Below are positions 1 to 64,000 of a stretch of 64,000 bases of DNA, piece by piece. The stretch lies in assembly GCA_027218345.1 (NCBI GenBank), contig GCA_027218345.1_3950.1; one strand, 5' to 3'. Made by a program: the position numbers and the translations under genes. The stretch is from a phage. Under the pieces are notes generated by a model. The model searched no databases. It saw only the letters and a list, made by a program, of their open reading frames with translations, and was not told the origin of the DNA. Within the stretch, counting starts at the first letter, position 1. Each line of letters opens with the position of its first letter.

Positions 1-98
1 AAAAAAAGCCCTGTCTAAAAATACTCTTCGGTAGCGAAAGGAAGAATACTTATAGCAGGGCATTATTATTATTTTAATTGAGAGAGAGTAAAATAACT

Positions 99-174
99 TG
101 GAGAATCCGAGGGGACTCGAACCCTTGTAAACCTGTCTTGCAGACAGGTACATATCCATTTCTGTCACGGATTC
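99..174 (-). tRNA. tRNA-Cys (anticodon GCA)
   Basis: Minus-strand cloverleaf by hand: encoded CCA, T-loop TTCGAGT, anticodon loop CTGCAAG, acceptor cggattc/gaatccg, discriminator U. Confidence 0.6.
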
Positions 175-178
175 AAAT

Positions 179-271
179 TGGAGGAAGATACCAGACTTGA
201 ACTGGTACACCGATTTCTCAGCTACTGGCAGTTTAGCAAACTGCTCCCTTACCTTTTAGGGTTAATCTTCC
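179..271 (-). tRNA. tRNA-Ser (anticodon GCU), class II
   Basis: 93 nt, encoded CCA, perfect acceptor ggaagat/atcttcc, T-arm ACCAG-TTCAAGT-CTGGT, anticodon loop TTGCTAA, long variable arm. Confidence 0.6.
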
Positions 272-272
272 A

Positions 273-1007
273 TTATTTCTGTAATGCGTTCTTCATTTCT
301 GGTGTTGCAATAGCATCAATTACACCAGTTTTACAAGCATCATCAAACCAGTCTGGTAAGATACCTGCTAAGAACCCATTGATATTCGTTTTAAGGTACT
401 CTGCAATAAGGGCAGCTTCTTCTTCAATCATCTGCACAACTTCATCTGCATAAGCTGTAATCTTTGAAATACCTTCATTAATCTTACTGACAGCTTGGTT
501 AGCTAAATCAGAAACAGTATCAAGACCCTTGTCAATAGCGTCTTGTAAGTCACTTAACACACCATTAACACTATCTAGTGTACTGTTAATCATGTCAATA
601 GCTTTTTGACCATACTCTGTAGCAACACCCATGATACCACTGAATGGTGTACAACCAACTTGTTCTCCTGCTGCACCCATAACATTGGAGTATCCTTTTG
701 CTACCTGCATACGTGATGAAAACTCATCAATAGACTTTTGACCGTAGTCTGTTAGGGTCTTAGTAGTTGCTGTAGTGCTTGTAAGGCTTGTTGTAAAGCT
801 GTTTAGGAGGACTGTTGTAAGTCCAGCAGCAACAAGTTTCTCCTTCATTGTAGGGTCTGTTACAGAGCTAATAGAGCTTACAAGTGATGTAGAGGCAGCT
901 ACGGTTCCGCCGAGAACTGCTGCACCAGTAATAAGTGGGTTAGAAAACCCTTTACCGGTTTTTAAGAGATTAAAAATCTCCTTACCTTGTCCTGTCATCT
1001 CTTTCAT
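273..1007 (-). CDS. hypothetical Ser/Thr/Ala-rich protein inside the tRNA cluster
   Basis: ORF with ATG (MKEMTGQ) preceded by AAGGTG; upstream part of the listed ORF overlaps a tRNA and is dropped. Confidence 0.45.
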   Translation of the reverse strand: MKEMTGQGKEIFNLLKTGKGFSNPLITGAAVLGGTVAASTSLVSSISSVTDPTMKEKLVAAGLTTVLLNSFTTSLTSTTATTKTLTDYGQKSIDEFSSRMQVAKGYSNVMGAAGEQVGCTPFSGIMGVATEYGQKAIDMINSTLDSVNGVLSDLQDAIDKGLDTVSDLANQAVSKINEGISKITAYADEVVQMIEEEAALIAEYLKTNINGFLAGILPDWFDDACKTGVIDAIATPEMKNALQK

Positions 1008-1025
1008 TAAGCACCTTTGAAATTG

Positions 1026-1100
1026 GTAGTCCAGTGGGATTTGAACCCTCTTCTCATGTTTTTCAGACACGCGCTTTAACCATATAAGCTACTTGGACTA
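1026..1100 (-). tRNA. tRNA, probable Phe (anticodon GAA); CCA not encoded
   Basis: Perfect 7-bp acceptor tagtcca/tggacta, T-loop TTCAAAT, anticodon loop CTGAAAA; D-region irregular. Confidence 0.45.
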
Positions 1101-1105
1101 TAAAT

Positions 1106-1181
1106 TGGGGTGACCTACGGGATTTGAACCCGTATAGACCATGTTCACAGCATGGGTCATTACCATTTATGATAAGGCCAC
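1106..1181 (-). tRNA. tRNA-His (anticodon GUG)
   Basis: Encoded CCA, discriminator C, T-arm ACGGG-TTCAAAT-CCCGT, D-stem tcat/atga, anticodon stem ccatg/catgg with loop CTGTGAA. Confidence 0.65.
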
Positions 1182-1212
1182 ATTTAAGGACTCTCGTAAG
1201 AACCCTTAGAAG

Positions 1213-1288
1213 TGGCAGCGGCATAAGGATTTGAACCTTAATAAGACAGCTTCAGAGACTGCTGCATTGCCAGTTATGCTATACCGCT
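1213..1288 (-). tRNA. tRNA-Gln (anticodon CUG)
   Basis: Encoded CCA, discriminator G, T-arm TAAGG-TTCAAAT-CCTTA, D-stem gcat/atgc, anticodon loop CTCTGAA. Confidence 0.5.
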
Positions 1289-1293
1289 AAATT

Positions 1294-1372
1294 TGGTACT
1301 CCATATCGGATTCGAACCGATACATAACACAGATTTTAAGTCTGGCCTCTCTGCCAATTGGAGTAATGGAGC
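1294..1372 (-). tRNA. tRNA, class-I shape, anticodon probably UAA (Leu-type)
   Basis: Encoded CCA, discriminator A, T-arm ATCGG-TTCGAAT-CCGAT, D-loop AATTGGCAGA, anticodon loop CTTAAAA; short variable region. Confidence 0.4.
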
Positions 1373-1374
1373 AT

Positions 1375-1450
1375 TGGCGGGGGATGTTGGAATTGAACCA
1401 ACTTCTTCGATTTCAAAGACCGAGGTTTTAACCTTGTAAACTAATCCCCT
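1375..1450 (-). tRNA. tRNA-Gln (anticodon UUG)
   Basis: Encoded CCA, discriminator G, T-arm GTTGG-TTCAATT-CCAAC, D-stem gttt/aaac, anticodon stem tcggt/atcga with loop CTTTGAA. Confidence 0.55.
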
Positions 1451-1458
1451 TTAAATCT

Positions 1459-2016
1459 TTACTTTCTCAGTGGATGAATAAAGAATGCCAACATAACTCT
1501 TTCCCTTGAGAATGCTCTTTCTTCTGGGACAACACTTTTTAGTTTCCATCCAATATAAATTCTCCAGTAAAATTGTTTACCAAAGATTTTAATTGATGGG
1601 ATAAAAGCGAATAATCCCCAAGCATTCCTGTTCCACATTAGGAGATAACCAGTCTGATTATCTTCAGGGTTAGAACTTACGTTGATATTACCTTTCCACT
1701 TAGTAACATCTTTTACATCTCTTCCTAACACATGGTAAGAGAAGTTATAAGCTTTGTTTCTCCAGAGCCATCCAACTCTCTGCAAATAGACACCTAGCTT
1801 ACCAATCTTTCTAATCTTAGCCCATCTTTTAACGTGGCCTTCATCACCATCAATTGGGTTATCATATGTCTCCATCCATCTGAATCCAAAAGGGAGATGT
1901 CCTTTCTTCTCACTGTAGAATGGAACTACGAAAGGTGCTAAGATGACTGCTAGGGTTGCTGCAAATGGTTCTAGTAAAGCTAGGAAAATCCATGAAGCAT
2001 ACTTCAAATATCTCAT
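1459..2016 (-). CDS. hypothetical protein with N-terminal hydrophobic segment
   Basis: 185-aa ORF between tRNA genes; N-terminal stretch of about 25 hydrophobic residues. Confidence 0.45.
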   Translation of the reverse strand: MRYLKYASWIFLALLEPFAATLAVILAPFVVPFYSEKKGHLPFGFRWMETYDNPIDGDEGHVKRWAKIRKIGKLGVYLQRVGWLWRNKAYNFSYHVLGRDVKDVTKWKGNINVSSNPEDNQTGYLLMWNRNAWGLFAFIPSIKIFGKQFYWRIYIGWKLKSVVPEERAFSRERVMLAFFIHPLRK

Positions 2017-2035
2017 CTAAATAGCCTCTTAAAAT

Positions 2036-2113
2036 TGGTGTTCCAAGACGGATTCGAACCGTCACTAATACAAGGTTTGAGCTTGCATCCTCTGCCAATT
2101 GGGATACTGGAAC
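2036..2113 (-). tRNA. tRNA, class-I shape, anticodon CAA (Leu-type)
   Basis: Encoded CCA, discriminator A, T-arm GACGG-TTCGAAT-CCGTC, acceptor gttccag/ttggaac, D-loop AATTGGCAGA, anticodon stem gcaag/cttgt with loop CTCAAAC, 6-nt variable region. Confidence 0.45.
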
Positions 2114-2114
2114 A

Positions 2115-2189
2115 TGGTACTCACTAAAGGACTTGAACCTTTTTCTTCATCTTGTAAGGGTGATGTTTTACCATATAAACTAAGCGAGT
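2115..2189 (-). tRNA. tRNA-Val (anticodon UAC)
   Basis: Encoded CCA, T-arm AAAGG-TTCAAGT-CCTTT, D-stem gttt/aaac, anticodon loop CTTACAA. Confidence 0.55.
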
Positions 2190-2284
2190 GTGAAAGAGGT
2201 CTGAAGTTGTGCCGCTAACTCAACTCCGTGGAATTTGTTACGGTCTTCAGTTGACACCAGCGGTCTTTCACTTGACCTCTGAAT

Positions 2285-2361
2285 TGGTGCTGCTCACAGG
2301 ACTCGAACCTGCATTTCCATCCTTACAAGGGATGTGTAATAGCCAATTATACGAAAGCAGC
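2285..2361 (-). tRNA. tRNA-Thr (anticodon UGU)
   Basis: Encoded CCA, T-loop TTCGAGT, anticodon stem catcc/ggatg perfect, loop CTTGTAA. Confidence 0.6.
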
Positions 2362-2367
2362 TTTATT

Positions 2368-2442
2368 TGGAGCATCCAGAGGGAATCGAACCCTCAACCT
2401 CAGTTTGGAAGACTGTAATTTTCCCGTTTAAACTATGGATGC
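2368..2442 (-). tRNA. tRNA-Gly (anticodon UCC)
   Basis: Encoded CCA, discriminator U, perfect acceptor gcatcca/tggatgc, T-arm GAGGG-TTCGATT-CCCTC, anticodon loop CTTCCAA. Confidence 0.6.
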
Positions 2443-2448
2443 ACTAAT

Positions 2449-2524
2449 TGGTGGAGAAGCAGGGAATTGAACCCTGTACTTAAGTTTGCAAAACTTATGT
2501 TTTAACCATGTAAACTACATCCCC
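2449..2524 (-). tRNA. tRNA-Ala (anticodon UGC)
   Basis: Encoded CCA, G3:U70 wobble in acceptor, D-stem gttt/aaac, perfect anticodon stem taagt/actta, loop TTTGCAA. Confidence 0.65.
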
Positions 2525-2530
2525 AATGTC

Positions 2531-2606
2531 TGGTACAGGTGGAGGGAATTGAACCCATCGTCTTACTGATTAAGAGTCAGCCGCATAACCATTTTGCTAC
2601 ACCTGC
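2531..2606 (-). tRNA. tRNA-Lys (anticodon CUU)
   Basis: Encoded CCA, discriminator A, T-loop TTCAATT, anticodon loop CTCTTAA; T-stem has mismatches. Confidence 0.5.
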
Positions 2607-2613
2607 ATTAATT

Positions 2614-2690
2614 TGGTACACCTAGAGAGATTCGAACTCACACTGAGCAGATTCTAAGTCTGCTGCCTCTACCAGTTGGGCTATAGGTGC
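2614..2690 (-). tRNA. tRNA, class-I shape, anticodon UAG (Leu-type)
   Basis: Encoded CCA, discriminator A, D-loop AACTGGTAGA, perfect anticodon stem gcaga/tctgc, loop CTTAGAA, 5-nt variable region. Confidence 0.5.
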
Positions 2691-2948
2691 ATTAAATCTT
2701 TTTAGAGAACTTCTAAGAACCTAAGCAACAAGGTTCCACAACAAGCTGTAATAACCTTAGAAGCCCTCTAAAAAGACCTAAAAAGGTCTTTACATAGTCT
2801 TGTTTAATCCGGTGACTAGAACCTTTGGAGAGCTTGATATTATCTCTTCTCCGTGACACCTACTAGGTGCTTTATCAGTGTGTACGACAATACACGAGGG
2901 ATACCAAAGCAACATCCGAATGAAGCTTGGCTTTAAAATCTTATTAGG

Positions 2949-3036
2949 CGGTAAGTAAAGGAGTCGAACCCTCACCGTATCTCTACAGTGGCAACTGTTT
3001 TCAAGACAGTTTGGCTACCATTAGCCGCTACCTACC
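2949..3036 (-). tRNA. tRNA-Ser (anticodon UGA), class II; CCA not encoded
   Basis: 88 nt, discriminator G, anticodon stem actgt/acagt with loop CTTGAAA, long variable arm, T-loop TTCGACT. Confidence 0.55.
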
Positions 3037-3049
3037 CCTAATAAGACTT

Positions 3050-3132
3050 TGGCATGGGACGGAGGAGTTGAACCCCTTTGAAACGGTGTTGGAAGCCGTT
3101 GCTCATGTCTTAGAGTCTTAACATCGTCCCAC
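3050..3132 (-). tRNA. tRNA, non-canonical 83 nt, anticodon possibly CCA (Trp)
   Basis: Encoded CCA, discriminator G, acceptor gtgggac/gtcccat, T-loop TTCAACT; D region enlarged, fold uncertain. Confidence 0.4.
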
Positions 3133-3275
3133 ACTATAATTCGAAGCTTACCGTATTATCTCAACACTGTAAAGCCCCTTCTCAGATTATTTACATGTTC
3201 TGGAAAACATGAGATACAGACCACCTCCCTACAGGAAGACCCGCTTAGGTCGTCTAAGTAATCTGCTAACTAAAT

Positions 3276-3357
3276 TGGTCGAGGCGGCAGGACTCGAACC
3301 CGCATACTCCACTTACTCGGTTAACGGCTGTTTAGAAGACAGCTGAGATACGCCCCG
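3276..3357 (-). tRNA. tRNA-Arg-like (anticodon UCU), non-canonical architecture
   Basis: Encoded CCA, acceptor cggggcg/cgcctcg, T-arm GCGGG-TTCGAGT-CCTGC, stem-loop gctgt-CTTCTAA-acagc; no normal D-arm found and about 23 nt before the T-arm. Confidence 0.4.
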
Positions 3358-3561
3358 TAATTATCTTTAAAGACTCTCTTAGAAAGCCCTTAAAGATGCC
3401 CACCTTATTAATCATACCGTGGGCGAGTACGCCAAATTCTTTGATGAGGGGTTGGAAGACCTCACTGGTGTTTAGCCTATCAAGCTACTGCCAGAAAAAC
3501 ATTGTCGTTTGCATTTATTTTAAATTTGCAAAATAGACGCTACGCAACGAAAACTAAGGTT

Positions 3562-3590
3562 ACTATAAAGTAGTCACATCTCAGTGTCAA
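3562..3590 (-). promoter_or_regulatory. sigma70-like promoter candidate inside the tRNA cluster
   Basis: On minus strand TTGACA, 17 nt, TATAGT. Confidence 0.35.
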
Positions 3591-3605
3591 CAACTTTATT
3601 GAAAT

Positions 3606-3683
3606 TGGTACTGTGAGAAGGATTCGAACCTTCTGCCTTTCGGTTATCAGCCGAATGCACATCCATATGTGCTAACCCACAAT
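3606..3683 (-). tRNA. tRNA-Ile (anticodon GAU)
   Basis: Encoded CCA, perfect T-arm GAAGG-TTCGAAT-CCTTC, D-arm gcac-ATATGGAT-gtgc, anticodon stem ttcgg/ccgaa with loop CTGATAA; acceptor pairs only with a 4-nt connector. Confidence 0.5.
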
Positions 3684-3760
3684 TGGAGGTTCAGATGGGA
3701 TTCAAACCCACATTCATAGGGCTTATGAGACCCTTGCATTACCTTATCTGCGACTGAACC
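3684..3760 (-). tRNA. tRNA-Met or Ile2 (anticodon CAU)
   Basis: Encoded CCA, perfect acceptor ggttcag/ctgaacc, T-loop TTTGAAT, anticodon stem agggt/gccct with loop CTCATAA. Confidence 0.55.
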
Positions 3761-3764
3761 ATTT

Positions 3765-3840
3765 TGGTAGAAGTGGAGGGATTCGAACCCATCGCCTTTC
3801 AGATTAAAAGTCTGCCGCATCACCATTCTGCTACACTTCC
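3765..3840 (-). tRNA. tRNA-Lys (anticodon UUU)
   Basis: Encoded CCA, discriminator A, T-loop TTCGAAT, anticodon loop CTTTTAA. Confidence 0.55.
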
Positions 3841-3846
3841 ATTAAA

Positions 3847-3986
3847 TTATCTTTGTAGATAAGCTACCCAGACTTGCTTAAGGTCTGTAGCGATGTGCCT
3901 TTTTGGGTTTAAATCTAGAATTTACCCTTTCACCCTTTGTGGTCGCATACTCACAGGTAAGCTTAATAACTTATCTACAAAGATAA
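3847..3986. repeat. pair of identical 16-bp palindromic hairpins in inverted orientation flanking 108 bp
   Basis: TTATCTTTGTAGATAA at 3847-3862 and its reverse complement at 3971-3986. Confidence 0.6.
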
Positions 3987-4268
3987 TTACCAGACCGTTG
4001 TTTATCATCTTAAGTGCTACCATTACACCAACTCGACATCTGCCGAGTGAAGGAATCGAACCTTCGCCTTTTCTTTACCGAGAAATAGATTGTTTAAGTT
4101 TTGCTGTAAACGGTCTTCTGTAAATTTGTTGAGCCAGACCAAGTTTTAAATTTTTCAAAATTAAATTGGCTTGAAATTTTAAGTAACTTGCTGTATTTGG
4201 TCTTCTGCTCCTTTAAAGGATGCTCGTAAGAACCCTTTAAGGGAGGGGCTAAATAGCCCTCTCAAAAT

Positions 4269-4343
4269 TGGCGAGGTGTGCGAGAATCGAACTCGCGGCT
4301 CAGGAGAGACAATCCAGTATTTTACCCGTCTAAACTAACACCC
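4269..4343 (-). tRNA. tRNA, probable Asp (anticodon GUC)
   Basis: Encoded CCA, discriminator G, perfect T-arm GCGAG-TTCGATT-CTCGC, D-stem gttt/aaat, anticodon loop TTGTCTC with one stem mismatch. Confidence 0.45.
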
Positions 4344-4350
4344 CAAAACC

Positions 4351-4779
4351 CTATGTACCATTTCTTAAGTACTTTTCTTTGCGTCTTGCTGAATTATAGT
4401 ATTTACGCCCTTCAGCATTTTTAGAAAGCCTACAAGCCTCACACCTGCATCCTCTTCTATAACCAGAAACTGTACCATGTTTAATTGGTGTGTACTTCCT
4501 TTCACCAATCTGTTTTGGTCTTGTTGCTTTCGAGTTACAGTGTATGTGGCTATATGAGATGTTATCTAGTGAAAAGAAAAGCTCTTTTGCATTTTCACTA
4601 TGTCTCCACGGAGTCTTATGCTCAATAGAGAAATCATCCCTAGTCATTTCTTTCCCGCACTGAAAACATCTATTTTGATTTGTTTTACATATAAAATCAA
4701 ATAGTAAATCTTTTACTAGCCTGTTTTGTGCAGTTCCTAAACTCATACCAAGCTGTGATTTGTATACTTCATCTCTCAT
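4351..4779 (-). CDS. HNH homing endonuclease
   Basis: HNH/zinc motifs CFQCGKE...IEHKTPW...SHIHCN and C-terminal CxC cluster; embedded in tRNA cluster; internal ATG start preferred over TTG. Confidence 0.65.
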   Translation of the reverse strand: MRDEVYKSQLGMSLGTAQNRLVKDLLFDFICKTNQNRCFQCGKEMTRDDFSIEHKTPWRHSENAKELFFSLDNISYSHIHCNSKATRPKQIGERKYTPIKHGTVSGYRRGCRCEACRLSKNAEGRKYYNSARRKEKYLRNGT

Positions 4780-4802
4780 GACTAAGTATCTCAATAAGTG
4801 TT

Positions 4803-4890
4803 TGGTGTGCCGTGTAGGAGTCGAACCTACCGAGTCTCAATGACAAGGGATTTACAGTCCCCACCGCTACCATCTACGGGATAACGACAC
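4803..4890 (-). tRNA. tRNA-Tyr (anticodon GUA), class II
   Basis: 88 nt, encoded CCA, perfect T-arm GTAGG-TTCGACT-CCTAC, anticodon stem-loop gggga-CTGTAAA-tccct, long variable arm. Confidence 0.6.
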
Positions 4891-4899
4891 ATTTAAATT

Positions 4900-4976
4900 T
4901 GGCGGTTAGTCAGGGATTCGAACCCTGTGCCATTCGCTTAACAGGCGACCGCACATACCTTATGTGCTTCCTAACC
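4900..4976 (-). tRNA. tRNA-Asn (anticodon GUU)
   Basis: Encoded CCA, discriminator G, perfect T-arm CAGGG-TTCGAAT-CCCTG, D-stem gcac/gtgc, anticodon loop CTGTTAA. Confidence 0.55.
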
Positions 4977-5053
4977 TTAATACATTGCCAGACCGTGTTT
5001 TTTCTTTTATCCGCAAAAAGTATTTTGTTGCTGAATACGGTCTTCTGCAAAAT

Positions 5054-5130
5054 TGGAGGCGGGTGCAGGAGTCGAACCTGCCGATACCATGCTAATGAGA
5101 CATGTGAGACGCCCTTTCTCTATACCCGCA
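5054..5130 (-). tRNA. tRNA-Met or Ile2 (anticodon CAU), second copy
   Basis: Encoded CCA, perfect T-arm GCAGG-TTCGACT-CCTGC, anticodon stem catgt/gcatg with loop CTCATTA; T1:C72 mismatch. Confidence 0.5.
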
Positions 5131-5221
5131 ATTCTTAATGACCAGACCAAATCTCTTCTTTGTCCGATTTACCTTCAGATGAATAAGATTAAGTTTGCTG
5201 TAATTGGTCTTCTGTCAAAAC

Positions 5222-5299
5222 TGGCGTTCCAGAAGGGATTTGAACCCTCAAATATCCACTTTGAAAGAGTGGTGACTTTACCATTTTGTCTACTGGAAC
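5222..5299 (-). tRNA. tRNA-Glu (anticodon UUC)
   Basis: Encoded CCA, discriminator G, perfect acceptor gttccag/ctggaac, T-loop TTCAAAT, perfect anticodon stem ccact/agtgg, loop CTTTCAA. Confidence 0.55.
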
Positions 5300-5306
5300 A
5301 TTAATT

Positions 5307-5382
5307 TGGTCTCTGTTGGAGGACTTGAACCTCCGGCCTTACCGCCCCAAACGGAACGCTCTACCAAGCTGAGCTAAACAGA
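5307..5382 (-). tRNA. tRNA-Pro (anticodon UGG)
   Basis: Encoded CCA, perfect acceptor ctctgtt/aacagag, D-arm gctc-AGCTTGGTA-gagc, T-arm GGAGG-TTCAAGT-CCTCC, anticodon loop TTTGGGG. Confidence 0.6.
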
Positions 5383-5548
5383 GATAAACTTTTCAAACTC
5401 TATGTAACCACTTTAACATTATTTTTTAGTGGTTGTCAAGAACTTTTTAAAATATTTTTCAGTATCTTAGAAAAGCTCTCATTTCGTTTCTATGTAGAAC
5501 ATATTAAAGGGTATCAAACACATTGTCAATACCCTTTTTTAAAACTTT

Positions 5549-6964
5549 TTACCAGATGTAACGGTCAATCATTACTGCTTTGAGCATTACGCTGATTGGG
5601 TCAAACTTCTCACCACCAAGCAGAGCTTTTAAAGTGGCTGGAGAGAAACCAGATACCATTGCTACACCGTTATCCTTAACAGACACTTCGCAAGTGCCAT
5701 TACGGTTTGCTAAGTACCAGAATACCAGTTGTGGCATCTCATATCCAGCTTTTTTGTACTTACTCTGAATTGCTTCAAAGTTTGTACGACCGTTAGCTCC
5801 ATCAACCTGATTGAACTCCATATCAGAGAAGATGATAAGCTTACTTGGCATATCTTTCTGAGTCAAGTTGTTTCTCTTACCTGTCTCAAGGATGCGGTCA
5901 AAAGCTGCTTGTAAGTTAGTTGAACCGTATTCAACATGTCGCATTACCTGACGGTGACGGTTCTTTAAATCGCCACTCAGTTCGATGAAATGAGGGTTTG
6001 TTGAATAAACCATTAACTCGTTCTTAAAGCAACCTGTATTGCGTTCTGCTACATACAAGGCAAGTGATACACCAATATCAAGGGCAGTAATTGAGCCAAA
6101 ATTCACCCAAGACATTGAACTTGAAACATCAGACATACATAGAATGTTTTCACCCTCTGCCATCCAGTTTGGTAGTGCTTTCCACTGCTCATTAGCAACA
6201 TCTGCATTACCATACTTAACAGATTTAATCACATCGTATGGGTAAACAGCACCAGCATTAATCTTAGTCTCACCTTTTGATAAAGACTCAATGTAAGCTT
6301 TGTAGCGTTCTCCATCTTTACGGTTAAACAGTTTTTGGTAACGTGCAGCAGCAAGTGAAGGAATCTTACTGTAGTCAATCTTACCAAACTCATTAGCAGA
6401 GATTTTTTGCTCAACCGTATCAGATAGTGCAGACAACAGTGTGCGGTACTCTTTCTCACTTAAGTTTGCAAACTTACAGAAACGTTTTACAAACTGCTTA
6501 TGACGTGGTTTGACTCGTGGTAACCACTTAGCTGCTAAACCTGCTGTTGCAGGGTCTAGTAATGCTGCTTCTAAATGTTTGAAGGCATCTGTCTCGAAAC
6601 GAGTACCTACGAAGATTTTGAAGTCATCAAAACGACCAAGTTCTGCAATCTTATCCATAATGCGAAGAACCTGTGTAGGCTCTAAAACTTTATCTTCAAT
6701 CGCTTGAAGCAAAACTGTTCTGAAGGCTTTACGCTCACCCATGCCTTCTCGTACATCTCGCATATGCAGTAAAATACGAACTGCAACATCAACATCCTCA
6801 CGCAAAGCTTTGTAGAACAGGTCTGGTAAGATTTCTACATTGCTACGGCTTGAACCAGCAGCTTTGTAAAAGTCTACAAGAGCAGACATTGATGAAGTAT
6901 GGTTTACAGCACCATTTTCAGTTCGACCTGCATGAAGGTGCGCATGTTTAAATAACTCGCTCAT
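5549..6964 (-). CDS. vWA-domain protein with MIDAS motif (DUF2828-like)
   Basis: 471-aa ORF; DxSxS motif (MSDVSSSM) followed by vWA-like hydrophobic strands. Confidence 0.6.
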   Translation of the reverse strand: MSELFKHAHLHAGRTENGAVNHTSSMSALVDFYKAAGSSRSNVEILPDLFYKALREDVDVAVRILLHMRDVREGMGERKAFRTVLLQAIEDKVLEPTQVLRIMDKIAELGRFDDFKIFVGTRFETDAFKHLEAALLDPATAGLAAKWLPRVKPRHKQFVKRFCKFANLSEKEYRTLLSALSDTVEQKISANEFGKIDYSKIPSLAAARYQKLFNRKDGERYKAYIESLSKGETKINAGAVYPYDVIKSVKYGNADVANEQWKALPNWMAEGENILCMSDVSSSMSWVNFGSITALDIGVSLALYVAERNTGCFKNELMVYSTNPHFIELSGDLKNRHRQVMRHVEYGSTNLQAAFDRILETGKRNNLTQKDMPSKLIIFSDMEFNQVDGANGRTNFEAIQSKYKKAGYEMPQLVFWYLANRNGTCEVSVKDNGVAMVSGFSPATLKALLGGEKFDPISVMLKAVMIDRYIW

Positions 6965-7045
6965 ATTTTACTCTCTTCTCTCATTTGGTGTTTGATGTGA
7001 CAGACTTTAGAGCAATTTTGTAGAGTCTGTCAACATCTTTTAAAA

Positions 7046-7417
7046 TTATTTTTTAAGCGTTGCTACAGCAGAGAACGTTGGTTTGTTATCTGTCTGAGAC
7101 TGACCACCATTATCAGGAGTCTTCTTAGTGTCTGCTGCAAGTGCTTTCATCTCACCTGCTGAGTGAGTAAAGATAGTTTTACCGACCTCAATCATACTCT
7201 TGATGGTTACGTCATCTGTGTTTAACCCGAACTCTGCAAGCTTAGCCGCGTCCCTTGTAACAATCGCCTCAAACAGCTTTGCAGCGAACTCAGCAGAATT
7301 ATCAATGGTCAGTTGAGCTTTTACGAGTGAGCTTTTGTTACGAGAGCCTTTTGGTCTTCCAGATGGGTTTCCAGACTGGCCTTTTTTAAACTGGCCTTTG
7401 TTTGTTCTGTTTTTCAT
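7046..7417 (-). CDS. hypothetical protein (GNPSGRPKG motif)
   Basis: 123-aa ORF, basic N-terminus. Confidence 0.5.
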   Translation of the reverse strand: MKNRTNKGQFKKGQSGNPSGRPKGSRNKSSLVKAQLTIDNSAEFAAKLFEAIVTRDAAKLAEFGLNTDDVTIKSMIEVGKTIFTHSAGEMKALAADTKKTPDNGGQSQTDNKPTFSAVATLKK

Positions 7418-7644
7418 TGGTATGCCTCTTATAAGACCTCTTAAAAGGCTTTTAAGATAAAAGATAGATATCCAGAAAGATATCTGTTTAAATAGCCTTT
7501 TTAGAGGAACCTTTTAAGTTATCTTCTAAGTATTTAGAAGCCTACACCTTGTCAAGTACTTTGTCAACAACTTTTTTAACTTGCAATAGTTCTTGACTTG
7601 TTGTATGGATTACTGTACCATCTTACTTAAGCTGTAGGTCTGCC
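7418..7644. promoter_or_regulatory. divergent promoter region between minus and plus gene blocks
   Basis: Intergenic, AT-rich, multiple TTGACA/TTGTCA hexamers including CACCTTGTCAAGTACTTTGTCAAC. Confidence 0.4.
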
Positions 7645-7808
7645 TTGTTCTACAAAGGAGACTTAATGAGAAAATCAAATAACCCGAAGAAAGGTAAAAA
7701 TACCAATCACTGTAAGGAATCAAAAAGGGTAGAGTTACTCTACTATTCATCCTCTGAAATTGGTCTGTACCTGTTCTTTCAAAATTACAGAAGACAAGAG
7801 GATTATCT

Positions 7809-8042
7809 ATGTGTAGTTCCCAATTAGAAATCGCAGATATTATAGATTTATATAAAACTGCAAAGAGTCATGGCTATATAACCTCAATTGGAAAGAATAG
7901 TCACTACGATGCTTTGACTGGAATGTATTTCAGGGCAATGGCTCAATCTAGTGAACAACACTTAATGGTTTCTTCCAGTGAGTTTACTTCGTTTCTCTAT
8001 TGCAGCAAAATTATAAATCGCAGGAGAACTGAAAAATGTTAA
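7809..8042 (+). CDS. hypothetical protein
   Basis: 77-aa ORF, first of plus-strand block. Confidence 0.3.
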   Translation: MCSSQLEIADIIDLYKTAKSHGYITSIGKNSHYDALTGMYFRAMAQSSEQHLMVSSSEFTSFLYCSKIINRRRTEKC

Positions 8043-8626
8043 CAGTAAGTTTTAATTACAATAGTGATGGCTCTGTATCAATTAATTCACCATATGCAAA
8101 TGACCTGCTTAAAGAGCTAGTCAATCAGTGTGATAGAGGTCTTCACTATGTTCAAAATTCTTTTAAACAGAAGACTATTGCTAATAACTTGATGCGTGTA
8201 ACAGTAACGGCATCGAATCCAAATTATGACTTTGATAGTGAAAGTCCGTACTCATTAGTTGCGCTTGGAGAGAGCAGACAATTCAAACTTGTTTGCCACG
8301 ACTCAGAAACATTCCTTAAGGTCTTTTCCAACCTTATCCATAATAATAAGTACAGCTACGTTGATGGTAGTGTAAATTTCTATCCAGCAAACTATACATG
8401 TTTGTTGGTTGATAATATGAGAAAAAGTAAGCAAGAGCCTACGGAAATTTCATTTGATGTGAACTCTAGTCCAGACGCAGAAACAAGTAAGAACTTTGAT
8501 ATGAGTTACGCATTGTCACTCAGTAAGAAATCCGAGTTCATTGATTATGTCAATGGATTTGGTTTTAAGTTTGATGAGAGTATGAATCTTAAAAAACTTA
8601 AGAACCTACTTAAGACCAAAGCTTAA
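8036..8626 (+). CDS. hypothetical protein
   Basis: 196-aa ORF followed by a hairpin terminator. Confidence 0.5.
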   Translation: MLTVSFNYNSDGSVSINSPYANDLLKELVNQCDRGLHYVQNSFKQKTIANNLMRVTVTASNPNYDFDSESPYSLVALGESRQFKLVCHDSETFLKVFSNLIHNNKYSYVDGSVNFYPANYTCLLVDNMRKSKQEPTEISFDVNSSPDAETSKNFDMSYALSLSKKSEFIDYVNGFGFKFDESMNLKKLKNLLKTKA

Positions 8627-8634
8627 GTGTGAAT

Positions 8635-8662
8635 AGGGGCTGATGCCCCTTTAACTATTTAT
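8635..8662 (+). terminator. candidate terminator hairpin
   Basis: AGGGGCTGATGCCCCT then T-rich tail. Confidence 0.4.
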
Positions 8663-8673
8663 AAGGATATTTA

Positions 8674-9045
8674 ATGAAAGCTAAGAGTGCAAAAGACTTT
8701 TATTGCTTCCTACAATCCTATATCAATTCCGTGCAAAATGGTGAAAGGTACAACCTTAATGATGTTATTCCAACACCTTTGACATGGAGACTCAGTAAAT
8801 GGCCTGAAGAAGATATTACACCAACAATCGAACAACGCACCTACAAACCCGAAATCAATATTCCAGACTCTGAGAATCTATTATATCCAATGTTCCATAT
8901 TGTTGGTCTTGGAAGATTCCTTATGGATATCCAGTATGTAATTGGTAAAGGTTATAAGGTTAAAGGTATTGTTGTTGGTGATGTATCTCCACAACATAAA
9001 GGCTATTTTAGATTAAACGCACGTTTAGAGGCTAAAAAGAAATGA
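8674..9045 (+). CDS. hypothetical protein, paralog of the N-terminal domain of the next gene
   Basis: Shares YKPE/YKPD, LLYP/LLYS and FLMDIQYVIGKG/FFMDLQYAIINGK motifs with the 9042 ORF. Confidence 0.55.
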   Translation: MKAKSAKDFYCFLQSYINSVQNGERYNLNDVIPTPLTWRLSKWPEEDITPTIEQRTYKPEINIPDSENLLYPMFHIVGLGRFLMDIQYVIGKGYKVKGIVVGDVSPQHKGYFRLNARLEAKKK

Positions 9046-9926
9046 TTAAAGCAAAGACTTACCCAGACTTCAAAGAATTTGTAAAGGGTTTCATTGCAAA
9101 TGTAAAGGCTGGTAAGAGGTATGATTTTAGAACATATCAAGAGGCTATTTTACCACTTACCTATAGCTCGTATTGGCCTGAAGCTGATATTGCAGAAGTT
9201 GAGAAGTTTGACTATAAACCAGACTATAAAGTTCCATTTAGTGATGAGTTGCTTTACAGTGTTGGTGCTCAAATGAGAACTTCTGACTTCTTCATGGACT
9301 TACAATATGCAATTATCAATGGCAAAGACGTTGATACAGTTTATTGTGAATGGCTGGCAAGAGTTAAACCATTCTCAATGTTGAATGCTAAGTTGAAGGA
9401 CGCTATCAAGCCACCATCAATCACTCAGCAACCAACCAATCAAACAGTAAATGAAGGTGGTACACTTACCCTAAGCGTTATTGCAACTAATGCCACTGGA
9501 TATCAATGGAAAAAGGATGGTGAGGATATCACTAGCGCCACATCTGCAACCTACACAAAACAGTCTGTAGCACCTTCTGATGCTGGTTCTTATACTTGTG
9601 TTGTGTCTGGAGAGGCTGGTACAAGTGTTACCTCAGATGCGGCAACAGTTACTGTTAACGCACTGCCTGTTATTACACAGCAGCCTTCTGGTCAGACTAT
9701 CAATGAGGGCGGAAACATCAACTTGGTAGTGGCTGCAACAGGTGCAACAGGTTACCAGTGGAAGAAAGGTGAGGAAGATATCCTCGATGCAACCGCTGCA
9801 ACTTACACTAAAGAAGGTGCAACCGCTGCTGATTCAGGAAGCTACACCTGTGTAGTTACTGGTGCAGGTGGCTCTGTAACATCTAACGCAGCAACAGTTA
9901 CAGTTAATCCAGCAGGGGAGGCATAA
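9042..9926 (+). CDS. Ig-like domain protein (two tandem Ig-like repeats)
   Basis: Two ~90-aa repeats each with GYQWKK...ATYTK...SYTCVV...ATVTVN pattern typical of Ig-like folds. Confidence 0.6.
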   Translation: MIKAKTYPDFKEFVKGFIANVKAGKRYDFRTYQEAILPLTYSSYWPEADIAEVEKFDYKPDYKVPFSDELLYSVGAQMRTSDFFMDLQYAIINGKDVDTVYCEWLARVKPFSMLNAKLKDAIKPPSITQQPTNQTVNEGGTLTLSVIATNATGYQWKKDGEDITSATSATYTKQSVAPSDAGSYTCVVSGEAGTSVTSDAATVTVNALPVITQQPSGQTINEGGNINLVVAATGATGYQWKKGEEDILDATAATYTKEGATAADSGSYTCVVTGAGGSVTSNAATVTVNPAGEA

Positions 9927-10390
9927 TGCAACTCTCAAGAAAAGGCTTAGAAGCTATTAAGTTCTTTGAAGGTCTTAAGTTAGAGGCTTACGAAGACTCT
10001 GCCGGAATCCCAACAATCGGGTATGGTACAGTCCGTATTGACGGAAAACCTGTTAAGATGGGTATGAAAATTACTGCTGAACAAGCTGAGCAGTATCTTC
10101 TCGCAGATGTTGAAAAGTTCGTTGCAGCAGTGAACAAAGCCATCAAGGTTCCAACTTCTCAGAACGAGTTTGATGCACTTGTAAGTGAAACATACAACAT
10201 TGGTATCACAGCTATGCAGGACTCTACATTTATCAAGCGCCACAACGCTGGTAATAAGGTAGGTTGTGCAGAAGCTATGCAGTGGTGGAACAAGGTTACA
10301 GTCAAAGGTCAGAAGGTCACTTCAAACGGCCTGAAAAACAGACGTAGAATGGAAGCTGACATTTATCTTGACAGTGTATACCCAAAGTAA
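9926..10390 (+). CDS. endolysin, T4-type lysozyme (GH24)
   Basis: N-terminal FEG...YEDSAGIPTIGYGT catalytic region of phage lysozymes; terminator hairpin immediately downstream. Confidence 0.8.
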   Translation: MQLSRKGLEAIKFFEGLKLEAYEDSAGIPTIGYGTVRIDGKPVKMGMKITAEQAEQYLLADVEKFVAAVNKAIKVPTSQNEFDALVSETYNIGITAMQDSTFIKRHNAGNKVGCAEAMQWWNKVTVKGQKVTSNGLKNRRRMEADIYLDSVYPK

Positions 10391-10399
10391 TATCTTCAT

Positions 10400-10428
10400 A
10401 GGCTCCTTCGGGAGCCTTTTTTTATTTT
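10400..10428 (+). terminator. rho-independent terminator after endolysin
   Basis: Hairpin AGGCTCCTTCGGGAGCCT followed by T7 run. Confidence 0.6.
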
Positions 10429-10442
10429 CTAAGGAGAAAACT

Positions 10443-10841
10443 ATGAAGCTTTGGGCTAGTGACTTTGGGACTTTTAAGTACACTCGTAATGGTTCGCTTG
10501 TACGCATTGTTGGAAACAATGTGGTTTCAAGAGGCGACAAGGTGTATACACGGTTCACTGTAGAGCTTGTTGAACTGTCACCTATTGAGTCTGTGAACAA
10601 TGGCCTGTTCAAGTTTGAGACTTACAATGTCAATGAGCATGGGCAATTCAACCCTCTTGGTGAAAGTGGACTTGATATTATTTCAGAACACCCGTTGACA
10701 AAAGAGCAACTTGCAAGTTATTATAAAACTGTTCTTGAAAGGCAGTTAGCAACACATGAACAAGAAGCTAACTACCATTTACAACATTGCGAAATTTTAA
10801 GAGAAAAAATCGAACAAGCAGAGAGAGGTTTTTATGAATAA
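10443..10841 (+). CDS. hypothetical protein
   Basis: ORF starting MKLWASD with strong AAGGAG RBS. Confidence 0.5.
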   Translation: MKLWASDFGTFKYTRNGSLVRIVGNNVVSRGDKVYTRFTVELVELSPIESVNNGLFKFETYNVNEHGQFNPLGESGLDIISEHPLTKEQLASYYKTVLERQLATHEQEANYHLQHCEILREKIEQAERGFYE

Positions 10842-11229
10842 TAACAGTCATATTCACGTTAAAGTTGATGTCAGTCGTTACAGCGAAAATGAGGAACTAG
10901 ACCTACAAGATGCTCTTCTCTTTGAGAAGAATGGTAATCTTCATTTGCATTTTGAAGGTACAAACACATATCTCCACAGATGCCGAGATGATGCAGATGG
11001 TTGCCCTGTTTTTGCTTGGTATAATTTAGAGTTTCCTCTTTACGCAATCCACTACCCAGATGGTGGAGAAGACTGGACAACTCAATCAATCTTTGATGAG
11101 CTTAACGGTATTCCTGTTGAGCAAGAAGAGCAAGAGCCTGTTGAACTCACCTTCACTTTTATCAAAGAAGAGAAAGTAGGTGAATTGTCCGTAACTGAAG
11201 CAATTCAAGTCACACAGGTTATTCGTTAA
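10834..11229 (+). CDS. hypothetical protein
   Basis: 131-aa ORF, overlapping stop/start with neighbours. Confidence 0.5.
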   Translation: MNNNSHIHVKVDVSRYSENEELDLQDALLFEKNGNLHLHFEGTNTYLHRCRDDADGCPVFAWYNLEFPLYAIHYPDGGEDWTTQSIFDELNGIPVEQEEQEPVELTFTFIKEEKVGELSVTEAIQVTQVIR

Positions 11230-11522
11230 TGAGTAAAGTACAGGTTATTTTCCCTATTTGTGACTTCTCACTAGAGCGTGAACTTGACCTGTACGAAGAA
11301 ATTACTGACGAAATCATCTGGTCTGTTGTAGAAGAGGCTATCAAGAAACTGTATGGTGGCCTCTTAAACCCAGCAAGTAAAAAGCTCAACACTAAACAAG
11401 TAGCTGATACGTACACTTCATATGATGCCTACAGCAAACCTTTTGAGAACACCTGCTTTGACCTTATGGTAGGTAATAACAAAGTCAATTATTTCTTCGT
11501 CAGAGAGTTTAACGATGAGTAA
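11229..11522 (+). CDS. hypothetical protein
   Basis: 97-aa ORF in tightly packed operon. Confidence 0.5.
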   Translation: MSKVQVIFPICDFSLERELDLYEEITDEIIWSVVEEAIKKLYGGLLNPASKKLNTKQVADTYTSYDAYSKPFENTCFDLMVGNNKVNYFFVREFNDE

Positions 11523-11859
11523 GCTCCATGTCACAGTGTACAAAAACTTCTCAGACATCAAAGAGTCTTTAACCAATAAGCTTGATATGCAACGGAAAAG
11601 ACTCTTTTTAATGTACGATATTGACAACTATAACCATCCTAAAGAGTTTAACTACAAAGATGGTACAAAGGTTGTTGAATTTGAAGATTCTGTAACGGTG
11701 TATGTCAAGCATGACTTACCAGCAAAGTATATAGGTATGTTAGAGTACTATATATTCAAACATACAGGTATGCGTGGTGAATCTGTCAAGATATCTTCTA
11801 TAGAAGTTTTTGAGAAACCTAACACACAACTTAAAAAGTATTTAATGAGGAAACTATAA
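11515..11859 (+). CDS. hypothetical protein
   Basis: 114-aa ORF. Confidence 0.5.
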   Translation: MSKLHVTVYKNFSDIKESLTNKLDMQRKRLFLMYDIDNYNHPKEFNYKDGTKVVEFEDSVTVYVKHDLPAKYIGMLEYYIFKHTGMRGESVKISSIEVFEKPNTQLKKYLMRKL

Positions 11860-12440
11860 TGTCCGAAGAGCAACAGAATATTACCCCACAAGTAACACTA
11901 GTCCAACATTTTGGGAACATTGAAGGTTGTGTTGCACTTTTTCAACCAAGTATCAATTCTCCTGCAAAAGTCTGTAAGTTGACTATGAATGTCAACAATA
12001 TCAGTGTTTGCCTTGTTGATGAAGTTCAATATTTCAAGTTTAATGACAGAGAGGTTGATGCTGCACTATTGAAGTACCGAGCAAGCCTCGAAAAAGACAT
12101 CGACCACAAAGAACTTGTAACACTGTTTGGTGACCTTCACAAGCTTCTTGAAAAGGTTATTAAGCGTACATACTACATGAACAATGGTTCAATCGTCACA
12201 ACTTTGATTTCTCCATGTATCTCAGAGCCAATTCTGACTGATGAAGGTGGATACTACGTAGTGGCATCAGCAGATTCTGATTGGTGGATGAAAAATACAG
12301 CACTTAAGACGGTTATTGAGGCTATTCGTGAGCATATCCCTTCATTCAGCCCGTGGAAAGGCAAAAGTGATGATTTCATTGCACTATTGAGTGAAGAGAG
12401 TAACAAGCGCAGTGCATTGCTGCCTAAAAAATACTCTTGA
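11859..12440 (+). CDS. hypothetical protein
   Basis: 193-aa ORF followed by hairpin plus T-run. Confidence 0.5.
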   Translation: MSEEQQNITPQVTLVQHFGNIEGCVALFQPSINSPAKVCKLTMNVNNISVCLVDEVQYFKFNDREVDAALLKYRASLEKDIDHKELVTLFGDLHKLLEKVIKRTYYMNNGSIVTTLISPCISEPILTDEGGYYVVASADSDWWMKNTALKTVIEAIREHIPSFSPWKGKSDDFIALLSEESNKRSALLPKKYS

Positions 12441-12523
12441 CCGAGTATACAACACTGGTTATGATGGGAGCTATCGAGAGGTAGTTCCCTTTTTAGTTTC
12501 TAGATAAGAGACATGGTAAAAGA

Positions 12524-12742
12524 ATGAAAAAACTAACTACAGTTGAAGATTACTACAAACTGTCCCTGTTAGAACAGTATCGTAGGAGCCAGAATATCAG
12601 AAAATGCTACGGTAAACACGCTGAAGGTGACTTTTACCGTTGCTACGATGCAGATTTAAAAGGTGTAACACCTAGAGGGAAAGTCCTGCAAAGACTTGTT
12701 GACCTTGAGTGGAACAAACGATTGAGAGGGGTTGGGAAATGA
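12524..12742 (+). CDS. hypothetical protein
   Basis: 72-aa ORF. Confidence 0.4.
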   Translation: MKKLTTVEDYYKLSLLEQYRRSQNIRKCYGKHAEGDFYRCYDADLKGVTPRGKVLQRLVDLEWNKRLRGVGK

Positions 12743-13242
12743 TTTACGAAGAAAGATACAAAATAGATTACCAGAAGACTGGTCATCATACTTCTCTTAG
12801 AGTAACCAAACCGAATGGAGATACCGGTATCATAGCACATTTTGGTGGTGATTATTGGTACGGTACAGGTTGCTTTGAAGGCTACAGTCAAGAATACTTG
12901 AAAGCTTTCTACAGAGACTTTACAAATGACTACAACAGGGTTGTTGACGAGAAGAATAAGTGCATTAAGCATGAACACCATGCCAGAGGTTGTCTGAATA
13001 TTGCTATGGTACTGGTTTTCTTCTTAGCAACATTACTAGCCGTATCAGCAATCAGCTACATAGCTCAAGACTTAACCATTACACAGATTACTGCAAAGGT
13101 ATATGATGTTTGGTACTTGTATGCTGTCCCTTTAGCTGGTATCATCATCTCACTACTAAGATTCAGAGTTCATAAGAAACGACTCAAAGACTCTGAGGTT
13201 AAACTTGAAGAGGTAAGTAAAGAATGCAACCTACAATTATAG
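12739..13242 (+). CDS. hypothetical membrane protein
   Basis: Two hydrophobic helices in C-terminal half; start moved to internal ATG. Confidence 0.45.
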   Translation: MIYEERYKIDYQKTGHHTSLRVTKPNGDTGIIAHFGGDYWYGTGCFEGYSQEYLKAFYRDFTNDYNRVVDEKNKCIKHEHHARGCLNIAMVLVFFLATLLAVSAISYIAQDLTITQITAKVYDVWYLYAVPLAGIIISLLRFRVHKKRLKDSEVKLEEVSKECNLQL

Positions 13243-13318
13243 CTGTATGTGTTCGTTTTGCAATCGCTGAAATGATTAACAAGGCAATCTTGAAAGATGC
13301 CTATGGAGAAACTAAGTA

Positions 13319-13543
13319 ATGATTAAGACACCTGTACCAATTTTTGGATTCCCTTCTATTGAAGAGTTCAAAGTTTATCTTGACAAAAACTTCTACAATG
13401 AGCAGCCTGTTACTCTGCTGAAGAGTGACCTATCAGAGCTTCTTGACATGGTTATCGAGGCAACTTCTGAGAAGGAACCTGAGCAGAAAGCTGAGAAGAA
13501 GACTAGTAAGAAATCCGATAAGAAAACTGAAAAGTCTGAGTAA
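13319..13543 (+). CDS. hypothetical protein with Lys/Glu-rich tail
   Basis: 74-aa ORF. Confidence 0.45.
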   Translation: MIKTPVPIFGFPSIEEFKVYLDKNFYNEQPVTLLKSDLSELLDMVIEATSEKEPEQKAEKKTSKKSDKKTEKSE

Positions 13544-13596
13544 TAACTTGAGGGGTTACTTGATAGCCCCTTTGTAGGAACTTAGAAGGTAGCGAA

Positions 13597-14061
13597 ATGA
13601 AAATTAAAGAAGTAGTTCAAAAAGCAATGCTTAACAACTCAACTAAAGATGAAATGTACAAAGAGATTTGTGATAAGTTGAATTGTTCAAGACATGCTGC
13701 TAAGGTTCTTGTACATTGTTTTATCTGGGAATGCTCAGAGGCTTATATGAAACATATAGCTTTTGAAAGTTCTAACTTACTAGGTGATGTAGAAGCTGGT
13801 GAGAAACTGAAAGAACCTGAGATGAAAACAGTTCCTAAAGTTGGTAATGTATACCGCCTTAAAGACTTCAAGACTGGAAAGATTGTTGCAAAAGGTGTAG
13901 TAGAATTTGTTTACCATGATGGTAAATACCTACTTAAAATATTTGAGTATGATAGCAGATATACACACTTGTGTGGTCTCACATTCTTAGTAACAGAAGA
14001 AGACCTCATTAAGAACAACAACAACAAGTTTGCAGTACCAGATTACCAAGTTTTACGATAA
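13597..14061 (+). CDS. hypothetical protein
   Basis: 154-aa ORF. Confidence 0.5.
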   Translation: MKIKEVVQKAMLNNSTKDEMYKEICDKLNCSRHAAKVLVHCFIWECSEAYMKHIAFESSNLLGDVEAGEKLKEPEMKTVPKVGNVYRLKDFKTGKIVAKGVVEFVYHDGKYLLKIFEYDSRYTHLCGLTFLVTEEDLIKNNNNKFAVPDYQVLR

Positions 14062-14623
14062 TGGTGTGATAGATATGGAAAAAGATAACTTAAAAGAAGT
14101 TGAAGGTAACTATCTAGTACTTGACTGGAATGATATTCGGGAAGCACTATCTAAAGAAAGCCTTGACATACTAGAGCAACTTATCTTCTCAGTACGTCAT
14201 ATCAGAGAAGTTAGAAATGGTAAAGAGCCACTTGAAGGAATCTTTGTAGAGAAGTCTTATCCGTTCTATGAAGACACTTTACAGAAAGTTAAGATGTACT
14301 TTAGACAGAAGAACCGTAAAGTGGTCACTATGGTCTCTCTTGGTGGACAGAGTATGTCTGTGATGGAAGATATCAACCCTAAGAGACCAAGTAAAGGTGT
14401 TTGTATAAAAATCACAGGTCATGAAGAGTATATCTCAGTGGATGACTTTAGTGCATTCTGTAATGGTTCTGCTGTCTTTAATGGGTTTCACTATGATATC
14501 CGAGTGTACCCAATCAAGGGAGATGATATCATGATGCAGGTATTCGATAACAACAACGGATTTACTCATTTTTATCAGACAACCAAGTCATCACTGAAGA
14601 CAGTTCTGGAAACACTGATTTAA
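14030..14623 (+). CDS. hypothetical protein (start uncertain)
   Basis: 197-aa ORF, last gene of plus block, followed by terminator. Confidence 0.45.
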   Translation: MQYQITKFYDNGVIDMEKDNLKEVEGNYLVLDWNDIREALSKESLDILEQLIFSVRHIREVRNGKEPLEGIFVEKSYPFYEDTLQKVKMYFRQKNRKVVTMVSLGGQSMSVMEDINPKRPSKGVCIKITGHEEYISVDDFSAFCNGSAVFNGFHYDIRVYPIKGDDIMMQVFDNNNGFTHFYQTTKSSLKTVLETLI

Positions 14624-14632
14624 AATATCTTA

Positions 14633-14665
14633 AGAGCCTCCTTAATTGGGGGCTTTTTAATTTTT
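14633..14665 (+). terminator. candidate terminator at end of plus-strand block
   Basis: GAGCCTCC...GGGGGCT hairpin then TTTTTAATTTTTAT. Confidence 0.45.
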
Positions 14666-16249
14666 ATAAAATTTATCGGTTGTCCCAACCTCTGGGTCAC
14701 CATCATATGTGAATAAAATATCTACCCTTCTTAACAACCTTCTTAAGCTTACTCTCTATATATATATAGTTATATAGTACTATATAGTATCTTAGTATCT
14801 ATCTAGTGGTCTTAATAGACCCTCTGTATAGCCCTTCTAAATAGCCCTCTAACAAACCTTCTTAACAACCTATACAATCACCTTAACCATCCCTCTACAC
14901 ACTCTTAGAAGCCCCTATACACCTCTTAATCTCTAGGTCAGCTATGTTACCCTCTATAGGTGTTCACTAGGAAATACTAAGCCTCTATATAGACTGTTTT
15001 AACAAACTTAACAGGAATATCTTTACAGACCTTATCTCACAAGGTCTAACACGGTACTAACAAGGTATCTTATAAGCCTGTTTCTACCTGTATTTTTAAA
15101 AGACTGTATAGGTAATTATTCAGAATTTTAAAATTTTTATAAAATAGAGTTGTCAAGTCATTTTTTAGGGTCTTTGAAGGAACTCAAAAATATCTGTAGA
15201 AGATGTATATCTGCTTGGTAGCCCTTAACAGTTCCTTAACACCCCCTTTGCAAAATTTTAAAATATCATTAACAATCTCTTAACAGTTCTCACATCTTCT
15301 TAACAACTCTTCAAAGGTCTTAACAGATTCTTAACAGAACTAACAAGAGCGTAACAGTTTCTTAACAGTTGATACATAGCCTTTACAGATGCTTAACAGA
15401 TGACTAACAAGAGCTATATAGTTAATTTTTAAGGGTTATTTTGTAAAGATAATTAACAAGTTCCTAACAAGTGTTTAATCTTTTTAACAAGCTATTAACA
15501 TGGTCACTATCTCTTCCCTTATTGTTCCCTTCCTCTCTTAGTGACCCTTTAAACATACCTCTTAAAAGCTCTCTATAGCTCTGTATAGCCCCTTTTAAAC
15601 CTCTTCCTAGTATCTACCCCTCAACTGTATGGATAGCTCTTTATAGGGCTTTACAGGGGCTTTAAAGGCTATGCCAAAGGTTCTTACAAGGCTTTTACAT
15701 GGTTGTAACAGAGATTTAACAAGGGGCTAACAAGTATAACTATGTAGGGTTTGTTAAGAAATTGTTAAGAAAATGTTAAGGGGGCTAGCATTTACGTAAC
15801 TTTTAAGCTATCTATCACGTAACTCTATAGTTTCTTTTACGTAACTTTGAAGTAACTTCATAGCCCCTTTTTAGTAGTTCACAAGGAACTAACGAGATAA
15901 TAAAGCTTATAACCTTATAAGATTCTTTTAAGCCTCTATAAAGCCCTGTAAAGAGCTTTTTAAGGTGAGTTAATGCAATCCATTAAGTTAGGTTGATAAG
16001 GCTGTTATAGGGCTTTGTAGAGCGTTTAAGGGGTTGCCCTTCCCTTTCGGGTTATGGGCTTGTATTTAAGTTGATTTGATAAAAGGCTATAGAGTAGACT
16101 ATAGAGTTATTACTTTTTAAGGTCTGATAAAGTTCTGACTTGTTAGGTGGGTTTTAAGATTCTGGAAAGGGATTTGATAGACGTAAAAAAGCCCCATTTA
16201 AGGGGCTGTAAAGGTATCTGGGGCTATTCAGCCCCCGTTAATTGACAAT
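14666..16249. repeat. ORF-free repeat-dense tract (iteron-like arrays)
   Basis: Clusters of TTAACAG/CTAACAAG, ACGTAACT and GTTAAG direct repeats, TATATAG-rich segment, several GC hairpins; no ORF of 60 aa or more. Confidence 0.6.
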
Positions 16250-16780
16250 TTACAGATTTTTGATTGTCTCGTCAATATCTTTTTCAATATCTTTTAAAGT
16301 TTTTTCTAAGTTCTTGATATTGAAAGTTAAGCCTTCACCGATGGTTTTAGCGTAACCGCTAGGACGTGAGTTATATAGTTCGATTTCTTCCACTTCGAAG
16401 AGACTAACCAACTCACCGCTTACATTGTAAGCCATTGAAACAGTGTTTACAGGGGCTTTATAAAACTTGTTCAATGACTTGAGAGAACGTTCATAAGCCA
16501 TTTTATAACTGTTTAAAAGGCTTTTAACGTGTTTGTGAACGTTTTTACACTCATCTAAGTAAAGCCCTAAAAACATCGGGAGAAGTTCCGCTACAGCTTG
16601 CATAAAATGAGAGGCTGCAACGGTTGCAACATTACGACGATGAACGTAATAAGCCCCTTTTTCTGATTTGGTGATTGTTGCAAAGTGTACACCATTACAA
16701 CGAAATTCGTAGGTATCTTTAACAGGCTTAGACATTACAGCATTTGAGCGGATGTAATTGATGGCTTTGAACTTGTTCAT
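16250..16780 (-). CDS. hypothetical protein
   Basis: 176-aa ORF preceded by conserved type-A cassette. Confidence 0.5.
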   Translation of the reverse strand: MNKFKAINYIRSNAVMSKPVKDTYEFRCNGVHFATITKSEKGAYYVHRRNVATVAASHFMQAVAELLPMFLGLYLDECKNVHKHVKSLLNSYKMAYERSLKSLNKFYKAPVNTVSMAYNVSGELVSLFEVEEIELYNSRPSGYAKTIGEGLTFNIKNLEKTLKDIEKDIDETIKNL

Positions 16781-16999
16781 TTTGACTCTCCTAGTTTAAG
16801 GATTTTATTTAGTGGGGAGGTCATCCCTCCCGTTGATTAGTAATTTACTTGTTTTGATATCTGATTGCAAGCAATTTTTTAAGCTTATCTATAAAGAATC
16901 TTTTAAGTTAATCCCTTTTAGATAAACCCCCTCGAACAACATTACCAATGTCAAGGGGCGTTGTCAATACTTTTTTGAAAGTTTTTTGTAAGTTATTGA

Positions 17000-17341
17000 T
17001 TAACTGATGAATATTTTTTCAGGTTTTACATAGCTGATACGTTGGTTTTTTAGCAGGTCATCCCAGATTAGCGCGGCAATATGAGAATAGCCGGATTCAC
17101 GTAAAAGCTTCATTGCTTTACTTCTCGTTTCGAAGCGGCTTGCATAGTACTCACTATTCAGAGTTGTTCTCTTCCCTTCATTGTCTACATGGATAATCTG
17201 CATCACTTGAAAGGGGCTTGTGTCCTCGCCTTTATTCCACTGTTCAAAGTATTTTAGGCACTGCATAGGTGACATCTTATCACTGACCTGAGTTGACCAA
17301 GATGCGCCAGCTTTATCGGTAATTACGGTTACATAAGCCAT
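17000..17341 (-). CDS. hypothetical protein
   Basis: 113-aa ORF preceded by type-A cassette. Confidence 0.5.
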   Translation of the reverse strand: MAYVTVITDKAGASWSTQVSDKMSPMQCLKYFEQWNKGEDTSPFQVMQIIHVDNEGKRTTLNSEYYASRFETRSKAMKLLRESGYSHIAALIWDDLLKNQRISYVKPEKIFIS

Positions 17342-17430
17342 TTTTGAATCTCCAGTTTAGGACTTTATTTAGTGGGGAAGGTCATTCCCTCCCCGTTGAT
17401 TGACAATTTACAGACTTTTATCAGGCTTGT

Positions 17431-17664
17431 CTAGTCTTTTTCAATGATAATTTCATACTGACCATCTACGCTGTCAAAATAGATACCGTCTTCATCTTCT
17501 GTCTTAAAGTAACATTGGATATCATCACTAGCGGGATAGTCTTGCCTTGCTATCTGGCACACTTGAACAGCATTTTCTTTACTCCCTGTAAACTCCTCAA
17601 GCCCTTTAAAATCGCATGAATGACCGTTACAAATAGAAAGGATGAGATAAACGGTTGTAAGCAT
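17431..17664 (-). CDS. hypothetical small acidic protein
   Basis: 77-aa ORF with hydrophobic N-terminus. Confidence 0.45.
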   Translation of the reverse strand: MLTTVYLILSICNGHSCDFKGLEEFTGSKENAVQVCQIARQDYPASDDIQCYFKTEDEDGIYFDSVDGQYEIIIEKD

Positions 17665-17730
17665 GATTTAAGCCTCCTAAAAGCCCCTACAAGGGGCTGA
17701 TTAGTGTTTATAAGGTGATTGCATAGGTTT

Positions 17731-18273
17731 TTAGAAAAAGCTCTTTAAATCCTCTTCTGCAATGTTTCCTGTCAGTGTATCAATGATGTCACAAAAAACC
17801 TGAATACTGTCTGACTGTTGAACACTTTTAGCGAGAAGCTCCAGAGACTCATCAAGATAGTTTAAATTTGGGTTATCCAATGAAGGAAGACAAAAAGGTG
17901 AATACATAGCGTTAAACTCTGTTGTATAGACCTTTTTAATCCAATTTACATCAAAGTACTCTGTAAAACTTGCTACACTCGACATATTATCACAAGAATA
18001 ATCATCATTTAGTTCATCCTCTGGAATATCGAGTTCTAAGATAACAATATTTTGGGTTTTCATCTGGAAGGCCGCCGTAATAGTGGCGTTCCCTAGAGCT
18101 TGCTGGATACCTTCGGATGTTATCTCTTCCTCATCGTCGCCACAGATTTTATTTTCTGGATACACGTAAAAATTGCCGTCCATATCCGAACAATTCCATG
18201 CGCCTGATGGTTTATCACCGTTATTAATCAGGTTGAGGAAATTTTCTTGAGTAGTACCGTGAAAACATTTCAT
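17731..18273 (-). CDS. hypothetical strongly acidic protein
   Basis: 180 aa, very high Asp/Glu content and few basic residues; preceded by type-B cassette. Confidence 0.5.
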   Translation of the reverse strand: MKCFHGTTQENFLNLINNGDKPSGAWNCSDMDGNFYVYPENKICGDDEEEITSEGIQQALGNATITAAFQMKTQNIVILELDIPEDELNDDYSCDNMSSVASFTEYFDVNWIKKVYTTEFNAMYSPFCLPSLDNPNLNYLDESLELLAKSVQQSDSIQVFCDIIDTLTGNIAEEDLKSFF

Positions 18274-18360
18274 TTTTGAATCTCCTAGTTTAAGGATTGA
18301 GTGGTAAAGCTCTTTATCTGGGGCTTACTTTATCGAACTATAAGCCCCTTGTAAAGTGCT

Positions 18361-18609
18361 TTATTTAACTTTCTTTGAGAAAACTAGTTTGACTGCAACT
18401 GTAGGAATCTCGCCAGCAGTTGTAACCAGCATTACTTTTTGAGTAACCAACCTATAGCCGTTCTTTGCAGCGTATGCGGTGAAACGGTTAACATTGTAAC
18501 TATAAGTTTTTGCCGTGTTATCTGGCATGTGGTAAATGAAAGGTTTACCCAAATTTTCTTCTTGTGTCAATAATCTACAGGTATCGGGAATGTTAAAGTA
18601 GTTCATCAT
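18361..18609 (-). CDS. hypothetical protein
   Basis: 82-aa ORF preceded by type-B cassette. Confidence 0.45.
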   Translation of the reverse strand: MMNYFNIPDTCRLLTQEENLGKPFIYHMPDNTAKTYSYNVNRFTAYAAKNGYRLVTQKVMLVTTAGEIPTVAVKLVFSKKVK

Positions 18610-18702
18610 TTTTAGAATCTCCAGTTTAGGATTTAGTGGTAAAGCTCTTTATCTGGGGCTTAAGTTATCAACTTTTAAGCCCCTTGTAAAGTACTTTATT
18701 TG

Positions 18703-18900
18703 TTATTTTTTGACAACTTTTAAAACTGCAAGATAGCCTAAGCAATAAGAATCACCGAAGAGAGTCCTACCCATGAAAGAATCCTCTTTGATATCCTTTG
18801 CAGTGACAGTTTTTTCTACGCCGTTGGAAAGGACTATATCGCCAACTTTGATATCTTTGATGTGTGTAGTTTCAATGGTTAAACCATTAATAATAGCCAT
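18703..18900 (-). CDS. hypothetical protein
   Basis: 65-aa ORF preceded by type-A cassette. Confidence 0.45.
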   Translation of the reverse strand: MAIINGLTIETTHIKDIKVGDIVLSNGVEKTVTAKDIKEDSFMGRTLFGDSYCLGYLAVLKVVKK

Positions 18901-19000
18901 TTTTGAATCTCCAGTTTAGGACTTTATTTAGTGGGGAAGTTCATTCCCTCCCCGTTGATGTGTAATTTAATCTATCTAAAAACCAGTGTCAACAAAATTT

Positions 19001-19405
19001 TTAGAGTTCTGCATAAATTGCATCACAGATATCACGGAAGTCGTGATTAGTCAAATTACGCTGCAACCAAGTGGCGAAAAAGTCAGCGATTGCAAAATTA
19101 GCATCATACTCGACAGATAGCCACACTTTAACAGCAAATCGGAACATTTTCAAATCTAACTCTTTATTCATTACCTTAGATTTGCCTAACATGTCGGACA
19201 TTTCATATTGCGCACCGTCTAGCGTGATACCTGCTGCAACGTCAGCCAATGAATTTTTTACGTTTTCAACGTCTAAAATAACGCTTTGAATCTTTCCGAT
19301 AATGTTGTGCAATGTCTCATCAGGCGCTGATGATGTCATAATGTTGATTCGATTAACGGTCAAACGTGCTTTTAAGGTTGATAATTCACGGTTATTAATA
19401 GCCAT
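19001..19405 (-). CDS. hypothetical protein
   Basis: ORF trimmed to ATG (MAI...) after GGAGAA RBS inside type-B cassette. Confidence 0.5.
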   Translation of the reverse strand: MAINNRELSTLKARLTVNRINIMTSSAPDETLHNIIGKIQSVILDVENVKNSLADVAAGITLDGAQYEMSDMLGKSKVMNKELDLKMFRFAVKVWLSVEYDANFAIADFFATWLQRNLTNHDFRDICDAIYAEL

Positions 19406-19491
19406 TTTTAAGTTCTCCAATTTAGGATTGAGTAGTAAAGCTCTTTATCTGGGGCTTAAGGTATCAACTTCCAAGCCCCCTGTAAAGTACT

Positions 19492-19764
19492 TTACACTAA
19501 ATGCAGTTTTTTACCTTTTACTATAATGTAACTCGATGCGCTATTGCTACATACATCTTGATAAATTCTGCGCAAACGGCCTTCGTAGTGTACTTTCCAA
19601 CTGGTTGGAATCTTTTTACCGTATCCCGTAGCAGTTTTTTGGAGTCCTGCTACTTGCCAATCTAAGATATGTTGTTCAGCTTGTAAATCTTCAAAGTGCA
19701 TCACCCCGTTGATGTAGTGGCGTAGGGTTACATTCAAAGTGCGACCGTTGTTAGTAGTATACAT
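19492..19764 (-). CDS. hypothetical protein
   Basis: 90-aa ORF preceded by type-A cassette. Confidence 0.45.
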   Translation of the reverse strand: MYTTNNGRTLNVTLRHYINGVMHFEDLQAEQHILDWQVAGLQKTATGYGKKIPTSWKVHYEGRLRRIYQDVCSNSASSYIIVKGKKLHLV

Positions 19765-19852
19765 TCTAGAATCTCCAGTTTAGGACTTTATTTAGTGGGG
19801 AAGTTCATTCCCTCCCCGTTGATGTGTAATTTAATCTATCTAAAAATCAGTG

Positions 19853-20185
19853 TCAAACACTTTGTTTTCGTTTGCTCAATTCTTGAACAATTACAGCGTG
19901 ATAGTCTTTCAAGTCACTGATATTTAAAGCATTTATTAGTGAATTATAATCATCGACTAACTGAAAATTATCTTTGAAAATGTCACTGATTTGATAAGTT
20001 CTTGCCCTGAATCTGAAGCTCATCTCTAACCGTTTTAATTGTTCATCACTTAAACGCTCTAGAAAGCTCATTACAAGGCTATTGCTAACCTGTTGTGTGA
20101 TTGCCTTACTTGCCAGATTATAGGCGCTATAAGCCTTATAGAGCGCCAGAATAGCGATGATTGCAGTTATGCCCATCATTAACAT
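19853..20185 (-). CDS. hypothetical membrane protein
   Basis: 110-aa ORF with N-terminal hydrophobic helix. Confidence 0.45.
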   Translation of the reverse strand: MLMMGITAIIAILALYKAYSAYNLASKAITQQVSNSLVMSFLERLSDEQLKRLEMSFRFRARTYQISDIFKDNFQLVDDYNSLINALNISDLKDYHAVIVQELSKRKQSV

Positions 20186-20475
20186 GGTGTTGCCTCTTTA
20201 CGTGATACTTTGCCATTTACAGATATCTCATAAGATTCTAATAAATCGCTTTTAGACTTTACTGGACTTTTAAAAGTATCATCATAGATATTGACTTGTA
20301 ATACAGGTTTTTTATACTCCCTGCAACTGTTCCATAAGCAAATAACTACACGACGACCTTTTATTTTGCCGTGTAACCATTCCATAACATCATGGCTATT
20401 CCTTGATGTTTCAATGAAATCAATTTTGTTGAGTAATTTGCTCAGATTTTCACGCACTTGATTTGATAATTTCAT
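20179..20475 (-). CDS. hypothetical protein
   Basis: 98-aa ORF preceded by type-B cassette. Confidence 0.45.
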   Translation of the reverse strand: MKLSNQVRENLSKLLNKIDFIETSRNSHDVMEWLHGKIKGRRVVICLWNSCREYKKPVLQVNIYDDTFKSPVKSKSDLLESYEISVNGKVSRKEATPC

Positions 20476-20567
20476 TTTAGAATCTCCTAGTTTAAGGGCT
20501 TTATTTGGTAAATCTCTTTATCTGGGGCTATCCTACCAGCTTGATAACCCCGTGTAAAGAAATCTAT

Positions 20568-21080
20568 TTAGTTCTTAAAGATATTCATCACTGAATCTTT
20601 CAACGATTCCAAACGTTCTAATACTTCAGTTTCTGCGTCTGAGTTGTTCACTTCTTCTTTTAGTCTGTCATCTAAATCATCGCCGTCACTATAGCACCAA
20701 TCAAAAGCGTAACCAATATAAAAACTGTCTAAAATTGTTTGACCATTTGCATCGACAACTTTCGCGGCAAGGTTGTACTCTGAAGCCTCTAAATCTCTTT
20801 CTAGTTCTTTCTGTAAGCTTGCGTAAGCCTCTTTTGATGGATTTTCCCGGCCTTGTTTTGCATAGTCACTAGAAAGCTGTTTAAGGCTGTAATGTAAAGG
20901 GATTGCATATTTAAATTCATTACGCTGACAGTTGGGATTTTTAACAGTCACGCCGCCTTGATGGTCATCTGTAAACTTCCAATTATCAAGATTATGGCTT
21001 GCTTCATAACAATTGACAGCTTCGTAAATAATGGTGAATTTTTCTTTTACAACTTCAAAGGTAGCGTCTACAGTTTTCAT
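20568..21080 (-). CDS. hypothetical acidic protein
   Basis: 170-aa ORF preceded by type-B cassette. Confidence 0.5.
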   Translation of the reverse strand: MKTVDATFEVVKEKFTIIYEAVNCYEASHNLDNWKFTDDHQGGVTVKNPNCQRNEFKYAIPLHYSLKQLSSDYAKQGRENPSKEAYASLQKELERDLEASEYNLAAKVVDANGQTILDSFYIGYAFDWCYSDGDDLDDRLKEEVNNSDAETEVLERLESLKDSVMNIFKN

Positions 21081-21167
21081 TTTTGAATCTCCTAGTTTAA
21101 GGATTTAGTGGTAAAGCTCTTTATCTGGGGCTTAAGATATCAACTTTTAAGCCCCCTGTAAAGTACT

Positions 21168-21461
21168 TTATTTGTTAATTTTCAGCTTTGCATAACTTCT
21201 CATTGTACGAATGGGGGATGTTAATGCTACGCGTCTAATGTATGCCTTTTTCGTGTATACAGTTGTCTTCCCGATATTGTTTACACATGTAAAAAGGTTT
21301 ATCGGTGAATTTTTTAACTTCAACTGTTTATCAGCCTTCACGCCCCACCTTACAGCAGATTGTTTTCCGTTGTCAACCACTTTCCCGCATAACTTTTTAG
21401 CCATAACGCGAGCGTCATCACGAGTTTTTGCAGCAATTACAACGTTTTTGATAATAGCCAT
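21168..21461 (-). CDS. hypothetical protein
   Basis: ORF trimmed to ATG (MAII...) after GGAGAA RBS inside type-B cassette. Confidence 0.5.
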   Translation of the reverse strand: MAIIKNVVIAAKTRDDARVMAKKLCGKVVDNGKQSAVRWGVKADKQLKLKNSPINLFTCVNNIGKTTVYTKKAYIRRVALTSPIRTMRSYAKLKINK

Positions 21462-21547
21462 TTTTAAGTTCTCCAATTTAGGATTTAGTGGTAAAGCTCT
21501 TTATCTGGGGCTTACTTTATCGAACTATAAGCCCCTTGTAAAGTACT

Positions 21548-21931
21548 TTATTTGTTAATTTTGAGGATTGTTACATAACCATCACTACCGATGATTTGCG
21601 ACGCTCCAACTTTTTCTACTGAATAGCCCATATTTTCAAGATGATAGACAGCATCATCATAACCATATGCGCCGCCCTGATAACGTCTCTTATCGCATCT
21701 TATCAGGTTTTTCCCACGTCCAGCAAGTGCATTGAGAATAGTTTTTTCGCTTGAAAGCGTACCATCTATCATAGTTGCCGTGTAGTGGTTGATTTTATTC
21801 CCGTTGATATCATACTTAAAATTGAATGCGTGAACAACAATTTTATTCCCTTTAAAATTCTCATCAAGTGACTTCTCCAGTGCGTTGCGAAAGTTGTCTT
21901 TGTTGATGAATTTAGGTGCACGATATGCCAT
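21548..21931 (-). CDS. hypothetical protein
   Basis: 127-aa ORF preceded by type-A cassette. Confidence 0.5.
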   Translation of the reverse strand: MAYRAPKFINKDNFRNALEKSLDENFKGNKIVVHAFNFKYDINGNKINHYTATMIDGTLSSEKTILNALAGRGKNLIRCDKRRYQGGAYGYDDAVYHLENMGYSVEKVGASQIIGSDGYVTILKINK

Positions 21932-22452
21932 TTTTGAATCTCCAGTTTAGGACTTTATTTAGTGGGGAAGGTCATTCCCTCCCCGTTGATGCAAATACTA
22001 GATAACCACGTTCAAAGAGTCAAGAAAAAATTTTAAAAATATTTTTGGCAAAACTGTAATGAAACGGGCGCACACGACTACCACAAAACAGAACACAAAT
22101 CAAGAATTATTTCTCAATCCGCTACAAATTTTTCTCTTGACTTTTGGGGAGAGGGGGAGTAAGAGGGGGAGAGGGGTTGGTCTGGCTCTCTATAAAAACC
22201 TACCTGCACAATCCTAAAATGATTTTTCTTGCCCGACCTGAGTGTGGTCTGCACGTTTTGAAAATGAAAAAGCTCTTTGGAGATTATCTGCACAGTTTGA
22301 AAATGAATTTTCTCTTTGGAGTTCAAAATTCTCTCTACAGATTTCTCTACAGAACTCTACCTGCACAATTCTGAAATGAAAAAGCCCTCCTTACCTGAAA
22401 AATTTACCAGATAAGAAAGGCTTAGGCTATTGTGAATATACTACAGAGTTTC

Positions 22453-23238
22453 TTAGTTCTTTGCGTCTAAGAAGGTAACTTCTGGTGAAGAGAAAACTGT
22501 CTCGATATCCTCATCAGTTCTTGCATAGATATAAGTATCTGCATCACTGCCAAATGTTACTGCAATCCTGTGATTGCTCTTCGACAGGTGGGTAACTAGA
22601 GCGTTACTCAGAGACATCTTTTCAACCGGAGGGTTACTTTGATGTATCTTACCTTTTCTTCGTCTGAAGAGGGTAACTGCGTTATCTGTGAACACTGCTA
22701 CACCTGCAAAGTATTCTGGTTCACAGTAGTTCTTCCAACCTGAGAGTAACTTGTGGTACATCTCTCCTTCATAGACATATAGATAAACATCTACACTCTT
22801 CATCACCTGATTGATGATAACTGTGACGGCTTGAGGGTCAAGTCCATCGATACCTGCACCAATCATAGGTAAACCAACTTTCTTCAACTGATTGACTTCA
22901 CAGTATCTGTTAAGCTGCTTCAAAGATGACTCTAAAGCACTGTATCGGGCATCTTTACCAGTATGAAGTTGGGTGTAAAGGTTAGCTATACGACCTTGTT
23001 TTAAACGTGCTACAGAGAAATTACCTAGTAAATTTTCACAGGGTTTGTGGCGAATGCCACCTGCAAACAGGTAAACTTCTGTGTCAGTATCATACACTTT
23101 TGGATAACGCTTAGAAATAGTTGCTGCAATACCTGCACCCATGAAATTCATACAGTTGCAACCATGACCAATGATGTCAAACTTACCTTTATCAAATGCG
23201 TCAAATATATCGCCATTGATGATTTTTACAATACCCAT
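22453..23238 (-). CDS. macro-domain protein (putative ADP-ribose processing enzyme) with C-terminal extension
   Basis: N-terminal GDIFDA...DIIGHGCNCMNFMGAGIAATI and LPMIGAGIDG resemble macro-domain ADP-ribose binding loops. Confidence 0.55.
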   Translation of the reverse strand: MGIVKIINGDIFDAFDKGKFDIIGHGCNCMNFMGAGIAATISKRYPKVYDTDTEVYLFAGGIRHKPCENLLGNFSVARLKQGRIANLYTQLHTGKDARYSALESSLKQLNRYCEVNQLKKVGLPMIGAGIDGLDPQAVTVIINQVMKSVDVYLYVYEGEMYHKLLSGWKNYCEPEYFAGVAVFTDNAVTLFRRRKGKIHQSNPPVEKMSLSNALVTHLSKSNHRIAVTFGSDADTYIYARTDEDIETVFSSPEVTFLDAKN

Positions 23239-23439
23239 TTAACATCTCTCCCAAGATTCTTTATCTTCTGAAGGCTTTACACGTTGCCCTTCGTGGTCTA
23301 CCCAGATACATCCACAACCTTCACAGATTACTGGCATTGCATAGCCAGCTTTAAAGTCATCTTCAGTGATAAGACCTTTTAAGTCTCCTGTATCACGCCC
23401 GAACATTTCGATAGCACAATCTTTGCAGAAGTCAGCCAT
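23239..23439 (-). CDS. small zinc-ribbon protein
   Basis: CKDC...CEGCGC cysteine pairs; start moved to internal Met. Confidence 0.4.
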   Translation of the reverse strand: MADFCKDCAIEMFGRDTGDLKGLITEDDFKAGYAMPVICEGCGCIWVDHEGQRVKPSEDKESWERC

Positions 23440-23659
23440 GAATAATTGCCTCTTGAATGATGATACCTTTGCCACAACGACTTTTGAAGTCTTCCAATGG
23501 TTGTGAGATGAAGCCACGCAAGCAATAACTAAATGCTAATTTTTCCCTGTAGGCTATCACATCATTTGCTGTAAATGGAATCACTTTATTTCTTCCAATG
23601 AATACTGCTGAACGTACAATCTTGCGGGTCTTTTTATCTCTGGCTAGTATTACTTTCAT
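23432..23659 (-). CDS. hypothetical protein
   Basis: 75-aa ORF. Confidence 0.35.
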   Translation of the reverse strand: MKVILARDKKTRKIVRSAVFIGRNKVIPFTANDVIAYREKLAFSYCLRGFISQPLEDFKSRCGKGIIIQEAIIHG

Positions 23660-23960
23660 AGTTTACCTTCTCAGTTAGCTCATACAAGTCAACATGCTCA
23701 ATGCTATCAATGTTGATACCAATCTTTTTGAAGCGTTCTATCACTTCGTTGTCAGTCATCCATATCAGACACCAATGATTCTGAATGGATTCTTCAAGAA
23801 GGTCAACACAATCTTTAAAAGTTTTTGTATCACTTCTTGTTCCGACTACTGCGATTGTCCCATACAACCACTTACCATTACCATAAGATACTTGTGCTAC
23901 GCCAACTTCTTTATCTTTCTCGTAGTAAACGGCTACAAAGTCTCTTCCATTAATCTGCAT
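23634..23960 (-). CDS. hypothetical protein
   Basis: 108-aa ORF. Confidence 0.45.
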   Translation of the reverse strand: MQINGRDFVAVYYEKDKEVGVAQVSYGNGKWLYGTIAVVGTRSDTKTFKDCVDLLEESIQNHWCLIWMTDNEVIERFKKIGINIDSIEHVDLYELTEKVNYESNTSQR

Positions 23961-23962
23961 AG

Positions 23963-24235
23963 TTACTTCCTCGTTTTAAGAACTGCTAAGATTTCTTTAG
24001 AGTCTGGTAAGAACCATGTGTAGTGATTCTCTTTGATTTCTGGATGAGTGTCAACCTTTATTTTGCACTCTTTACCAACATGCTTAAGCTGTGCTGTGAT
24101 ACCTTGCATAAAGATGTGACACATTACATTATCCATAATCGTAGGTAAGAAATCAATCCTCATGTAAGTATCTTTCGGTCTCGGTAGAAGTAAGTAACCT
24201 TCTGTGTAGAAAGTTTCATCATTACTTTGTGTCAT
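23963..24235 (-). CDS. hypothetical protein
   Basis: 90-aa ORF. Confidence 0.45.
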   Translation of the reverse strand: MTQSNDETFYTEGYLLLPRPKDTYMRIDFLPTIMDNVMCHIFMQGITAQLKHVGKECKIKVDTHPEIKENHYTWFLPDSKEILAVLKTRK

Positions 24236-24474
24236 TACTGCTTATTCCCTAATAAAATCATATCAATCAAGTTGTTAGCTTTCATAGTACACTGATAGTA
24301 CCCGTCACGATAAAACTCAAGGGCTTCTGATAAGTCTGCACCAGTGTTACCTTTGACAGCATATCTTACATCTTCCTGAGTGTACTTATCACTTTCACTT
24401 ACTTGGGAGTTTTTGAATGTATTGCTCACTTTGTTCGTTGAACACCCTGACATAGTTATCAGTAACACAAACAT
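24235..24474 (-). CDS. putative outer-membrane lipoprotein (o-spanin-like), overlapping the previous gene in another frame
   Basis: Signal peptide with lipobox LITMSGC; overlaps 3' end of the 24395-24742 ORF. Confidence 0.4.
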   Translation of the reverse strand: MFVLLITMSGCSTNKVSNTFKNSQVSESDKYTQEDVRYAVKGNTGADLSEALEFYRDGYYQCTMKANNLIDMILLGNKQ

Positions 24475-24742
24475 TATAAAACTCTGGCTTAGTCTTTTCA
24501 TATGTCAGTACCTCTTTTGTGTGCTTATTCTTAGCAAGCACGTCTTTCAAATCATTTTTGTAATTGGTGCTCAGTGTAGCTAATCCTTCCTGATAAGCAT
24601 CTTTAGCAACACTTATTAGCTTCTGGTTGTTTAGCTCAGTTTCAGCAACTTGGTAGTCTCTATAAGAGTATCCTCCCCAGACACCTGCCCCAACTAAGAA
24701 AACAATTATGAAAGTAGCTTGACAGAACTCTTTAAATGTCAT
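24395..24742 (-). CDS. putative i-spanin-like protein (N-terminal TM helix, helical periplasmic domain)
   Basis: N-terminal hydrophobic helix FIIVFLVGAGVWGG then charged helical region; overlapped by lipoprotein ORF. Confidence 0.4.
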   Translation of the reverse strand: MTFKEFCQATFIIVFLVGAGVWGGYSYRDYQVAETELNNQKLISVAKDAYQEGLATLSTNYKNDLKDVLAKNKHTKEVLTYEKTKPEFYNVCVTDNYVRVFNEQSEQYIQKLPSK

Positions 24743-24754
24743 TTAACAATCTCC

Positions 24755-24785
24755 TGAAATGAAAAAGGCTCCCGAAGGAGCCTGT
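24755..24785 (-). terminator. rho-independent terminator
   Basis: Minus-strand hairpin GGCTCCTTCGGGAGCC followed by TTTTT. Confidence 0.55.
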
Positions 24786-24794
24786 ATCTTAACC

Positions 24795-25259
24795 TTAACC
24801 GAGGACTTTAGCAAGGATATTCGCAGCCATCGAAGAAGCTTTTGCAGCAGCAACTACGCCAGCTTTGACAGTGCTATCCTTAATAGCAGATACCGTTGCA
24901 GCATCAGTAAAGAGATAAGTGATTGTTTTGGAACCACTTGTAAAGGAAAGCATAAGGGTAGTTTCCAGATTGAAAGAGCGATACGGAGCACCTTCTTTAA
25001 CGATACCTTCAGCACCTAACTCTGAAGCCTTACCCATATCATAGATAGTCATCAGGTTTTCTTTGTGTGCAGTCGTTGAACCAACACCTTTTACGTGCTT
25101 CTTAACGTTCAACAATGCACGATATTCACGAATGCTGCCATCAGCTTTTACATTAACAGCACGGAAAATTTTACCTTCAAAGTTACCTTGAATCATTTTA
25201 CGAACTACTTCAGATTTGTTTGCCGTATCGTCCAGTGCTACCGTAATGATATTGTTCAT
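24795..25259 (-). CDS. hypothetical protein
   Basis: 154-aa ORF followed by hairpin terminator. Confidence 0.45.
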   Translation of the reverse strand: MNNIITVALDDTANKSEVVRKMIQGNFEGKIFRAVNVKADGSIREYRALLNVKKHVKGVGSTTAHKENLMTIYDMGKASELGAEGIVKEGAPYRSFNLETTLMLSFTSGSKTITYLFTDAATVSAIKDSTVKAGVVAAAKASSMAANILAKVLG

Positions 25260-25269
25260 AAGTTTTCTC

Positions 25270-25965
25270 TCAATGTTTAACTAACATGGTTTTAATGTGT
25301 GGAAGGATTCTGTTTACCTTCTGAACATTCTTCTCTGTATCTTCTATAAAGCATACTATATTAAAGTAAGGAAGAATGCAAGACTGAATCATCCTCACTT
25401 TCAAACTTTCTGCACTTATAGAGTTAGCTCCAAAACCACGCATAAAAAGCATGTAATCATGCTCTATGTAATGCCTTAAAAACATCTCAGTAGGTACTCT
25501 CTGAGATTCACCTCTCGCTGTCAAGAGTCCAATAGTAGCATGATTAGAGATTGCATCAATAATATTGAAAACATACGTTGGTTTTGCACTTACAGAATCA
25601 AGCAAATTAGTGTACTGTGAAAATGAACCATCAATCAGTTCCGTTGAGCAATCTTCGTGATTAAAATTTGTAAGAACACCATCAATATCTGCTAAGATGA
25701 GGTTACCTTTTTCTACAAGGTCTTTATTGACTATGACTAAACTGTCACGTCTTACACCTATAGATTGCCCCGTCTCTTTATCCACAACGTTCACAATCGG
25801 TTCTGAAGTGTGGAACTCTTCAAGTGAACATACAACTTCTCTTGCAGTGTCTTCAAAATCCCTGCACTGTTCTGGAGTCCATACACAGGAATCAAGACCT
25901 AACTCATGAGGATGTAAGTCATAAGCATGACACAGGACTTCATCAGACTTTCTTAATTTTTTCAT
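25270..25965 (-). CDS. HAD-superfamily hydrolase-like protein
   Basis: Motif LILADIDGVLT matches HAD motif I (DxDG). Confidence 0.5.
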   Translation of the reverse strand: MKKLRKSDEVLCHAYDLHPHELGLDSCVWTPEQCRDFEDTAREVVCSLEEFHTSEPIVNVVDKETGQSIGVRRDSLVIVNKDLVEKGNLILADIDGVLTNFNHEDCSTELIDGSFSQYTNLLDSVSAKPTYVFNIIDAISNHATIGLLTARGESQRVPTEMFLRHYIEHDYMLFMRGFGANSISAESLKVRMIQSCILPYFNIVCFIEDTEKNVQKVNRILPHIKTMLVKH

Positions 25966-26491
25966 GGTTTACCTTAGAAATGTTTGTTGCAAATTCACAT
26001 TGAGCAATAACTTTCATGTTGTTATAGACATCTTGAGAATATTTCTTAGCTTTAGGGATTCTGTACGAATACCCAGCATTATATGATGCTAAAACTTTTT
26101 GTAAAGTCTTCTTTGACTTTGGCTGACCATGCACCTTTGTCCAAAACTCAAGTTCTTTGTGCGTTTCCTTTGCAGCATAGTCAAAGTCTTTTAAGAGTTT
26201 CTTTTTAGCCACATTAGGACTAATTTTGTTACGCTTTACAACAGTCTTCAAGTGATTCTGGAAAATACCATAATCATGTGTCTTTTTATTCTCTACCTTC
26301 AGACCTAACTCTGACTCTTGTAAGGCTATAGCAGCTAGAGTGATACCCCAACCTTTACCCATGTTATTCTCACCATACTGGTAAGCTTTTAACATGTTTA
26401 CTTTTTGGCTAATTGATAGCTCTGGGCAGTCAACTGCATAAGATAAGTGTGCTGTAAACATTAAGCACAAACCTAGAATCAATTTCTTCAT
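25943..26491 (-). CDS. secreted protein with lytic-transglycosylase-like motif
   Basis: N-terminal signal peptide; ES...GL...YGIFQ resembles SLT catalytic region. Confidence 0.45.
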   Translation of the reverse strand: MKKLILGLCLMFTAHLSYAVDCPELSISQKVNMLKAYQYGENNMGKGWGITLAAIALQESELGLKVENKKTHDYGIFQNHLKTVVKRNKISPNVAKKKLLKDFDYAAKETHKELEFWTKVHGQPKSKKTLQKVLASYNAGYSYRIPKAKKYSQDVYNNMKVIAQCEFATNISKVNHEKIKKV

Positions 26492-26552
26492 TGGTTCTCC
26501 TGTTTAGTTTATCGTGACAACAATTATACAGCACTCTGCACAAAATACAAAT

Positions 26553-26582
26553 AAAAAAGGCCGCCGAAGCAGCCTTTTAAGA
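26553..26582 (-). terminator. candidate terminator after rIIB
   Basis: Minus-strand GC-rich hairpin (GGCTGCTTCGGCGGCC) then T run. Confidence 0.45.
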
Positions 26583-26591
26583 AATTACTTA

Positions 26592-27701
26592 TTAGATTTC
26601 ACGTTTACGTTGAGAGATGAGTTCACCAGCAGTGCCAACGATGACATGCAAAGCTTCAGTCTTACCGTCCCATGCTTCCAGCACTTTACGTTGATTATCA
26701 ACGATTGCTGCAACTTCATAACGAGAGGAACGCATCTTCATATCGTTGTAATCAGTTGGTACGGATACAACGTCTCGTGGATGGACACGAACCTTCAGAA
26801 TTGTATCACCTGAGAAGCAACGAACATAATCCCAAGCACCAACGTGAAGACCTTGAGAGCAAGTCACGTTACGGTTATTATCAACCATCCAACGTGGCAT
26901 TTCTACAACGTTACCCAAATCATTAGGTACTCTGTAGGTGTGAGAGTCAACCAGCTTGCCTTCACGAGTAGAGACTTTCTTCCAACCAATGATGTAACCT
27001 TCTTCATCAATTTCAACATCAAGGTGAGATACAAATCCCCAAAGTTGTTCTACGGAATCTTTAGATGGGTTTTCCATCAGCTTTTCGAAGAACATTACAA
27101 GGCGTTCAAAACCCTTATCTCCAGTCTTCATCATGTGAAGAATACGGTCAACCAGAGTAGAACGCATCTCAACAGCACCGTAGAATAACTTATCACCTTT
27201 GATTGTGATAGCACCCTGAGTGAAGTTTTCGATAGACTTACGAATGTTCATCAGTTCAAAGGCTTTCTTAAACTCACCTTTCACAACATGAACTACAATC
27301 TCTTGATAGTTCGGATGAGTAGACTCAACAATTTCAGACTCTGAACCATAAGTCATAATTACAGAGTCACCAGTAATCATGTACTCAATCTTGTCATCTT
27401 TCTGCATAGCTTCATGTAGTTTATTTACTGGAGCTTTCTGTACAGACTCTTTAACAACCTTTTCAACTGGTTTGTCAGCTTTCTTTTTAAAGGTCTTAGC
27501 AACTTGCTTCAAAGTCTTCGTAGCTGGTGTAGAAGTCGCCTTCTTATTCCCTTTTAAGGTTGCTTCATGACGCTCTACAGCACGACCGACTGAACGGGTT
27601 GAGGTGTTAAATTTCTGTGCAATAGCTGTTTTAGTCAGCTTGCCCTCTTTAACCAGTTTGTAAATTTCTGCGTCAATCTGTGCTTTAGTTTTAGTAGTCA
27701 T
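26592..27701 (-). CDS. rIIB: rIIB-like protein
   Basis: 369-aa ORF directly downstream of rIIA-like gene with N-terminal HTH-like region; assignment by synteny. Confidence 0.5.
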   Translation of the reverse strand: MTTKTKAQIDAEIYKLVKEGKLTKTAIAQKFNTSTRSVGRAVERHEATLKGNKKATSTPATKTLKQVAKTFKKKADKPVEKVVKESVQKAPVNKLHEAMQKDDKIEYMITGDSVIMTYGSESEIVESTHPNYQEIVVHVVKGEFKKAFELMNIRKSIENFTQGAITIKGDKLFYGAVEMRSTLVDRILHMMKTGDKGFERLVMFFEKLMENPSKDSVEQLWGFVSHLDVEIDEEGYIIGWKKVSTREGKLVDSHTYRVPNDLGNVVEMPRWMVDNNRNVTCSQGLHVGAWDYVRCFSGDTILKVRVHPRDVVSVPTDYNDMKMRSSRYEVAAIVDNQRKVLEAWDGKTEALHVIVGTAGELISQRKREI

Positions 27702-27779
27702 CTTATTACTCTCTCTTGTCAGTTAATAATCATTTTGTGATGCTATTTTAAGGGGCTTTGAAGCCCCTTGTCAAATACT

Positions 27780-30146
27780 TTAATCGTAATCTGTTGTACC
27801 TTCTGGAACACATTTTACATCAAAGCCTAAGAACTTACTCACTTCGATGGGTGACACTTTATTCCAATCTAAATGAGAAAGCAAGAAGTTTTCTTGTTTT
27901 CTTTTTGAAAGGTAGTTTGTCACCTTAATAACCATACGGTCACCAGCTTTCTTAATTTTCTTGTACAGCTTTGTATCATTGTCAAGACAGTCTTTCAAAG
28001 TTTTCAATACACTAATGGTATAAGTGTATGCAAATGGTGCAGCAACGTATTGGATTTTACCGAACATTGCCTCTACAGCCTCTTCATTTCCTTCTAGGAA
28101 GATAGTTTTGTTTGTATCCCTTGAATAACAATACCCGCGAGAAATCTTCCTGTTATTAAACGTAAAGTCTCTGGCAATAATCCAACTGCTTGTAAGGTCA
28201 AGGACACCATTCATATAGATACGCGTCATATATCTGTTATGGTTAATCCAGTGAACATCAGTTAAGCTGTCGTTCAAGAGTTTCTCATCTACTTCAATCC
28301 AATCTTCTGGTATCTTTTTCCAATTTGCTTTTCGGAAAACATAGACTGTCTTACCTGTAACATTAGCAACTGACTTAGCTACATCTTCTGGAGATGAGCA
28401 AAAACATTCACCATCAACTGTGTCACCAATTGCCTTAATGTAAAGCTGAGGTTCTTCAATTGTGTCTAAGTCCTCTGACACCTCTTTGTAGGAGGCTACA
28501 CCTTCTGCTGGAACAGCTTTCCAGAGTTTTACAACACCTCTTACAGCTTCTTTACGCTGATAATGGTGTTCCTTATCAGACATCTTCACAATCTTTAACA
28601 AACTCTTATCAAGTTTGTGTAGATTGATTAGGTCGTCTAACTCTTTCTCATTAGAGAATACGAAGACAATACCGTTGTATCTGTGAAACAGACTTGACTC
28701 GCTGGCATAGTCTCGACATGCACCACGTAGAATCTGGTTGCGTCCTACAGTCTTCTCAGTACCGTTTTTATTGCGACGGTCATTAATCACGAACAAAAAC
28801 TGTTCAATTTGGCTTTTACGCATTACACCAAAGATATTGAACATACTTGCCTCTTGAGTGTAGGAAAGTGCTGTTGCACGAATCTTACTCTCTAAAGAGT
28901 TGAACTTGACATAAGCAACTGGGTTATAAAGATAATCTACTTTAGGGATATTGTTCCCGTTCCTATCAACCTTAATATTGCCTTTACCGTCACGTTCATA
29001 AATGACTGAGCCGTCTTCTGCGTAGATAATCCCACGACGAATGTTTAGCAATTCTTCTTCCAGAGAATCAAGCTTAACGCCTCCCCACTCTAGCTTTGGA
29101 CACACAGCATTAAACATCTCTCGTGAGTTCAAACGTAACTCAGCATAAGCCTGTGCAGCATCCATGAGTGTAGGTTGGCTATTAACTTTCTTGATAACAT
29201 CCTTTGTAATGGCTTCAGTTATCTTTTTAGTAGCCTCAATGATAACATTTTTTGTAGTGTCATTCATCTGCAATGCTTCACGAGAAGCTGCAATAGCAAC
29301 TGAACCAATAGGCATGTAGATGTTTACAAGGTCTACGCTCCTACGGAAAAATTCTGGCAATACTTTGAAGAAATCATCTCCAAGTAATGCTTCCATGTTA
29401 ACAGGGTAGGCAATGTTACCCATCACCACATTAAACTCTGTTCTGTTAGCGCCAGAACGCCAGCTTTGCTTATGAATCATGGCATCATAAACACCTTCTT
29501 CACGGGCAATGACGTTCATATCTGCTAATACATCGTCGTACTCAATATTACTTTCTGGTTTTACAGTGAAGTATGAGTACACATTCCCAGCTTCTTCAAA
29601 GAACTTTGAGATACGGTGGTCAGCAACTGCCACACGTACAGCTAAACCATTAGGTTCTTTTGTTGGGTTAGTTGTCAGCTTAGTTACTTGAGGGATACCA
29701 TTCTCAAGATAAACAGAGTACTTATTAACAACACCGTCAACATAGCTAGATACTGTGAATGACTGAGCAATTGCAAATGGTGACTTTGAGCCGATACCCA
29801 TTGCACCAATGTAGTCATTAGAGTCATTCTTCGTAGAAGCTCCATAGTTTAGGTACAAACTCATAACTTTATCATGAGTCAATCCAGTTCCAAAATCACG
29901 AACTTCGAAGTAAGGCTCAAAACGAGTAGGTAAATGCACATGGAATGGAATGTTCTCTTTTCCAGCTTCTTTCTGAGCATCTACTGCGTTACATGACAGT
30001 TCACGAATCACTGCCCTTTCTTTAAAGGTGTATACACCAGAACTCAAAAGGCTGAACATCTCAGGTGTCATTGTAATCTGTGCTTGAGATGTCTCTAAAG
30101 AAGTTGAACTCTTAATCACTTCTGCGTGGTCATTTACCATGCGCAT
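27780..30146 (-). CDS. rIIA: rIIA-like protein with N-terminal GHKL-type ATPase fold
   Basis: 788 aa; motifs VRDFGTGL and GAMGIGSKS (Bergerat fold) near N-terminus. Confidence 0.6.
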   Translation of the reverse strand: MRMVNDHAEVIKSSTSLETSQAQITMTPEMFSLLSSGVYTFKERAVIRELSCNAVDAQKEAGKENIPFHVHLPTRFEPYFEVRDFGTGLTHDKVMSLYLNYGASTKNDSNDYIGAMGIGSKSPFAIAQSFTVSSYVDGVVNKYSVYLENGIPQVTKLTTNPTKEPNGLAVRVAVADHRISKFFEEAGNVYSYFTVKPESNIEYDDVLADMNVIAREEGVYDAMIHKQSWRSGANRTEFNVVMGNIAYPVNMEALLGDDFFKVLPEFFRRSVDLVNIYMPIGSVAIAASREALQMNDTTKNVIIEATKKITEAITKDVIKKVNSQPTLMDAAQAYAELRLNSREMFNAVCPKLEWGGVKLDSLEEELLNIRRGIIYAEDGSVIYERDGKGNIKVDRNGNNIPKVDYLYNPVAYVKFNSLESKIRATALSYTQEASMFNIFGVMRKSQIEQFLFVINDRRNKNGTEKTVGRNQILRGACRDYASESSLFHRYNGIVFVFSNEKELDDLINLHKLDKSLLKIVKMSDKEHHYQRKEAVRGVVKLWKAVPAEGVASYKEVSEDLDTIEEPQLYIKAIGDTVDGECFCSSPEDVAKSVANVTGKTVYVFRKANWKKIPEDWIEVDEKLLNDSLTDVHWINHNRYMTRIYMNGVLDLTSSWIIARDFTFNNRKISRGYCYSRDTNKTIFLEGNEEAVEAMFGKIQYVAAPFAYTYTISVLKTLKDCLDNDTKLYKKIKKAGDRMVIKVTNYLSKRKQENFLLSHLDWNKVSPIEVSKFLGFDVKCVPEGTTDYD

Positions 30147-30332
30147 AATACTTTCCTCTTAGTTTACTGTTAAATTACTTATTAAACATTTTACCAGAAC
30201 CACCACACATAGGGCAACAACCTGCTCTTGTATACCCTTCTCCGTTACAGTAGTCACACTTCTTGTGTTCTGCAAAGTACTTACAAAGAAGATAAACAAG
30301 GACTGCTACACTACCAAGTGACAGTAAAATTT

Positions 30333-30668
30333 CTATCCAATATGCTTGCATGACTCACCTCTCATATTTTTGTAAAGGATAAAGCTTCTGTCATGGACGA
30401 TACTTGTAGATACTGCAAAGTTACTTTCAAGCATCTGTTTGTTTGGATTGTAGAAGCTTTTTTTAAACTCGTCAAGTGCAAATTGGTGATTATCTGGAAG
30501 ACCTTTTATGCAGACCTTTATTGTGATTGCTGCTGCGACCTTGCCAGTCAGTTCTTCTTTAGCTGCTACTAAAATTTTGTTAAGGAACTTATGACCATCT
30601 TCAGGATTCTTGATGTTCTCCCAACGTTCTTCTAAGATAATGTTGATGTTCATCTCTTTTATTTTCAT
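30333..30668 (-). CDS. hypothetical protein
   Basis: 111-aa ORF. Confidence 0.45.
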   Translation of the reverse strand: MKIKEMNINIILEERWENIKNPEDGHKFLNKILVAAKEELTGKVAAAITIKVCIKGLPDNHQFALDEFKKSFYNPNKQMLESNFAVSTSIVHDRSFILYKNMRGESCKHIG

Positions 30669-30683
30669 AGTTTTCTCCAGAAA

Positions 30684-30710
30684 TTAAAAAGGCTCCCGTA
30701 GGAGCCTCTT
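30684..30710 (-). terminator. rho-independent terminator after nadV
   Basis: Minus-strand hairpin GAGGCTCCTACGGGAGCC then TTTTT. Confidence 0.55.
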
Positions 30711-30721
30711 ATCATATACTT

Positions 30722-32505
30722 TTAAAGCTGCTTGTCAATATTATTTCGAATATCGCCAAGAGTTGTGTAACCGAACTGCTCAGAGTCACTAAAGACTAAA
30801 CGTAAAGCACAAGCTGGATGTTCAAGCACATCTGCAAAGCTCTGGAATCCATAGCCATCTACAGCTTTCAGCTTATCACCATCCCACATGGGCGCTACAC
30901 CACCAAAAGCAGACTTCTTAACACCGCTATCTGTTTTAGGGTCTTTTGCAAGCATAATCTCTTTACCACCAATGCTTGCAAGAGTTGCTTTGACAGCAAA
31001 TGCAAAGGTGTCACGAGTCATGTACTGGTAAGTATAAGAACCTACACCAAACACTACGTTAGAGCTTGCAAAACCCATTTCATACAGACGCTTCAGGATT
31101 TCGTTTGCACGTTCCAACGTGATAGAGTCACCATAGATAAGGCCGATATGTTCATCCAGTACCTTAAAACCTTTAGAGTTGATAGTTCCTCCAAAGATGT
31201 TATACAAGGTCTTAATAGCTCCATCAATCTCTGCTACAGGACGTGTTACAACGTTTGCAGAACCAACCATATAAGCATTCTTCAACATCACTGTATCAGC
31301 AACTTCAAAGTCTTCTCTGTCAACAACCATTTCGTAGCCTTCTGACAGTAGCCATCCAGCAATGCCATAGTTGATGTTTTCAAGCTTCATGTTCAGAACA
31401 GCATTCAACATTGTGTCACTAGCTTCCAGCTTGCTTAGGTGCTCGTAATAAGCCTTCTTAGCACACTCTAAGTGGATTGCTTTATAGCCTGTGACAATAT
31501 GTACAGGGTCTCCAGAGTCAGGGCGAATTACCAGTTTGCCGTCACGTTCCATAATCTCTTTACGAAGTGCTGGTAATATAACTGATACAGTTCTCCAGAA
31601 GTTATAAGTATCTGAAACAACACTTGCAATACCAGTTGGGTAAGTTTCTGTTAAGAAACGACGGAAGGTTTGTAACTCACCTTTAAAGCGTCTTTCTTCT
31701 TCAATCAACTCATTACCACCTTCCCAAGCAATGTTTGCACACATTACAGAGTGTTCAGTGGCTGGTACAGAACTGCCAATATCAGAAATTGGGTAAGACT
31801 GTCCATAGATGCGTTTAGCTGTATATACAGCAGGGAAGCTATCAGTTCCTTTAAAGCTGGTTAAGTGACCTACAGCATTAAATGCGTCATCGGTAAAGCC
31901 GGACATACCACGCATAGCAAAGTCATGGCACTGATAAGGTAAATGTAAGTCATTGTCACAAGTAAGGTCAGCCCACTTCTTACAGATGCGTTTATAATGC
32001 AATGCAATAGTCGCAATGGTACAAGCCTTCCAAATCTCAGCAGAGAAAGCATCTTCCAGATAACCTGCTACCCAATGGAAACCTGAAACAGTGTTCTGGA
32101 AGACAATCATTGGGACACGCATAGGGACAACTGTGCCTTCTTCTACAGCGTATACTTCAACTGGTAGATAACCTAAGTCGTGAAGTGCTTCCCAATGCTC
32201 TCGACCGATAGCATCTTTACCCAGAACACCATTCATGACTTCTAAGATTTCGTCAATTGCTTCTTTTTTATCACGTTCAAAGAAAGTGGCGTTCCAGTGG
32301 TCTATCAAGTAATCTTTAACAAAACGTTGAATACCAAAAGCCACTACACCATCAATTGCTAAGGGGCTGTTAAACCATTTATCACTACGTGGTGTCAGGT
32401 TGAACATCAAATATTCTGTTGCACTAGGATATTGATTGATATGGCCTGATTTGTAGCAATCTGCGTTAAGTCCTGCTGGAACTGCATAAAGTGATTTAGT
32501 CATCT
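30722..32505 (-). CDS. nadV: nicotinamide phosphoribosyltransferase (NAMPT)
   Basis: Large ORF with NAMPT-like regions; start set at MTKS after a hairpin; terminator hairpin downstream. Confidence 0.75.
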
Positions 32506-32550
32506 TGTAATCTCTCTCAAAAGTGGGGCTTACAAGCCCCATGTAATAAT

Positions 32551-33450
32551 TTAATCAAGGTTTGCTACAGTTACTTGACCATAGTGTGACAAACCACGGT
32601 CTTTCGCTTCACCTAAAGTATTTGTAGTGTAGATATGGTCGATTCCGTTGTCAAGCAAGTTTTCAACACCTTTAGAGAAAATCCCATGTGTTACATATAG
32701 TTCCACACGTTTTGCACCTGCTTCACGAAGATGTTTGGCTGCTTCTATGAAGGTTCTACCACCATCACAGATATCATCCAGAATCATGACGGTTTTATCT
32801 GTCAAATCAACATCATCAAGGATTCGCATACCAGTAATTTCACCAGTCTTAAGGTTACGCACTTTAGACATTGTGATGTATGGTTTATCCACCTCTTTAG
32901 CGGTCTCTGCAACCTTCTTAGCAGCACCTGCATCTGGGGCTACTAAGTAATCAATCAGTGGGTCATTTGCATAGTGGACTGCAATTTCCTTTTGAGGAAT
33001 ACTCTGGAAGCAATTGAAAAGGTTATCTGGAACGTAACTGTGAGGGTCAACTGCACAGACTGCACCAAATCCCATTGCATTCACCTGTTTAGCAAAAACC
33101 TTTAAAGCTGCTGCATCACCTTTAAACATGTGACGGTCATATCGTGCATTTGGTAAGTAGTAAAAAATGACAGTCTTCAGGGCATAATCATGAGGAACTA
33201 AATCATCAATTGATTCTTTAGCAAGTGCCACAGCAAACAATGTGTCTTTGTCATAACCCTTTACAATCATAACCACATTGTTAATAGATGATGCTGCATA
33301 AGCAGTAAAATCAACAAGCTCTTGTGAAAAATGTCCACCAATCTCACCAGAAGGGAATTGGATGATGTTAAACTCTTCTTCATGAGTTCCTTTAGTCGGT
33401 GAATGAACTGTAACACGGATAGATGTTTTCATAGTTTCTCTCTTAGTCAA
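32551..33450 (-). CDS. prs: ribose-phosphate pyrophosphokinase-like (PRPP synthetase family)
   Basis: PRPP-binding loop VMILDDICDGGRTF and LVAPDAGAAKK typical of PRPP synthetase fold. Confidence 0.7.
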   Translation of the reverse strand: MTKRETMKTSIRVTVHSPTKGTHEEEFNIIQFPSGEIGGHFSQELVDFTAYAASSINNVVMIVKGYDKDTLFAVALAKESIDDLVPHDYALKTVIFYYLPNARYDRHMFKGDAAALKVFAKQVNAMGFGAVCAVDPHSYVPDNLFNCFQSIPQKEIAVHYANDPLIDYLVAPDAGAAKKVAETAKEVDKPYITMSKVRNLKTGEITGMRILDDVDLTDKTVMILDDICDGGRTFIEAAKHLREAGAKRVELYVTHGIFSKGVENLLDNGIDHIYTTNTLGEAKDRGLSHYGQVTVANLD

Positions 33451-33721
33451 AAGTTACGTTTGTTACTGCCATTGCAGATTTGCATTTTGCAGGGTCTACA
33501 ACGTGATAAAGTACACTACAGTTACCTGTGCTGTCTGGGACAGGCTTTACCCATTGATGCTTTATAGTTGGCTCTCCTAAGTCTTTGTAAGAACCATCTG
33601 TAAAGTTGTTTACCATCTCAAGTGCAATTGGTTCTGGAACATGACCGCGTATCATGTACATCTCACAACCATTACCACCTTCACTGACTAATGGTAAAAT
33701 CTCCCACTTTTCTTTAGCCAT
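33443..33721 (-). CDS. hypothetical protein
   Basis: 92-aa ORF. Confidence 0.4.
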   Translation of the reverse strand: MAKEKWEILPLVSEGGNGCEMYMIRGHVPEPIALEMVNNFTDGSYKDLGEPTIKHQWVKPVPDSTGNCSVLYHVVDPAKCKSAMAVTNVTFD

Positions 33722-34229
33722 TGTAAGTTGCTCTATAAACTGTCTCGAACTTCAACAGGAGAGATATTGCCAAATCTGTATAGTTGTTGTCAAGCACATC
33801 TGGCATATTATTTTTGATATATTTCTCTTGCTCTTCATAGGTCATCTTAGGGATACTTAGGAGGCTATCTCCTTGCTTCTGGTTATCAGCTTTAGTTTGG
33901 ATAAACCAGTTCGCACAGTGATGTTCACCACCTTTTGTAACAGGTTTGTGGTGGCCTAGTGTAAATGTTTGCTTACCCGTATACCTGCAAAGATTGTTCA
34001 GTGTTGCAATGGTGTTCTTCACAACACACCATTCATACAGGTTATCTATTGTGTAGTGTGGGTAATAACGGACAAGTGCTCTTTCACGGAAGTTATCATG
34101 ATTCCAAAGAACCATGTGATTAGAATTTGAAGGGTCATATTTGTGGGAGTCTATAAACTCTTGACGCTCATCAAAGCTGAGTCTTAGAACTGACATTGCA
34201 ACCGAACGTTTCAGGTTTGACAGGTACAT
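33714..34229 (-). CDS. HNH endonuclease
   Basis: Motif LGHHKPVTKGGEHHCANWFIQTKADNQKQGD (His-Asn-His core). Confidence 0.6.
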   Translation of the reverse strand: MYLSNLKRSVAMSVLRLSFDERQEFIDSHKYDPSNSNHMVLWNHDNFRERALVRYYPHYTIDNLYEWCVVKNTIATLNNLCRYTGKQTFTLGHHKPVTKGGEHHCANWFIQTKADNQKQGDSLLSIPKMTYEEQEKYIKNNMPDVLDNNYTDLAISLLLKFETVYRATYNG

Positions 34230-34280
34230 TTTACCTCCAAAATAAAAAGGGAACCTTTACAGTCCCCTTATAGTATCTGT

Positions 34281-34601
34281 TTACTGAGCTACTTTCAAGA
34301 TGCTTGTGAATGAAATCTCACTCTCATCCATAAACTCTTTTGCTTCTCCAGTAACTTTCACAAAGTTATCTAGGCAGATAATCTTCTTATCTTTCTTGCT
34401 GTAGGTTAGCTTAACCTTTTCAATATCTTTCTTAGAACTTTTCTCTTCATTGAAGAGTTTTACAGCCTCTTTAAACGGTAGGTATGAACCATCGTCGTCG
34501 CTAATAAAACCTGTGCCACAATAGTAGAAGTTGTATTCTTTAGCCATAAACTGGCACAGTACGAAAATCTGTAATTTGCGAGTGTTATAAACTTTGCTCA
34601 T
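34281..34601 (-). CDS. hypothetical protein
   Basis: 106-aa ORF. Confidence 0.45.
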   Translation of the reverse strand: MSKVYNTRKLQIFVLCQFMAKEYNFYYCGTGFISDDDGSYLPFKEAVKLFNEEKSSKKDIEKVKLTYSKKDKKIICLDNFVKVTGEAKEFMDESEISFTSILKVAQ

Positions 34602-34603
34602 GA

Positions 34604-34861
34604 TTATTTAGCCTTCTTATTGCGTTTACGGTTACGAGCTTTCTTAGCTGCTCGTTTAATAGCTGCTGCACCAGTTGGTCGATGTGCTTGTTTTTTACCA
34701 CCTTTACCACGGCCTACATAGATACTTTTCATAATCTCATTAGCCAGCTTCTCATCCATCTTGAAGTTCTGCATAAGGTGAGTCACATCAACGCCAGTGA
34801 GCATACCTAATGAAGCTAGTGCTGCTTTTACTTTTGATTTAAAACTGTTCCAGAGTCCCAT
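34604..34861 (-). CDS. hypothetical protein with basic C-terminus
   Basis: 85-aa ORF, Lys/Arg-rich tail. Confidence 0.45.
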   Translation of the reverse strand: MGLWNSFKSKVKAALASLGMLTGVDVTHLMQNFKMDEKLANEIMKSIYVGRGKGGKKQAHRPTGAAAIKRAAKKARNRKRNKKAK

Positions 34862-34984
34862 TTCGTATCTCTCTCAATCTTTTCACAAAATGTTTTAAGT
34901 TCTTTTCAGTGACACAAACGGTTAAGTTTGTTCTGTAGAACATTGTAAAGTGCCCTTTACCGATAACCTACTTTACGACTAGAC

Positions 34985-35470
34985 TTACTCTGCTCGCCAT
35001 TGACAATCGCCTTGCCATCCATACTCTTTTCTCCAGAGGTTTTGGTTATCAGAACCACGATATGGTTTAACTGTTGGTTTAGAAGAATCATACTTACCAT
35101 CAATCACCACGTCAACATATTTCATCACATCTAGATGAATTTTTTCGTGTAACTGAAAACCTGTCCAGAGCCAGATAGACTTTTCTGGGTAAACAGTTTT
35201 AATACGTTTACATATGTTGGTGACTTCTTGAATGTTTCTGTCATCAAGAGGTTCTCCACCAAGTATTGACAAACCACTGATGGCCTCATCATCCATTAAT
35301 TTAATGATGCCGTAGAGGTTTGCATAAGTAAACTCTTTACCAGCATTAAACTTCCAAGACTCCCTGTTAAAGCAGCCTTCACAGTGATGTTTACAACCAG
35401 CTACGAAGAGGCTTACACGAACCCCTTCGCCATTAGCTGTGTCAAATGGTCGAATCTCCATGTAATTCAT
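34985..35470 (-). CDS. nrdG: anaerobic ribonucleotide reductase activating protein (radical SAM)
   Basis: CKHHCEGC radical-SAM cysteine motif; adjacent to nrdD. Confidence 0.8.
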   Translation of the reverse strand: MNYMEIRPFDTANGEGVRVSLFVAGCKHHCEGCFNRESWKFNAGKEFTYANLYGIIKLMDDEAISGLSILGGEPLDDRNIQEVTNICKRIKTVYPEKSIWLWTGFQLHEKIHLDVMKYVDVVIDGKYDSSKPTVKPYRGSDNQNLWRKEYGWQGDCQWRAE

Positions 35471-35479
35471 CTAGTTACC

Positions 35480-35779
35480 TCACCAATACATATAAGTGCT
35501 CTGAGCAGCTTTCTTTGGAGACTTGCTGTCAATGTCAAAATCTTCATCTAAGAAGGATGTCTTAGAAAGCTGACTGATTTGTGTTCTTGTAAGACGTTTA
35601 GTAGCCTTCTTAATCTCTCTACAAGGCTGACTTGTAAAGTCATAAGAGCCACCTTTTCTGGACATCATATCAGAATGGAAGTAGACATCTGAAGCATTTT
35701 CTCTGTTACGTACCTCATTTCTCCACTCATAGAGTCCGTGAACGTTCTTTAAACCTTTTCTTCGAATTGTTTTACTCAT
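35480..35779 (-). CDS. hypothetical protein
   Basis: 99-aa ORF. Confidence 0.45.
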   Translation of the reverse strand: MSKTIRRKGLKNVHGLYEWRNEVRNRENASDVYFHSDMMSRKGGSYDFTSQPCREIKKATKRLTRTQISQLSKTSFLDEDFDIDSKSPKKAAQSTYMYW

Positions 35780-36171
35780 TCAAACACCACCTGACAAGGA
35801 ACCTGTTTAGTAATAAATTCTTCACAGTGTTCTTTAATGAAGTTTTGTAATGGCACACAATCTTGTGCACAAGTCATTAGCATAATGTACTCTGGATTCA
35901 TGATGTTTTCAAGAGTGTAGAAGACAACATCATCAGATAATTCATGACCGTCTTCTTCAGACCAAGTTCCAGAGACTACAGCTAATTTGTCAAGCAACTC
36001 ATTAGGCAACGCTGCACCATCTTCTACGGAATCACTTAGAACGTTGTCACTGATGTACAATGTGAAGGTCGTATGGAATGTTGAATATCTTACGTGATTC
36101 TTTTCGCAAGAGCCACACTCTGAGGCGTAATCTTTAATCCACTCTAACTGTTTTTGATTCAACTTAATCAT
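35776..36171 (-). CDS. hypothetical protein
   Basis: 131-aa ORF. Confidence 0.45.
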   Translation of the reverse strand: MIKLNQKQLEWIKDYASECGSCEKNHVRYSTFHTTFTLYISDNVLSDSVEDGAALPNELLDKLAVVSGTWSEEDGHELSDDVVFYTLENIMNPEYIMLMTCAQDCVPLQNFIKEHCEEFITKQVPCQVVFE

Positions 36172-36368
36172 AATTTCACCTTAGTTGGTAATGCACTGAA
36201 TGCTATAGCTAACCCTAAAAATGGTTTGAAACATGACCATAAATCCATCTGACCATGATATGCGAAACTCCATTGTGGGTCTGAAAAACCCCATACCATA
36301 ACACTAACCCCAAAGAAGAAGATTAGAATGTGGAGTATGTATATCAACGTTTTTGATATTTTAAACAT
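36168..36368 (-). CDS. small membrane protein
   Basis: 66-aa ORF, hydrophobic. Confidence 0.4.
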   Translation of the reverse strand: MFKISKTLIYILHILIFFFGVSVMVWGFSDPQWSFAYHGQMDLWSCFKPFLGLAIAFSALPTKVKL

Positions 36369-36522
36369 TTTAACTTATCTCTCAACTCACAATAAGAGAG
36401 TCCTAAAAAGAACCCTAGTAAGACAGAACCTATGAACAACCCAATAATACTCTCTGCCATATCTAACATCCAATAAAAAAGGTGATGTAAGCCTATCAAG
36501 ACTCACACCACCTTGTCAAGTT

Positions 36523-37470
36523 TTACATAGAAACTCTGTCACGAATCTCAGCAATTTTTGCATCATTCATTCGGGATTCACCTTTAATCTTAGTCCATCC
36601 AAGATAACCACACACCCTGTTAATCACAGAGATATCATGTGAATGGCAAACCTCACATTCTTCAACATCAGCCTTTGGTCTGTTACCACAATGCTCACAG
36701 ATTGCTAAGTCAAAGTTAAGCCCCTGATAAAAACCTTTCAACATCCCTCTGGTAATACAACTTTTAAGTGCTGTTAAGTTTTCTGGGTTAGCTACCCTTA
36801 CATACTGGATTCTGCCACCTCTACAGATGTGGAAGAATGGCTCTTCTAAGTCCTGCTTCTCAAATGGTGAAATGTTTGCTGCAACATTCATATGGAAACT
36901 GTTTGTAAAGTATTCCTTGTCAGAAACGCCTTTGATAACACCAAACATATCTCTGAACTGTTTTAGCTGAGTTCCACACAATGACTCTGCTGGAGTGCCA
37001 TATACTGCATACAGGAAGCCATCTTCATTCTTAAACTCTTCAGTTTTCATGTTAATGTATGCCAGAACATCGTATGCAAAACTAGAACTTCCAACTTCAT
37101 GGAGTCGTTTACCTTCAGCAAGAACAGATAACTCATCAAGCGCAGTAACCCCAAAAGAAGCTGTGAAGGACTTCACGATATCCCAACCAACCTTGTCGGT
37201 AGGTTTTTTAGTTCCTTTGTACAAACCACCTTGTGTGAATGCAAGAGGGTTAGAACTTGCTGGCATATTAGCAATCATTTCGTAGCGTTTCTTGTGGAAG
37301 CTGCGAATCATCTCTAGGTACTTATCAAGCTCTTTCCAGAAATCTAAACCATTCTCTTTAGAATACTGGTAAATCATTGGTAAGTTCAAAGATACCGCAC
37401 CAATGTTAGCACGACCTACATAAAACTCTTCACCATCTTCGTTATGGTATGGTGATAAAAATGCTCTACA
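36523..37470 (-). CDS. nrdD: anaerobic ribonucleoside-triphosphate reductase, exon 2
   Basis: Frame continues upstream of the listed ORF to CRAFLSPYHNEDGEE; C-terminal glycyl-radical motif RVCGY and CxxC...CxxC. Confidence 0.85.
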   Translation of the reverse strand, partial: CRAFLSPYHNEDGEEFYVGRANIGAVSLNLPMIYQYSKENGLDFWKELDKYLEMIRSFHKKRYEMIANMPASSNPLAFTQGGLYKGTKKPTDKVGWDIVKSFTASFGVTALDELSVLAEGKRLHEVGSSSFAYDVLAYINMKTEEFKNEDGFLYAVYGTPAESLCGTQLKQFRDMFGVIKGVSDKEYFTNSFHMNVAANISPFEKQDLEEPFFHICRGGRIQYVRVANPENLTALKSCITRGMLKGFYQGLNFDLAICEHCGNRPKADVEECEVCHSHDISVINRVCGYLGWTKIKGESRMNDAKIAEIRDRVSM

Positions 37471-37786
37471 CTTGTTGTTCAGGTAAGTTCGCTACGCTTA
37501 CCCCGCTTTATTCAAGCTGCTTACTGTCGCCAGTAAGTCCAGACTATATCTTCTACTTATTTCTAAGTAGCGTACCATTTCGAGTCGCTTGACCCTACAC
37601 CGCTACATTCATCACGGTTAGTCGTTCGGCATTTAGATGTATTCAAACTCATATTCGAAGTTACTTGGCATGTAAGACTCCTATGTTGTATAGTTTCTTA
37701 CATCGTACATCATTTAGCACAGGATTGTCTACTCTTGTAGAGTTTCCCTGTTTAGGCACGTTTTAGATGAGCTATAGAGCTTGTTA
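37471..37786 (-). mobile_element. group I intron (ORF-less) in nrdD
   Basis: 316 nt between exons; 5' exon ends in U, intron ends in G; conserved core similar to T4 td/nrdD introns plus GACUA/UAGUC P7 pairing. Confidence 0.7.
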
Positions 37787-38983
37787 ACCCATCGGCGAAA
37801 TAACCTTGCCAGAACGCTCAAAAGCTTCTGCTACAGCACCATGACCAGATACACTTAAGAAATCTGGATACATCGCTTTAGAGCAACACTCAATAGCTTT
37901 ACTGTACAGGTGACTTTGACAGATATTTTCATCATGTCTCTTCTGGTCATAAATATAAACCAGTTTAGGGAATACAACAGGCTTCTTGCTCTTACCTTGT
38001 CCATTCATACGAACATCTAGGAGAGTACTTGCAATCATGTATTGTAGCCGGTTGTCTTCATTAGACATATCTGAGTCAAGTAAACCAAATGTCAAAGTTG
38101 TGAATGCGAAATCACCACGGCTGCAAGGTACGGTGTTTAGCTTCATTTCAAGTGATTGAAAACCTTGAGTCAATTCAAGCTGTAGCTGCTCCATGACATA
38201 ATTATGGTAATGTTCTTTAGGAATACCATAAGATGCTGCTTTCTCAGCATGGTAACGTAGAGACTTCTTAGCATACGGTACAAGTACCTTATCAATCTCT
38301 GCTAAAGTAAAGCCACCAAATTGCTGTGCAGTTGCTGAAAGAACTACATCACCAATAACCTGTAAGGCTGACAGCACAGACTTTGGTTCACAGTATTCAA
38401 TGCCAGACATTTCAAAGCCACCTTTCAGTACTTTACCAATGTCAAACAAGCAACAGTTAATACCACCAAAAATTAGGTCTCTTAAATCATGGATATAGAT
38501 AAACCCTTTTTCAATGGCTTCAAGTTCCTCTGGTGTTAAGTGGTACTGTTTAAAGATTTCTTTAGTCAGATAACCACGAATAATTGAACCTTTTGTAGAA
38601 ATTAAACTGCTGTCAAAATTAGCGTTTTCTCTGTCACCTAAGAAGAGTGTATCTTTGGTCTTCTGGTAGAGTTCATCCCAATTTTGAGCAACCTCTTTAC
38701 GGTAATTTCTATATGTTGAGTAAGACTCATAAATCTCGTGATTGACTTCTGCCAAAGCACCCTCAACAATACTGTGAATATCATTTACTGAAACGAGTAA
38801 ATTATTCTGCTTAGTGGACTTTACCAGAATCCTCATAAATGCTGACTCAAGAGCTTGGGTAACATCTGGTGGAAGCTCTTTATAACCAACTCTGTTAGCT
38901 GACTTTGTGACTGCTACTAAAACTTTTTTGATATCAGGTTCTTCGAGTGAGCCATTCTTTTTAATAATCTGTACTTTGTTCAT
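37787..38983 (-). CDS. nrdD: anaerobic ribonucleoside-triphosphate reductase, exon 1
   Basis: ORF ends ...ISPMG then in-frame TAA that begins the intron; joins exon 2 to give conserved SPMG-CR. Confidence 0.85.
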
Positions 38984-39001
38984 TATTGCCCCTTTACATG
39001 C

Positions 39002-39026
39002 TAAAAAGGTCTCCGAAGAGACCCTT
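39002..39026 (-). terminator. rho-independent terminator upstream of nrdD
   Basis: Minus-strand hairpin GGTCTCTTCGGAGACC then TTTTT. Confidence 0.5.
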
Positions 39027-39031
39027 TCATT

Positions 39032-39238
39032 TTAAATCTTTTTAGAAAACTTCGCAAAGAGTTCTCTTAGTTTTTCAGTGATGTCCAGATGTATCTCTAG
39101 GATTTCAAATATAACCCATAGTAACATGACTCCAAACAACAAACCTTGTTTAAAGTCAGTAAATAGGTTAGCAATAAGCATACCAATTACAATAACTGGT
39201 GCATCAATAACCAAACCTTCCCAAAGGCGTTTAAGCAT
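39032..39238 (-). CDS. small membrane protein
   Basis: 68-aa hydrophobic ORF. Confidence 0.4.
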   Translation of the reverse strand: MLKRLWEGLVIDAPVIVIGMLIANLFTDFKQGLLFGVMLLWVIFEILEIHLDITEKLRELFAKFSKKI

Positions 39239-39473
39239 TATTCACCTCTGCCATAAAATTCTGTAGCGTCCCAACAGGTTTTAGGTTTTGTCCATCAGTT
39301 TTCATGATGAATGGCATCTGACGAACTGGCATCTGTGCAATGTCCATTAGTTCCGATAGCTCATAGTCCTGCCCTAACATTCTCACAACATGGTCAATAC
39401 CACGAGCTTTTGCAAAATTCTTTGCAGTCTCACACTGAGGGCATCCAGTTTTGGAGTAAATTACATAAGTCAT
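39231..39473 (-). CDS. glutaredoxin-like protein
   Basis: CPQC active-site motif after beta strand, 80 aa, adjacent to nrdB. Confidence 0.7.
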   Translation of the reverse strand: MTYVIYSKTGCPQCETAKNFAKARGIDHVVRMLGQDYELSELMDIAQMPVRQMPFIMKTDGQNLKPVGTLQNFMAEVNNA

Positions 39474-40547
39474 TAAGGAACCTCTAAAAATCCACTATTC
39501 AAATCATCTACAACAGTATTCAACAGGTACGCGCCATTCTGTTGCTCCTGATTAGCATTCTGCTCTTTATCAATTTCCATCTTCTTAATCATGTACTTCA
39601 AAGGTGGTTCTTTAGGAGCTACAAAATCTCTTTGAATGCCAAACATATCATACAGTGGGGCAGCATTATAGTAAACCCACTCATGAAGAAGCTTTGTATT
39701 CAAGCCAACTACAGCACGTCCTTCGGAGAAGATATAATACGACCATTTCTCTTCACTTTCAACTACTTCATCTAAGATTACTTTAATCTCTGGAAGAATT
39801 TGTTGAAAAGCTTTCTGCCACTCATCATCTCTTAAAGTTTCTTTTAAAACTTCAATATCAATTTTAGTGTGAAGGATTTCGTCAAGCATAATTTTCTGGA
39901 CAGCTTGAGCAATACCCTGAAATTTATCTTGAGCATCAAGTGCAAAGGTACATGCAAAGGATGCCATAAAAGATATACCTTCAAGTGCAGTCACTGCAAA
40001 CAGCCCTTTTAGAATCACTTTATGGAAGTGTAAAGGGTCTTTGTCCAGAAGTGAATCACGCACATAACTCAGACGGTAGTTTATACCTTCATCCAGTAAT
40101 TCTTCAAGAACACGATTCACAGTTTTTAATCGGTCTTGCACAGCAACATTCTGGTTAATCTCATCTAAGATTGTTTCAGGGTTTTTAATACATTGCCTCA
40201 CAATCTCTGAGTAAGTAAGAGCATGTAGGTTTTCAATCTCAGACTGCTTCATAATTGCAGTTGCATAGATGTCATCAGAGATAAATGGTGCAAAGGCAAA
40301 TGCCAAGCTCTTAGCAACTTGAGTATCCGCCTCCCATTGCCACTTAAGAATCTCAAGCATTACACCTGACATTGATGCTGGGACACTCTCAAAATCAAGA
40401 CGAGATTGTTCAAAAGGGAACTCATCTTCTGACCAGTCTTGTGCTTTTTGTTGTTTATAAAGTTCAAAGATTTTTGGGTAGTGTTTATTAAGTGAGTCAA
40501 AAGTTTTTCTCTCACCACCTAAAAAGATTGGGTGCTGGTTAATCATA
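39473..40547 (-). CDS. nrdB: ribonucleotide reductase class Ia beta subunit
   Basis: Ferritin-like di-iron ORF next to nrdA; start set at MINQHPIF. Confidence 0.85.
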
Positions 40548-40801
40548 GCGTGATTTCTCCTTTCTTTATCATTTCTAAGGCTTGTTTTCTGTCTAAAACT
40601 TCCCAATTTTCTTTGTTAAACATCTCATAAGGTCTTGCGTAGATTTTACCATCTGCTATAGAGATGTAAGAGATACCAGCAACCCATGAGTCATCCTTTT
40701 GTTTTATCATCATATCTGTGCTACTCACATAGTACATCGTTTTCCGAGGCTTGTGGAGCAAGTATATAGGCCGCTCATGTTTTTCTATTAAATCTTTCAT
40801 G
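40544..40801 (-). CDS. small hypothetical protein between nrdA and nrdB
   Basis: ATG after GGAGAG RBS; stop overlaps nrdB start (ATGA). Confidence 0.4.
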
Positions 40802-40855
40802 GTCTCTCCAAAGTTATTTTTAAAGGGTCTTTTACGACCCTCATAGTTGTTAAAA

Positions 40856-43090
40856 CTAAACACCACAACCCTCGCAATAAGCATCTTGCAGTGCAGATTT
40901 ACCTACACCAATGCGACTGTTAAGGTAGTACATGGTTTTCATACCTACCGAGTTGGCATAAATCATGTACTTCAAAGCTTGAGCCAATGATACCTTCTTA
41001 GCTTTTGCGTAGTCAACATAGAAGTCTGAAGAGATAGCTTGACCAGTGAACTTTTGAACAATTGCATAACAATCAATCAGGTCAAAGGTGTCAATACCCC
41101 AAGCAATTTCATAGACATACTTCAACTCTTCATAATCTGGAACAATAAACAGTACGTTACCAGTTGCAGACTTTTTAGTTAAAATAAAGTCACGAATTGG
41201 GTACAAGCCATTTGTTGTATTAGTTGCTAGTGAAGAACTCTCGTTAGGCATGTAAGCTTCTAATACAGAGTTACGGATTCCACCATTTTCTTTAATACGT
41301 TGTGCTAAGTCATCCCAATCATATCTTAGTTTTGCATCATGCTTCTCATCAATCTTCTTGTTAGCTGTCTTTGGAGGAACCCACCCTTCAGGATACTTAG
41401 TGAACTGCATATACTCAGGTACACCACGTTCTTTAGCAAGTCTTAAAGAAGCTTCGTGTAAGTAGTAAGAGTGCATTTCAGCAAGCTCATGAAGCTTCGT
41501 CTTACCTGCCCTTGAAGAATAGTTCACGTAGTTCTTCGCAAGGTAATGAGCCACATTCGTAAGGCCAATCCCAACAGAGCGACGCTTCTGAACATGGTTG
41601 CGCATCGACGGATACGGATAATCCATAAGGTCAATAACGGAGTCAACCATTGCAAGAGCATAATAAGCAACGTCAGCGTATTCATCTTCTGAAATTCTCC
41701 CTGCAACCAAACTAGCTAGGAAGCAAAGAGCCACCTCACCATCCTCTTTCACAGCATCGTCTCTGTAAAGGTCTGTCTCCTTCTCAAAGCCGTATACTGG
41801 CAACACAATTTCCATACAAAGATTTGACATCTTCAAAGGCTCTTTAAATGGTGTATGTGTGTTTGCATTATTTGTGAAGAATGGGTACACACGACCTGTT
41901 GCGTAACGTTGCTGGATAAACAGTTTAGCAATTTCACGAGCCTTTACTCGTCTGTGCTTAACACCAGAATGTACTGCGTGACCAACTGCCATAGCAAACT
42001 CATCAGCAGATGCAGTGTAGAACATATCATAAAGTTTTGGTGCATCCTTGTAAGAGAATAGCAACCAATCTGTATCATATTGAACACACTGCCAGAAATA
42101 ATCATTTGTACCAAATGAGTAGTCCATCTCATTAATACGTTTAGAAGGGACCGTTGTAGGGTGCTTCAAACGTAGTAAATCTTCAATCTGCGGGTCTAGA
42201 GCGGTGTAGAAGTTGTTAGCTGAACCACCACGACTCTTCTGTTTATTTGCCTCTACAGATGAACGTACAAGCTTGTAATAAGGTAGTTTACCCATGTGTT
42301 CAATAGTGTTTTGACGGATACCATCACCAATAGTACGAGTCTCCATCAACATACCAATACCAGCTTGCTTCGTAGTCATATCATAAGCAACCTTTGCAGC
42401 AATACCCAGCGACTCAGCAGTATCGTTTGCCTTAATCAAACAGCATGACGCATAACCTGACTTAGTAGCACGTAAACCATTCAGATAAGGCGTAGGAGCG
42501 TTAATCTTCAGGTCAGATAGGTAAGTGTACAGCTTAATAACATCTTGCAGTCTACGGTGCTTTGGTTGCTTCTCGAAGGCTTTCATAGCCATACCCATAA
42601 ACATAAATTGTGGTGACTCAAAAAGTCTTCCCGTTTTAATATCACGGATACCATATTTATCTCTGAACTGCTTCAACACTGCATAGCCGTAAGAGATATC
42701 TTTTGAGTGCACAATGTATCCTTGCAGATATTCAAGCTCTTCCTGAGAATAGTCCATCTTCTCCCAAAGTCCTGCTCTCTCCATATTTTTAACGAAGGTA
42801 ACCAGCGTAGGAACCTTAGTAAAGCCTCCAAAGGCTTCTTTGTAGATAATACCCAAAAGCAGTCGTCCAGCCATATCTGAGTACTCTTGAGTTTGTTTAT
42901 CAACACAAACATCAATCATGGCTTGGTGCATCTCTTTTGTAGTGCAACCCTCATAGACACGTTTCATAGCTTCCATAGTGACTTCTGACCAGATAATTCC
43001 ACGTTTATCTGCCCATGATGCCCACTTATTCAGTCTTTCTGGGTCAAAGCTTACTACTGTACCGTTTGATTTTTTAATTGTCTTAATCAT
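40856..43090 (-). CDS. nrdA: ribonucleotide reductase class Ia alpha subunit
   Basis: 744-aa ORF, N-terminal ATP-cone-like region, C-terminal CEGC. Confidence 0.9.
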   Translation of the reverse strand: MIKTIKKSNGTVVSFDPERLNKWASWADKRGIIWSEVTMEAMKRVYEGCTTKEMHQAMIDVCVDKQTQEYSDMAGRLLLGIIYKEAFGGFTKVPTLVTFVKNMERAGLWEKMDYSQEELEYLQGYIVHSKDISYGYAVLKQFRDKYGIRDIKTGRLFESPQFMFMGMAMKAFEKQPKHRRLQDVIKLYTYLSDLKINAPTPYLNGLRATKSGYASCCLIKANDTAESLGIAAKVAYDMTTKQAGIGMLMETRTIGDGIRQNTIEHMGKLPYYKLVRSSVEANKQKSRGGSANNFYTALDPQIEDLLRLKHPTTVPSKRINEMDYSFGTNDYFWQCVQYDTDWLLFSYKDAPKLYDMFYTASADEFAMAVGHAVHSGVKHRRVKAREIAKLFIQQRYATGRVYPFFTNNANTHTPFKEPLKMSNLCMEIVLPVYGFEKETDLYRDDAVKEDGEVALCFLASLVAGRISEDEYADVAYYALAMVDSVIDLMDYPYPSMRNHVQKRRSVGIGLTNVAHYLAKNYVNYSSRAGKTKLHELAEMHSYYLHEASLRLAKERGVPEYMQFTKYPEGWVPPKTANKKIDEKHDAKLRYDWDDLAQRIKENGGIRNSVLEAYMPNESSSLATNTTNGLYPIRDFILTKKSATGNVLFIVPDYEELKYVYEIAWGIDTFDLIDCYAIVQKFTGQAISSDFYVDYAKAKKVSLAQALKYMIYANSVGMKTMYYLNSRIGVGKSALQDAYCEGCGV

Positions 43091-43105
43091 TTTTGAATCC
43101 TACAG

Positions 43106-43132
43106 ATGAAAAGAGCCTCCGAAGAGGCTCCC
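43106..43132 (-). terminator. rho-independent terminator upstream of nrdA
   Basis: Minus-strand hairpin GAGCCTCTTCGGAGGCTC then TTTTC. Confidence 0.55.
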
Positions 43133-43136
43133 TAGT

Positions 43137-43475
43137 TTAAATCTTGAAAATTTGCTCATTCTGCCACATATCGTAAAACTTATCACTTACTTTTGTGACT
43201 GAAGAAGTGTGCATACAATTCAGGGAGAACCATGATGATGTATTATCATCCATAAGTGTTTCAAGTTTTTGTGTAACGTTCACATCCATGTCTGCAACAA
43301 CGTAATTGCCTCGCATCTTGCAAACAATTCTTCCAAACAAGATTGCACTTCTACCTCTTCGGTCATCACAGTACATAACTGTGTCCCCGTGCTTAACATC
43401 TTGTCCGAGGCTGTCAACGCCTAACTTAGCACCTGAGACAATATCATCATAAGATAACTTTTTTGCTTTAGACAC
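43137..43475 (-). CDS. hypothetical protein
   Basis: 112-aa ORF followed by terminator hairpin. Confidence 0.45.
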   Translation of the reverse strand: MSKAKKLSYDDIVSGAKLGVDSLGQDVKHGDTVMYCDDRRGRSAILFGRIVCKMRGNYVVADMDVNVTQKLETLMDDNTSSWFSLNCMHTSSVTKVSDKFYDMWQNEQIFKI

Positions 43476-43800
43476 GGTATTTCTCCAAGTTTCTTTTTAG
43501 ATATAACCAACCATAGTCAGTCCTTTCTACACCCATAAAGAGCGGAGCCATCACAACTTTACCGAAAGTATTTCTGTGTTGGCAGATTTCAAAGGAATAC
43601 TCTTTCTCAATATCAATCCCATATTTGTACAGGACTGCTTTTAAAACTTGTTCATTGTCCAGAAGTGTATCTGGAGTCTCACCATATTTTTCTAGTAACG
43701 GGTCATTCATGAACACCGTCATAGAAATATTGTAGTTTGAGAAGTGGCTCTTCTGAGCCACACCCTCTTTATTAATGTTCTGTGAATCCATTATAACCAA
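43468..43800 (-). CDS. hypothetical protein
   Basis: 110-aa ORF. Confidence 0.45.
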   Translation of the reverse strand: MVIMDSQNINKEGVAQKSHFSNYNISMTVFMNDPLLEKYGETPDTLLDNEQVLKAVLYKYGIDIEKEYSFEICQHRNTFGKVVMAPLFMGVERTDYGWLYLKRNLEKYRV

Positions 43801-44527
43801 CCCCTTTTAACCAGCACTTCAGGTTATTAGCATCATAATTCAGTTTCGGGTATGAGGTTACATGGAACTGCTCACCATCATAATAGACAATATCTGCAAT
43901 CCATAGTCCATTCTCTTTACAGAAGTCTTTATCTGCTTTAGAGGTAATTGGATTAACTTCTACAAAACCATCTACACCCAAATCCTTTAAGCTACCTACA
44001 ATACCTTTGCAGATAACGCATGTCTCAGATACTACCACAAAAAGTTCTTGGCTTTCAAGTTCTACAATGTATTCACCAAGCTGTACTTTTGGGAGATTCG
44101 ATTGCTTCATAATCTTCCCATCGGCTACACGAACAATTGCGTACCACTCTTTACCATCAACTATTGACATTCTGACAATACAATCTTGACCAGTACGCTT
44201 CTCAATATCTGCAAGACGTTTTAAAGCTTCTTCATAGTTATCTGTGTACTTCAGGTCATTATTATGGCAAACAGCTTTCATAGCACCGTTATGGTCATGT
44301 TGTGACAGATAAATCAAGCCGTCAAGAACATATTGCAAATCTGCCTGAGCATCCAGTGTCTCAATGGGGTCTTTCTCTTCAATTGCTTTTACAAGCTCTT
44401 TTGCTTCTTCAAGCATACACAGAGATTGAGATTTCAAAGATTCCCAATACTCATTACTGTAAGGTTGCTTTTGAGTGTTTCCACAACGAAGGTTCCAGTT
44501 TTTTACTGATTCTCTTGAGTTAAACAT
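43772..44527 (-). CDS. hypothetical protein, possible MazG-like NTP pyrophosphohydrolase N-domain
   Basis: N-terminal EEAKELVKAIEEKDP...DLQYVLDGLIYL weakly resembles MazG helices. Confidence 0.35.
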   Translation of the reverse strand: MFNSRESVKNWNLRCGNTQKQPYSNEYWESLKSQSLCMLEEAKELVKAIEEKDPIETLDAQADLQYVLDGLIYLSQHDHNGAMKAVCHNNDLKYTDNYEEALKRLADIEKRTGQDCIVRMSIVDGKEWYAIVRVADGKIMKQSNLPKVQLGEYIVELESQELFVVVSETCVICKGIVGSLKDLGVDGFVEVNPITSKADKDFCKENGLWIADIVYYDGEQFHVTSYPKLNYDANNLKCWLKGVGYNGFTEH

Positions 44528-44766
44528 TCGGACTCCTTAAAATATTTGTTAACCTTTAGCTCTCGTGTTTCAATATATTCTAGATGCTCACGTAGCTCTT
44601 GACGTTTAAGCATTAGGTGCTGCATTTGAGACTCAACAGCTTCAACTTCTTTAATTATTGATTCTCTAGCATTTGCAAGGATGCGCTCAAGTTCTTCAAT
44701 CTTGCTGTCAACTTTTGCTACATGACTCACAGCTTTGCTTTTGTTAAACATTTTATTCTCTCTCAA
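44503..44766 (-). CDS. hypothetical coiled-coil protein
   Basis: 87-aa ORF, heptad-like charged repeats. Confidence 0.4.
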   Translation of the reverse strand: MRENKMFNKSKAVSHVAKVDSKIEELERILANARESIIKEVEAVESQMQHLMLKRQELREHLEYIETRELKVNKYFKESECLTQENQ

Positions 44767-44772
44767 TAGTTG

Positions 44773-45270
44773 TCAAGCACAATTTGCTTTCATTACCTTA
44801 TGGATTCTTTTTTCAGCGTCTTCATAAGTTTCTTTAGTGATAAACTTAATTGCTGCAATATTGGCATTGTAGAAGAGTCTGAGCTTCGAGTCAATCCTTT
44901 TTGTCATTACATCGAATTTATGTTGAAGGTTAGCTTCACCATAAACTAGGCCACCTTTTGTGTAGTAGGTCTGAATAATGTAAAAGTCAAAAAATTCTTT
45001 TCCAAAGCTTTCAATATCTTTTTTAATATACTCAGAAGAAGTTTCATAAGTCATCCAATCACTCTCCTTAGTAACTACCTTCTTCCGAGTCTTGCCAGCA
45101 ACTTTTCTTTTGGTCACGCTATTAAACTGTTTCCTTCCGATATAATATTGCCCAGTCTTCTTACAGTGTACTAAATAGACAAAACCAAAATGTTTAGTGG
45201 GGTCAACTTCCCCACATAAAGATACCCAATGACCGTAGGTGGGGCAATTGCCAAATCCTTTAATTTTCAT
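44773..45270 (-). CDS. putative GIY-YIG-type endonuclease
   Basis: FVYLVHCKKTGQYYIGRK resembles the GIY...YIG motif. Confidence 0.45.
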   Translation of the reverse strand: MKIKGFGNCPTYGHWVSLCGEVDPTKHFGFVYLVHCKKTGQYYIGRKQFNSVTKRKVAGKTRKKVVTKESDWMTYETSSEYIKKDIESFGKEFFDFYIIQTYYTKGGLVYGEANLQHKFDVMTKRIDSKLRLFYNANIAAIKFITKETYEDAEKRIHKVMKANCA

Positions 45271-46300
45271 TCATACATGGCTCCCAATTATATTTCTTAA
45301 AAGTGAAATCGTCTTTCTTGTTTCTTTCCTGATAAGCTAAGAAAAAGTGTTGCTGCATTAACTCTAAAGGTGTTCTGGTAATTGTTTGACCATCCCATGA
45401 TACATAAGTGTAGGAGTCTTTCTTAGCATATAGCTCGTAAATTGCATCAAGACACTCTTTATAAGTATTTTTCCCTTCAAGAGCCTTCATCACAGCAGCT
45501 TTGCCAACACCCTTTAAACCAAAATAATTATCCGCATTATCACCAGCCACAGCTTGGTAACAAAGAAATTTAAAACCTACCCCAACTGTCTTCTTAGCTT
45601 TTGGTGTCGATTTTATTGGACAATCCCAAATTTCACCAACGTTGTTATCAGCAATGAAAATCAAAGGTGACTTTTCATAGGTCATATCAATGCAGTAAGT
45701 CCCTTCAGCTTGACGAAGGTCTTTATCAATACTCATTAAGGCAGCCTTTTTTCCCATCTTTTCAGCTTTAGCAATAACGATAGAGTCAGCTTCAAATCCA
45801 TCAAGAATCAATTTGAACTCTGGTCTTGACAGAAGGTATTCACGACAAGCGACTAAGTGTGTTGGTGTGACAGCATCTTTACGGTTACCTTGATATTGGT
45901 GCTCAAGACCTTTAATGTCTTTGTGTTTATGCACACCTTTCTCTGTTAAATAACCTACCCAAGTTCTTTCTTTACCAACAACCTTAAGCCATTCCTGAAG
46001 CACCTGTTGAGTAGCCATGATAGCTTCTTTTTCACTCTTAGCTTCTTTCCAAGTCTGTCTTTCCCATTCATCTTCATCAAATGTCAGGCCAAGTTCTTCC
46101 ACAAGGATTCTCTGGTCTGCTAACCATCTTGCAGCATCTTTCGCATTGTCAAATGGTTCAGATTCTTCTGCTGTGAGTTTATTGACGTATTTATATTTTG
46201 CTTTCTCAACTACACAAGCACCTTTATAGGCAATGCTGTCAGAGTCAATAAAAACATGTGTAACTGAATCGGGAAGTTTTGTTAATGTGTACTTCTCCAT
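45260..46300 (-). CDS. 5'-3' exonuclease / flap endonuclease
   Basis: N-terminal VFIDSDSIAY acidic motif and helix-hairpin-helix GLKGVGKAAVMK typical of FEN-family nucleases. Confidence 0.75.
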   Translation of the reverse strand: MEKYTLTKLPDSVTHVFIDSDSIAYKGACVVEKAKYKYVNKLTAEESEPFDNAKDAARWLADQRILVEELGLTFDEDEWERQTWKEAKSEKEAIMATQQVLQEWLKVVGKERTWVGYLTEKGVHKHKDIKGLEHQYQGNRKDAVTPTHLVACREYLLSRPEFKLILDGFEADSIVIAKAEKMGKKAALMSIDKDLRQAEGTYCIDMTYEKSPLIFIADNNVGEIWDCPIKSTPKAKKTVGVGFKFLCYQAVAGDNADNYFGLKGVGKAAVMKALEGKNTYKECLDAIYELYAKKDSYTYVSWDGQTITRTPLELMQQHFFLAYQERNKKDDFTFKKYNWEPCMNEN

Positions 46301-46362
46301 TATGGCTCTCCATATGAAAAAGCCCCATACTAAGTACAGGGCTTTAAAGTAACTTTTAGAGA

Positions 46363-47220
46363 TTAGTCTTCTGTATCGAAGTCTTCATCTTCTTCGTCAT
46401 CTGGGTCTGGCAAATCTTCATCATCACCATCATCAGAATCATTCGAAGGTTTATGGTCTTTTGCGTCTTCTTCAGTGATTTCACCGTTATCTTCAACACC
46501 ATCAAGACCAAGCATAGCCAGTTCGTCTTCATCCAGTTCAGGTTCACCGTTAGCACCGTTACCACCAGTGTAAGGTACAAGAGTATCAATGATAAACTGT
46601 TCCTGAATAGGTTTTGTCAGAACATTGTTCTCAAAAGTGTAGAAGTGAGTAGAAAGAATCACACTACCAAAAGAACCGTTACCGACTGCAATATCTGGAT
46701 GAATTACATCATAGTTCTTGTCATCTTCATGTTTATCAGATGCTTGAGCTTTGATTTTCTTCATCGGCTGTTTAACAGCTACACGCTTACCATTTACTTC
46801 TTCAATCAGCATCACAGGGAATGACTGTTTAGCTGTCCATACAGCACCATCTTTATAAGCTGCTGCACGACTTACTTTCAAGATGTGGTAAGTGTCTGCT
46901 TCAAATGGTGGTTTGCAACCAAACTTCTCTTCGAAGTCATCTGCATCAACTGCTTCAGTAGTAACTTTATCCCAACCTTCTGGGTTTTTCTTAGACTTAG
47001 TAAACTCTTTAAATAGTTTGTTACCATCTTCTGCCAGAATTGAAACACTGTAGTTACAATCTTTTCCTGGGAATTTCTTATCAATGGATTTACCTTTTGC
47101 CGGACGTGGTGAAGTGTTCAGGTAATAAAACCAAACATCTTTCAACAGGTAACGCAGAGTTTGACGTTCAGTACCATTGTACTTCTCTACCGGAGCTTTC
47201 ATTTTAACAACTTTAGACAT
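46363..47220 (-). CDS. putative single-stranded DNA-binding protein with acidic C-terminal tail
   Basis: 285 aa, C-terminal ~45 residues almost entirely Asp/Glu, placed between exonuclease and primase-helicase. Confidence 0.45.
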   Translation of the reverse strand: MSKVVKMKAPVEKYNGTERQTLRYLLKDVWFYYLNTSPRPAKGKSIDKKFPGKDCNYSVSILAEDGNKLFKEFTKSKKNPEGWDKVTTEAVDADDFEEKFGCKPPFEADTYHILKVSRAAAYKDGAVWTAKQSFPVMLIEEVNGKRVAVKQPMKKIKAQASDKHEDDKNYDVIHPDIAVGNGSFGSVILSTHFYTFENNVLTKPIQEQFIIDTLVPYTGGNGANGEPELDEDELAMLGLDGVEDNGEITEEDAKDHKPSNDSDDGDDEDLPDPDDEEDEDFDTED

Positions 47221-47292
47221 TATTTAAACCTCTATCTCAATTTATGAAGAGTACCAATTCTAATTTGTTGATACTCTATTGTCAAACATTAA

Positions 47293-47442
47293 TTACTGGA
47301 AGTTGTGCTTATCTTTAGAAGCTGCTTTACGTGCAGTTTTTCCAGTTCTTACACGCTTCTCTTCATAGTATTTTGCTGGTTTACCAGCAGTGGCTTTTAA
47401 GGAATCCCCAAAAACTTGTTCAAATGCTTTAGAGTGTTTCAT
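47293..47442 (-). CDS. small basic protein (below the ORF-track cutoff)
   Basis: ATG after strong GGAGAA RBS; about 49 aa, Lys/Arg-rich. Confidence 0.4.
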   Translation of the reverse strand: MKHSKAFEQVFGDSLKATAGKPAKYYEEKRVRTGKTARKAASKDKHNFQ

Positions 47443-47726
47443 GATATTCTCCGATATACTTGATATTCAAACACATTTTCTTTAATTATAAACAGCCAAC
47501 CAATATTATGTCGAGGTATAGTAATAGTGACTGTTATTATACTGTGATGGAACTTTTCTTCTACCTCAACGCCTCCATCACATTTCATGTAGAGCATTCT
47601 ATAGAACCTATCAACCTTTGTCAAACACTCTTCCTGAAATTTATTTAAACTTTTTTCTTCAAAGAAGGGTATGAACCCCTCTCTTTTATAACTATCACTC
47701 AGTTTCAAACGGGCAGTCATCTGCAT
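47439..47726 (-). CDS. hypothetical protein
   Basis: 95-aa ORF. Confidence 0.4.
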   Translation of the reverse strand: MQMTARLKLSDSYKREGFIPFFEEKSLNKFQEECLTKVDRFYRMLYMKCDGGVEVEEKFHHSIITVTITIPRHNIGWLFIIKENVFEYQVYRRIS

Positions 47727-49686
47727 CCTCGCTTAATACAGGTGGAATTGTTGAGCTTTGACGTTGTTCTTCAGTATAGACTTCACCAGTCTCACGGTCA
47801 AACACTTCATCCTCATAATGAGGTAAAGAGTCATCGTAATGGTCTTCAGCTTCACCAATACCAAACTGTTGACGAATATTTTCTGCTGCACCATCAATAT
47901 CAACACCACATCCAGAAGCTTTGATAAGACGTCCTGTATCTGGATTGTACCAAGTATGACCAGCAATACCTGTTGACTTACCATGACGACGACATTTAGT
48001 TAACTTGATTTTTGTCAAGTTTTTCTTAACAGGGTCTGGGTCAACCTTGTTACGCATTAACAGAATGTTGTTCATAGAAATCTGGAAATACGCACCAGAG
48101 CCTTTGATATCCTCTTCAGAGATATCTCCACCTTCAGAGTTGGCTTTCTGACCACCTGCACTCTTACGAACGTGACAGACGTTTACCTGTGCATACTGGT
48201 AGCGTTTGCAACGACGCAATAGCTCAGATAAAACTTCCTCTTCATCCGTATCTGAACGTGACAGAGCCAACGTAATAGGGTCAAGAATAATAATCTTACA
48301 GTCTAAGCTGTTAACAAGATAGTCAACAAACTCCAGCAAGTTATCTTGGTCAATTGCCCCTTGATGGTCTACGATGTGGATACGACGACCTTTAGACAGT
48401 TCTGCGTGTGCCTTCTTCAATTCATCCCAATCACGTTCGTCATAAGGAATCTCAGAAATCTGCTTGCTTAGGTGGATTGCACAGAGCATCTCCATCAACT
48501 CTTCATAGGTATCTTCTACAGGAATTACACCAATATTGTAATCGGTATCTTTCCAAGCAGTATAAATCATTTCACGAGTGTATGCAGATTTACCCACTGA
48601 AGATGGTGCTGCCAGAGTTGTAATCTCACCTAAACCATAACCGCCATAAGTCAGTCTGTTCAAATCTCCGAAAGATTCTGGGAAAGGAATCAATGGAATC
48701 TGACCACGATTCTTCATTGCCTCAAAACCATCTGCGAAGTTCTTGATACCAGCAGGACAGTAACGAGGTGCATTGTAGATACGCTGCTTAAATCCTTCCA
48801 GAACTGTATCTTTCTCTTTATAGAACTTTGTCCACCATTCGTTAAGGTCTTTTACACCTTCTGGATACTGGAATAAACGAACCTTCTCAATAGGGAGGAT
48901 ACCAGCAGCCTCTTTGGTAGCTTTAGCACCTGCTTCATCGTTATCAAAGCACAAGTAAATCTCATCAAATGATGTGATGTACTGATAGTTGTCTTTGATA
49001 GACTTAATGTTTGCACCGGATGGAACAGATACGTGACAGTAATTCTTACGACGAGACTTGTCTTTAATCGCAAGAGAAGTCATATAGATTGCTGTCGCAC
49101 ATTCCATCTCACCTTCCCAGATGAATAGACGGTTACCACCTTCTGGAGCAATCCATGAACCGAACATTGCCAGCTCACCTTTAATGTCTCCAACACCACC
49201 AGAAAAGTCTTTTAGCTTACCACGTAGGTGCTCTTTTGGATGGTCTTCTGGGTAACGGTGACGAACACGGTAGCCAACATGCTCTAGTTTGCCATCTTCA
49301 TTGCGTTTGTAAGTTGGGTAGAAATGTGCGTCAATTTCACCATCACTGTCAATGTCAACCTTGATACCTAAGCGTTCAAGAACTTTTGCAGGAATCTTCC
49401 TATCTTTCAAGTCCATAGCTTCTAGGTTTTCTTTTACATCTTCTAAGTCCATTCCACGGAAAGTACGGTTTTTATTGTCTGAACCAGTAGAATAAGTGCT
49501 CACGATTTGTCCTTTATCAAAATCCCACTCTGGGAAACCTTTGTTACAACTAAAGCAAGTCATTGAATAAGAATCATCGTCATGATGATAGATTGAACCA
49601 GCATCTGATGAACCACAACGTGGACATGCACAATGACCAATAAACTGACCAGCCTCTTTCAATTTACGACCTTTAGACATTAGCAC
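47695..49686 (-). CDS. bifunctional DNA primase-helicase (T7 gp4-like)
   Basis: N-terminal zinc ribbon CPRCGS...CFSCN, central primase region, C-terminal Walker A GLGEITTLAAPSSVGKSAYT. Confidence 0.85.
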   Translation of the reverse strand: MLMSKGRKLKEAGQFIGHCACPRCGSSDAGSIYHHDDDSYSMTCFSCNKGFPEWDFDKGQIVSTYSTGSDNKNRTFRGMDLEDVKENLEAMDLKDRKIPAKVLERLGIKVDIDSDGEIDAHFYPTYKRNEDGKLEHVGYRVRHRYPEDHPKEHLRGKLKDFSGGVGDIKGELAMFGSWIAPEGGNRLFIWEGEMECATAIYMTSLAIKDKSRRKNYCHVSVPSGANIKSIKDNYQYITSFDEIYLCFDNDEAGAKATKEAAGILPIEKVRLFQYPEGVKDLNEWWTKFYKEKDTVLEGFKQRIYNAPRYCPAGIKNFADGFEAMKNRGQIPLIPFPESFGDLNRLTYGGYGLGEITTLAAPSSVGKSAYTREMIYTAWKDTDYNIGVIPVEDTYEELMEMLCAIHLSKQISEIPYDERDWDELKKAHAELSKGRRIHIVDHQGAIDQDNLLEFVDYLVNSLDCKIIILDPITLALSRSDTDEEEVLSELLRRCKRYQYAQVNVCHVRKSAGGQKANSEGGDISEEDIKGSGAYFQISMNNILLMRNKVDPDPVKKNLTKIKLTKCRRHGKSTGIAGHTWYNPDTGRLIKASGCGVDIDGAAENIRQQFGIGEAEDHYDDSLPHYEDEVFDRETGEVYTEEQRQSSTIPPVLSEDADDCPFETE

Positions 49687-49873
49687 CTCTTCGTTGTAGT
49701 TCTGCCTTCAATCCGTTTTCAATCTTGTCCAGTTCATGAATTTCATCTGCAATCTCTTTCCTTCGTGATTCAACTCTCTTAAGACGTTCAATCATTACCT
49801 CATTGGAAAGAGATGAGAGTTCCACTAAACGGTGGTCAATAACTTTAAAATTGTCTTTTACTCTCATCTTCAC
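49673..49873 (-). CDS. hypothetical protein
   Basis: 66-aa ORF. Confidence 0.35.
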   Translation of the reverse strand: MKMRVKDNFKVIDHRLVELSSLSNEVMIERLKRVESRRKEIADEIHELDKIENGLKAELQRRGANV

Positions 49874-49881
49874 TCTCTCTT

Positions 49882-50625
49882 TTAAACTTTAATGATGGCT
49901 CTTAGCTTGTTCTCAAGGTCTGCAAGAGTACCATTATTATGAATAATGTCACGCTCATATTTTGTAGAAATCCCATTTTCTGAAACATGTGATGAAACTT
50001 TGTCCACATTGTCTCTTTTTACTTCAATAGTTTGGTGTGCAAATCTACTCAGCCATTCAGCTTCAGAGTCAAATCTTAAATCACTGATTAAGACAAAACC
50101 ATATTGATTTCTAAGTGAGCACATTTCATGGAATCTAACCATTCTTTTTTCAAGGTCTTTAGACCAGAACTTGTCGCCCATTACTTTACGGACAACTTCA
50201 GTACCCCAAATCTGTTGAATTTGTCTTGATGAGAATTTATACTTTTTACTAAATCCCAGACGTGTTAATAGGGTAGGTTTAGCAACCTTCTTAAGCTCCA
50301 TGATTAATCGTCCGGTTAACTCTGACATAAGCTTGAAGTCCATATGGTAACGTTCATCTCTGAAGGTGAACTCCATAGCTTCCGTAACTTTAAACATCAG
50401 CTCAGGATATGATAAGTCAAATACCTGTGGAGTCTCTTTAGTTTCACCATACAGGTCATTCCAAGTCAGGTCAAATATCTTTGATGCAGACAGTTTAAGG
50501 TTGTCTGCAAAGGCCATTACAGCAACATTGTAACCATACTCATCCTCTAAGATGTTCTTCACAATAGAACATGAAGTGTCTTTTCCAGAACGTGCCTTTC
50601 CAGTAAATGCAATAATATCACTCAT
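49882..50625 (-). CDS. deoxynucleoside monophosphate kinase-like P-loop kinase
   Basis: P-loop GKARSGKDT near N-terminus. Confidence 0.7.
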   Translation of the reverse strand: MSDIIAFTGKARSGKDTSCSIVKNILEDEYGYNVAVMAFADNLKLSASKIFDLTWNDLYGETKETPQVFDLSYPELMFKVTEAMEFTFRDERYHMDFKLMSELTGRLIMELKKVAKPTLLTRLGFSKKYKFSSRQIQQIWGTEVVRKVMGDKFWSKDLEKRMVRFHEMCSLRNQYGFVLISDLRFDSEAEWLSRFAHQTIEVKRDNVDKVSSHVSENGISTKYERDIIHNNGTLADLENKLRAIIKV

Positions 50626-50686
50626 TTTATCTCCCTTAATTACTAAAAAGCCCCCAACTAAGGAGGCTTGTAAGATTTATAAAGAC

Positions 50687-51487
50687 TTAGTGCAGTTGGT
50701 CAGCATACTCTTTTTCAGCCATAGCTGAGATTTGCTTCACAAAATCATCACCGAAGTTAATGCGTAGCTTCTCTTCAATGATTGAAGCACCAATATTCAC
50801 CAAAACATCATTGATTGCTTGCATACTAACGCCACCAGTCATTTCCTCAATGAACTCAATGCTCACACCCATCATCTGTGACAGTTGGATTAGTGCAACG
50901 ATATTCATCATCGTAGAGATAGCTGGAATCATCAGTGCAACTTTCACCTGAAGTGGTTCAATGTCAGCTACAGAGTCATTTTCAGCAGCTTCTTCCAAAG
51001 ACTCTTTAGTTTGCTGGATAATCTCTTTGATTCGTGGGTTTAATTCTTCTACGCCCCAATCAAGTTTTTCATATCGTGAAAGTTTCTCTTCCATACGCTT
51101 CTCAAGAACAGCCATAACAGCACTGGTTGATGAAATTAACAGGTCAATTAGTTCATCATTACCTGCGAGTAGTAGCAAGTCTTTTTCTTCAGTGGTCATG
51201 GCAATATAGTCATTTTTCTGCATCTCATAAAAAATGAACTCTGCAAGAGCATCAACACCTACAACGATAGATGCTAAAGCAAGTGTTTTGTCGCAAAGCA
51301 TCATGTTGACCTGTTCTGCAAAAGCACCGTTATCAGACTTGTCTTCAGGCAAGTTATAGCTTGCAGGCATAAACTGTTCTGTGTAGTTGTTGCCACGAAG
51401 AATCATAGCCATGCTTTCTACGGCATTGATTAAGAACGCTTCGTCAATACCTTTTTCTTCAAGCATCTTTTCTACATCGATATTCAT
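50687..51487 (-). CDS. hypothetical protein
   Basis: 266-aa ORF. Confidence 0.5.
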   Translation of the reverse strand: MNIDVEKMLEEKGIDEAFLINAVESMAMILRGNNYTEQFMPASYNLPEDKSDNGAFAEQVNMMLCDKTLALASIVVGVDALAEFIFYEMQKNDYIAMTTEEKDLLLLAGNDELIDLLISSTSAVMAVLEKRMEEKLSRYEKLDWGVEELNPRIKEIIQQTKESLEEAAENDSVADIEPLQVKVALMIPAISTMMNIVALIQLSQMMGVSIEFIEEMTGGVSMQAINDVLVNIGASIIEEKLRINFGDDFVKQISAMAEKEYADQLH

Positions 51488-51488
51488 A

Positions 51489-51911
51489 TTATTTCTCTCT
51501 CAGTTGGTTAAGTTTCTTTCTAGAACATTTTAAGTTTTCGGATGAAGAAAAGTCAAGTGTCTTTTCAGAACGTGGATAATAGTGCCTATCCCAAGAAGTT
51601 TCAACATCGTTAATCAGTGACGCTAGATTACACAGGTCTGTACCACTTTGCAACCTCTTTTTAAGAGAATCTAGTAAAGCAACTGTGTCTTTAGCTTTAC
51701 GTCTCGCTGTAGCAACATCTTTCATATGCTCAAATACAGAGCATTTTAAGTCATCTTCATAGTTTTCAGACAACTCTATTTCATGTTGTATATCAACCAT
51801 TCTCCTGTGATGGTGAGCATATTCCCGTTGAGCAGCAATGTCAAGTTCTTCCAACTTCTGCAAAGCTCTAACAAAGTCAGCTATGTCTGGGTGAACAAAC
51901 ATTTTCTGCAT
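51489..51911 (-). CDS. hypothetical protein
   Basis: 140-aa ORF, first gene of the minus block. Confidence 0.5.
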   Translation of the reverse strand: MQKMFVHPDIADFVRALQKLEELDIAAQREYAHHHRRMVDIQHEIELSENYEDDLKCSVFEHMKDVATARRKAKDTVALLDSLKKRLQSGTDLCNLASLINDVETSWDRHYYPRSEKTLDFSSSENLKCSRKKLNQLREK

Positions 51912-52168
51912 GTAAGCCTCTTTTAAGTAACTATTAAGTTTTAATCTTTTATCTTAACGTATTCTATACGTTATACTTTAAAGCTTTTTAAAAGCTATTA
52001 AATAATCTTTTAAGAATTTTAAAGTATCTGTATAGTTAAACTGTTAAGTAACCTTTTAAGTAAAAACCCACTTCGCAAAGATTAACACCTTGTCAAGTAC
52101 ATTGTCAACTTGCTTTTTATAATTTTTTGCAGTAATGTATGTGGTTAATGATTTTAGAGGGAGTAAAA
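51912..52168. promoter_or_regulatory. divergent promoter region upstream of DNA polymerase and the minus block
   Basis: Contains CACCTTGTCAAGTACATTGTCAAC, near-identical to the motif at 7556, plus TATAAT. Confidence 0.4.
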
Positions 52169-54311
52169 ATGGAAAACGTAGATTTTAAAAACTTACATTT
52201 GGTTGGCGATACAGAAACTGATGGTTTACTCCTTGAGTTCACTAAAGTACACGTAATGGCTTTCGCAGACTATAAATCTGACGATGAAGAGCCACCTGTA
52301 TGGGTCTTTACAGATGAGCCTATCCTCGGTCACAAGTACACTAAGTACATTAAGGGTGGTTTACGTGAAGGTGTTGAGTTTGCGTTAAAGGCAAAACGAC
52401 TTTGTATCCATAACGGCCTCGGTTATGACTGGTGGGTCTTCAATCACATTGCACCGGATTTATGGAACTTTGATAATCCAAAGTGTAAGCCGTGGAGTAA
52501 TTTCTTTCAGGATTCTCTTATCCAGTCTCGTGTTCAGTGGATGGATAGACCAACTCCAAAGGGTTATAAAGGTGCTCATGGCTTGGCTGCATGGGGTGCT
52601 CGTGTTGGTGTCCGTAAACCAGAGATTGAACATTGGGGTGTGTGGAATGCAGAAATCTTCACTCGTGTTGTGGAAGATATCCGTATTAACGCCAAAACTA
52701 AACGCGCACTAGATAATGAATATCTCAAGCTGAAGAAGTGTGGCATAGACACCTATGAAACCTATATGCGAGCTAAAGAAACATCTTTCTGGATGAGTCA
52801 ACAAGCTATCAATGGTTGGAAAGCTGATAAAGAGCTTATGGAGTTCCATGTAAAGGAACTTGACAAGTTGACTAATGAGCTTGCTTCGGAAGTTGAACCA
52901 CATCTTCCTCCAACTATTAAGACCAAAGGTAAAGTTACTGGGGAAGAGTTTGCAAAAGCTTGGAATGAGTATGTTGAAGCATTTGGTCATGCAGATGGAC
53001 TGAAGAGAATCACCAAGTACCCTAAGACAAAGTATCGTCAGCAGGTACGTAATGGTGAAATGCAGACATATGAAATCAAGCCATTTGGTAAGCCAACTAC
53101 AAAGATTTTTAACATTGAAAAGAGAAATTGCTATACGCCAACCAACTCTGTAACTGGTGAAGAGTACAAGGAAGGTTTTGTAGCAATGAAGGATGCTCGT
53201 GCAATTTGCAATGAGTTGAACGCAAAGATTGGTAAGAAATGCAAAGACTGGAAGCCAGTAAAAACAGTCAAAACTGTGAAGTACTATAACAGCCACGTTG
53301 TTAACCACTTTGAACTTGAGTCAAGTCGCTACACAGGATTGATTGATGCACCATATACACCAATTGAGTTTGAAGTTTCTCGTATGACTCAGGTAGCAGT
53401 TGTTAAAGACTACTTGAAATCAGTTGGTTGGATTCCAGATGACTGGAACTACAAGAAAGACTCAGATGGTCGCCCTGTCAAAGTTTGTCGTTTCAAAGAC
53501 AATAAAAAGATGATTACAAAGCATCCTAAGTGGCAGGAGATGGTTGAGCGGTGTGGTTTGAGCTATGTTGAGCATGAAGGTGTACAGTACATTGAGCATA
53601 ACTGGTCTGTGAAGAAATACACAGATTTGCTTGAGCCTTGCTTAATCCGTACTTCACCAAAACTTACTGAATCATCTTATGATACGATTGAAGGTGAACT
53701 TGGACAGAAGATTGCTAAGTACTATACTTTGATGCACAGACGCAGAACTATTGAGAACTCAAAGGATGATGAAAAAGGTTGGTTGAACCAGATTCGTCCT
53801 GATGGTCGCCTTAGTGCTGGTGCAATGGTATTTGGTACTTCAACTGGACGTATGACACAATATGGTATTGTAAACGTACCGTCTGGTGCTGCTGTCTATG
53901 GAGCACCTATGAGGGCAGTGTGGATTTGTGAAGATGGAACCAACGTAGTCTCCGTTGATATGAACTCAGCCCAGCTAGTTCTTCTTTGCAACTTTATGGG
54001 TGATAAAGAGTTCACTAAAGCAGTAACTGAAGGTAAAGAGTCAGTAGAATTTACCAAGCAAGAAGATGGGAGGTATTATTGCAAACATCTTGATAAGTAC
54101 CTTAATCCAGAAACTGATAAGTATCTTCGTTATGATGCTGAGAATGACCTCTATGAGGTCTACACAGGGACTGATGCGCATACACTGAACAGTATTTACT
54201 TTGGTCTGAACAAGGAGGAAGATATTGTTCGTTGTAGGGAGACACAGGATGAGGAACTTCTTCACGAGATTACAAAAGGCCGTAAGAAAGCCAAAAATGG
54301 CATTTATGCGT
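52169..54311 (+). CDS. DNA polymerase family A, exon 1
   Basis: 3'-5' exo motif LVGDTETDGL at N-terminus; ends inside motif B (RKKAKNGIYA); start set at MENVDF after GAGGGA RBS. Confidence 0.85.
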
Positions 54312-54578
54312 CAGTGGCGCATGTAAAACGTTGTGAATTGCTGGAAGCCTAAGTCTGTAAAGATATGGTAATCAGCAGCGAAGCCTCTTAAGAGGAACGT
54401 TCAGAGACTATCGAAAAGCATACTTAACGTATGAACTGAGTAGAGTAGGGTGGTAAGCTAATGACCATCCCAAGTGCAACGGTAGCACCACTGCTACGTG
54501 ATATAGTCCGACACTCCGTAGAAATGCGGAGAAGTTCATAAGAGAACTGGTACACCTTGCGAGTGTATTGACCAGATG
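54312..54578 (+). mobile_element. group I intron (ORF-less) in DNA polymerase motif B
   Basis: 267 nt; exon ends in U pairing with intron GCGCAU guide (terminal U-G wobble); P/Q/R/S-like elements AATTGCTGGAAG, AATCAGCAGCG, GTTCAGAGACTATCG, GATATAGTCCG; intron ends in G. Confidence 0.7.
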
Positions 54579-55135
54579 TATTGTTCGGGGCTGGAGACGA
54601 GAAGTTTGCAAAAACTATCAAGGCATCATCTACGGAAGAAGGTGCATTGACTAAACAAACTTACTATATGCGTCTGCCAAAGATTAAGAAGTTACTTGAT
54701 AGCTTAGAAGCCGATTTTAAGGCGTCTAAAAAGGCTCTGGAAGAGGTTTTTGGGAAGAATTCTTCAATTGCTAAAGGTGGTTATATCAGGGTCGCTGGAG
54801 CATGGATATGGTGCAAATCTCCACATAAACTACTGAACTACCTCCTGATGAGTTCGGAAGCACAGATTCAGAATGAGGCCATCAACCTAGCAGCAAGAAA
54901 AGCCTGTGAAGATGGCCTGACAAAACTGAATGCTCGAAAACCAGCTATCGGAGCAAGGTTACTTCTGGCATATCACGATGAAAATAGTTGGGAATGTCCA
55001 GAGGGTATGACACATGATATGAAAGCAATTGCTGACTGGATGTATGGACAAGCTTCAAAAAACTTAGGTTTGAGGAAAGAAACACTTGTAACTGGTACAG
55101 CAAAGGTTGGTAAGAGCTGGTATGAGGTACATTGA
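54579..55135 (+). CDS. DNA polymerase family A, exon 2
   Basis: Begins LLFGAGDEK (rest of motif B), contains motif C YHDE; spliced product gives RKKAKNGIYALLFGAGDEK matching T7-type motif B. Confidence 0.8.
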
Positions 55136-55138
55136 TTA

Positions 55139-55672
55139 ATGGATTTAATTTTACAAAAACGTTTAAAGGAGCTGCTGCACTATGACCCCGAAACAGGGGT
55201 CTTTACTTGGCTTCGTAGAGAAGGTAAATCAAGAGCTGTTAGTGTTTTTAACAGTAATTATGCAGGAAAGGTGGCAGGTAATATCCAGACTGACTCAAGT
55301 GGTCATAAACAGATTAGTATCTATTTTGACAAGAAAGCACATAAAGCACACAGACTCGCATGGCTTTACGTGTATGGCAAGATGCCAAAAGGTATCATTG
55401 ACCATATCAACGGCGACTCACTTGACAACAGGATTGTAAACTTAAGGGAAGCAGATGATTTTCAAAGTGCTTGGAATAAAGGTAAACCAGTCACCAATAA
55501 ATCTGGGTACAAGGGTGTAAGTCTTAAGAAGAAGTCTGGTAAGTGGGTCGCACAGATAAGTTATAAAGGTAAGAAGATGTTTTTAGGTTACCATGACACA
55601 CCTGAAGAAGCCCATAAAGCTTACTGTGAAGCTGCTATTAAACTCCACGGAGAGTTTGCAAAACTAAGTTGA
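55139..55672 (+). CDS. free-standing HNH homing endonuclease with AP2-like DNA-binding domain
   Basis: HNH motif KGIIDHINGDSLDNRIVNLR and AP2-like YKGVSLKKKSGKWVAQISYKGKKMFLGYHDTPEEA; starts 4 nt after polymerase stop. Confidence 0.75.
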   Translation: MDLILQKRLKELLHYDPETGVFTWLRREGKSRAVSVFNSNYAGKVAGNIQTDSSGHKQISIYFDKKAHKAHRLAWLYVYGKMPKGIIDHINGDSLDNRIVNLREADDFQSAWNKGKPVTNKSGYKGVSLKKKSGKWVAQISYKGKKMFLGYHDTPEEAHKAYCEAAIKLHGEFAKLS

Positions 55673-55723
55673 CAAGGTGCTCAGGGAAGAGTACCTTATA
55701 CAATATCTTGTATAGGAGAGCTT

Positions 55724-55933
55724 ATGAGCCACCGTGGAAGAACCCATGCAGCGATGATGAAAGGTGCTTCAAAAGAGACTATCAAAAATCGTAAGCAGAA
55801 GTTGTTTGAGAGAATGAACAGGTTAATTGACAATTCATCTCTTTCAGGTTCTGAGAAGGTTTTCTTGAAAGGTAATCTGAAAAGCATTGCACAAGAACTT
55901 GTAGATATTGAATATTGGAGACATCAAAAATGA
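55724..55933 (+). CDS. hypothetical protein
   Basis: 69-aa ORF. Confidence 0.4.
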   Translation: MSHRGRTHAAMMKGASKETIKNRKQKLFERMNRLIDNSSLSGSEKVFLKGNLKSIAQELVDIEYWRHQK

Positions 55934-56148
55934 CACTTGCAGACGTTATTCAGCAACTTCATGATAACTGCTACACTCCAGAGTTAATTCAGGAGATGTC
56001 CATTGCAGTCATGCCTAGCAAGTTCGTAAAAACCTTTAACAACGACGCTTTAAGGTCTACACACATCCTTATCGTTGACGGTAAGATTGCAAAAGACCGT
56101 ACTGGAGTACTTAAAGGTGAACGTATTGATATTCTGGAGTTGCTATGA
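55915..56148 (+). CDS. hypothetical protein
   Basis: 77-aa ORF. Confidence 0.4.
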   Translation: METSKMTLADVIQQLHDNCYTPELIQEMSIAVMPSKFVKTFNNDALRSTHILIVDGKIAKDRTGVLKGERIDILELL

Positions 56149-56280
56149 AGAAAATGTACAGTCTCTGGGGAAGGGTTGGTGAAGGTTTTGACTGGACACT
56201 TCTTCGTTCAAACGTTAAACGTAGTGAATTACCAGAACTCATCACTCACTATTTAAAAACATACAGAGAGGTAGACTATC

Positions 56281-56538
56281 GTGAACAATAAGGTTAAGAG
56301 TTGTGTGAAAGCAATGGTTGCACTTGGAGTAATTTTTCTATCTGGCTGCAATCCCTCTTACGAGGACAAAAATGCTTCTTATAGTCTCCCACCAGAGATG
56401 CAAGATTGCAAAGTCTATAAGTTAAATGGGGATGCAATAAGCAGAGATATTGTTGTTGTCAGATGTCCAAACTCTCAAACAACAACATCTTATAGCTATG
56501 GCAAAAATGGTCAATCACATACTACGGTTATTGAGTGA
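56281..56538 (+). CDS. small lipoprotein
   Basis: GTG start after GAGAGG RBS; signal peptide with lipobox FLSGC. Confidence 0.5.
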   Translation: MNNKVKSCVKAMVALGVIFLSGCNPSYEDKNASYSLPPEMQDCKVYKLNGDAISRDIVVVRCPNSQTTTSYSYGKNGQSHTTVIE

Positions 56539-56548
56539 GGTTTTCACG

Positions 56549-56755
56549 ATGGAAGTCCTAGTAAACTATATCTACTGTTATGATGTTGTTCACTCCACTA
56601 CAACGGTAGCTCAACGTAACCCAATCGTACCACGAGAAGGTGAATTGGTTCGCATTGAGGGTTGGACTTACACTGTGGAAAGCATCATTCATAAGTTTGA
56701 TGTTGCTGGCGATGTTCAAGTTATCGACGTAGAAATTGGTGGTAAGAGAAAATGA
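56549..56755 (+). CDS. hypothetical protein
   Basis: Internal ATG (MEVLV) after GAGGT RBS; overlap with lipoprotein gene avoided. Confidence 0.4.
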   Translation: MEVLVNYIYCYDVVHSTTTVAQRNPIVPREGELVRIEGWTYTVESIIHKFDVAGDVQVIDVEIGGKRK

Positions 56756-56970
56756 CTGTAGAAGATAAATTTAAGAACGCAGTTCTTACAGAAGATGGTG
56801 AGCTTGAAACATTCATTCTTCGTGTTGATGGTAAGCTATTCCGGTGTCGTTGTGGGTCAAACTGTTTCCATAAACCAGATAAAAATGACTTAGAGCTTTA
56901 CGCATGTAATGCTTGCAATACTTGGTATCACTCAGAGGTTAAAAATGACAATTCTGTACAAACAAAATAA
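56752..56970 (+). CDS. small zinc-ribbon protein
   Basis: CRCGSNC...CNACN cysteine pairs. Confidence 0.45.
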   Translation: MTVEDKFKNAVLTEDGELETFILRVDGKLFRCRCGSNCFHKPDKNDLELYACNACNTWYHSEVKNDNSVQTK

Positions 56971-58045
56971 AGATGGCTCTTTCAATGTCTGGTCATGCGT
57001 TGCTGTAGGTGACAAAGTTATTACAACCTACGGTAAAGAAAATGGCAAGATGATGTTTGAAGAGTATACAGCAGAACCTAAAAACATCGGTAAAAAGAAT
57101 GAGCGTAATGCTGAACAACAAGCTCTCTTTGAAGTTGCTGCTAAGTATAAAAAGCAAGTTGACCGTAAAGGTTATGCTTACACAAAAGAGTCTGCACAGA
57201 ATACTGAGAAGGTAGGTGTACAGCTTGCTCATGATGCTGCAAAGGTTAGCCATGCAAAGTATCTGAAGTTCCCTGCTGATGCTCAACCAAAACTTGATGG
57301 TGTCCGTTGTAGAATTTCAAGAGGTGATGATTCAGTTAGTTTCACGGCTTATTCTCGTGAGAATACTGTTTATAAAATACCTACTGAGCTAACACCTGAC
57401 ATTATGACTATGTTAAGACTCCATGCAGACGTTGATGAGTTTGACGGGGAGGTTTATGCTCATGGGTGGGACTTAGAAGATATTGTCTCCATGATTAAAA
57501 ATGAAGACAACCCAGACAGACATCTTCTTAAGTTTTACTGGTATGACATCTGTGATAGCACTAAGACGTGGCCTGAACGTAGGGATATTATTGAGACTTC
57601 ACCATTGAATGACTTGAGAGATGGCTGTAAAGTTGTCCCTGTTAAGTCTCGTCGTGTAAACTCTTGGGAAGAATTTGATGAAGCTCATGATAAGTGGGTT
57701 GAAGTTAAGTTTGAAGGTGCAATGTACCGTTCAATCTCTGAAGACTCCTTCTATGAGTGTTGTCACCGTTCATACTTCTTGATTAAGCACAAGAAGATGC
57801 ACACTGAAGAGTTTAAAGTGACTGGTGTAAAGACTGATAAACGTGGTCATGGTAAGTTCGTTGTAGAGACTCTTCCTAACGTCTTTGTAGATGTCTCATG
57901 GAAGACTACTCATGAGAAGAAACAGTATCTTGCTGAACATCCTGAAGAGTTTATCGGGAAACCTTTAACGGTTCAGTTCCAGAAGATGACTCGTAAGGGG
58001 TCTTTACAGTTCCCTGTTGGGTTAGTTATACGAGATTATGAATAA
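56945..58045 (+). CDS. ATP-dependent DNA ligase
   Basis: Nucleotidyltransferase motif I KLDGVR; start set at second ATG after GAGG RBS. Confidence 0.75.
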   Translation: MTILYKQNKDGSFNVWSCVAVGDKVITTYGKENGKMMFEEYTAEPKNIGKKNERNAEQQALFEVAAKYKKQVDRKGYAYTKESAQNTEKVGVQLAHDAAKVSHAKYLKFPADAQPKLDGVRCRISRGDDSVSFTAYSRENTVYKIPTELTPDIMTMLRLHADVDEFDGEVYAHGWDLEDIVSMIKNEDNPDRHLLKFYWYDICDSTKTWPERRDIIETSPLNDLRDGCKVVPVKSRRVNSWEEFDEAHDKWVEVKFEGAMYRSISEDSFYECCHRSYFLIKHKKMHTEEFKVTGVKTDKRGHGKFVVETLPNVFVDVSWKTTHEKKQYLAEHPEEFIGKPLTVQFQKMTRKGSLQFPVGLVIRDYE

Positions 58046-58051
58046 AAGTTG

Positions 58052-58079
58052 TTGACATAGAAAATTTGGTGAGTATACT
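58052..58079 (+). promoter_or_regulatory. sigma70-like promoter candidate
   Basis: TTGACA, 16-nt spacer, TATACT. Confidence 0.45.
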
Positions 58080-58286
58080 GAGCAGCATAAACCAACAGGT
58101 ACTCACCAGCATCACTTAAGAGTCTTCTAAGAGGGTTTTAAGTGATGTTTGGTTTGGTATGGAAGGATGGCAGTAGCCTTATAAAAAATCTGCCAAATAA
58201 GCTATAAAATCTGTTGACAAGTCAGGTGTTATAGCTTATTTTTATGCTCAACGTAATACAAAATTTAATATAACTTTGAGGTCATT

Positions 58287-58670
58287 ATGAAAAAGGTTTT
58301 ATTAGCTGCTGCAATGGTTATGGCAATGAATTTACAAGTCAATGCAACAGAACTTCCAAATGTGGACTTGTCAGGTGTTCCAGAAGACACTTGCCAGATT
58401 GTTAAAGGTGTTGCCATAGCTAATGGTGAGTTACTTAAACCAATCTCTGAAGAGTCTTTGACAGAGATGACTGATAAGGTGACTGACTATCAATATCGCG
58501 TTCTTGCAGAGTATTTCCTGCAATCTGCAAATATTAAAGAGAAGCACCATGACGATATTGATGTACAGGCTATGCTCAACCATCGTATCCAGTTTAAAGA
58601 AGATTTGATGCAAAAAGCTATGTATGGTGTTGAGTATTTCTTAGAAAACAGAAGCTGCACAGGTATTTGA
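58287..58670 (+). CDS. secreted/periplasmic hypothetical protein
   Basis: N-terminal signal peptide MKKVLLAAAMVMAMNLQVNA. Confidence 0.5.
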   Translation: MKKVLLAAAMVMAMNLQVNATELPNVDLSGVPEDTCQIVKGVAIANGELLKPISEESLTEMTDKVTDYQYRVLAEYFLQSANIKEKHHDDIDVQAMLNHRIQFKEDLMQKAMYGVEYFLENRSCTGI

Positions 58671-58671
58671 T

Positions 58672-58884
58672 ATGGCTCTTAAAAAGTTACATCCCAGAAG
58701 CGGTTATGGTAAGATAATTGACGATACAGATGGCTTTACAGTCTTTACAGTTATCTGTCAAGATGATTCACAGATTGAAAAGGCTCTTGATGATTATCTT
58801 AACGATGAACGTGAAAAGGTTAGGGCTACAAACATAGATTCATTAATTGACACTTCACGCAAACGGAAGAAGAAAGATGAATGA
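58672..58884 (+). CDS. hypothetical protein
   Basis: 70-aa ORF. Confidence 0.4.
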   Translation: MALKKLHPRSGYGKIIDDTDGFTVFTVICQDDSQIEKALDDYLNDEREKVRATNIDSLIDTSRKRKKKDE

Positions 58885-59176
58885 GGTTTTTGACCCTTAT
58901 GCCCCACAAGATGATTGGGAGGCTGATAGAGAGGCTGAAATGGAGAGCTATATTTGTCCAATGGATGTAGACGAGATGAGAGACTTCGTTGCACATCGTT
59001 TTAAGAGAGAGATTAAATCCAGAGGTCTTTCTCAAGAGCAAGTTGCTAAAATTTGTGGCATCTCTCAGGCTCGTGTATCCAACATAATCCATCTCACTGG
59101 TAACGTCTCACTTGAGTATATGTTGGAAGTGTGTGAAAAATTTGGTGTTAATTTCAATTTAAGGTTGGCAGATTAA
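58877..59176 (+). CDS. helix-turn-helix DNA-binding protein
   Basis: HTH-like segment LSQEQVAKICGISQARVSNI. Confidence 0.55.
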   Translation: MNEVFDPYAPQDDWEADREAEMESYICPMDVDEMRDFVAHRFKREIKSRGLSQEQVAKICGISQARVSNIIHLTGNVSLEYMLEVCEKFGVNFNLRLAD

Positions 59177-59177
59177 T

Positions 59178-59537
59178 ATGAAACGTGAAAACATTATCCA
59201 CTCTGAAAACTTCGCATTAGGCTTTTATGGCGTACCAACTCACCTTGAAAAGTATTATGGTGTGAAGATTCTCTCCAATCTCATTATGGCTTACAAAGAT
59301 GGTAAGATTAAGCACACTGAGAAGAAACGTGTCATGGGCTATATGGCTGTAGGTTCAGCAATCTCGAACATTAAGCTGGAAACCACTAGCAGTCAGACTG
59401 TGAAAGACCACTTCATCAAAGAGCTTTACCAGAATCTTGATGGGGTAGATGTTCAGGCTGTTTGGCTGGATGTTGATGGTCATAACTACACAAGTTTTGT
59501 TTTCAAAAACGATGACATTAAGTGCTTGTTCCCATAA
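59178..59537 (+). CDS. hypothetical protein
   Basis: 119-aa ORF. Confidence 0.45.
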   Translation: MKRENIIHSENFALGFYGVPTHLEKYYGVKILSNLIMAYKDGKIKHTEKKRVMGYMAVGSAISNIKLETTSSQTVKDHFIKELYQNLDGVDVQAVWLDVDGHNYTSFVFKNDDIKCLFP

Positions 59538-59550
59538 TAGGTGATTAACT

Positions 59551-60066
59551 ATGATTGATATCTACTTACAAGATGCTCATGCAGATTTCCTTAAAGAGAT
59601 GCTTAAAAAGTTTATGGCTTCACAGTATGAGAATGAAGCATCTTTTAAAATAGTTACATGTGGTGATGAAGCTGGTTTTGTTGAGATTGAACATGAAGGT
59701 ACTGGTAAGACTGTTTGTAAGCTACCTGATAGTATGTTCTCTAACACATTCTTAACAAAGACTAGTATAAGTGTTAAGCTTGTTCCTCAGATTGAAACAT
59801 ACTCTGGTACAGATTACCCTAAAGGCTTTAAGTCACTGATGAAGCACTTCTTGGATGACTTTGTAAGTAATCTTCTTAGTGAGATAACAGAAAGCCGTAC
59901 AATATTAACTGTAGAGAATATCGGAGGAACTATCAGGATTACTTCTGACCGCTACTCTATGAGTCTCTTCGACTTCGTTCCTAAGAACTTTGATGGTATT
60001 CTGGATGAAGAAGATGACTGTGTAGACTTTATATTGGTTCTTGAACCAGTTTTTGAGGTTAAATAA
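59551..60066 (+). CDS. hypothetical protein
   Basis: 171-aa ORF. Confidence 0.5.
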   Translation: MIDIYLQDAHADFLKEMLKKFMASQYENEASFKIVTCGDEAGFVEIEHEGTGKTVCKLPDSMFSNTFLTKTSISVKLVPQIETYSGTDYPKGFKSLMKHFLDDFVSNLLSEITESRTILTVENIGGTIRITSDRYSMSLFDFVPKNFDGILDEEDDCVDFILVLEPVFEVK

Positions 60067-60327
60067 ATGAAAATTGAACACTGCTATGAGTCTGATGGAA
60101 CACCTATCCGTTGTCCACATTGTGGGTGTACAGACTTGCAAGGTGAAGTTCATGTGATTGTTAATGGTCATATAGCTGAAGAAAGTACTACATGTGTTGG
60201 TTGTGGTGAGCATCTATCATTCTGGGCTTATGGTTCATACCAACCTGCACCACACTTAATCTACCATAGCAATAAAGCTGTGAAGAATGTTATCAATTGG
60301 TTCATTAAGAAAGGATTTACAAAATGA
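60067..60327 (+). CDS. small zinc-ribbon protein
   Basis: CPHCGC...CVGCG cysteine pairs. Confidence 0.45.
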   Translation: MKIEHCYESDGTPIRCPHCGCTDLQGEVHVIVNGHIAEESTTCVGCGEHLSFWAYGSYQPAPHLIYHSNKAVKNVINWFIKKGFTK

Positions 60328-60869
60328 TTAAATTAATCTTTGCAAGTGGTGAAAATGGTGAGTTTGGTACTCCAACTGGTATGCCGTGGCCTCGACATAA
60401 ACAGGACATGCAAGAGTTTAAGAGACTCACTAAAAACAACTTAGTAGTGATGGGTAACGAGACTTTCAAGACTCTGGGGAGTAAGCCTTTACCAGAACGT
60501 GCAAATCTCATCTTAACAAATTCTGTACCATATCTAGGCATAGACTTTGGCAAAGATGATGTGATGTATGCTAAGGCCAGCAAAGAATCCTTTGGAGCAT
60601 TTTTGAAGTATCTTGATAGCTCTATTGATGAAGATGTCTTTGTAATTGGTGGTGCAGGTGTTCTTGTCAATGCTTTGCCGTATGCTGGTGTAGTTTTCCA
60701 TACAGTTTTCCATAAAGTTACTGAAGAGGCCACTGTGTATTTACCTTTTGAAAACTTCTTTGATAAGCTGTATGATAACCGTGTATTTGCAAAGGTACAG
60801 TCAAGACCCTCAGATGATGGTAAAGCAACCTTTGAAATCTATGTTCCACAAGTAAAAGGGCACTTTTGA
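60324..60869 (+). CDS. folA: dihydrofolate reductase
   Basis: N-terminal IFASGENGEFG...MPW and VVMGNETFKTLG resemble DHFR NADPH/folate-binding motifs; adjacent to thyA. Confidence 0.8.
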   Translation: MIKLIFASGENGEFGTPTGMPWPRHKQDMQEFKRLTKNNLVVMGNETFKTLGSKPLPERANLILTNSVPYLGIDFGKDDVMYAKASKESFGAFLKYLDSSIDEDVFVIGGAGVLVNALPYAGVVFHTVFHKVTEEATVYLPFENFFDKLYDNRVFAKVQSRPSDDGKATFEIYVPQVKGHF

Positions 60870-60870
60870 T

Positions 60871-61770
60871 ATGTCACAAGCTGATTTGAGTTACAAAAAT
60901 ATCCTGAACCATGTTTTATCCGTTGGTGAACTGCGTACTACACGAACTGGAGACGTTATCTCTGCATTTGCTCCACCACAGTTTCGTTTTGATATGCGTA
61001 CTGGTTTCCCACTCTTAACATCTAAACAGGTGTTTACAAGGCAAGTTATTGGGGAAGCTTTATGGTTCCTGAATGGTGAGAATAAACTGGGTGAACTCCG
61101 TTACCGTACTTGGGGTGAAAATGACGGAGAACGTTGGACTATCTGGTCAGATGATTTTAAACGCTGGTTAAGTTCTAATTATTCTTCTGAACAAGATTGG
61201 TTAGAGGATGCAGGTGGAAGAATCTATGGGGTTCAGTGGAGAAACTTTGAAGGCCATAACGGTTGTGTTGTAGACCAGTTAGAGACCTTAGTAACGAAGA
61301 TGAAGGGTGATATCACAGACCGTTACATGCTTGTTAATGCTTGGAATGCAGCAGATATTGCAGCAAACTCAATGGCTCTAGCACCTTGTCATGTTCTGTT
61401 TCAGATTTATATTACTAACGAGGGTGAAGTTGACTTACAATGGTATCAGCGTTCTGTAGACACCTTTTTAGGACTTCCATTTAACATTGCATCTTATGGT
61501 TTTATTCTGGAAGTTCTTTGCAAGATGACTGGATACACTCCACGATACTTGATAGGTGTCTTTGGGGATACTCAGATTTATCAGAACCATATGAAGCAGG
61601 TTTATGAACTGATGAACAATGAAGAGTTCCATGCACCTACTTTTGAGATTGGTGTTCAGCTTAACACTCTAAGTGATTTAAAACATCTTACTGCAAGTGA
61701 TTTTATTGGTGGCATTAACAATTACCAACATGCAGGAAAGATTGAAGCACCTTTGTCAGTAGGTAAGTAA
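60871..61770 (+). CDS. thyA: thymidylate synthase
   Basis: Motifs LAPCHVLFQIY (catalytic Cys), RSVDTFLGLPFNIASY; 299 aa. Confidence 0.9.
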   Translation: MSQADLSYKNILNHVLSVGELRTTRTGDVISAFAPPQFRFDMRTGFPLLTSKQVFTRQVIGEALWFLNGENKLGELRYRTWGENDGERWTIWSDDFKRWLSSNYSSEQDWLEDAGGRIYGVQWRNFEGHNGCVVDQLETLVTKMKGDITDRYMLVNAWNAADIAANSMALAPCHVLFQIYITNEGEVDLQWYQRSVDTFLGLPFNIASYGFILEVLCKMTGYTPRYLIGVFGDTQIYQNHMKQVYELMNNEEFHAPTFEIGVQLNTLSDLKHLTASDFIGGINNYQHAGKIEAPLSVGK

Positions 61771-61771
61771 A

Positions 61772-61815
61772 AACAAAAAAGGCTCCCGTAAAAAGGAGCC
61801 TTAAAATTTTATTTT
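61772..61815. terminator. bidirectional terminator between thyA and the convergent minus-strand genes
   Basis: Hairpin GGCTCCCGTAAAAAGGAGCC flanked by an A run upstream and T run downstream. Confidence 0.6.
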
Positions 61816-62180
61816 TCAGTATTCTTTGTGTTCTTCTCAGTAATAGCTTGGAGGGCTGATACTGATTGAGCCAGATTATTCACACTGTCAGAGAATTTAT
61901 CAAGAGTTTTGGTAAGTTTTGCGTTTTCACCCTTAACATTCTCTAACTGAACTTTCTGGTTCTCCATCCCTAGCTGAATCAGTCTCATGTCAGACTGTAA
62001 ATCACGAATAGCTGAATAGTTACTTTTGGAATAATTATCTAGCTGCTGTAACTTTGTTGTGACAGACACTTCTTGCTTACCACTTGAAACTTGCATAGTG
62101 GTATACATCCCAATAACACTAAAAATACCAACTACAATTGCACCAATATTATTTTTAAAAGCTTCCTCTAGCCACTTCAT
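61809..62180 (-). CDS. membrane-anchored coiled-coil protein
   Basis: N-terminal TM helix IGAIVVGIFSVIGMY then helical region. Confidence 0.45.
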   Translation of the reverse strand: MKWLEEAFKNNIGAIVVGIFSVIGMYTTMQVSSGKQEVSVTTKLQQLDNYSKSNYSAIRDLQSDMRLIQLGMENQKVQLENVKGENAKLTKTLDKFSDSVNNLAQSVSALQAITEKNTKNTEK

Positions 62181-62374
62181 TTATTCTCCCCCTTAAAAGC
62201 TTTTTCTAAGTTATCTACGAACTCATCATCAATAGGTGTGTCTGTTTTACTCGCAAGGTATCTTGCAAGCCTAAAGAACACTTTCTCAATCATGTATTCA
62301 CTTAGAAGGGATAAAATGAGTTTCCAGAAGAAGCTACCTAGATTTTTTAGAAGAATTGCTAGGATTGTAGGCAT
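62177..62374 (-). CDS. small membrane protein
   Basis: 65 aa with N-terminal hydrophobic helix. Confidence 0.4.
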   Translation of the reverse strand: MPTILAILLKNLGSFFWKLILSLLSEYMIEKVFFRLARYLASKTDTPIDDEFVDNLEKAFKGENK

Positions 62375-62453
62375 TTAATCACCTCATCAGCCAAGATGGT
62401 GAGAATACCCATAAAGAATATTAACACCATCTTAACAATCAGTCAACAAGGGA

Positions 62454-63986
62454 TTAAGCAGCTCTCACCCAAGCCATTAACTTGTAGAACTGGTTAGTAA
62501 CACTAAATGCTGACCCAGAACCTGTACCACCAGTGTTACCACTGACTGTGTGGCTGTGAGCACCAATACCTACAGAGTGGGAATGGTCGCCAGCACCGCT
62601 TGTAGTACCAGACCATGTATGTGTATGGTTACCAGTTGTGTTAGTGTTAGGGAATTTATTGTCCCTTCTGTCAAGCCAGTCAAGAGTTCTCGTCTTGTTA
62701 TTGCTAACAGTTGTATAACCGTACTGAGCATCACCACCATTAACCAATAGCAGACCTAAGTGGTGAGCGTGGTTACCAGCAGCACTTGTTGTACCACTTA
62801 CAGAGTGAGTATGACCACCAGTGCTATTAGTGTTCTTCGTACCATAATCAAAAGATGAAGTGGTAGCAGAGAATCTATGGGTGTGTGATGGTAAGTTGCC
62901 AACAGATAGCGTCACAGAATCTGAACCACCAGTTGTAGCAACATCTGAACCATTTGCTGCTGCAATTCTGATAGTTCTCCCAACACCATTGTTCAGGTAC
63001 GTCCAAGTTAGACCAGGAAGTGCTGTATTAGGGTCAACATTACTGTTAAACCACGTTACGATACCTACTGGATAGATTTTGTTAAGGTCTGTAGAGTCAC
63101 TTACTGCCTGTGCAATCTTCTGGTCAGTTTCTGCTTTAGTGTATGCACCAATTTCTGAAGGGGTTGGTTTATCTTGGTCTGTATAGATTTTAGACCATAC
63201 CTGCTCAAAGCCATACCCATCTCGTGCTGTTCTATACCAAAAACCCCCATTTCTGTAGAGAAATTTTAACTGAACGGCTGGTGTAGAACCAAGACCCTGA
63301 AACATATGGTAGACTAGCTGTGTTGAACCAGCAGTTTTATCCGTAACACTATACAGACCTGTTTTTGCATTCCATGCAACACCATCACCATCCTTTTCAG
63401 AAGCTGTGCCAGTAACACTTGCGAGCATATACCTAGAGTTTGCGGCAGATTGGGTATAGTATCTAGCATCTAAGTTAGAGAAGTCAGATGGTTGAACTTG
63501 ACCAGTAATGATTAGATTCTTATTAGCCTTAATCGCTGAAGGCATAAGAGTAATTTGAGTCCCAGAGTAGCTGTTGTTTAAGGCTACATCATTAGAGTTT
63601 GTGCCACCTACACCTACCCACCACCTAGATACATTCTCAGTGTCAACACCACGGATATATTGTGGAAGCCCCTGTGTTAAGTTCCTCAATACTAAGCCTT
63701 CATTATTTGATACAATAGTCTGCACATTCACGAAAGTGTTAGACACATTAATCTTAGCAAGATTATTCAAAGTAGCTGCTGGAATATATCTAGAGTCAAT
63801 GTTAGTCCAATCAGATGGTTGAACTTGACCAGTGATTTTTACACTCTTATTAAATGTAGCACCAGACGAGTTTAAGACAATTGAGGTATTGCCCTTGTAA
63901 TCGTAAAATGTGATATTGTCATTTGCATCACCTTTACCGATATACCACAGATTATTGTTTTCAACATCTTTTGCTAGGATGAACAA
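62454..63986 (-). CDS. tail fibre protein (partial; 5' end likely beyond window)
   Basis: Gly/Ser/Thr-rich with repeated HxH motifs ([35 protein letters not shown]); reading frame runs to window end. Confidence 0.6.
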
Positions 63987-64000
63987 AGACTCATTAACAG

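Follow-up and report, generated by a model that had tools for sequence, protein, structure and literature searches.

Positions 8,674 to 10,390 of the window, which is the whole 64,000-nucleotide stretch of phage DNA analysed here (GenBank assembly GCA_027218345.1), make up the three-gene head-decoration cassette of a phage of the Felix O1 type, packed between two terminators (Table 1). It is very probable that the 294-residue product of the middle gene is an ortholog of the capsid decoration protein Hex-Dec, and that the gene in front of it encodes a functional paralog consisting of the capsid-binding domain (CapBD) only. Hex-Dec itself is already known and has been solved in close relatives of this phage.

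The cassette and its transcription signals

By nucleotide similarity, the window is that of a Felixounavirus. A megablast search with positions 8000-10900 matched 239 phage records, nearly all of them Felixounavirus or relatives, and Felix O1 matches the query over its full length at 95.9% identity. The Felix O1 counterparts of the three genes are ORF37, ORF36 (labelled “gene 12, tail protein”) and ORF35 (endolysin), and the corresponding protein identities are 97.6%, 96.3% and 99.4%.

Table 1. Features of the head-decoration cassette, with positions in the window.
Feature	Positions	Strand	Description
Terminator-like hairpin 5′ of the cassette	8636..8662	+	GGGGC-TGAT-GCCCC, then TTTAACTATTTAT
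Short paralog	8674-9045	+	123 aa; Felix O1 ORF37; PHROG 4463; CapBD fold only, without Ig-like domains
Hex-Dec gene	9042-9926	+	294 aa; Felix O1 ORF36
CapBD of Hex-Dec	9042..9407	+	aa 1-122; anchor residues Arg79 and Arg107
Ig-like repeat 1 of Hex-Dec	9414..9662	+	aa ~125-207; GYQWKK...SYTCVV; Pfam Ig_3, Ig_2, I-set
Ig-like repeat 2 of Hex-Dec	9663..9911	+	aa ~208-290; second Ig_3 stretch
Endolysin, T4-type lysozyme	9926-10390	+	154 aa; Felix O1 ORF35
Intrinsic terminator 3′ of the cassette, strong	10400..10426	+	AGGCTCC-TTCG-GGAGCCT, then TTTTTTATTT

The short-paralog and Hex-Dec genes overlap by 4 nt (ATGA), which suggests that the short paralog is translationally coupled to Hex-Dec, and the Hex-Dec stop codon overlaps the endolysin start by 1 nt. 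A Shine-Dalgarno sequence, AAGGA, is found 8 nt upstream of the short-paralog gene. The hairpin in front of the cassette is identical to the Felix O1 terminator t38, “ggggctgatgcccctttaactatttat” (Table 2 of PMC3185647); its T-tract is interrupted, so that it is missing from the list produced by the terminator scan, and it was found by reading the sequence. The terminator behind the cassette was matched by the scan, has a 7-bp stem with 5 GC pairs, and corresponds to Felix O1 t35 (PMC3185647, Table 2).

Only ~24 nt separate the t38-like hairpin from the ATG of the short-paralog gene. This leaves no room for a promoter between them, and the cassette is therefore probably transcribed by read-through from upstream. 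The promoter scan found no sigma-70-like promoter in front of the cassette, the region holding 5 sites compared to 9.5 in shuffled sequences. A T4-type late promoter in “TATTTATAAGG” was considered and rejected, as it would leave the ribosome-binding site no space.

Identity of the 294-residue protein

Among PDB sequences, phmmer matches the 294-residue protein to chain S of 9NCF (Bas63 capsid, 460 aa; E 7e-246) and to chain S of 9C2D (Sf14 capsid, 372 aa; E 3e-159). Residues 1-122 are nearly unchanged relative to the modelled part of both chains, while the Ig repeats align repeatedly. These orthologs are a monomeric Hoc-like decoration protein, termed Hex-Dec in Bas63 (PMC12609058) and gp20 in Sf14 (PMC11821841), which cryo-EM places at the centres of hexamers and which projects one to four flexible Ig-like domains outward (PMC12609058, PMC11821841). 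In Sf14, Arg79 and Arg107 anchor the protein to Asp221 of the major capsid protein (MCP) (PMC11821841). Both arginines (Sf14 numbering) are present in the translation from the window, in the contexts ...AQMR79TSD... and ...WLAR107VKPF..., and the CapBD evolves with a dN/dS of 0.035. The Bas63, Sf14 and Felix O1 (gp36) orthologs share with the present protein the I-set-type Ig repeats, the locus beside the lysozyme and the R79 and R107 pair, and the only difference is the number of Ig repeats, which is 2 here, 4 in Bas63 and 3 in Sf14.

In the solved orthologs, the 60 pentamer-proximal hexamers of the T=9 head each receive one monomer, whose helical N-terminal CapBD is plugged into the hexamer centre. 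The CapBD is held there through Arg79 and Arg107 binding to MCP Asp221, and flexible I-set-type Ig-like domains, two in this phage, are displayed outward.

Location of Hex-Dec on the virion of this phage is expected from its orthologs in Bas63, Sf14 and Felix O1. Sf14 gp20 has been found in virions by mass spectrometry (PMC11821841), and Felix O1 gp36 was identified in CsCl-purified virions by the same technique with 14 peptides and 44% coverage (PMC3185647). By RT-PCR in one 2010 study, the transcripts of Felix O1 ORF36 and ORF37 are maximal at 60 min, together with those of structural and morphogenesis genes, while the transcript of the endolysin gene ORF35 peaks earlier, at 25 min (PMC3185647).

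A sequence-only reading of this locus had taken the Ig-bearing product to be early and non-structural, and suggested that it could bind peptidoglycan or carbohydrate on the cell surface; on this view it would perhaps assist the lysozyme. The setting of the gene lends itself to such a view, as Hex-Dec is encoded among small genes with no assigned function, far from the structural module, and abuts the endolysin gene in an order that is conserved across the subfamily; in addition, Ig-like domains can bind glycans. This view is nevertheless highly improbable, since the orthologs have been solved on the capsid (PMC12609058, PMC11821841), gp36 of Felix O1 is a virion protein with a late transcript, and the endolysin transcript peaks before those of ORF36 and ORF37 (PMC3185647). 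Moreover, the N-terminal domain is a capsid anchor, neither a wall-binding nor a catalytic module. In Bas63 and Sf14, too, over 10 kb separates the ortholog gene from the structural module (PMC12609058, PMC11821841).

The Ig-like repeats and comparison with other decoration proteins

That the longer gene carries two Ig-like repeats with a GYQWKK...SYTCVV pattern, as first noticed from the sequence, is borne out by profile searches. The two C-terminal repeats are 68% identical to each other (E 5e-37), and they match Pfam Ig_3 (E 1e-22, in two stretches), Ig_2 and I-set (E 1e-15), all above the curated cut-offs. The dN/dS of repeat 1 is 0.118, and the number of repeats ranges from 1 to 4 among relatives. 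Such domains had been considered unusual at this position; they are instead the expected display module of a Hoc-like decoration protein.

The Ig part also explains the label, “major tail protein” or “HK97 major tail subunit”, under which the gene is usually found in databases. The PHROG “major tail protein” profiles 158, 853 and 3575 align to the Ig region only (aa 96-208), and homology to a tail-tube domain was rejected. The database “tail” label of Hex-Dec arises because these profiles match the Ig part, and the Bas63 paper likewise regards “tail protein” as a misannotation (PMC12609058).

Like Hex-Dec, T4 Hoc is a non-essential monomer that sits at hexamer centres and displays a string of Ig-like domains. 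However, the likeness is limited to the Ig part: the CapBD is C-terminal in Hoc and N-terminal here, and that of Hex-Dec is larger, with pseudo-C2 symmetry and a topology of its own (PMC12609058). The PHROG “Hoc-like head decoration” profiles match aa 121-292 only (E 7e-29). With the domain order reversed, the profile match confined to the Ig region and the CapBD topologically distinct, membership in the Hoc family was rejected, and Hex-Dec is an analogue of Hoc with shared Ig modules.

The decoration protein pb10 of T5 is similar in sequence to the Ig region (8zvi_a, E 1.6e-11; 5lxk_A, E 3.1e-11; PDB 8ZVI and 5LXK), but over aa 131-207 only. It differs in having a single Ig domain, and the capsid-binding domains of the two proteins have no similarity. 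We know of no anchor-only paralog of pb10.

By analogy with T4 Hoc, the Ig arms of Hex-Dec probably provide weak adhesion to glycans or other surfaces, or control the aggregation of particles. Binding to glycans or to the cell surface is the usual hypothesis put forward for Ig arms of this kind.

The endolysin and the conserved gene order

The product of the third gene matches PF00959 Phage_lysozyme (E 8.5e-41) and the PHROG 7 endolysin profile (E 1.8e-57), and it evolves with a dN/dS of 0.094. This agrees with the sequence-only reading, which had placed the endolysin directly downstream of the Ig-bearing gene. The order of a CapBD protein followed by a lysozyme is kept in Felixounavirus, Mooglevirus, Suspvirus and Kolesnikvirus and in two metagenomic lineages. 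Beyond this conserved gene order, nothing was found that links the Ig domains of Hex-Dec to peptidoglycan or to endolysin action.

Origin, fold and distribution of the short paralog

The two upstream genes had been proposed to share an N-terminal domain of ~120 residues as the result of tandem duplication, and pairwise alignment confirms their relationship. In BLASTP, the short paralog aligns to Hex-Dec residues 2-119 at 36% identity (E 1e-16); the alignment spans 121 aa and has gaps at 5 positions. At the DNA level, the two genes are alike in one 21-nt patch only, which argues that the duplication is old. Word-indexed homolog searches with either paralog returned its own clade only, and the link between the two required BLASTP, phmmer against the PDB and an exhaustive profile search.

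Helix 1 and the core motifs LLY, F-MD-QY and LNA-L are invariant across the paralogs. There are 37 fixed differences between the short paralogs and the CapBD of Hex-Dec, and the two clades are least alike at Hex-Dec positions 76-80 and 104-107, which are the segments that contain R79 and R107. In a neighbour-joining tree, the short paralogs form a clade with 100% bootstrap support outside a group of Hex-Dec and the Erwinia (Kolesnikvirus) proteins. Support for this placement is 69% only, evolution is faster in the short clade, and the tree does not order the duplication relative to the Erwinia branch.

The short paralog is a real gene under purifying selection. Its dN/dS is 0.135 (pairwise Nei-Gojobori, 36 pairs from nine phages in three genera, mean dS ~1), and its length is constant at 122-124 aa across genera and lineages down to 45% identity. 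The protein matches 9ncf_S directly (E 2.5e-12), and an AF2 model built from a 20-sequence alignment reaches a pLDDT of 78 and a pTM of 0.78; an alignment of 14 sequences gave a pLDDT of 62 and was not used, and it was the addition of distant members that raised the value to 78. When this model was compared to the whole PDB with Foldseek, it matched 9c2d_S (TM 0.81/0.83) and 9ncf_S (TM 0.79/0.80), with no other match at E<0.1 and the next at E 0.15.

When 1.84 billion representative proteins were searched exhaustively by profile, 12 members of the CapBD family were recovered, and the CapBD is thus a small, lineage-restricted domain. All 12 come from Ounavirinae-like phages, and all of those that were checked are found at this locus. 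Among these, P0099 is a short paralog with 45% identity to the one in the window; it lies on an 87-kb metagenomic contig, where it is followed by a Hex-Dec of 298 aa (P0100) and a lysozyme. The same order in so divergent a phage argues that the tandem pair is old and has been maintained. Compared to this divergent lineage, the short paralog is 46% identical and the CapBD of Hex-Dec 59%. Other arrangements also occur. In Erwinia phage phiEa104 (Kolesnikvirus), the only CapBD protein carries a Big_2 domain in place of I-set domains and is followed by a lysozyme, and no short paralog was found. In a more distant lineage, the sole CapBD protein (P0105) has a Lys-rich tail but no Ig domain, and it too lies beside a lysozyme. 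In ~50 sequence clusters, the short paralog never carries Ig arms.

The short paralog has also been lost. In about 19 of 253 records, the sole match to the short paralog is the cross-match to Hex-Dec. REP11, vB_CECAV_041 and EcF-vB, which come from three countries, have a common ~220-bp deletion together with loss of the start codon, and among these three records the loss is one ancestral event. Deletion in this viable REP11-type sublineage means that the short paralog is dispensable for propagation. This dispensability, and the fact that the protein product is not detected in virions, would also be expected if the short ORF were a decaying, functionless remnant of the duplication. It is very unlikely to be one, since its dN/dS over 36 pairs at a mean dS of ~1 led to rejection of pseudogene status, its length is held constant, it has a good Shine-Dalgarno sequence and its transcript has been detected (PMC3185647). 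The copies that truly are non-functional look different, as they carry start loss, deletion and frameshifts.

Neither the Bas63 nor the Sf14 structure paper mentions the short paralog, the word “paralog” occurs in them zero times (PMC12609058, PMC11821841), and it is likewise absent from the Sf14 supplements. A search of later literature found nothing further on Hex-Dec or the short paralog.

Possible roles of the short paralog

The anchor arginines of Hex-Dec are altered in the short paralog. The residue at the R79 position is Gly in all members, and that at R107 is Gln in Felixounavirus, Mooglevirus and Suspvirus. Taken from the alignments, this loss is suggestive only of an altered binding surface, because the divergent P0099 has Arg at the R107 position and the anchor arginines are not universal among single-copy distant CapBD homologs either. 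An electrostatic argument for capsid binding was also rejected, since the net charge of the short paralog varies (pI 9.3 here versus 5.6 in Mooglevirus and Suspvirus).

It is possible, if doubtful, that the short paralog has been repurposed, so that it works off the capsid and its CapBD fold binds some other phage or host partner late in infection. Such a change would be consistent with the loss of both arginines and the 37 fixed differences, with faster evolution than the CapBD of Hex-Dec (dN/dS 0.135 versus 0.035; the identities of 46% versus 59% to the divergent lineage) and with absence from the virion data as far as the sources cited below report them. However, no search suggested a partner, and the family remains confined to its 12 Ounavirinae-like members, at this locus where checked. 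Strict adjacency to and overlap with the Hex-Dec gene argue, moreover, for a linked function.

The virion data come from two phages. The 17 virion proteins listed for Felix O1, with a cut-off of at least 25% coverage, do not include gp37 (PMC3185647). For VpaE1, the main text of the proteome report states that gp54, gp58 and gp68 are the only additions to the Felix O1 list, and the short paralog (ORF40 in that phage) is not among these named additions. In silico digestion of the short paralog yields six tryptic peptides of 7-30 residues that cover 76% of its length, and those predicted from the window include DFYCFLQSYINSVQNGER, YNLNDVIPTPLTWR, WPEEDITPTIEQR, FLMDIQYVIGK and GIVVGDVSPQHK. With this many suitable peptides and this coverage, a technical artefact is an unlikely cause of the absence from the lists. 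Both cryo-EM studies, in addition, report no density on the remaining (true 3-fold) hexamers (PMC12609058, PMC11821841), where icosahedral averaging would blur a monomer on the 3-fold axis.

These observations bear on the idea that the short paralog is a second, Ig-less cap, seated on the 20 facet-centre (true 3-fold) hexamers or on a few special ones, so that the two paralogs would discriminate between quasi-equivalent capsomers. The full CapBD fold is kept in the AF2 model, the transcript peaks late and the ATGA overlap suggests translational coupling to Hex-Dec, while divergence from Hex-Dec is concentrated in the segments that contact the capsid. The exclusion of Hex-Dec from the true 3-fold hexamers of Sf14 has been ascribed to a shifted geometry of Asp221 (PMC11821841), and a differently shaped anchor could fit there; the distant lineage with P0105 as its sole CapBD protein also does without an Ig domain. 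A second cap is nonetheless improbable, given the lack of density in two independent cryo-EM studies (PMC12609058, PMC11821841), the absence from two virion proteomes, as far as the VpaE1 main text reports, in spite of six well-sized tryptic peptides, and the loss of the gene in a viable sublineage. An equally improbable variant is that the short paralog caps facet-centre hexamers, or immature capsomers, to which Hex-Dec has no access, and that its binding is so weak that it is lost on purification or averaged out by symmetry.

The reading put forward here, tentatively and as a weakly supported possibility, is that the short paralog is a dispensable accessory that acts late inside the cell and is not part of the virion, so that the mature head would not keep it. 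During head maturation it may bind the centres of capsomers, or Hex-Dec itself, in a transient or weak manner, and it could, for example, help to set the binding sites of Hex-Dec rather than form a second stable decoration.

Pairs of products with and without an extension are also known from phage morphogenesis. The tail chaperones G and GT are short and long products that share an N-terminus, and Ig-like domains are reportedly added to phage structural proteins by programmed frameshift, as described by Fraser et al. in 2006. The present pair resembles these in that two products with a common N-terminal domain are made side by side and one of them is extended at its C-terminus. It differs from them in being encoded by separate, overlapping genes whose products are 36% identical, and in that the binding surface of the short form has diverged and this form has not been observed in virions.

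Significance

What is usually called a “tail protein” or “HK97 major tail subunit” is, in Felix O1-type phages, the Hoc-like protein that decorates the head, and in Hex-Dec the Ig domains are expected and not anomalous. The CapBD is an anchor that carries interchangeable modules, namely one to four I-set domains, Big_2 in Erwinia phages, or a Lys-rich tail, and this modularity is relevant where therapeutic phages of the Felix O1 kind are engineered or used for display. If it is true that the short paralog shapes the occupancy of Hex-Dec, the pair would illustrate in a simple form how paralogs can read quasi-equivalent sites on a capsid. If the short paralog were instead a second cap, the Ounavirinae would have duplicated an anchor that distinguishes quasi-equivalent hexamers and thereby patterns the display of Ig arms.

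Genomic Setting of the Decoration Cassette

The short paralog, Hex-Dec and the endolysin are separated from a tRNA gene cluster by a gene for a DUF2828/DUF7788 protein (see the table). The gene order DUF2828, DUF5681, and then a CapBD protein and lysozyme on the opposite strand is conserved as far as the distant metagenomic lineage L013. The tRNA cluster is larger than the set of 22 genes listed for Felix O1 (PMC3185647), and compared to that table the window additionally has two tRNA-Ser genes (gct, tga) and a second tRNA-Met gene.

On the other side of the cassette, the ORF at terminator t35 begins, as mechanically called, with a TTG codon upstream of t35, and its frame reads through the terminator. 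The PHROG 4266 alignment begins only at residue 26 of this ORF, and the Felix O1 homolog, ORF34, is 132 aa long. Translation probably begins instead at an ATG near position 10443.

A Felix O1-like region with 95.5% identity to the window region is also found at 141333–144232 of GenBank GU169904.1, which is annotated as “Staphylococcus phage SA1” (147 kb). The GenBank entry itself appears to be chimeric or contaminated.

Features of the window in and around the decoration cassette
Feature	Position	Strand	Remarks
tRNA gene cluster	99-5383	-	24 genes
DUF2828/DUF7788 protein	5549-6964	-	471 aa; PHROG 850 “RNA-binding protein”
Ig repeats of Hex-Dec	9414-9911		best non-phage solved match 9flp_A, E 5.4e-27
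Mechanical ORF	10368-10841	+	TTG start

Loss of the Short Paralog

In one Felixounavirus sublineage, represented by REP11 (L004, 2305–2498) and by the relatives L017 and L018, the short paralog was eliminated by a single ancestral deletion of ~220 bp together with loss of the start codon. The dead gene still retains its 3′ end, and with it the translation start region of Hex-Dec. This sublineage occurs in the USA, Spain, and Egypt.

CapBD as a Modular Anchor

CapBD is a modular anchor, as seen in Erwinia phage phiEa104 (L005, 2941–3555), in the homologous proteins P0101, P0102, and P0105, and in L013 (5001–5462). In CapBD orthologs of Erwinia Kolesnikvirus, a Big_2 domain (PF02368, E 8.5e-21) takes the place of the I-set domains, and in one distant lineage CapBD carries only a Lys-rich, apparently disordered tail with no Ig domain.

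Outside phages, the solved protein that the Hex-Dec Ig repeats match best is GhpA, a grappling-hook protein from the predatory bacterium Aureispira, which is nearer to these repeats than any animal Ig protein. Among Hex-Dec orthologs of close relatives (L006, L007, L008, and P0052–P0094), the number of repeats varies, with one in SP22 and many metagenomic sequences, two in the window, three in HY02 and Sf16, and four in Bas63, while CapBD is 98–100% identical within the genus. This variation in copy number despite a nearly invariant CapBD fits a history in which recombination has repeatedly added and removed Ig repeats.

Follow-up and report, generated by a model that had tools for sequence, protein, structure and literature searches.

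A helically phased array of short repeats in the genome-end region of a Felixounavirus: a candidate signal for genome cutting and packaging

The window analyzed here, a 64-kb stretch of phage DNA with a GC content of 38.8%, holds a tract of about 1.6 kb that raises a plain question: what is the role of DNA that is free of genes and crowded with short repeats at the point where two gene blocks meet? A preliminary description, made from the sequence alone, had offered three answers: an origin of replication, a packaging site, or a densely arrayed set of protein-binding sites. Its account of the setting holds. The + strand gene block stops at 14623 and the - strand block at 16250, so that both converge on the tract as described; where no open reading frame (ORF) of 60 amino acids (aa) or more had been reported, the longest in 14624-16249 is 35 aa, and all six frames carry one stop codon per ~11 codons. 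The tract also has the lowest GC content in the window. The source phage is a Felixounavirus, that is, a Felix O1-like myovirus, and the tract is matched by 257 phage records, nearly all of them Felixounavirus or related Ounavirinae. In Felix O1 it corresponds to an unannotated gap; neither the Felix O1 nor the wV8 genome paper describes it, and no passage on it was found in the accessible part of the Bas63 essentiality preprint.

In some GenBank records the tract has been given short hypothetical proteins, and sigma-70-like hexamer pairs occur in it (e.g., 15236-15264), both of which would fit a reading in which small proteins or a non-coding RNA explain its conservation. We regard this as very improbable. 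When the tract was compared across nine genomes, the longest ORFs ranged from 26 to 60 aa per genome, their positions and strands differed, and none was shared. Sigma-70-like promoter sites numbered 8 against 6.8 expected from shuffles, which gives no evidence of a promoter cluster. Searched against Rfam with permissive E-values, 14400-16500 yielded no family at its gathering score; all matches were subthreshold and chance-like, the best reaching 26 bits where the gathering score is 55. The conservation follows 11-nucleotide (nt) repeat units, not codons. The preliminary description had itself named small proteins or RNAs as an explanation that would overturn its reading, and neither a shared ORF nor an Rfam family was there to provide it. 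The eight flanking ORFs, searched against PHROG, matched solely PHROGs of unknown function, with no initiator or DNA-binding protein signature among them.

Nor is the tract a pair of simple terminators, a point on which the preliminary description was right for 97% of its length: the two sites found by terminator scan make up ~3%. At its edges, however, terminator-like hairpins do close both gene blocks. In phage Moogle a terminator is annotated at the place matching the one that closes the + block, and on the other side a second hairpin (16221-16237) directly follows the stop of the ORF at 16250-16780. Several GC hairpins had been reported between 16020 and 16250; two are clear, this one and the terminator of the - block, whereas the others are weak.

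The annotated ends of related genomes place the tract. In Pr103Blw (MW481326, USA) a "short direct terminal repeat" of 581 bp is annotated; its copies at the two record ends are identical, and it aligns end to end with 15217-15785 of the window. SPJ41 (China) and SeKF_63 (Canada) have exact direct terminal repeats (DTRs) of 613 bp at both record ends; in all three independent records the DTR begins and ends with GGTAGCCC...TTAAGGGGGC, the same bases found in the window at 15217 and 15785. The D4 and pEP20 records begin exactly at DTR boundary positions, and the SLAM_phiST56 record matches from its position 51. These DTRs are homologous to that of the window, with the same flanking non-coding arms and neighboring genes; the window DTR is shorter than those of Pr103Blw, SPJ41, and SeKF_63 by 1 to 4 repeat units. 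Since the window holds a single copy and the second is absent, the DTR is positioned by homology, through 87 to 92% identity to the DTRs of relatives and identical boundaries. The exact mapping of the relatives' boundaries to 15217 and 15785 identifies the tract as the genome-end, or concatemer-junction, region; it lies inside the window because assembly collapsed two terminal copies into one. By the same homology, the virion DNA of the source phage would carry a copy at both ends. The preliminary description had listed a packaging site and genome termini among its options, and this is the option that the end-to-end match upholds.

A PhageTerm result for Pr103Blw has been published (PMC8303462), and DTR calls by the same method are available for relatives (PMC8303462, PMC11737134, PMC11984208). 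Short DTRs were reported by PhageTerm in Kolesnikvirus, and for FelixO1-like Erwinia phages the assignment of short DTRs drew on TerL homology together with PhageTerm (PMC11984208). The termini of the relatives are mostly PhageTerm predictions rather than biochemically mapped ends. The kind of element is therefore already known. The records and papers on the relatives state the repeat length, without internal architecture (PMC8303462, PMC11737134), and we found no description of the internal anatomy of a Felix O1-type DTR in the literature searched; within that literature, the anatomy is the undescribed part. The features that compose it are collected in Table 1.

Table 1. Features of the tract, in window coordinates (strand "." where none is assigned)
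Feature	Position	Strand	Details
Rho-independent terminator closing the + block	14632..14657	+	Terminator scan: 10-bp stem followed by a T run; 9 nt past the stop at 14623
Unique non-coding arm adjoining the DTR	14624..15216	.	No ORF; mean column conservation 0.84 (9 genomes, 3 genera)
Consensus DnaA-box-like 9-mer, TTATTCACA	14708..14716	-	One site; weak lead for an origin
TATATAG-rich AT tract	14758..14810	.	Copies at 14763, 14771, and 14781; column conservation 0.72-0.92 across genera
Element just outside the DTR boundary, TGTATATCTGCTT	15204..15216	+	Invariant in 9 genomes of 3 genera
DTR, 569 bp, one collapsed copy in the window	15217..15785	.	End-to-end alignment with the annotated 581-bp DTR of Pr103Blw; identical boundaries in relatives
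Main array, 16 yCTTAACAr units	15224..15501	+	Spacings of 9, 11, 20, 31, 33, or 49 nt
CTnTAnAG boxes within the DTR	15571..15667	.	Boxes at 15571, 15581, 15639, 15649, and 15660; 10-11 nt apart per cluster
Three further TAACA units	15704..15734	+	Units at 15706, 15717, and 15728; same phase as the main array
Three inverted units (TGTTAAG x3 on +, CTTAACA on -)	15751..15781	-	Abut the second DTR boundary; nearly invariant across genera
Element just past the second DTR boundary, TAGCATTTACGTAAC	15786..15800	+	Column conservation 0.94 around the boundary
Second unique non-coding arm, past the DTR	15786..16249	.	No ORF; mean conservation 0.76, with a poor stretch at 16124-16173
ACGTAACT x3	15794..15846	+	Copies at 15794, 15817, and 15839; 22-23 nt spacing
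Rho-independent terminator closing the - block	16190..16207	-	Terminator scan

The DTR is dominated by one motif. Copies of yCTTAACAr number 19 in one direction and 3 in reverse at the far boundary, the orientation of the TAACA motif flipping at ~15740. On both strands together, TAACA[AG] occurs 27 times in 14600-16300 and 110 times in the remaining 62 kb, a ~9-fold enrichment, and in crude non-coding segments at 27 sites in the tract against 5 in the remaining 7.8 kb; CTAACAAG is enriched ~190-fold and CTTAACAG ~45-fold. The preliminary description had reported more than 12 TTAACAG-type copies at roughly 10-bp spacing, and the count bears this out, with 16 TAACA cores in 15226-15496 and a commonest spacing of 11 nt (10 of 18 intervals); the GTTAAG triplets that it listed separately lie at 15753, 15764, and 15775. 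The repeat is best described as a core of 7 to 8 bp with an 11-nt period, the longer families being 60 to 80% alike and made of at least two such units. The 19 + strand sites have a best overall period of 10.41 bp, about one helical turn, and only 1 in 20,000 random placements was as periodic; the 10.4-bp phase is kept over 500 bp despite mixed spacings of 9, 11, 20, and 31 nt.

Comparison with related genomes, which the preliminary description had put forward as a check, agrees with a conserved array. Across nine genomes of three genera (Felixounavirus, Suspvirus, and Mooglevirus), the DTR boundary sequences are invariant, and the TAACA cores are more conserved than the spacers between them (0.97 versus 0.81; p = 1e-12). 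All nine genomes carry 18 to 22 copies of the motif plus 3 to 4 inverted ones. Between genera the non-coding DNA is 76 to 80% identical, whereas the adjacent 176-aa protein is 42 to 49% identical. Insertions and deletions within the DTR measure 11, 21, or 22 nt, and the lengths of 48 DTR-equivalents form a ladder of 11-bp steps between 558 and 624. Such a ladder could also come from slippage between phased repeats without selection on phase.

These data bear on whether the repeats have any sequence-specific function at all, or are slippage-prone filler in which the boundaries and overall homology alone matter, for concatemer formation by annealing. Copy number does shift by whole units, and the variation in DTR length among close relatives indicates that the repeat need not have one exact length; within the genus, moreover, the tract is 88 to 90% conserved, less than core replication genes (96 to 97%). 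Filler would not, however, be expected to keep its cores above its spacers, to hold its helical phase through irregular spacings, or to retain motif, orientation pattern, and similar copy number from phages of E. coli and Salmonella to Erwinia phages, in which the neighboring protein is 31% identical (phage M7, below). We consider filler improbable. The phasing, the excess conservation of the cores, and the whole-unit insertions and deletions instead lend indirect, sequence-based support to the dense protein-binding array suggested in the preliminary description; the DTR is best read as carrying a phased protein-binding array that would serve end recognition and cutting.

Next to each boundary, on its outer side, the unique DNA carries a conserved element. 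TGTATATCTGCTT is a candidate cleavage-site determinant. TAGCATTTACGTAAC, beyond the second boundary, includes an 8-bp palindrome, TTACGTAA, at 15792-15799. Relative to a shared TAGCCC motif the cuts are asymmetric: one lies 2 nt ahead of the motif and the other within it, which does not agree with a simple model of symmetric recognition. All three ACGTAACT repeats that had been pointed out are present; the first alone is kept in all genera, and the second and third vary.

Outside and among the phased units lie further repeats. The arm at 14624-15216, which in the virion sits immediately inward of the terminal DTR copy, at the end to which the + strand reads, has scattered TAACAA sites on the + strand only, as well as the TATATAG-rich segment noted earlier (23% GC in 14750-14810 against 38.8% window-wide). 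A palindromic box, CTnTAnAG, occurs at 19 sites, a ~11-fold enrichment; a 33-nt inverted match of 88% between 15635-15667, in the DTR, and 15925-15957, outside it, is best read as two arrays of these boxes. The preliminary description had passed over this box family, together with the TAACA strand switch, the terminator that closes the + block, and the conservation of the tract in more than 250 phage records. The top dyad-symmetry centers of the whole window fall at 15285-15296 and 15796-15823. They recur every 5.5 or 22 nt, and we do not claim a large-scale dyad, cruciform, or hairpin at the DTR boundary; we interpret them as a by-product of phased units containing the palindromes TTAA and ACGT.

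Taken from its sequence, the tract is probably the concatemer junction of the phage, and the phased array a signal for cutting and packaging its genomes. The DTR lies between two unique non-coding arms, each with the terminator of a block transcribed toward the genome end. By analogy with T7-type short-DTR phages, replication would yield head-to-tail concatemers with one DTR copy common to neighboring genomes; these would be cut by the packaging machinery at two fixed sites, 15216/15217 and 15785/15786, and DNA synthesis would duplicate the DTR, leaving a copy at both ends of every virion genome. The ~22 yCTTAACAr units, displayed on one face of the helix, would form an array for a putative binder, either a sequence-specific terminase recognition subunit or an accessory factor assembling over the DTR, and the elements outside each boundary would define the two cuts and tell them apart. 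We infer the protein binding, its membership in the packaging machinery, and the cut-and-duplicate scheme.

How the signal compares with known junctions is instructive. In Erwinia phage vB_EamM-M7 (Kolesnikvirus, a fourth genus), an exact DTR of 444 bp, shorter than that of the window, likewise lies in gene-free DNA between convergent blocks; from one end TTAACA units run inward, ~11 nt apart, and TGTTAA units do so from the opposite end, AGATATAC (the reverse complement of TGTATATCTGCTT) is recognizable 2 nt beyond the DTR boundary, and TTTACG stands at the place matching the second outside element. M7 differs in its near-balanced orientations, 10 versus 14 units where the window has 19 versus 3, and in an extra TTCTAAG array in one unique arm. 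The locus also has what marks a short-DTR junction, namely, a fixed-boundary repeat at both ends (through its homologues) and a non-coding junction with arrays of short motifs. T7 and T3 are the reference here, and their concatemer junction carries pac signals. T7 likewise has a short DTR, of 160 bp, in a non-coding junction, with 13 CCTAAAG heptamers in and around the repeat (counted on NC_001604). Its units, however, are of unrelated motif, all in one orientation, mostly flanking the repeat, and at least 13 nt apart rather than one helical turn; its early promoters lie at the left end and point inward, while the blocks neighboring the window's DTR read outward. To our knowledge, the role of the heptamer arrays is not settled. 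Chung and Hinkle (1990, cited in PMC13236587) reported packaging of a plasmid with the junction, a terminal repeat, and an origin.

A further difference is that T7, a podovirus, has a known small terminase (gp18). We know of no TTAACA-binding protein. The large terminase (TerL) gene is absent from the 64-kb window, and with TerL outside it nothing links the array to terminase. In Felix O1, no small terminase gene was found by Whichard et al. (PMC3185647). A tentative extension, which we hold as possible rather than probable, is that the ~22 units, kept on one helical face along the whole DTR in four genera, are a platform for a putative sequence-specific DNA-binding protein that takes the place of the small terminase not found in Felix O1-like phages, coating the DTR and setting both cuts; the inverted units would mark the far end, length would be "counted" in 11-bp units, and the array might also act in replication or end protection.

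Packaging signals of another kind were also considered. The pac site of P1 has clusters of hexamers on both sides of its cut; the units contain GATC and are Dam-regulated, and packaging is by headful with permuted ends. What it shares with the tract is the grouping of short repeated units to either side of the point where terminase cuts. The tract does not fit a P1-type pac site: GATC occurs 0 times in 64 kb and the DTR ends of relatives are fixed.

Iteron origins (lambda ori, P1 oriR, and those of theta plasmids) have multiple phased direct repeats with an AT-rich segment nearby, and the array could instead, or in addition to packaging, be such an origin, an initiator binding the TTAACA units as it would iterons and opening the nearby AT-rich DNA. 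The tract resembles them in having many direct repeats on one helical face, a GC content that reaches the window's minimum, a strongly conserved arrangement, and a TATATAG segment ~40 bp from a consensus DnaA box. The unit, however, is much shorter, its 7- to 8-bp core on an 11-bp period falling short of an iteron of 17 to 22 bp; the AT segment lies ~400 bp off the main array and outside the DTR, and no initiator gene is adjacent, the flanking genes having no known function. The DnaA box is a single site without enrichment (24 boxes at up to one mismatch in the window versus 20 expected), and the same scan found no IHF consensus or Chi sites. GC skew tracks gene orientation and cannot place an origin. 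The array coincides exactly with the terminal repeat and its boundaries in four genera, a direct fit to end processing and not to an origin. The origin option of the preliminary description is thus left without specific support, and we consider it unlikely.

The array might also bind a putative protein unrelated to cutting, one that protects or anchors the ends, controls ejection, or condenses DNA. With a DTR copy at either end and units that point inward from each boundary, every virion end would start TAGCC...TTAACA...TTAACA. Both flanking gene blocks are transcribed outward, so the first-entering DNA would carry no inward-reading genes. The terminal repeats of T5 offer a parallel in the repeat-rich stop signal proposed to control ejection. 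No candidate protein was found for such a role, to which we give a low probability, and a signal for end recognition and cutting stays the preferred reading.

Work on Salmonella and E. coli makes wide use of Felix O1-type phages for typing, biocontrol, and therapy. Most of the deposited genomes were opened at arbitrary points, with the 1.6 kb often unannotated or filled with spurious small ORFs, and the two invariant end sequences provide a simple rule to orient and annotate more than 250 of them. Cut-site recognition in short-DTR phages is poorly understood outside T7. Here the motif is conserved and helically phased, and its copy number varies naturally on an 11-bp ladder; together these offer an easy experimental handle toward the recognition protein, which is of special interest because no small terminase has been recognized in the Felix O1-like group.

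The gene-free, repeat-packed tract at 14624-16249 contains no open reading frame longer than 35 aa, in line with the preliminary description, which had reported none of 60 aa or more; stop codons occur about once per 11 codons in all six frames. The plus-strand gene block stops at 14623 and the minus-strand block at 16250, and the two therefore converge on the tract, as had been described. Its GC content is 34.5%, versus 38.8% for the window. Core genes (e.g., primase-helicase) are 96-97% identical to those of Felixounavirus genomes, and the window encodes 24 tRNA genes, rIIA/rIIB, ribonucleotide reductases, DNA polymerase, and ligase. The minus-strand tRNA cluster (24 genes, 99-5383) adjoins a 471-aa protein (5549-6964, minus strand; PHROG 850, "RNA-binding protein"); the Bas63 essentiality preprint places a Ro60-like protein upstream of the tRNA genes of that phage, and the two may be equivalents. 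GATC is absent from window positions 1-64000 (expected, 186 ± 13 by dinucleotide shuffles and 221 by a Markov model; next most depleted 4-bp palindromes, CCGG, ratio 0.43, and GGCC, 0.60). The Dam/MboI/Sau3AI/DpnII site seems to be avoided altogether, a feature that goes unmentioned in the Felix O1 genome paper.

The tract was matched by 257 phage records, mostly at 80-90% identity and nearly all from Felixounavirus or related Ounavirinae. Its Felix O1 equivalent (AF320576, 12316-13911) is a gap without an annotated gene, and Suspvirus and Mooglevirus genomes have a gene-free gap of ~1.6-1.7 kb between the same convergent genes. The 147-kb record labeled Staphylococcus phage SA1 (GU169904.1) also contains a terminal region of Felix O1 type (135367-137023; 88% identity), which suggests a chimeric or contaminated assembly.

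Homology places the physical genome ends, in the form of a direct terminal repeat (DTR), within this tract. In the record of Escherichia phage vB_EcoM-Pr103Blw (MW481326), each end is annotated with a "short direct terminal repeat" of 581 bp, and PhageTerm classed its packaging as the DTR mode, with two repeats of that length (PMC8303462). Reverse-complemented, this repeat aligns from first to last base with window positions 15217-15785. Records from other laboratories, SPJ41 (China) and SeKF_63 (Canada), have exact 613-bp repeats at both ends. All three DTRs start with GGTAGCCC and end with TTAAGGGGGC in window orientation, identical to the window segment, and share with it the unique sequences before and after the repeat. 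The D4 and pEP20 records begin exactly at DTR boundary positions, and the match in SLAM_phiST56 starts at position 51 of its record. DTRs have been reported in other Felixounavirus isolates (PMC11737134), and "short terminal repeats" were inferred for Felix O1 from genome size by Whichard et al. (PMC3185647). No second copy of the 569-bp DTR was found elsewhere in the window, as would be the case if assembly had merged the two terminal copies; placement and single copy together give the layout tabulated here.

Layout of the tract and positions of its sequence elements in the window
Feature	Position	Strand	Source or remark
Terminator	14632-14657		Terminator scan
Unique arm	To 15216		
TATATAG copies	14763, 14771, 14781		Inside 23% GC stretch
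TGTATATCTGCTT	15204-15216		Outside DTR
DTR	15217-15785		
CTnTAnAG boxes within DTR	15571-15588; 15639-15667		
GTTAAG triplet	15753, 15764, 15775		
Unique arm	15786-16249		Closes with terminator 16190-16207
TAGCATTTACGTAAC	15786-15800		Outside DTR
ACGTAACT repeats	15794, 15817, 15839		
Terminator	16190-16207	minus	Terminator scan

The repeat families of the preliminary description (a TATATAG-rich AT tract, the GTTAAG triplet, and three ACGTAACT repeats) were recovered, and where it had claimed more than 12 TTAACAG-type copies we found 16 TAACA cores in 15226-15496, most commonly spaced 11 nt apart. Its GC hairpins at 16020-16250 held at 16190-16207 and 16221-16237; its statement that the region is not simple terminators holds for the interior but not at the two edges, where terminators stand and which are all that terminators account for. 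Repeat enrichment is far above chance: TAACA[AG] has 27 sites in the tract versus 110 across the 62 kb outside it (sites on either strand), or versus 5 in the remaining 7.8 kb of crude non-coding segments, and CTAACAAG is ~190-fold over-represented. A palindromic box not named previously, CTnTAnAG, has 19 sites in the tract (~11-fold enriched), grouped as pairs or triplets 10-12 nt apart in the DTR and both arms. An inverted pair of 33 nt (15635-15667 and 15925-15957; 88%) has three such boxes per half, and the halves flank the palindrome TTACGTAA and the DTR boundary on opposite sides at about equal distances (roughly 130-150 nt); we do not claim a hairpin here, as all peaks in an ungapped dyad scan were periodic and driven by the repeats.

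The repeat units of the DTR have the consensus yCTTAACAr. There are 19 plus-strand cores between 15226 and 15728, and 3 minus-strand cores (15751-15781) lie directly against the second boundary; both boundaries therefore read alike inward, as TAGCCC(CC)TTAACA-N4-CTTAACA, and the two virion ends, besides forming a direct repeat, are alike in inverted orientation. Units are spaced 9, 11, 20, and 31 nt apart, which yields an overall period of 10.41 bp over 500 bp, equaled in only 1 of 20000 random placements, and thus puts the units on one face of B-form DNA.

Nine genomes from three genera were aligned; their identity to the window was 90% for members of its own genus and 76-80% for those of the other genera. 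The neighboring 176-aa protein is just 42-49% identical between the three genera, so the non-coding DNA is better kept across genera than the adjacent gene; within the genus, the tract (88-90%) is conserved below core replication genes (96-97%). The sequence surrounding both boundaries is nearly invariant, and conservation is 0.97 in TAACA cores versus 0.81 in intervening spacers (Mann-Whitney p = 1e-12). DTR-internal indels measure 11, 21, or 22 nt, with a few of 1 nt, and the DTR-equivalent lengths of 48 records form a ladder of 558, 569, 580, 591, 602, 613, and 624, all within 2 nt. Among the 9 genomes, unit numbers remain 18-22 plus 3-4 inverted. Short DTRs have been suggested by PhageTerm for FelixO1-like Erwinia phages (PMC11984208). 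In Erwinia phage vB_EamM-M7 (Kolesnikvirus), whose neighboring protein is 31% identical, the record has an exact 444-bp DTR in which ten TTAACA units point inward at one end and about fourteen inverted units do so at the other (the same spacings of 9, 11, 20, and 22 nt), and related elements lie just beyond the boundaries (AGATATAC on one side, TTTACG on the other); each of the four Ounavirinae genera examined thus shows this architecture. The M7 arm upstream of the DTR (HQ728263, about 83829-84129) has 13 copies of TTCTA[AC][AG] at 10-12 nt spacing, an array not noted in the window's corresponding arm. Were the repeats neutral filler, neither the core-versus-spacer contrast nor conservation extending to Erwinia phages would be expected, and both contradict that reading. 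Protein or RNA coding also failed as an explanation: no ORF is shared among the 9 genomes, no Rfam family was matched at its gathering threshold, and promoter-like sites are not in excess.

The options first offered included a packaging site, which the DTR placed by homology supports, and a replication origin, which is less probable and lacks specific support: the DnaA box (14708-14716) is single and without enrichment, 400 bp separate the AT tract and the array, none of the flanking genes was found to resemble an initiator, and GC skew is uninformative. That box (minus strand) matches the consensus TTATNCACA perfectly, is kept across genera, and lies ~40 bp before the TATATAG tract; DnaA boxes show no overall enrichment in the window. 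Elsewhere, the 227-nt divergent intergenic region between the primase-helicase (minus) and DNA polymerase (plus) genes (51912-52138) coincides with the cumulative GC skew minimum and is a candidate for either a region of divergent promoters or an origin. Two other large gene-free strand-switch stretches, 7418-8035 (~620 nt, divergent) and 61771-62453 (~680 nt, convergent), lack both the TTAACA and CTnTAnAG families.

Phages with T7-type short DTRs package concatemers in which neighboring genomes share one repeat; in T7, terminase cuts both repeat boundaries and DNA synthesis duplicates the repeat. The T7 junction has 13 CCTAAAG units in and around its 160-bp repeat, so that non-coding junctions dense in a heptamer are already known for this type of packaging. 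T7 maturation begins at the junction (PMC3276506), and a plasmid needed no more than the junction and an origin to be packaged (Chung and Hinkle 1990, cited by PMC13236587). By analogy, the phased TTAACA units would be binding sites for a recognition protein that belongs to the packaging machinery, and two different cuts may be specified by TGTATATCTGCTT and TAGCATTTACGTAAC, which are invariant unique elements outside the DTR, the latter containing the palindrome TTACGTAA. Several points weigh against this packaging reading: the cuts are asymmetric relative to TAGCCC, slippage alone could be the source of the 11-bp ladder, TerL does not lie within the 64-kb window, no protein is known to bind the TTAACA units, and a small terminase was not found in Felix O1 (PMC3185647).

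Tailed phages with short direct terminal repeats are known to have regions of this kind, and GenBank records of close relatives already annotate the DTR; its internal organization was not found described in the literature searched. In that organization, a single motif recurs once per helical turn and fills the repeat, a few inverted units form a block at the far boundary, and the elements outside the DTR are invariant; an 11-bp length ladder and conservation across four genera complete the picture. In T7, units mainly flank the repeat, are spaced 13 nt or more, and are unidirectional, whereas here they lie inside it, in a 10.4-nt phase, with an inverted block, and the neighboring gene blocks are both transcribed outward. 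That the gap is a genome end will not surprise a phage specialist; the array, however, offers a direct route to the putative recognition factor.

Follow-up and report, generated by a model that had tools for sequence, protein, structure and literature searches.

Why do small genes, one after another, start behind near-identical elements composed of a hairpin and a ribosome-binding site (RBS)? The window, i.e. the whole 64-kb stretch of DNA analysed here, is that of a Felixounavirus (Felix O1-like, Ounavirinae) phage, and its small-gene block corresponds to ORF14-23 of Felix O1, where the repeats have been listed without interpretation and ORFs 16, 20, 21 and 22 show their RT-PCR maximum at 5 min (PMC3185647). 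We propose that the elements are probably composite expression cassettes of the PeSL (promoter-early stem-loop) type, which also serve as recombination substrates. Descriptions of PeSLs have so far come from T4-like phages only (Arbiol et al. 2010, PMC2839356; Comeau et al. 2014, PMC4122927), whereas the carrier here belongs to the Ounavirinae, and no sequence similarity to any T4-like phage is detectable.

Two cassette types in one block of small genes

A sequence-only reading had placed at least 11 elements of two subtypes ahead of small minus-strand genes, and this count holds. A profile search (nhmmer) with models built from the window's own copies yielded 11 full cassettes (five type A, E 1e-18 to 5e-29; six type B, E 1e-22 to 1e-29) and one truncated remnant, all on the minus strand within 16186-22028, and no full copy outside this block in the 64-kb window. 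The array does occupy the span originally given, 16781-21995, but runs beyond it, up to 22028 with the first promoter and down to 16186 with the remnant and a terminator. Each cassette terminates where a small ORF has its ATG, and a repeat search likewise puts these two families first in length among the dispersed repeats in the window. The conserved unit comprises ~97-101 nt rather than the 70-95 bp first assumed, because it includes the promoter (type A) or the upstream stop codon and the lower stem (type B).

The cargo consists of 13 small minus-strand ORFs of 65-180 aa (16250..21931). The Pfam/PHROG scan covered 12 of them, leaving out the 77-aa ORF (17431-17664), and these have no Pfam domain and/or match only PHROG families of unknown function. 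On the same strand the terminator scan places a canonical intrinsic terminator upstream of the block, 3' of the phosphatase gene (22382..22423), and another, AGCCCCTTAAATGGGGCT followed by TTTTTT, at its end (16190..16207), the equivalents of Felix O1 t13 and t23, respectively (PMC3185647). As the former precedes the block, the block needs its own promoters. Its only long cassette-free intergenic spacer (17665..17730, minus strand) contains a short hairpin, AGCCCCTTGTAGGGGCT (17698-17682), after which come TTTTAGGAGG and the start codon (ATG) of the 77-aa gene.

Type A is built from a sigma70-type promoter (TTGACA-17-TAAATT), CAAC, a G4...C4 hairpin with a stem of 7-8 bp, and the RBS. The array starts with the copy at 21929..22028 (-35 TTGACT 22023-22018, -10 TAGTAT 22000-21995), in which CAAC, the hairpin (21984-21964), ACTAAATAAAGT and the RBS CCTAAACTGGAGA (21951-21939) lead to the ATG at 21931, and immediately upstream of which lies an A/T-rich tract, aaaaatatttttaaaatttttt. 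The copies at 19762..19862 (hairpin 19817-19797, ATG 19764) and 18898..18999 (hairpin 18953-18933, ATG 18900) both carry TTGACA-17-TAAATT and are 93% identical over 106 nt. The -35 hexamer of the former contains the TGA stop of the upstream gene, and that of the copy at 17339..17436 (TAGACA-17-TAAATT, hairpin 17394-17374, ATG 17341) contains the TAG stop of the gene preceding it. The fifth copy, 16778..16876, is a variant with TTGCAA-17-TAAATT, hairpin GGGAGGGATGACCTCCCC (16831-16814), RBS CCTTAAACTAGGAGA and ATG 16780. In the truncated remnant (16219..16276; nhmmer hit 16276-16222), TTGACG-17-TAAATT lies in the 3' end of a 176-aa gene, the TAA stop of which is inside the -10, and is fused at CAA(C/T)... 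AACGGGG to the terminal hairpin GGGGGCTGAATAGCCCC.

Type B forms a ~20-bp three-tier hairpin that begins at the upstream stop codon and is interrupted by a 3x3 internal loop; TTTACA-17-TAnnnT has its -10 in the loop, and the RBS module is that of type A. In the copy at 21459..21557 the -35 TTTACA (21542-21537) and the -10 TAAAGT (21519-21514, in the loop/3' arm) are accompanied by the upstream stop in the lower stem, AGATAAAGAGCTTTAC (21506-21491), the RBS (21482-21470) and the ATG at 21461. The further copies are 21078..21177 (TTTACA-17-TATCTT with TG before the -10, RBS CCTTAAACTAGGAGA, ATG 21080), 20473..20572 (TTTACA-17-TAGGAT, ATG 20475), which has a variant stem, GGGGTTATC/GATAGCCCC, and the lower stem AGATTTCTTTA/TAAAGAGATTT, 19403..19499 (TTTACA-17-TACCTT, ATG 19405), 18607..18704 (TTTACA-17-TAACTT, ATG 18609) and 18271..18369 (TTTACA-17-TAAAGT, ATG 18273). 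The hairpins quoted in the sequence-only reading are exact, i.e. GGGGAGGGAATGACCTTCCCC at 21984-21964 and 17394-17374 and GGGGCTTAAAAGTTGATAACTTAAGCCCC in the 18704-18607 copy. Both types have in common a 3' module of ~35-40 nt, CCACTAAAT(AAAGT)CCT(T)AAACT(A)GGAGATTCAAAAATG; its Shine-Dalgarno region is less fixed than supposed, as CCTAAACTGGAGA is exact in five of the 11 copies, the others having CCTAAATTGGAGA (two copies) or CCTTAAACTAGGAGA (four copies).

Putative promoter positions and the RNA pairing signal

The suggestion of a phage-specific promoter was correct in that a promoter signal is present, but this is of the host sigma70 type, TTGACA/TTTACA-17-TAnnnT, and suggests promoter activity on the basis of its sequence. 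A promoter consensus scan lists four of five full type A copies, the remnant and four of six type B copies with 9-10 of 12 matches and a 17-nt spacer; the type A copy with TTGCAA at 16870 is absent from this list. Alignment of all copies together with a search of other phages, as had been recommended, gave 38 unique type A copies from 12 phages and 36 unique type B copies from three genera, and the invariant bases, among them T-TG and TA...T, are the key promoter positions. In type A these columns are T-TG of the -35, T, A and the final T of the -10, CAAC, and GG, and the 17-nt spacer is variable with about seven unrelated contexts, several of which are coding sequence of the upstream gene. 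In type B the loop is variable apart from CTTTACA and, at a distance of exactly 17 nt 3' of it, the T, A and ...T of a hexamer, which never change. With 3-4 of 6 matches and a GC-rich discriminator, the -10 hexamers of type B are weak, so that type B cassettes may be poor or silent promoters.

With the arms in register, 96.8% of cells pair, compared to 33-59% after a shift of the 3' partner by 1-3 columns. U·G wobbles occur often (15 of 36 copies at 19-40, 32 of 36 at 5-54), pairs that would become C·A mismatches in the opposite strand, and GC-to-UA double changes occur at pair 17-42 (in an Erwinia phage) and pair 4-55, covariation being confined to these two pairs and most stem columns being invariant. 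As the stems stay paired via G·U wobbles and a few compensatory changes, their conservation points to the sense-strand RNA as the molecule that pairs. In the window, type B copies fold with -24 to -28 kcal/mol (z-scores -3.5 to -5.3; 0 of 200 shuffles match or beat the fold in four of six copies, two do so for 21081-21175) and type A copies with -16 to -18 kcal/mol (z about -2 to -2.5). As descent and gene conversion relate the copies to one another, shuffle statistics overstate the support for pairing. That the hairpins are not simple terminators, as had been argued, is borne out, since none has a T-run and none is terminator-like in the scan; classical intrinsic termination is thus not expected from these hairpins without a U-tract. 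RNA processing, the other role that had been considered, is still a candidate for the ~20-bp interrupted hairpin of type B, but unlikely for the short hairpin of type A.

In the mechanism that we propose, each ~100-nt unit would extend between the stop codon of a small early gene and the start codon of its downstream neighbour, bringing together a sigma70-type promoter of the host, an RNA stem-loop of the G4...C4 kind and a Shine-Dalgarno region that is strong and A-rich. In type A the hairpin lies about 3 nt past the inferred transcription start (TAAATT, 7 nt, A-A-C-GGGG), so that the transcript would start with a 5'-terminal hairpin, which may act as mRNA stabiliser or insulator. In type B the sense RNA would form its hairpin from the end of the upstream cistron, possibly serving as attenuator, processing site (e.g. 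for RNase III) or 3' stabiliser for upstream transcripts, and, as the hairpin DNA carries TTTACA-17-TAnnnT, a weaker promoter might re-start transcription just past the stem. A literature search found no transcriptome study of any Felix O1-like phage.

Differences in cassette-plus-gene units among related phages

What distinguishes relatives from one another are entire cassette-plus-gene units, and the junctions carry chimeric cassettes. The 55 related sequences contain 368 cassettes and 19 cargo families, seven of which are found behind both A and B; the same gene may have A in front in one phage and B in another, and the first gene past the phosphatase spacer always has type A, whatever its identity. 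A four-gene deletion in Felix O1 has left a chimeric A cassette, one gene has been lost at least two times with different junctions, Michonne has one gene at a different array position and an 'empty' cassette there, and loop variants have changed places between phages. The two-gene loss in the window itself has its join at CAACGGGG, and the type A remnant at 16219..16276 is the footprint left where the next two genes, present in KhF1, XTG1 and wV8, were lost.

The notion of a cassette-exchange hotspot agrees with the chimeric cassettes at indel junctions and with genes lying behind either type, but the cargo pool is small (19 families in 55 sequences), so that the data show differential loss, duplication and relocation within a closed pool and not open foreign acquisition. 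Indels of whole genes in a tightly packed array necessarily end in intergenic DNA; the real evidence for recombination is the chimeric junctions, which come from 12 full loci only. The cassettes appear to be sites where relatives gained, lost and moved small genes. Being long and near-identical, they may serve as homologous or microhomology recombination substrates, and recombination would delete, duplicate or relocate cassette-plus-gene units with a working cassette staying at the junction.

Known systems and competing readings

The cassettes match every point of the published PeSL architecture (PMC2839356), i.e. a conserved intergenic unit of ~100 bp, sigma70-like -35/-10 hexamers, a stem-loop rich in G-/C-runs with G·T pairs that is located between/over the hexamers (as in type B) or just past the -10 (as in type A), Shine-Dalgarno and start codon at the 3' edge, a concentration ahead of small ORFans in a plastic region, and relatives that differ by cassette-flanked genes with one chimeric cassette remaining. 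Unlike T4-type PeSLs, they fall into two sharply defined types with one common RBS module, occupy a single ~6-kb block with 11 copies instead of several hyperplastic regions with ~50, form a long three-tier hairpin in type B and often embed stop codons in promoter hexamers.

In phage T7, interrupted hairpins about two helical turns long serve as RNase III sites between early cistrons read by host RNA polymerase; they lack a U-tract and would leave a 3' hairpin on the upstream mRNA, and they are not known to be near-identical repeats, to contain a promoter or to be joined to an invariable RBS. Modelled on these intercistronic sites, the whole block might be read as one polycistronic early RNA from its first, strong promoter (22023-21995), with the hairpins being RNase III/RNase E processing and stabilising signals and the internal hexamers remaining unused. 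The type B hairpin with its 3x3 internal loop is in the RNase III substrate size class and, by analogy, resembles the T7 sites in its two turns, its location between consecutive early cistrons, the missing U-tract and the 3' hairpin it would leave; moreover, the G·U wobbles show selection on sense RNA, and one strong UP-element-like promoter stands at the head of the block, which a canonical terminator closes. Nevertheless, we regard this purely post-transcriptional role as unlikely, as it leaves the invariant T-TG and TA...T at fixed 17-nt spacing unexplained, an invariance that holds even with -35 and spacer in non-homologous coding sequence of seven upstream genes; moreover, the TA of the type B loop is unpaired yet invariant, and RNase III would require a longer stem than the 7-8 bp of type A. 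Unlike the T7 sites, the cassettes are near-identical with an embedded putative promoter and a fixed RBS. It is very unlikely that the elements are terminators, acting either on the plus strand or, U-tract-less and devoid of a promoter role, on the minus strand, although the type A hairpin is annotated as plus-strand Rho-independent terminator in the GenBank records of KhF1, XTG1 and wV8 (KT184313, KT184316) and T4-type PeSL stem-loops lowered lacZ expression as a strong terminator would (PMC2839356): neither strand has a T-run, the terminator scan calls none of the cassette hairpins, the block has no plus-strand genes to terminate, the wobble pairs turn into C·A mismatches on the plus strand, and attenuation of sense transcription is already part of the PeSL-type explanation.

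Co-regulation of all small genes by a phage-encoded regulator, binding to an operator in the DNA (the near-palindromes TAAAGnnCTTTA on either side of the type B stem) or, as translational repressor, to an RNA operator on the shared RBS module, would account for an identity far above the need of a generic hairpin/promoter, with AGATAAAGAGCTTT and CCTAAACTGGAG almost invariant across genera, and for a weak stem of CCU(U/C) with Shine-Dalgarno bases in all three genera, 102 unique copies containing no single-insertion intermediates. Yet both hairpins have freely varying loops, no candidate for the regulator was identified, and gene conversion among copies, as seen in the shuffled loop variants, would likewise produce high identity, so that we consider such sites quite improbable, albeit they could exist alongside PeSL-type cassettes. 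MITE-like selfish mobile mini-elements, or the recombination sites of an integron-like, site-specific cassette system, would explain the layout, with small ORFs in an array and an imperfect hairpin repeat at the border of each, as well as the relocated Michonne gene and its 'empty' cassette. The junctions, however, lie at varied points within cassettes instead of at a single fixed crossover site, and copies are confined to one block, searches of 5,426 E. coli genomes and 72,556 plasmids having given no copy, rendering this origin very improbable.

For the proposed PeSL-type cassettes, partial parallels exist elsewhere. The 5'-terminal stem-loop of the ompA 5' UTR has a geometry that protects E. 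coli mRNAs from 5'-end-dependent decay, and the type A hairpin would, by analogy, begin about 3 nt from the 5' end, although its start is deduced from the hexamer position only. In bacterial promoter-coupled terminators one DNA stretch likewise combines the RNA stem-loop ending one unit with the promoter of the next, the stem-loop DNA giving the -35 and the T-tract the spacer before the -10 (Fletcher et al. 2026 preprint, doi 10.64898/2026.08.19.745784), whereas here the -35 precedes the stem, the -10 is in the loop/3' arm and there is no T-tract. The SAS/ESAS of Cluster K mycobacteriophages are asymmetric Shine-Dalgarno-containing repeats situated a few bases 5' to the start codons of certain non-structural genes, of different families in different phages, and about half have an inverted repeat just upstream; no promoter was proposed for the SAS sequence, GGGATAGGAGCCC, and little support was found for an RNA hairpin (Pope et al. 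2011, PMC3203893). Our cassettes share with them the conserved Shine-Dalgarno-bearing repeat upstream of start codons of varied gene families, but are unrelated in sequence, and here pairing is supported and the sigma70 hexamers are the most conserved bases.

An array of two repeated cassette types

The minus strand of the window carries 13 small ORFs (65-180 aa) from 16.2 to 22.0 kb, and a repeated intergenic element precedes 11 of them. With profiles built from the window copies nhmmer recovered five full copies of one cassette type (type A) and six of another (type B), with E values from 1e-18 to 1e-29, as well as a truncated type A remnant at the end of the array (16276-16222, minus strand). 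One grammar, ranging from stop codon to ATG, parses all 11 full cassettes, their length being 97-101 nt. This confirms the claim of an earlier, sequence-only reading that near-identical elements precede the small minus-strand genes; the element length of 70-95 nt given there has to be corrected to ~100 nt for the conserved unit, and the Shine-Dalgarno (SD) motif CCTAAACTGGAGA, described as fixed, is indeed present, but as one of three RBS variants, which occur in 5, 2 and 4 copies. Within the whole 64-kb window nhmmer detected no full cassette outside the 6-kb block, and a repeat search returned the same two families as the longest dispersed repeats of the window.

The block (16186-22028) is the counterpart of ORF14-23 of Felix O1, and equivalents of two published Felix O1 terminators, t13 (22423-22382, minus strand) and t23 (16207-16190, minus strand), were located at its edges by combining a terminator scan with the published terminators. 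The region shares 94% identity with Escherichia phages LMP33, LMP25 and ULIM3 and ~90% with Salmonella phage Mushroom. The 257 matching records are Felix O1-like, except for one 'Staphylococcus' and one or two 'Campylobacter' phage records, which are probably mislabelled or contaminated. For the cargo, i.e. the small genes behind the cassettes, Pfam gave no match (10 proteins) and PHROGs only families of unknown function (10 proteins).

The spacer between t13 and the first cassette (22024-22452) contains a polypyrimidine tract, CCCCTCTCCCCCTCTTACTCCCCCTCTCCCC, at about 22175-22140 on the minus strand, three ~35-nt repeats (22248, 22287 and 22360) and one 36-nt pair (22187 and 22344). Beyond t23, ~1.5 kb (14650-16190) are devoid of ORFs of at least 50 aa and rich in short GGGGCT/AGCCCC words; 23 of the 96 window matches of YTGTTAR on the minus strand (70 expected) fall within 14731-15733. 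This stretch may be a genome-end, packaging or origin region between two convergent gene blocks. The minus strand also carries a cluster of 24 tRNA genes at 99-5383, as is typical of Felix O1-like phages. Finally, a 35-nt motif with two TTGTCAA/TTGACAA words is found at 7544-7578 and 52085-52119 (86% identity), both at strand switches, the second copy lying between a minus-strand ORF (51489-51911) and a plus-strand ORF at 52139; the pair is a candidate for a shared regulatory site of divergent early promoters.

Architecture of the cassettes

Type A is composed of an A-tract, a -35 hexamer (TTGACA, TTGACT, TAGACA or TTGCAA), 17 nt, a -10 hexamer (TAAATT or TAGTAT), 6 nt, CAAC, a hairpin, ACTAAATAAAGT, the RBS, 6-8 A-rich nt and the ATG, in this order. 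A promoter scan gave 9-10 of 12 matches with a 17-nt spacer in four of the five full type A copies and the remnant, and in four of the six type B copies; every cassette -35 has an A-tract upstream. Among 38 unique type A copies from 12 phages the T-TG of the -35, the T, A and last T of the -10, the CAAC and a GG are invariant. The spacer differs completely in sequence among about seven contexts while measuring 17 nt in all of them, and in several contexts -35 and spacer fall within the coding region of the upstream gene, whose stop codon then lies inside a hexamer (TGA in TTGACA, TAG in TAGACA, TAA in TAAATT). Fixed hexamer bases and a 17-nt gap in unrelated contexts are predicted by selection for a σ70 promoter, but not by a mere repeat. 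By the usual 7-nt distance transcription would start at the A's of CAAC (CAACGGGG), so that the transcript would begin ~3 nt before the stem.

The type A hairpin, GGGGAGGG-loop-CCTTCCCC, begins 10 nt past the -10, has 7-8 bp including one G·U pair and folds at -16 to -18 kcal/mol (z about -2 to -2.5). Its loop reads AAUGA, GAAUGAA, GAUGA, CGAUAA or GGAAA, a variation that argues against a loop-specific binding protein; an antitermination hairpin of the nut/boxB or put kind is unsupported as loop length and sequence vary. An upstream mini-ORF starting at the loop ATG (GGGAATGACC..TAA) was also rejected, since it is not conserved and many variants (GATAA and GGAAA loops) contain no ATG. Some GenBank annotations use this ATG (e.g. 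window 21976-21974) as start, giving N-terminal extensions of Felix O1 ORF19 and pinkbiff gene 60 (105 vs 90 aa; 135 vs 113 aa). As the real RBS and ATG are located 35-40 nt downstream, these starts are probably mis-called.

Type B begins at the stop codon of the preceding gene and forms a hairpin of three tiers, consisting of AAAGU/GCUUU, CUUUA/UAAAG, a 3x3 internal loop, GGGGCUUA(U)/(G)UAAGCCCC and a loop of 10-12 nt, with 20-21 bp in total, -24 to -28 kcal/mol and z from -3.5 to -5.3. On the DNA the 5' strand of the middle tier is the -35 TTTACA, and exactly 17 nt downstream a TAnnnT hexamer (TAAAGT, TATCTT, TAGGAT, TACCTT or TAACTT) lies in the loop and 3' arm. The stem covers promoter spacer and -10. 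An alignment of 36 unique copies, taken from Felixounavirus, Mooglevirus (Michonne) and an Erwinia phage (Coenus), shows no change in CTTTACA or in the first two bases (T, A) and the last base (T) of the hexamer, the rest of the loop being variable. In register 96.8% of the stem cells pair, as compared to 33-59% when the register is slid. GC-to-UA double changes are found at pair 17-42 (Erwinia phage) and pair 4-55 (one subfamily), and U·G wobbles are common (15 of 36 copies at 19-40, 32 of 36 at 5-54). On the opposite strand or in a DNA cruciform a U·G pair would turn into a C·A mismatch; thus, judged from the alignment, the selected structure is the sense RNA, which read-through transcripts carry at the end of the upstream cistron. 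A transcript from the predicted type B promoter itself would start at about CCCC-A-GAUAAAG and would not contain the hairpin.

Both types share their 3' end, CCACTAAAT(AAAGT)CCT(T)AAACT(A)GGAGATTCAAAAATG, examples of the RBS module being located at 21951-21939 and 21102-21088 (minus strand). Among 102 unique cassettes the RBS reads CCT-AAACT-GGAG in 45, CCTT-AAACT-AGGAG in 41 and CCT-AAATT-GGAG in 13, and no single-insertion intermediate between the alleles occurs. In predicted folds CCU(U) pairs with (A)GGA of the SD, the extra T and A of the longer allele would add one U-A pair to this stem, and the Erwinia phage copies read CCUU..AAGG or CCUC..GAGG. Taken together, the paired alleles, the folds and the Erwinia copies provide a lead that a weak SD-occluding stem may be conserved.

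The tails of the cassette hairpins read ACTAAAT.. and AGATAAAG.. instead of a U-run, and, in agreement with the sequence-only reading, the terminator scan called no cassette hairpin on either strand, whereas it called the flanking t13- and t23-like terminators. The GenBank records of KhF1 and XTG1 annotate the type A hairpin as Rho-independent terminator of the opposite strand. Such plus-strand terminators were rejected, as the scan called none and the wobbles mispair on the plus strand.

Gene exchange and distribution

Comparison of 12 full loci (window, KhF1, XTG1, Mushroom, Felix O1, tootiki, pinkbiff, LTH02, fKMPT1, wV8, Michonne and Coenus) revealed a syntenic order in which presence and absence differ by cassette-plus-gene units, with at least six events whose junctions lie inside cassette homology. 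The first gene after the long spacer always has a type A cassette with an A/T-rich upstream tract, although four different genes occupy this place across the phages, and the 127-aa gene at 21931 is preceded by type A in the window and Mushroom, but by type B in KhF1, XTG1, LTH02, fKMPT1 and Michonne. Four genes are missing between ORF20 and ORF21 of Felix O1. One chimeric type A cassette takes their place, its 5' part being that of the cassette following ORF20 elsewhere and its RBS variant that of the cassette preceding ORF21 elsewhere. An 87-aa gene present in KhF1, XTG1 and wV8 was lost via at least two junctions, one at TAAATT (Felix O1) and one past the hairpin (pinkbiff, fKMPT1). In the window this gene and the next one are missing, and the join, at CAA(C/T)..AACGGGG, fuses a type A head to the hairpin that normally follows the last gene. 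A 62-65-aa gene stands first in the array in KhF1 and XTG1 and eleven genes further on in Michonne. In Michonne there is, in addition, a tandem duplicate, and two 85-aa paralogues are separated by an 'empty' type B cassette (about 7350-7520 of the locus). In this empty cassette RBS and ATG run directly into the CTTTACA belonging to the following type B cassette, an arrangement that looks like the removal of a complete ORF from between AAAATG and AAAGTG.

Type B loop variants occupy differing positions in different phages, and this reshuffling indicates gene conversion. In 55 sequences, IMG/VR contigs included, 368 cassettes precede only 19 gene families, seven of which occur with both types; such a small cargo pool suggests reshuffling and differential loss more than open acquisition. 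At orthologous positions cassette identity is not uniformly above gene identity, because cassette types were swapped at several positions, and the argument that cassettes are more conserved than coding sequence was dropped for this reason.

The search of other phage genomes proposed in the sequence-only reading was carried out and found the cassettes in Felixounavirus, Mooglevirus and an Erwinia phage. In blastn both types match Felix O1-like (Ounavirinae) records almost exclusively, the exceptions being one Staphylococcus and one or two Campylobacter records; type B matches include Citrobacter and Erwinia phage genera, and T4-like phages are absent from the matches of either type. The contigs that supplied the 43 IMG/VR stretches are all 54-94 kb long. 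As no match was obtained in 5,426 complete E. coli genomes or 72,556 plasmids, host-derived (REP-like) repeats and a plasmid origin were rejected. A search of 14500-23500 against Rfam (E<=1) gave only five chance-level matches (20-26 bits vs gathering scores of 34-77).

Previous descriptions of the cassettes are limited to unexplained 'direct repeats'. The 'twelve direct repeats' listed in the Felix O1 genome paper include one of 57 bp, corresponding to the type B core, and one of 39 bp, corresponding to the promoter part of type A; both are left uninterpreted there and are absent from the promoter list of the paper (PMC3185647). In the wV8 GenBank record the cassettes are labelled DR_1-DR_9, the text of the wV8 paper being silent on them.

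Relation to known elements and possible mode of action

The closest design is found in the promoter-early stem-loop (PeSL) cassettes of T4-type phages. A PeSL comprises a stop codon in an A/T-rich stretch, a σ70 promoter, a stem-loop with a G-run/C-run and G·T pairs that lies between the hexamers, overlaps them or follows closely on the -10, and SD and start codon at the 3' side; ~100 bp are conserved, and PeSLs precede ORFans in plastic regions, a chimeric single cassette remaining where a gene is missing (PMC2839356; PMC4122927). Likewise, the window cassettes have σ70-like hexamers with an A/T-rich upstream region, a stable stem-loop over the hexamers (type B) or just past the -10 (type A), a stop codon at the 5' edge and SD and start at the 3' edge of a conserved ~100 bp. 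They are concentrated in one plastic 6-kb block before small genes of unknown function, and events between close relatives are bounded by cassettes and leave chimeras behind. The PeSL class also covers measured promoter activity, terminator/attenuator activity of the stem-loop and cassette-plus-gene mini-circles; the promoters of the window cassettes are predicted ones. However, the present genome is a Felixounavirus, not T4-like, and its cassettes have no sequence similarity to T4-like phages, suggesting a relationship of design, not descent; the likeness of the Ounavirinae cassettes to PeSLs is thus probably convergent. In the literature searched every mention of PeSLs concerned T4-like phages, cyanophages or jumbo phages, and the cassettes are best filed as well-defined elements of the PeSL kind in another phage lineage.

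Other systems were compared as well. A T7 early RNase III site is about two turns of interrupted dsRNA, as compared to 20-21 bp in three tiers in type B and 7-8 bp in type A. Bacterial promoter-coupled terminators (Fletcher et al. 2026, preprint) have the dual-use principle in common with the cassettes, but there the stem-loop DNA is the -35 and the T-tract, which they require, the spacer, with the -10 just downstream, whereas the cassettes lack a T-tract, have their -35 ahead of the stem and accommodate the -10 in the loop or 3' arm. The start-associated sequences (SAS/ESAS) of Cluster K mycobacteriophages also combine a fixed SD repeat with an inverted repeat upstream. Support for a hairpin was slight in that study, however, and a promoter was not proposed.

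We consider it likely that the cassettes are composite promoter/hairpin/RBS elements. Host RNA polymerase would initiate at the predicted promoters of both types, less efficiently at those of type B; the type A hairpin would cap the 5' end of its own mRNA, the type B hairpin on upstream transcripts might act as attenuator, RNase III-type site or 3' stabiliser, the shared tail would supply each gene with the same strong translation start, and the repeated unit would be a preferred crossover site. In RT-PCR, Felix O1 ORFs 16, 20, 21 and 22 reach their maxima early, which fits this reading, but the data are crude (PMC3185647); a literature search found no transcriptome of any Felixounavirus. The main rival, a purely post-transcriptional role within one polycistronic RNA, accounts for the wobble pairs but has no explanation for invariant hexamer positions in unrelated upstream contexts, and we regard it as quite improbable. 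Going beyond the composite reading, the Ounavirinae might possess a self-contained gene-cassette system without integrase, with two interchangeable heads and one ~35-40-nt tail that would serve as RBS and crossover site. Head A would be a strong promoter with 5' hairpin, and the 57 nt of head B would be upstream processing/attenuation hairpin and downstream promoter DNA at once. Any small gene could leave the array as a circle and return to a place behind any cassette, switching its expression class; read-through of the array and translation would be set by the type A 5' hairpin or by a phage factor, which would bind the invariant AGAUAAAGAGCUUU/SD-occluding stem. That all these parts hold jointly is a speculative and rather unlikely proposition.

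If the composite reading is true, PeSL-type cassettes are not peculiar to T4-like phages but arose convergently in unrelated virulent myoviruses, one short sequence gives each accessory gene promoter, RNA hairpin and RBS, and cassette repetition allows genes to be lost, duplicated and moved with expression intact. Felix O1-like phages are widely used in Salmonella/E. coli typing, biocontrol and therapy, and isolates differ in this block. The cassette grammar may be used to predict early transcription units, to correct annotation, i.e. starts called within the type A loop and hairpins called as opposite-strand terminators, and to choose places for insertion of payload genes. Stop codons within promoter hexamers and a -10 in the loop of a selected hairpin would be a compact example of overlapping codes.

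Single, non-repeated promoter-plus-hairpin composites also occur elsewhere in the window, at 27745-27780 (minus strand), 36519, 55669, 30738, 24814 and 10368. In the one in the rIIA/rIIB spacer (27745-27780), TTGACA-[AGGGGCTTCAAAGCCCCT]-TAAAAT, the stem AGGGGCTTCAAAGCCCCT fills the promoter spacer, and three promoters are located directly upstream of GGCTCC..GGAGCC+T-run terminators. Combining promoter and hairpin is thus a habit of this genome.
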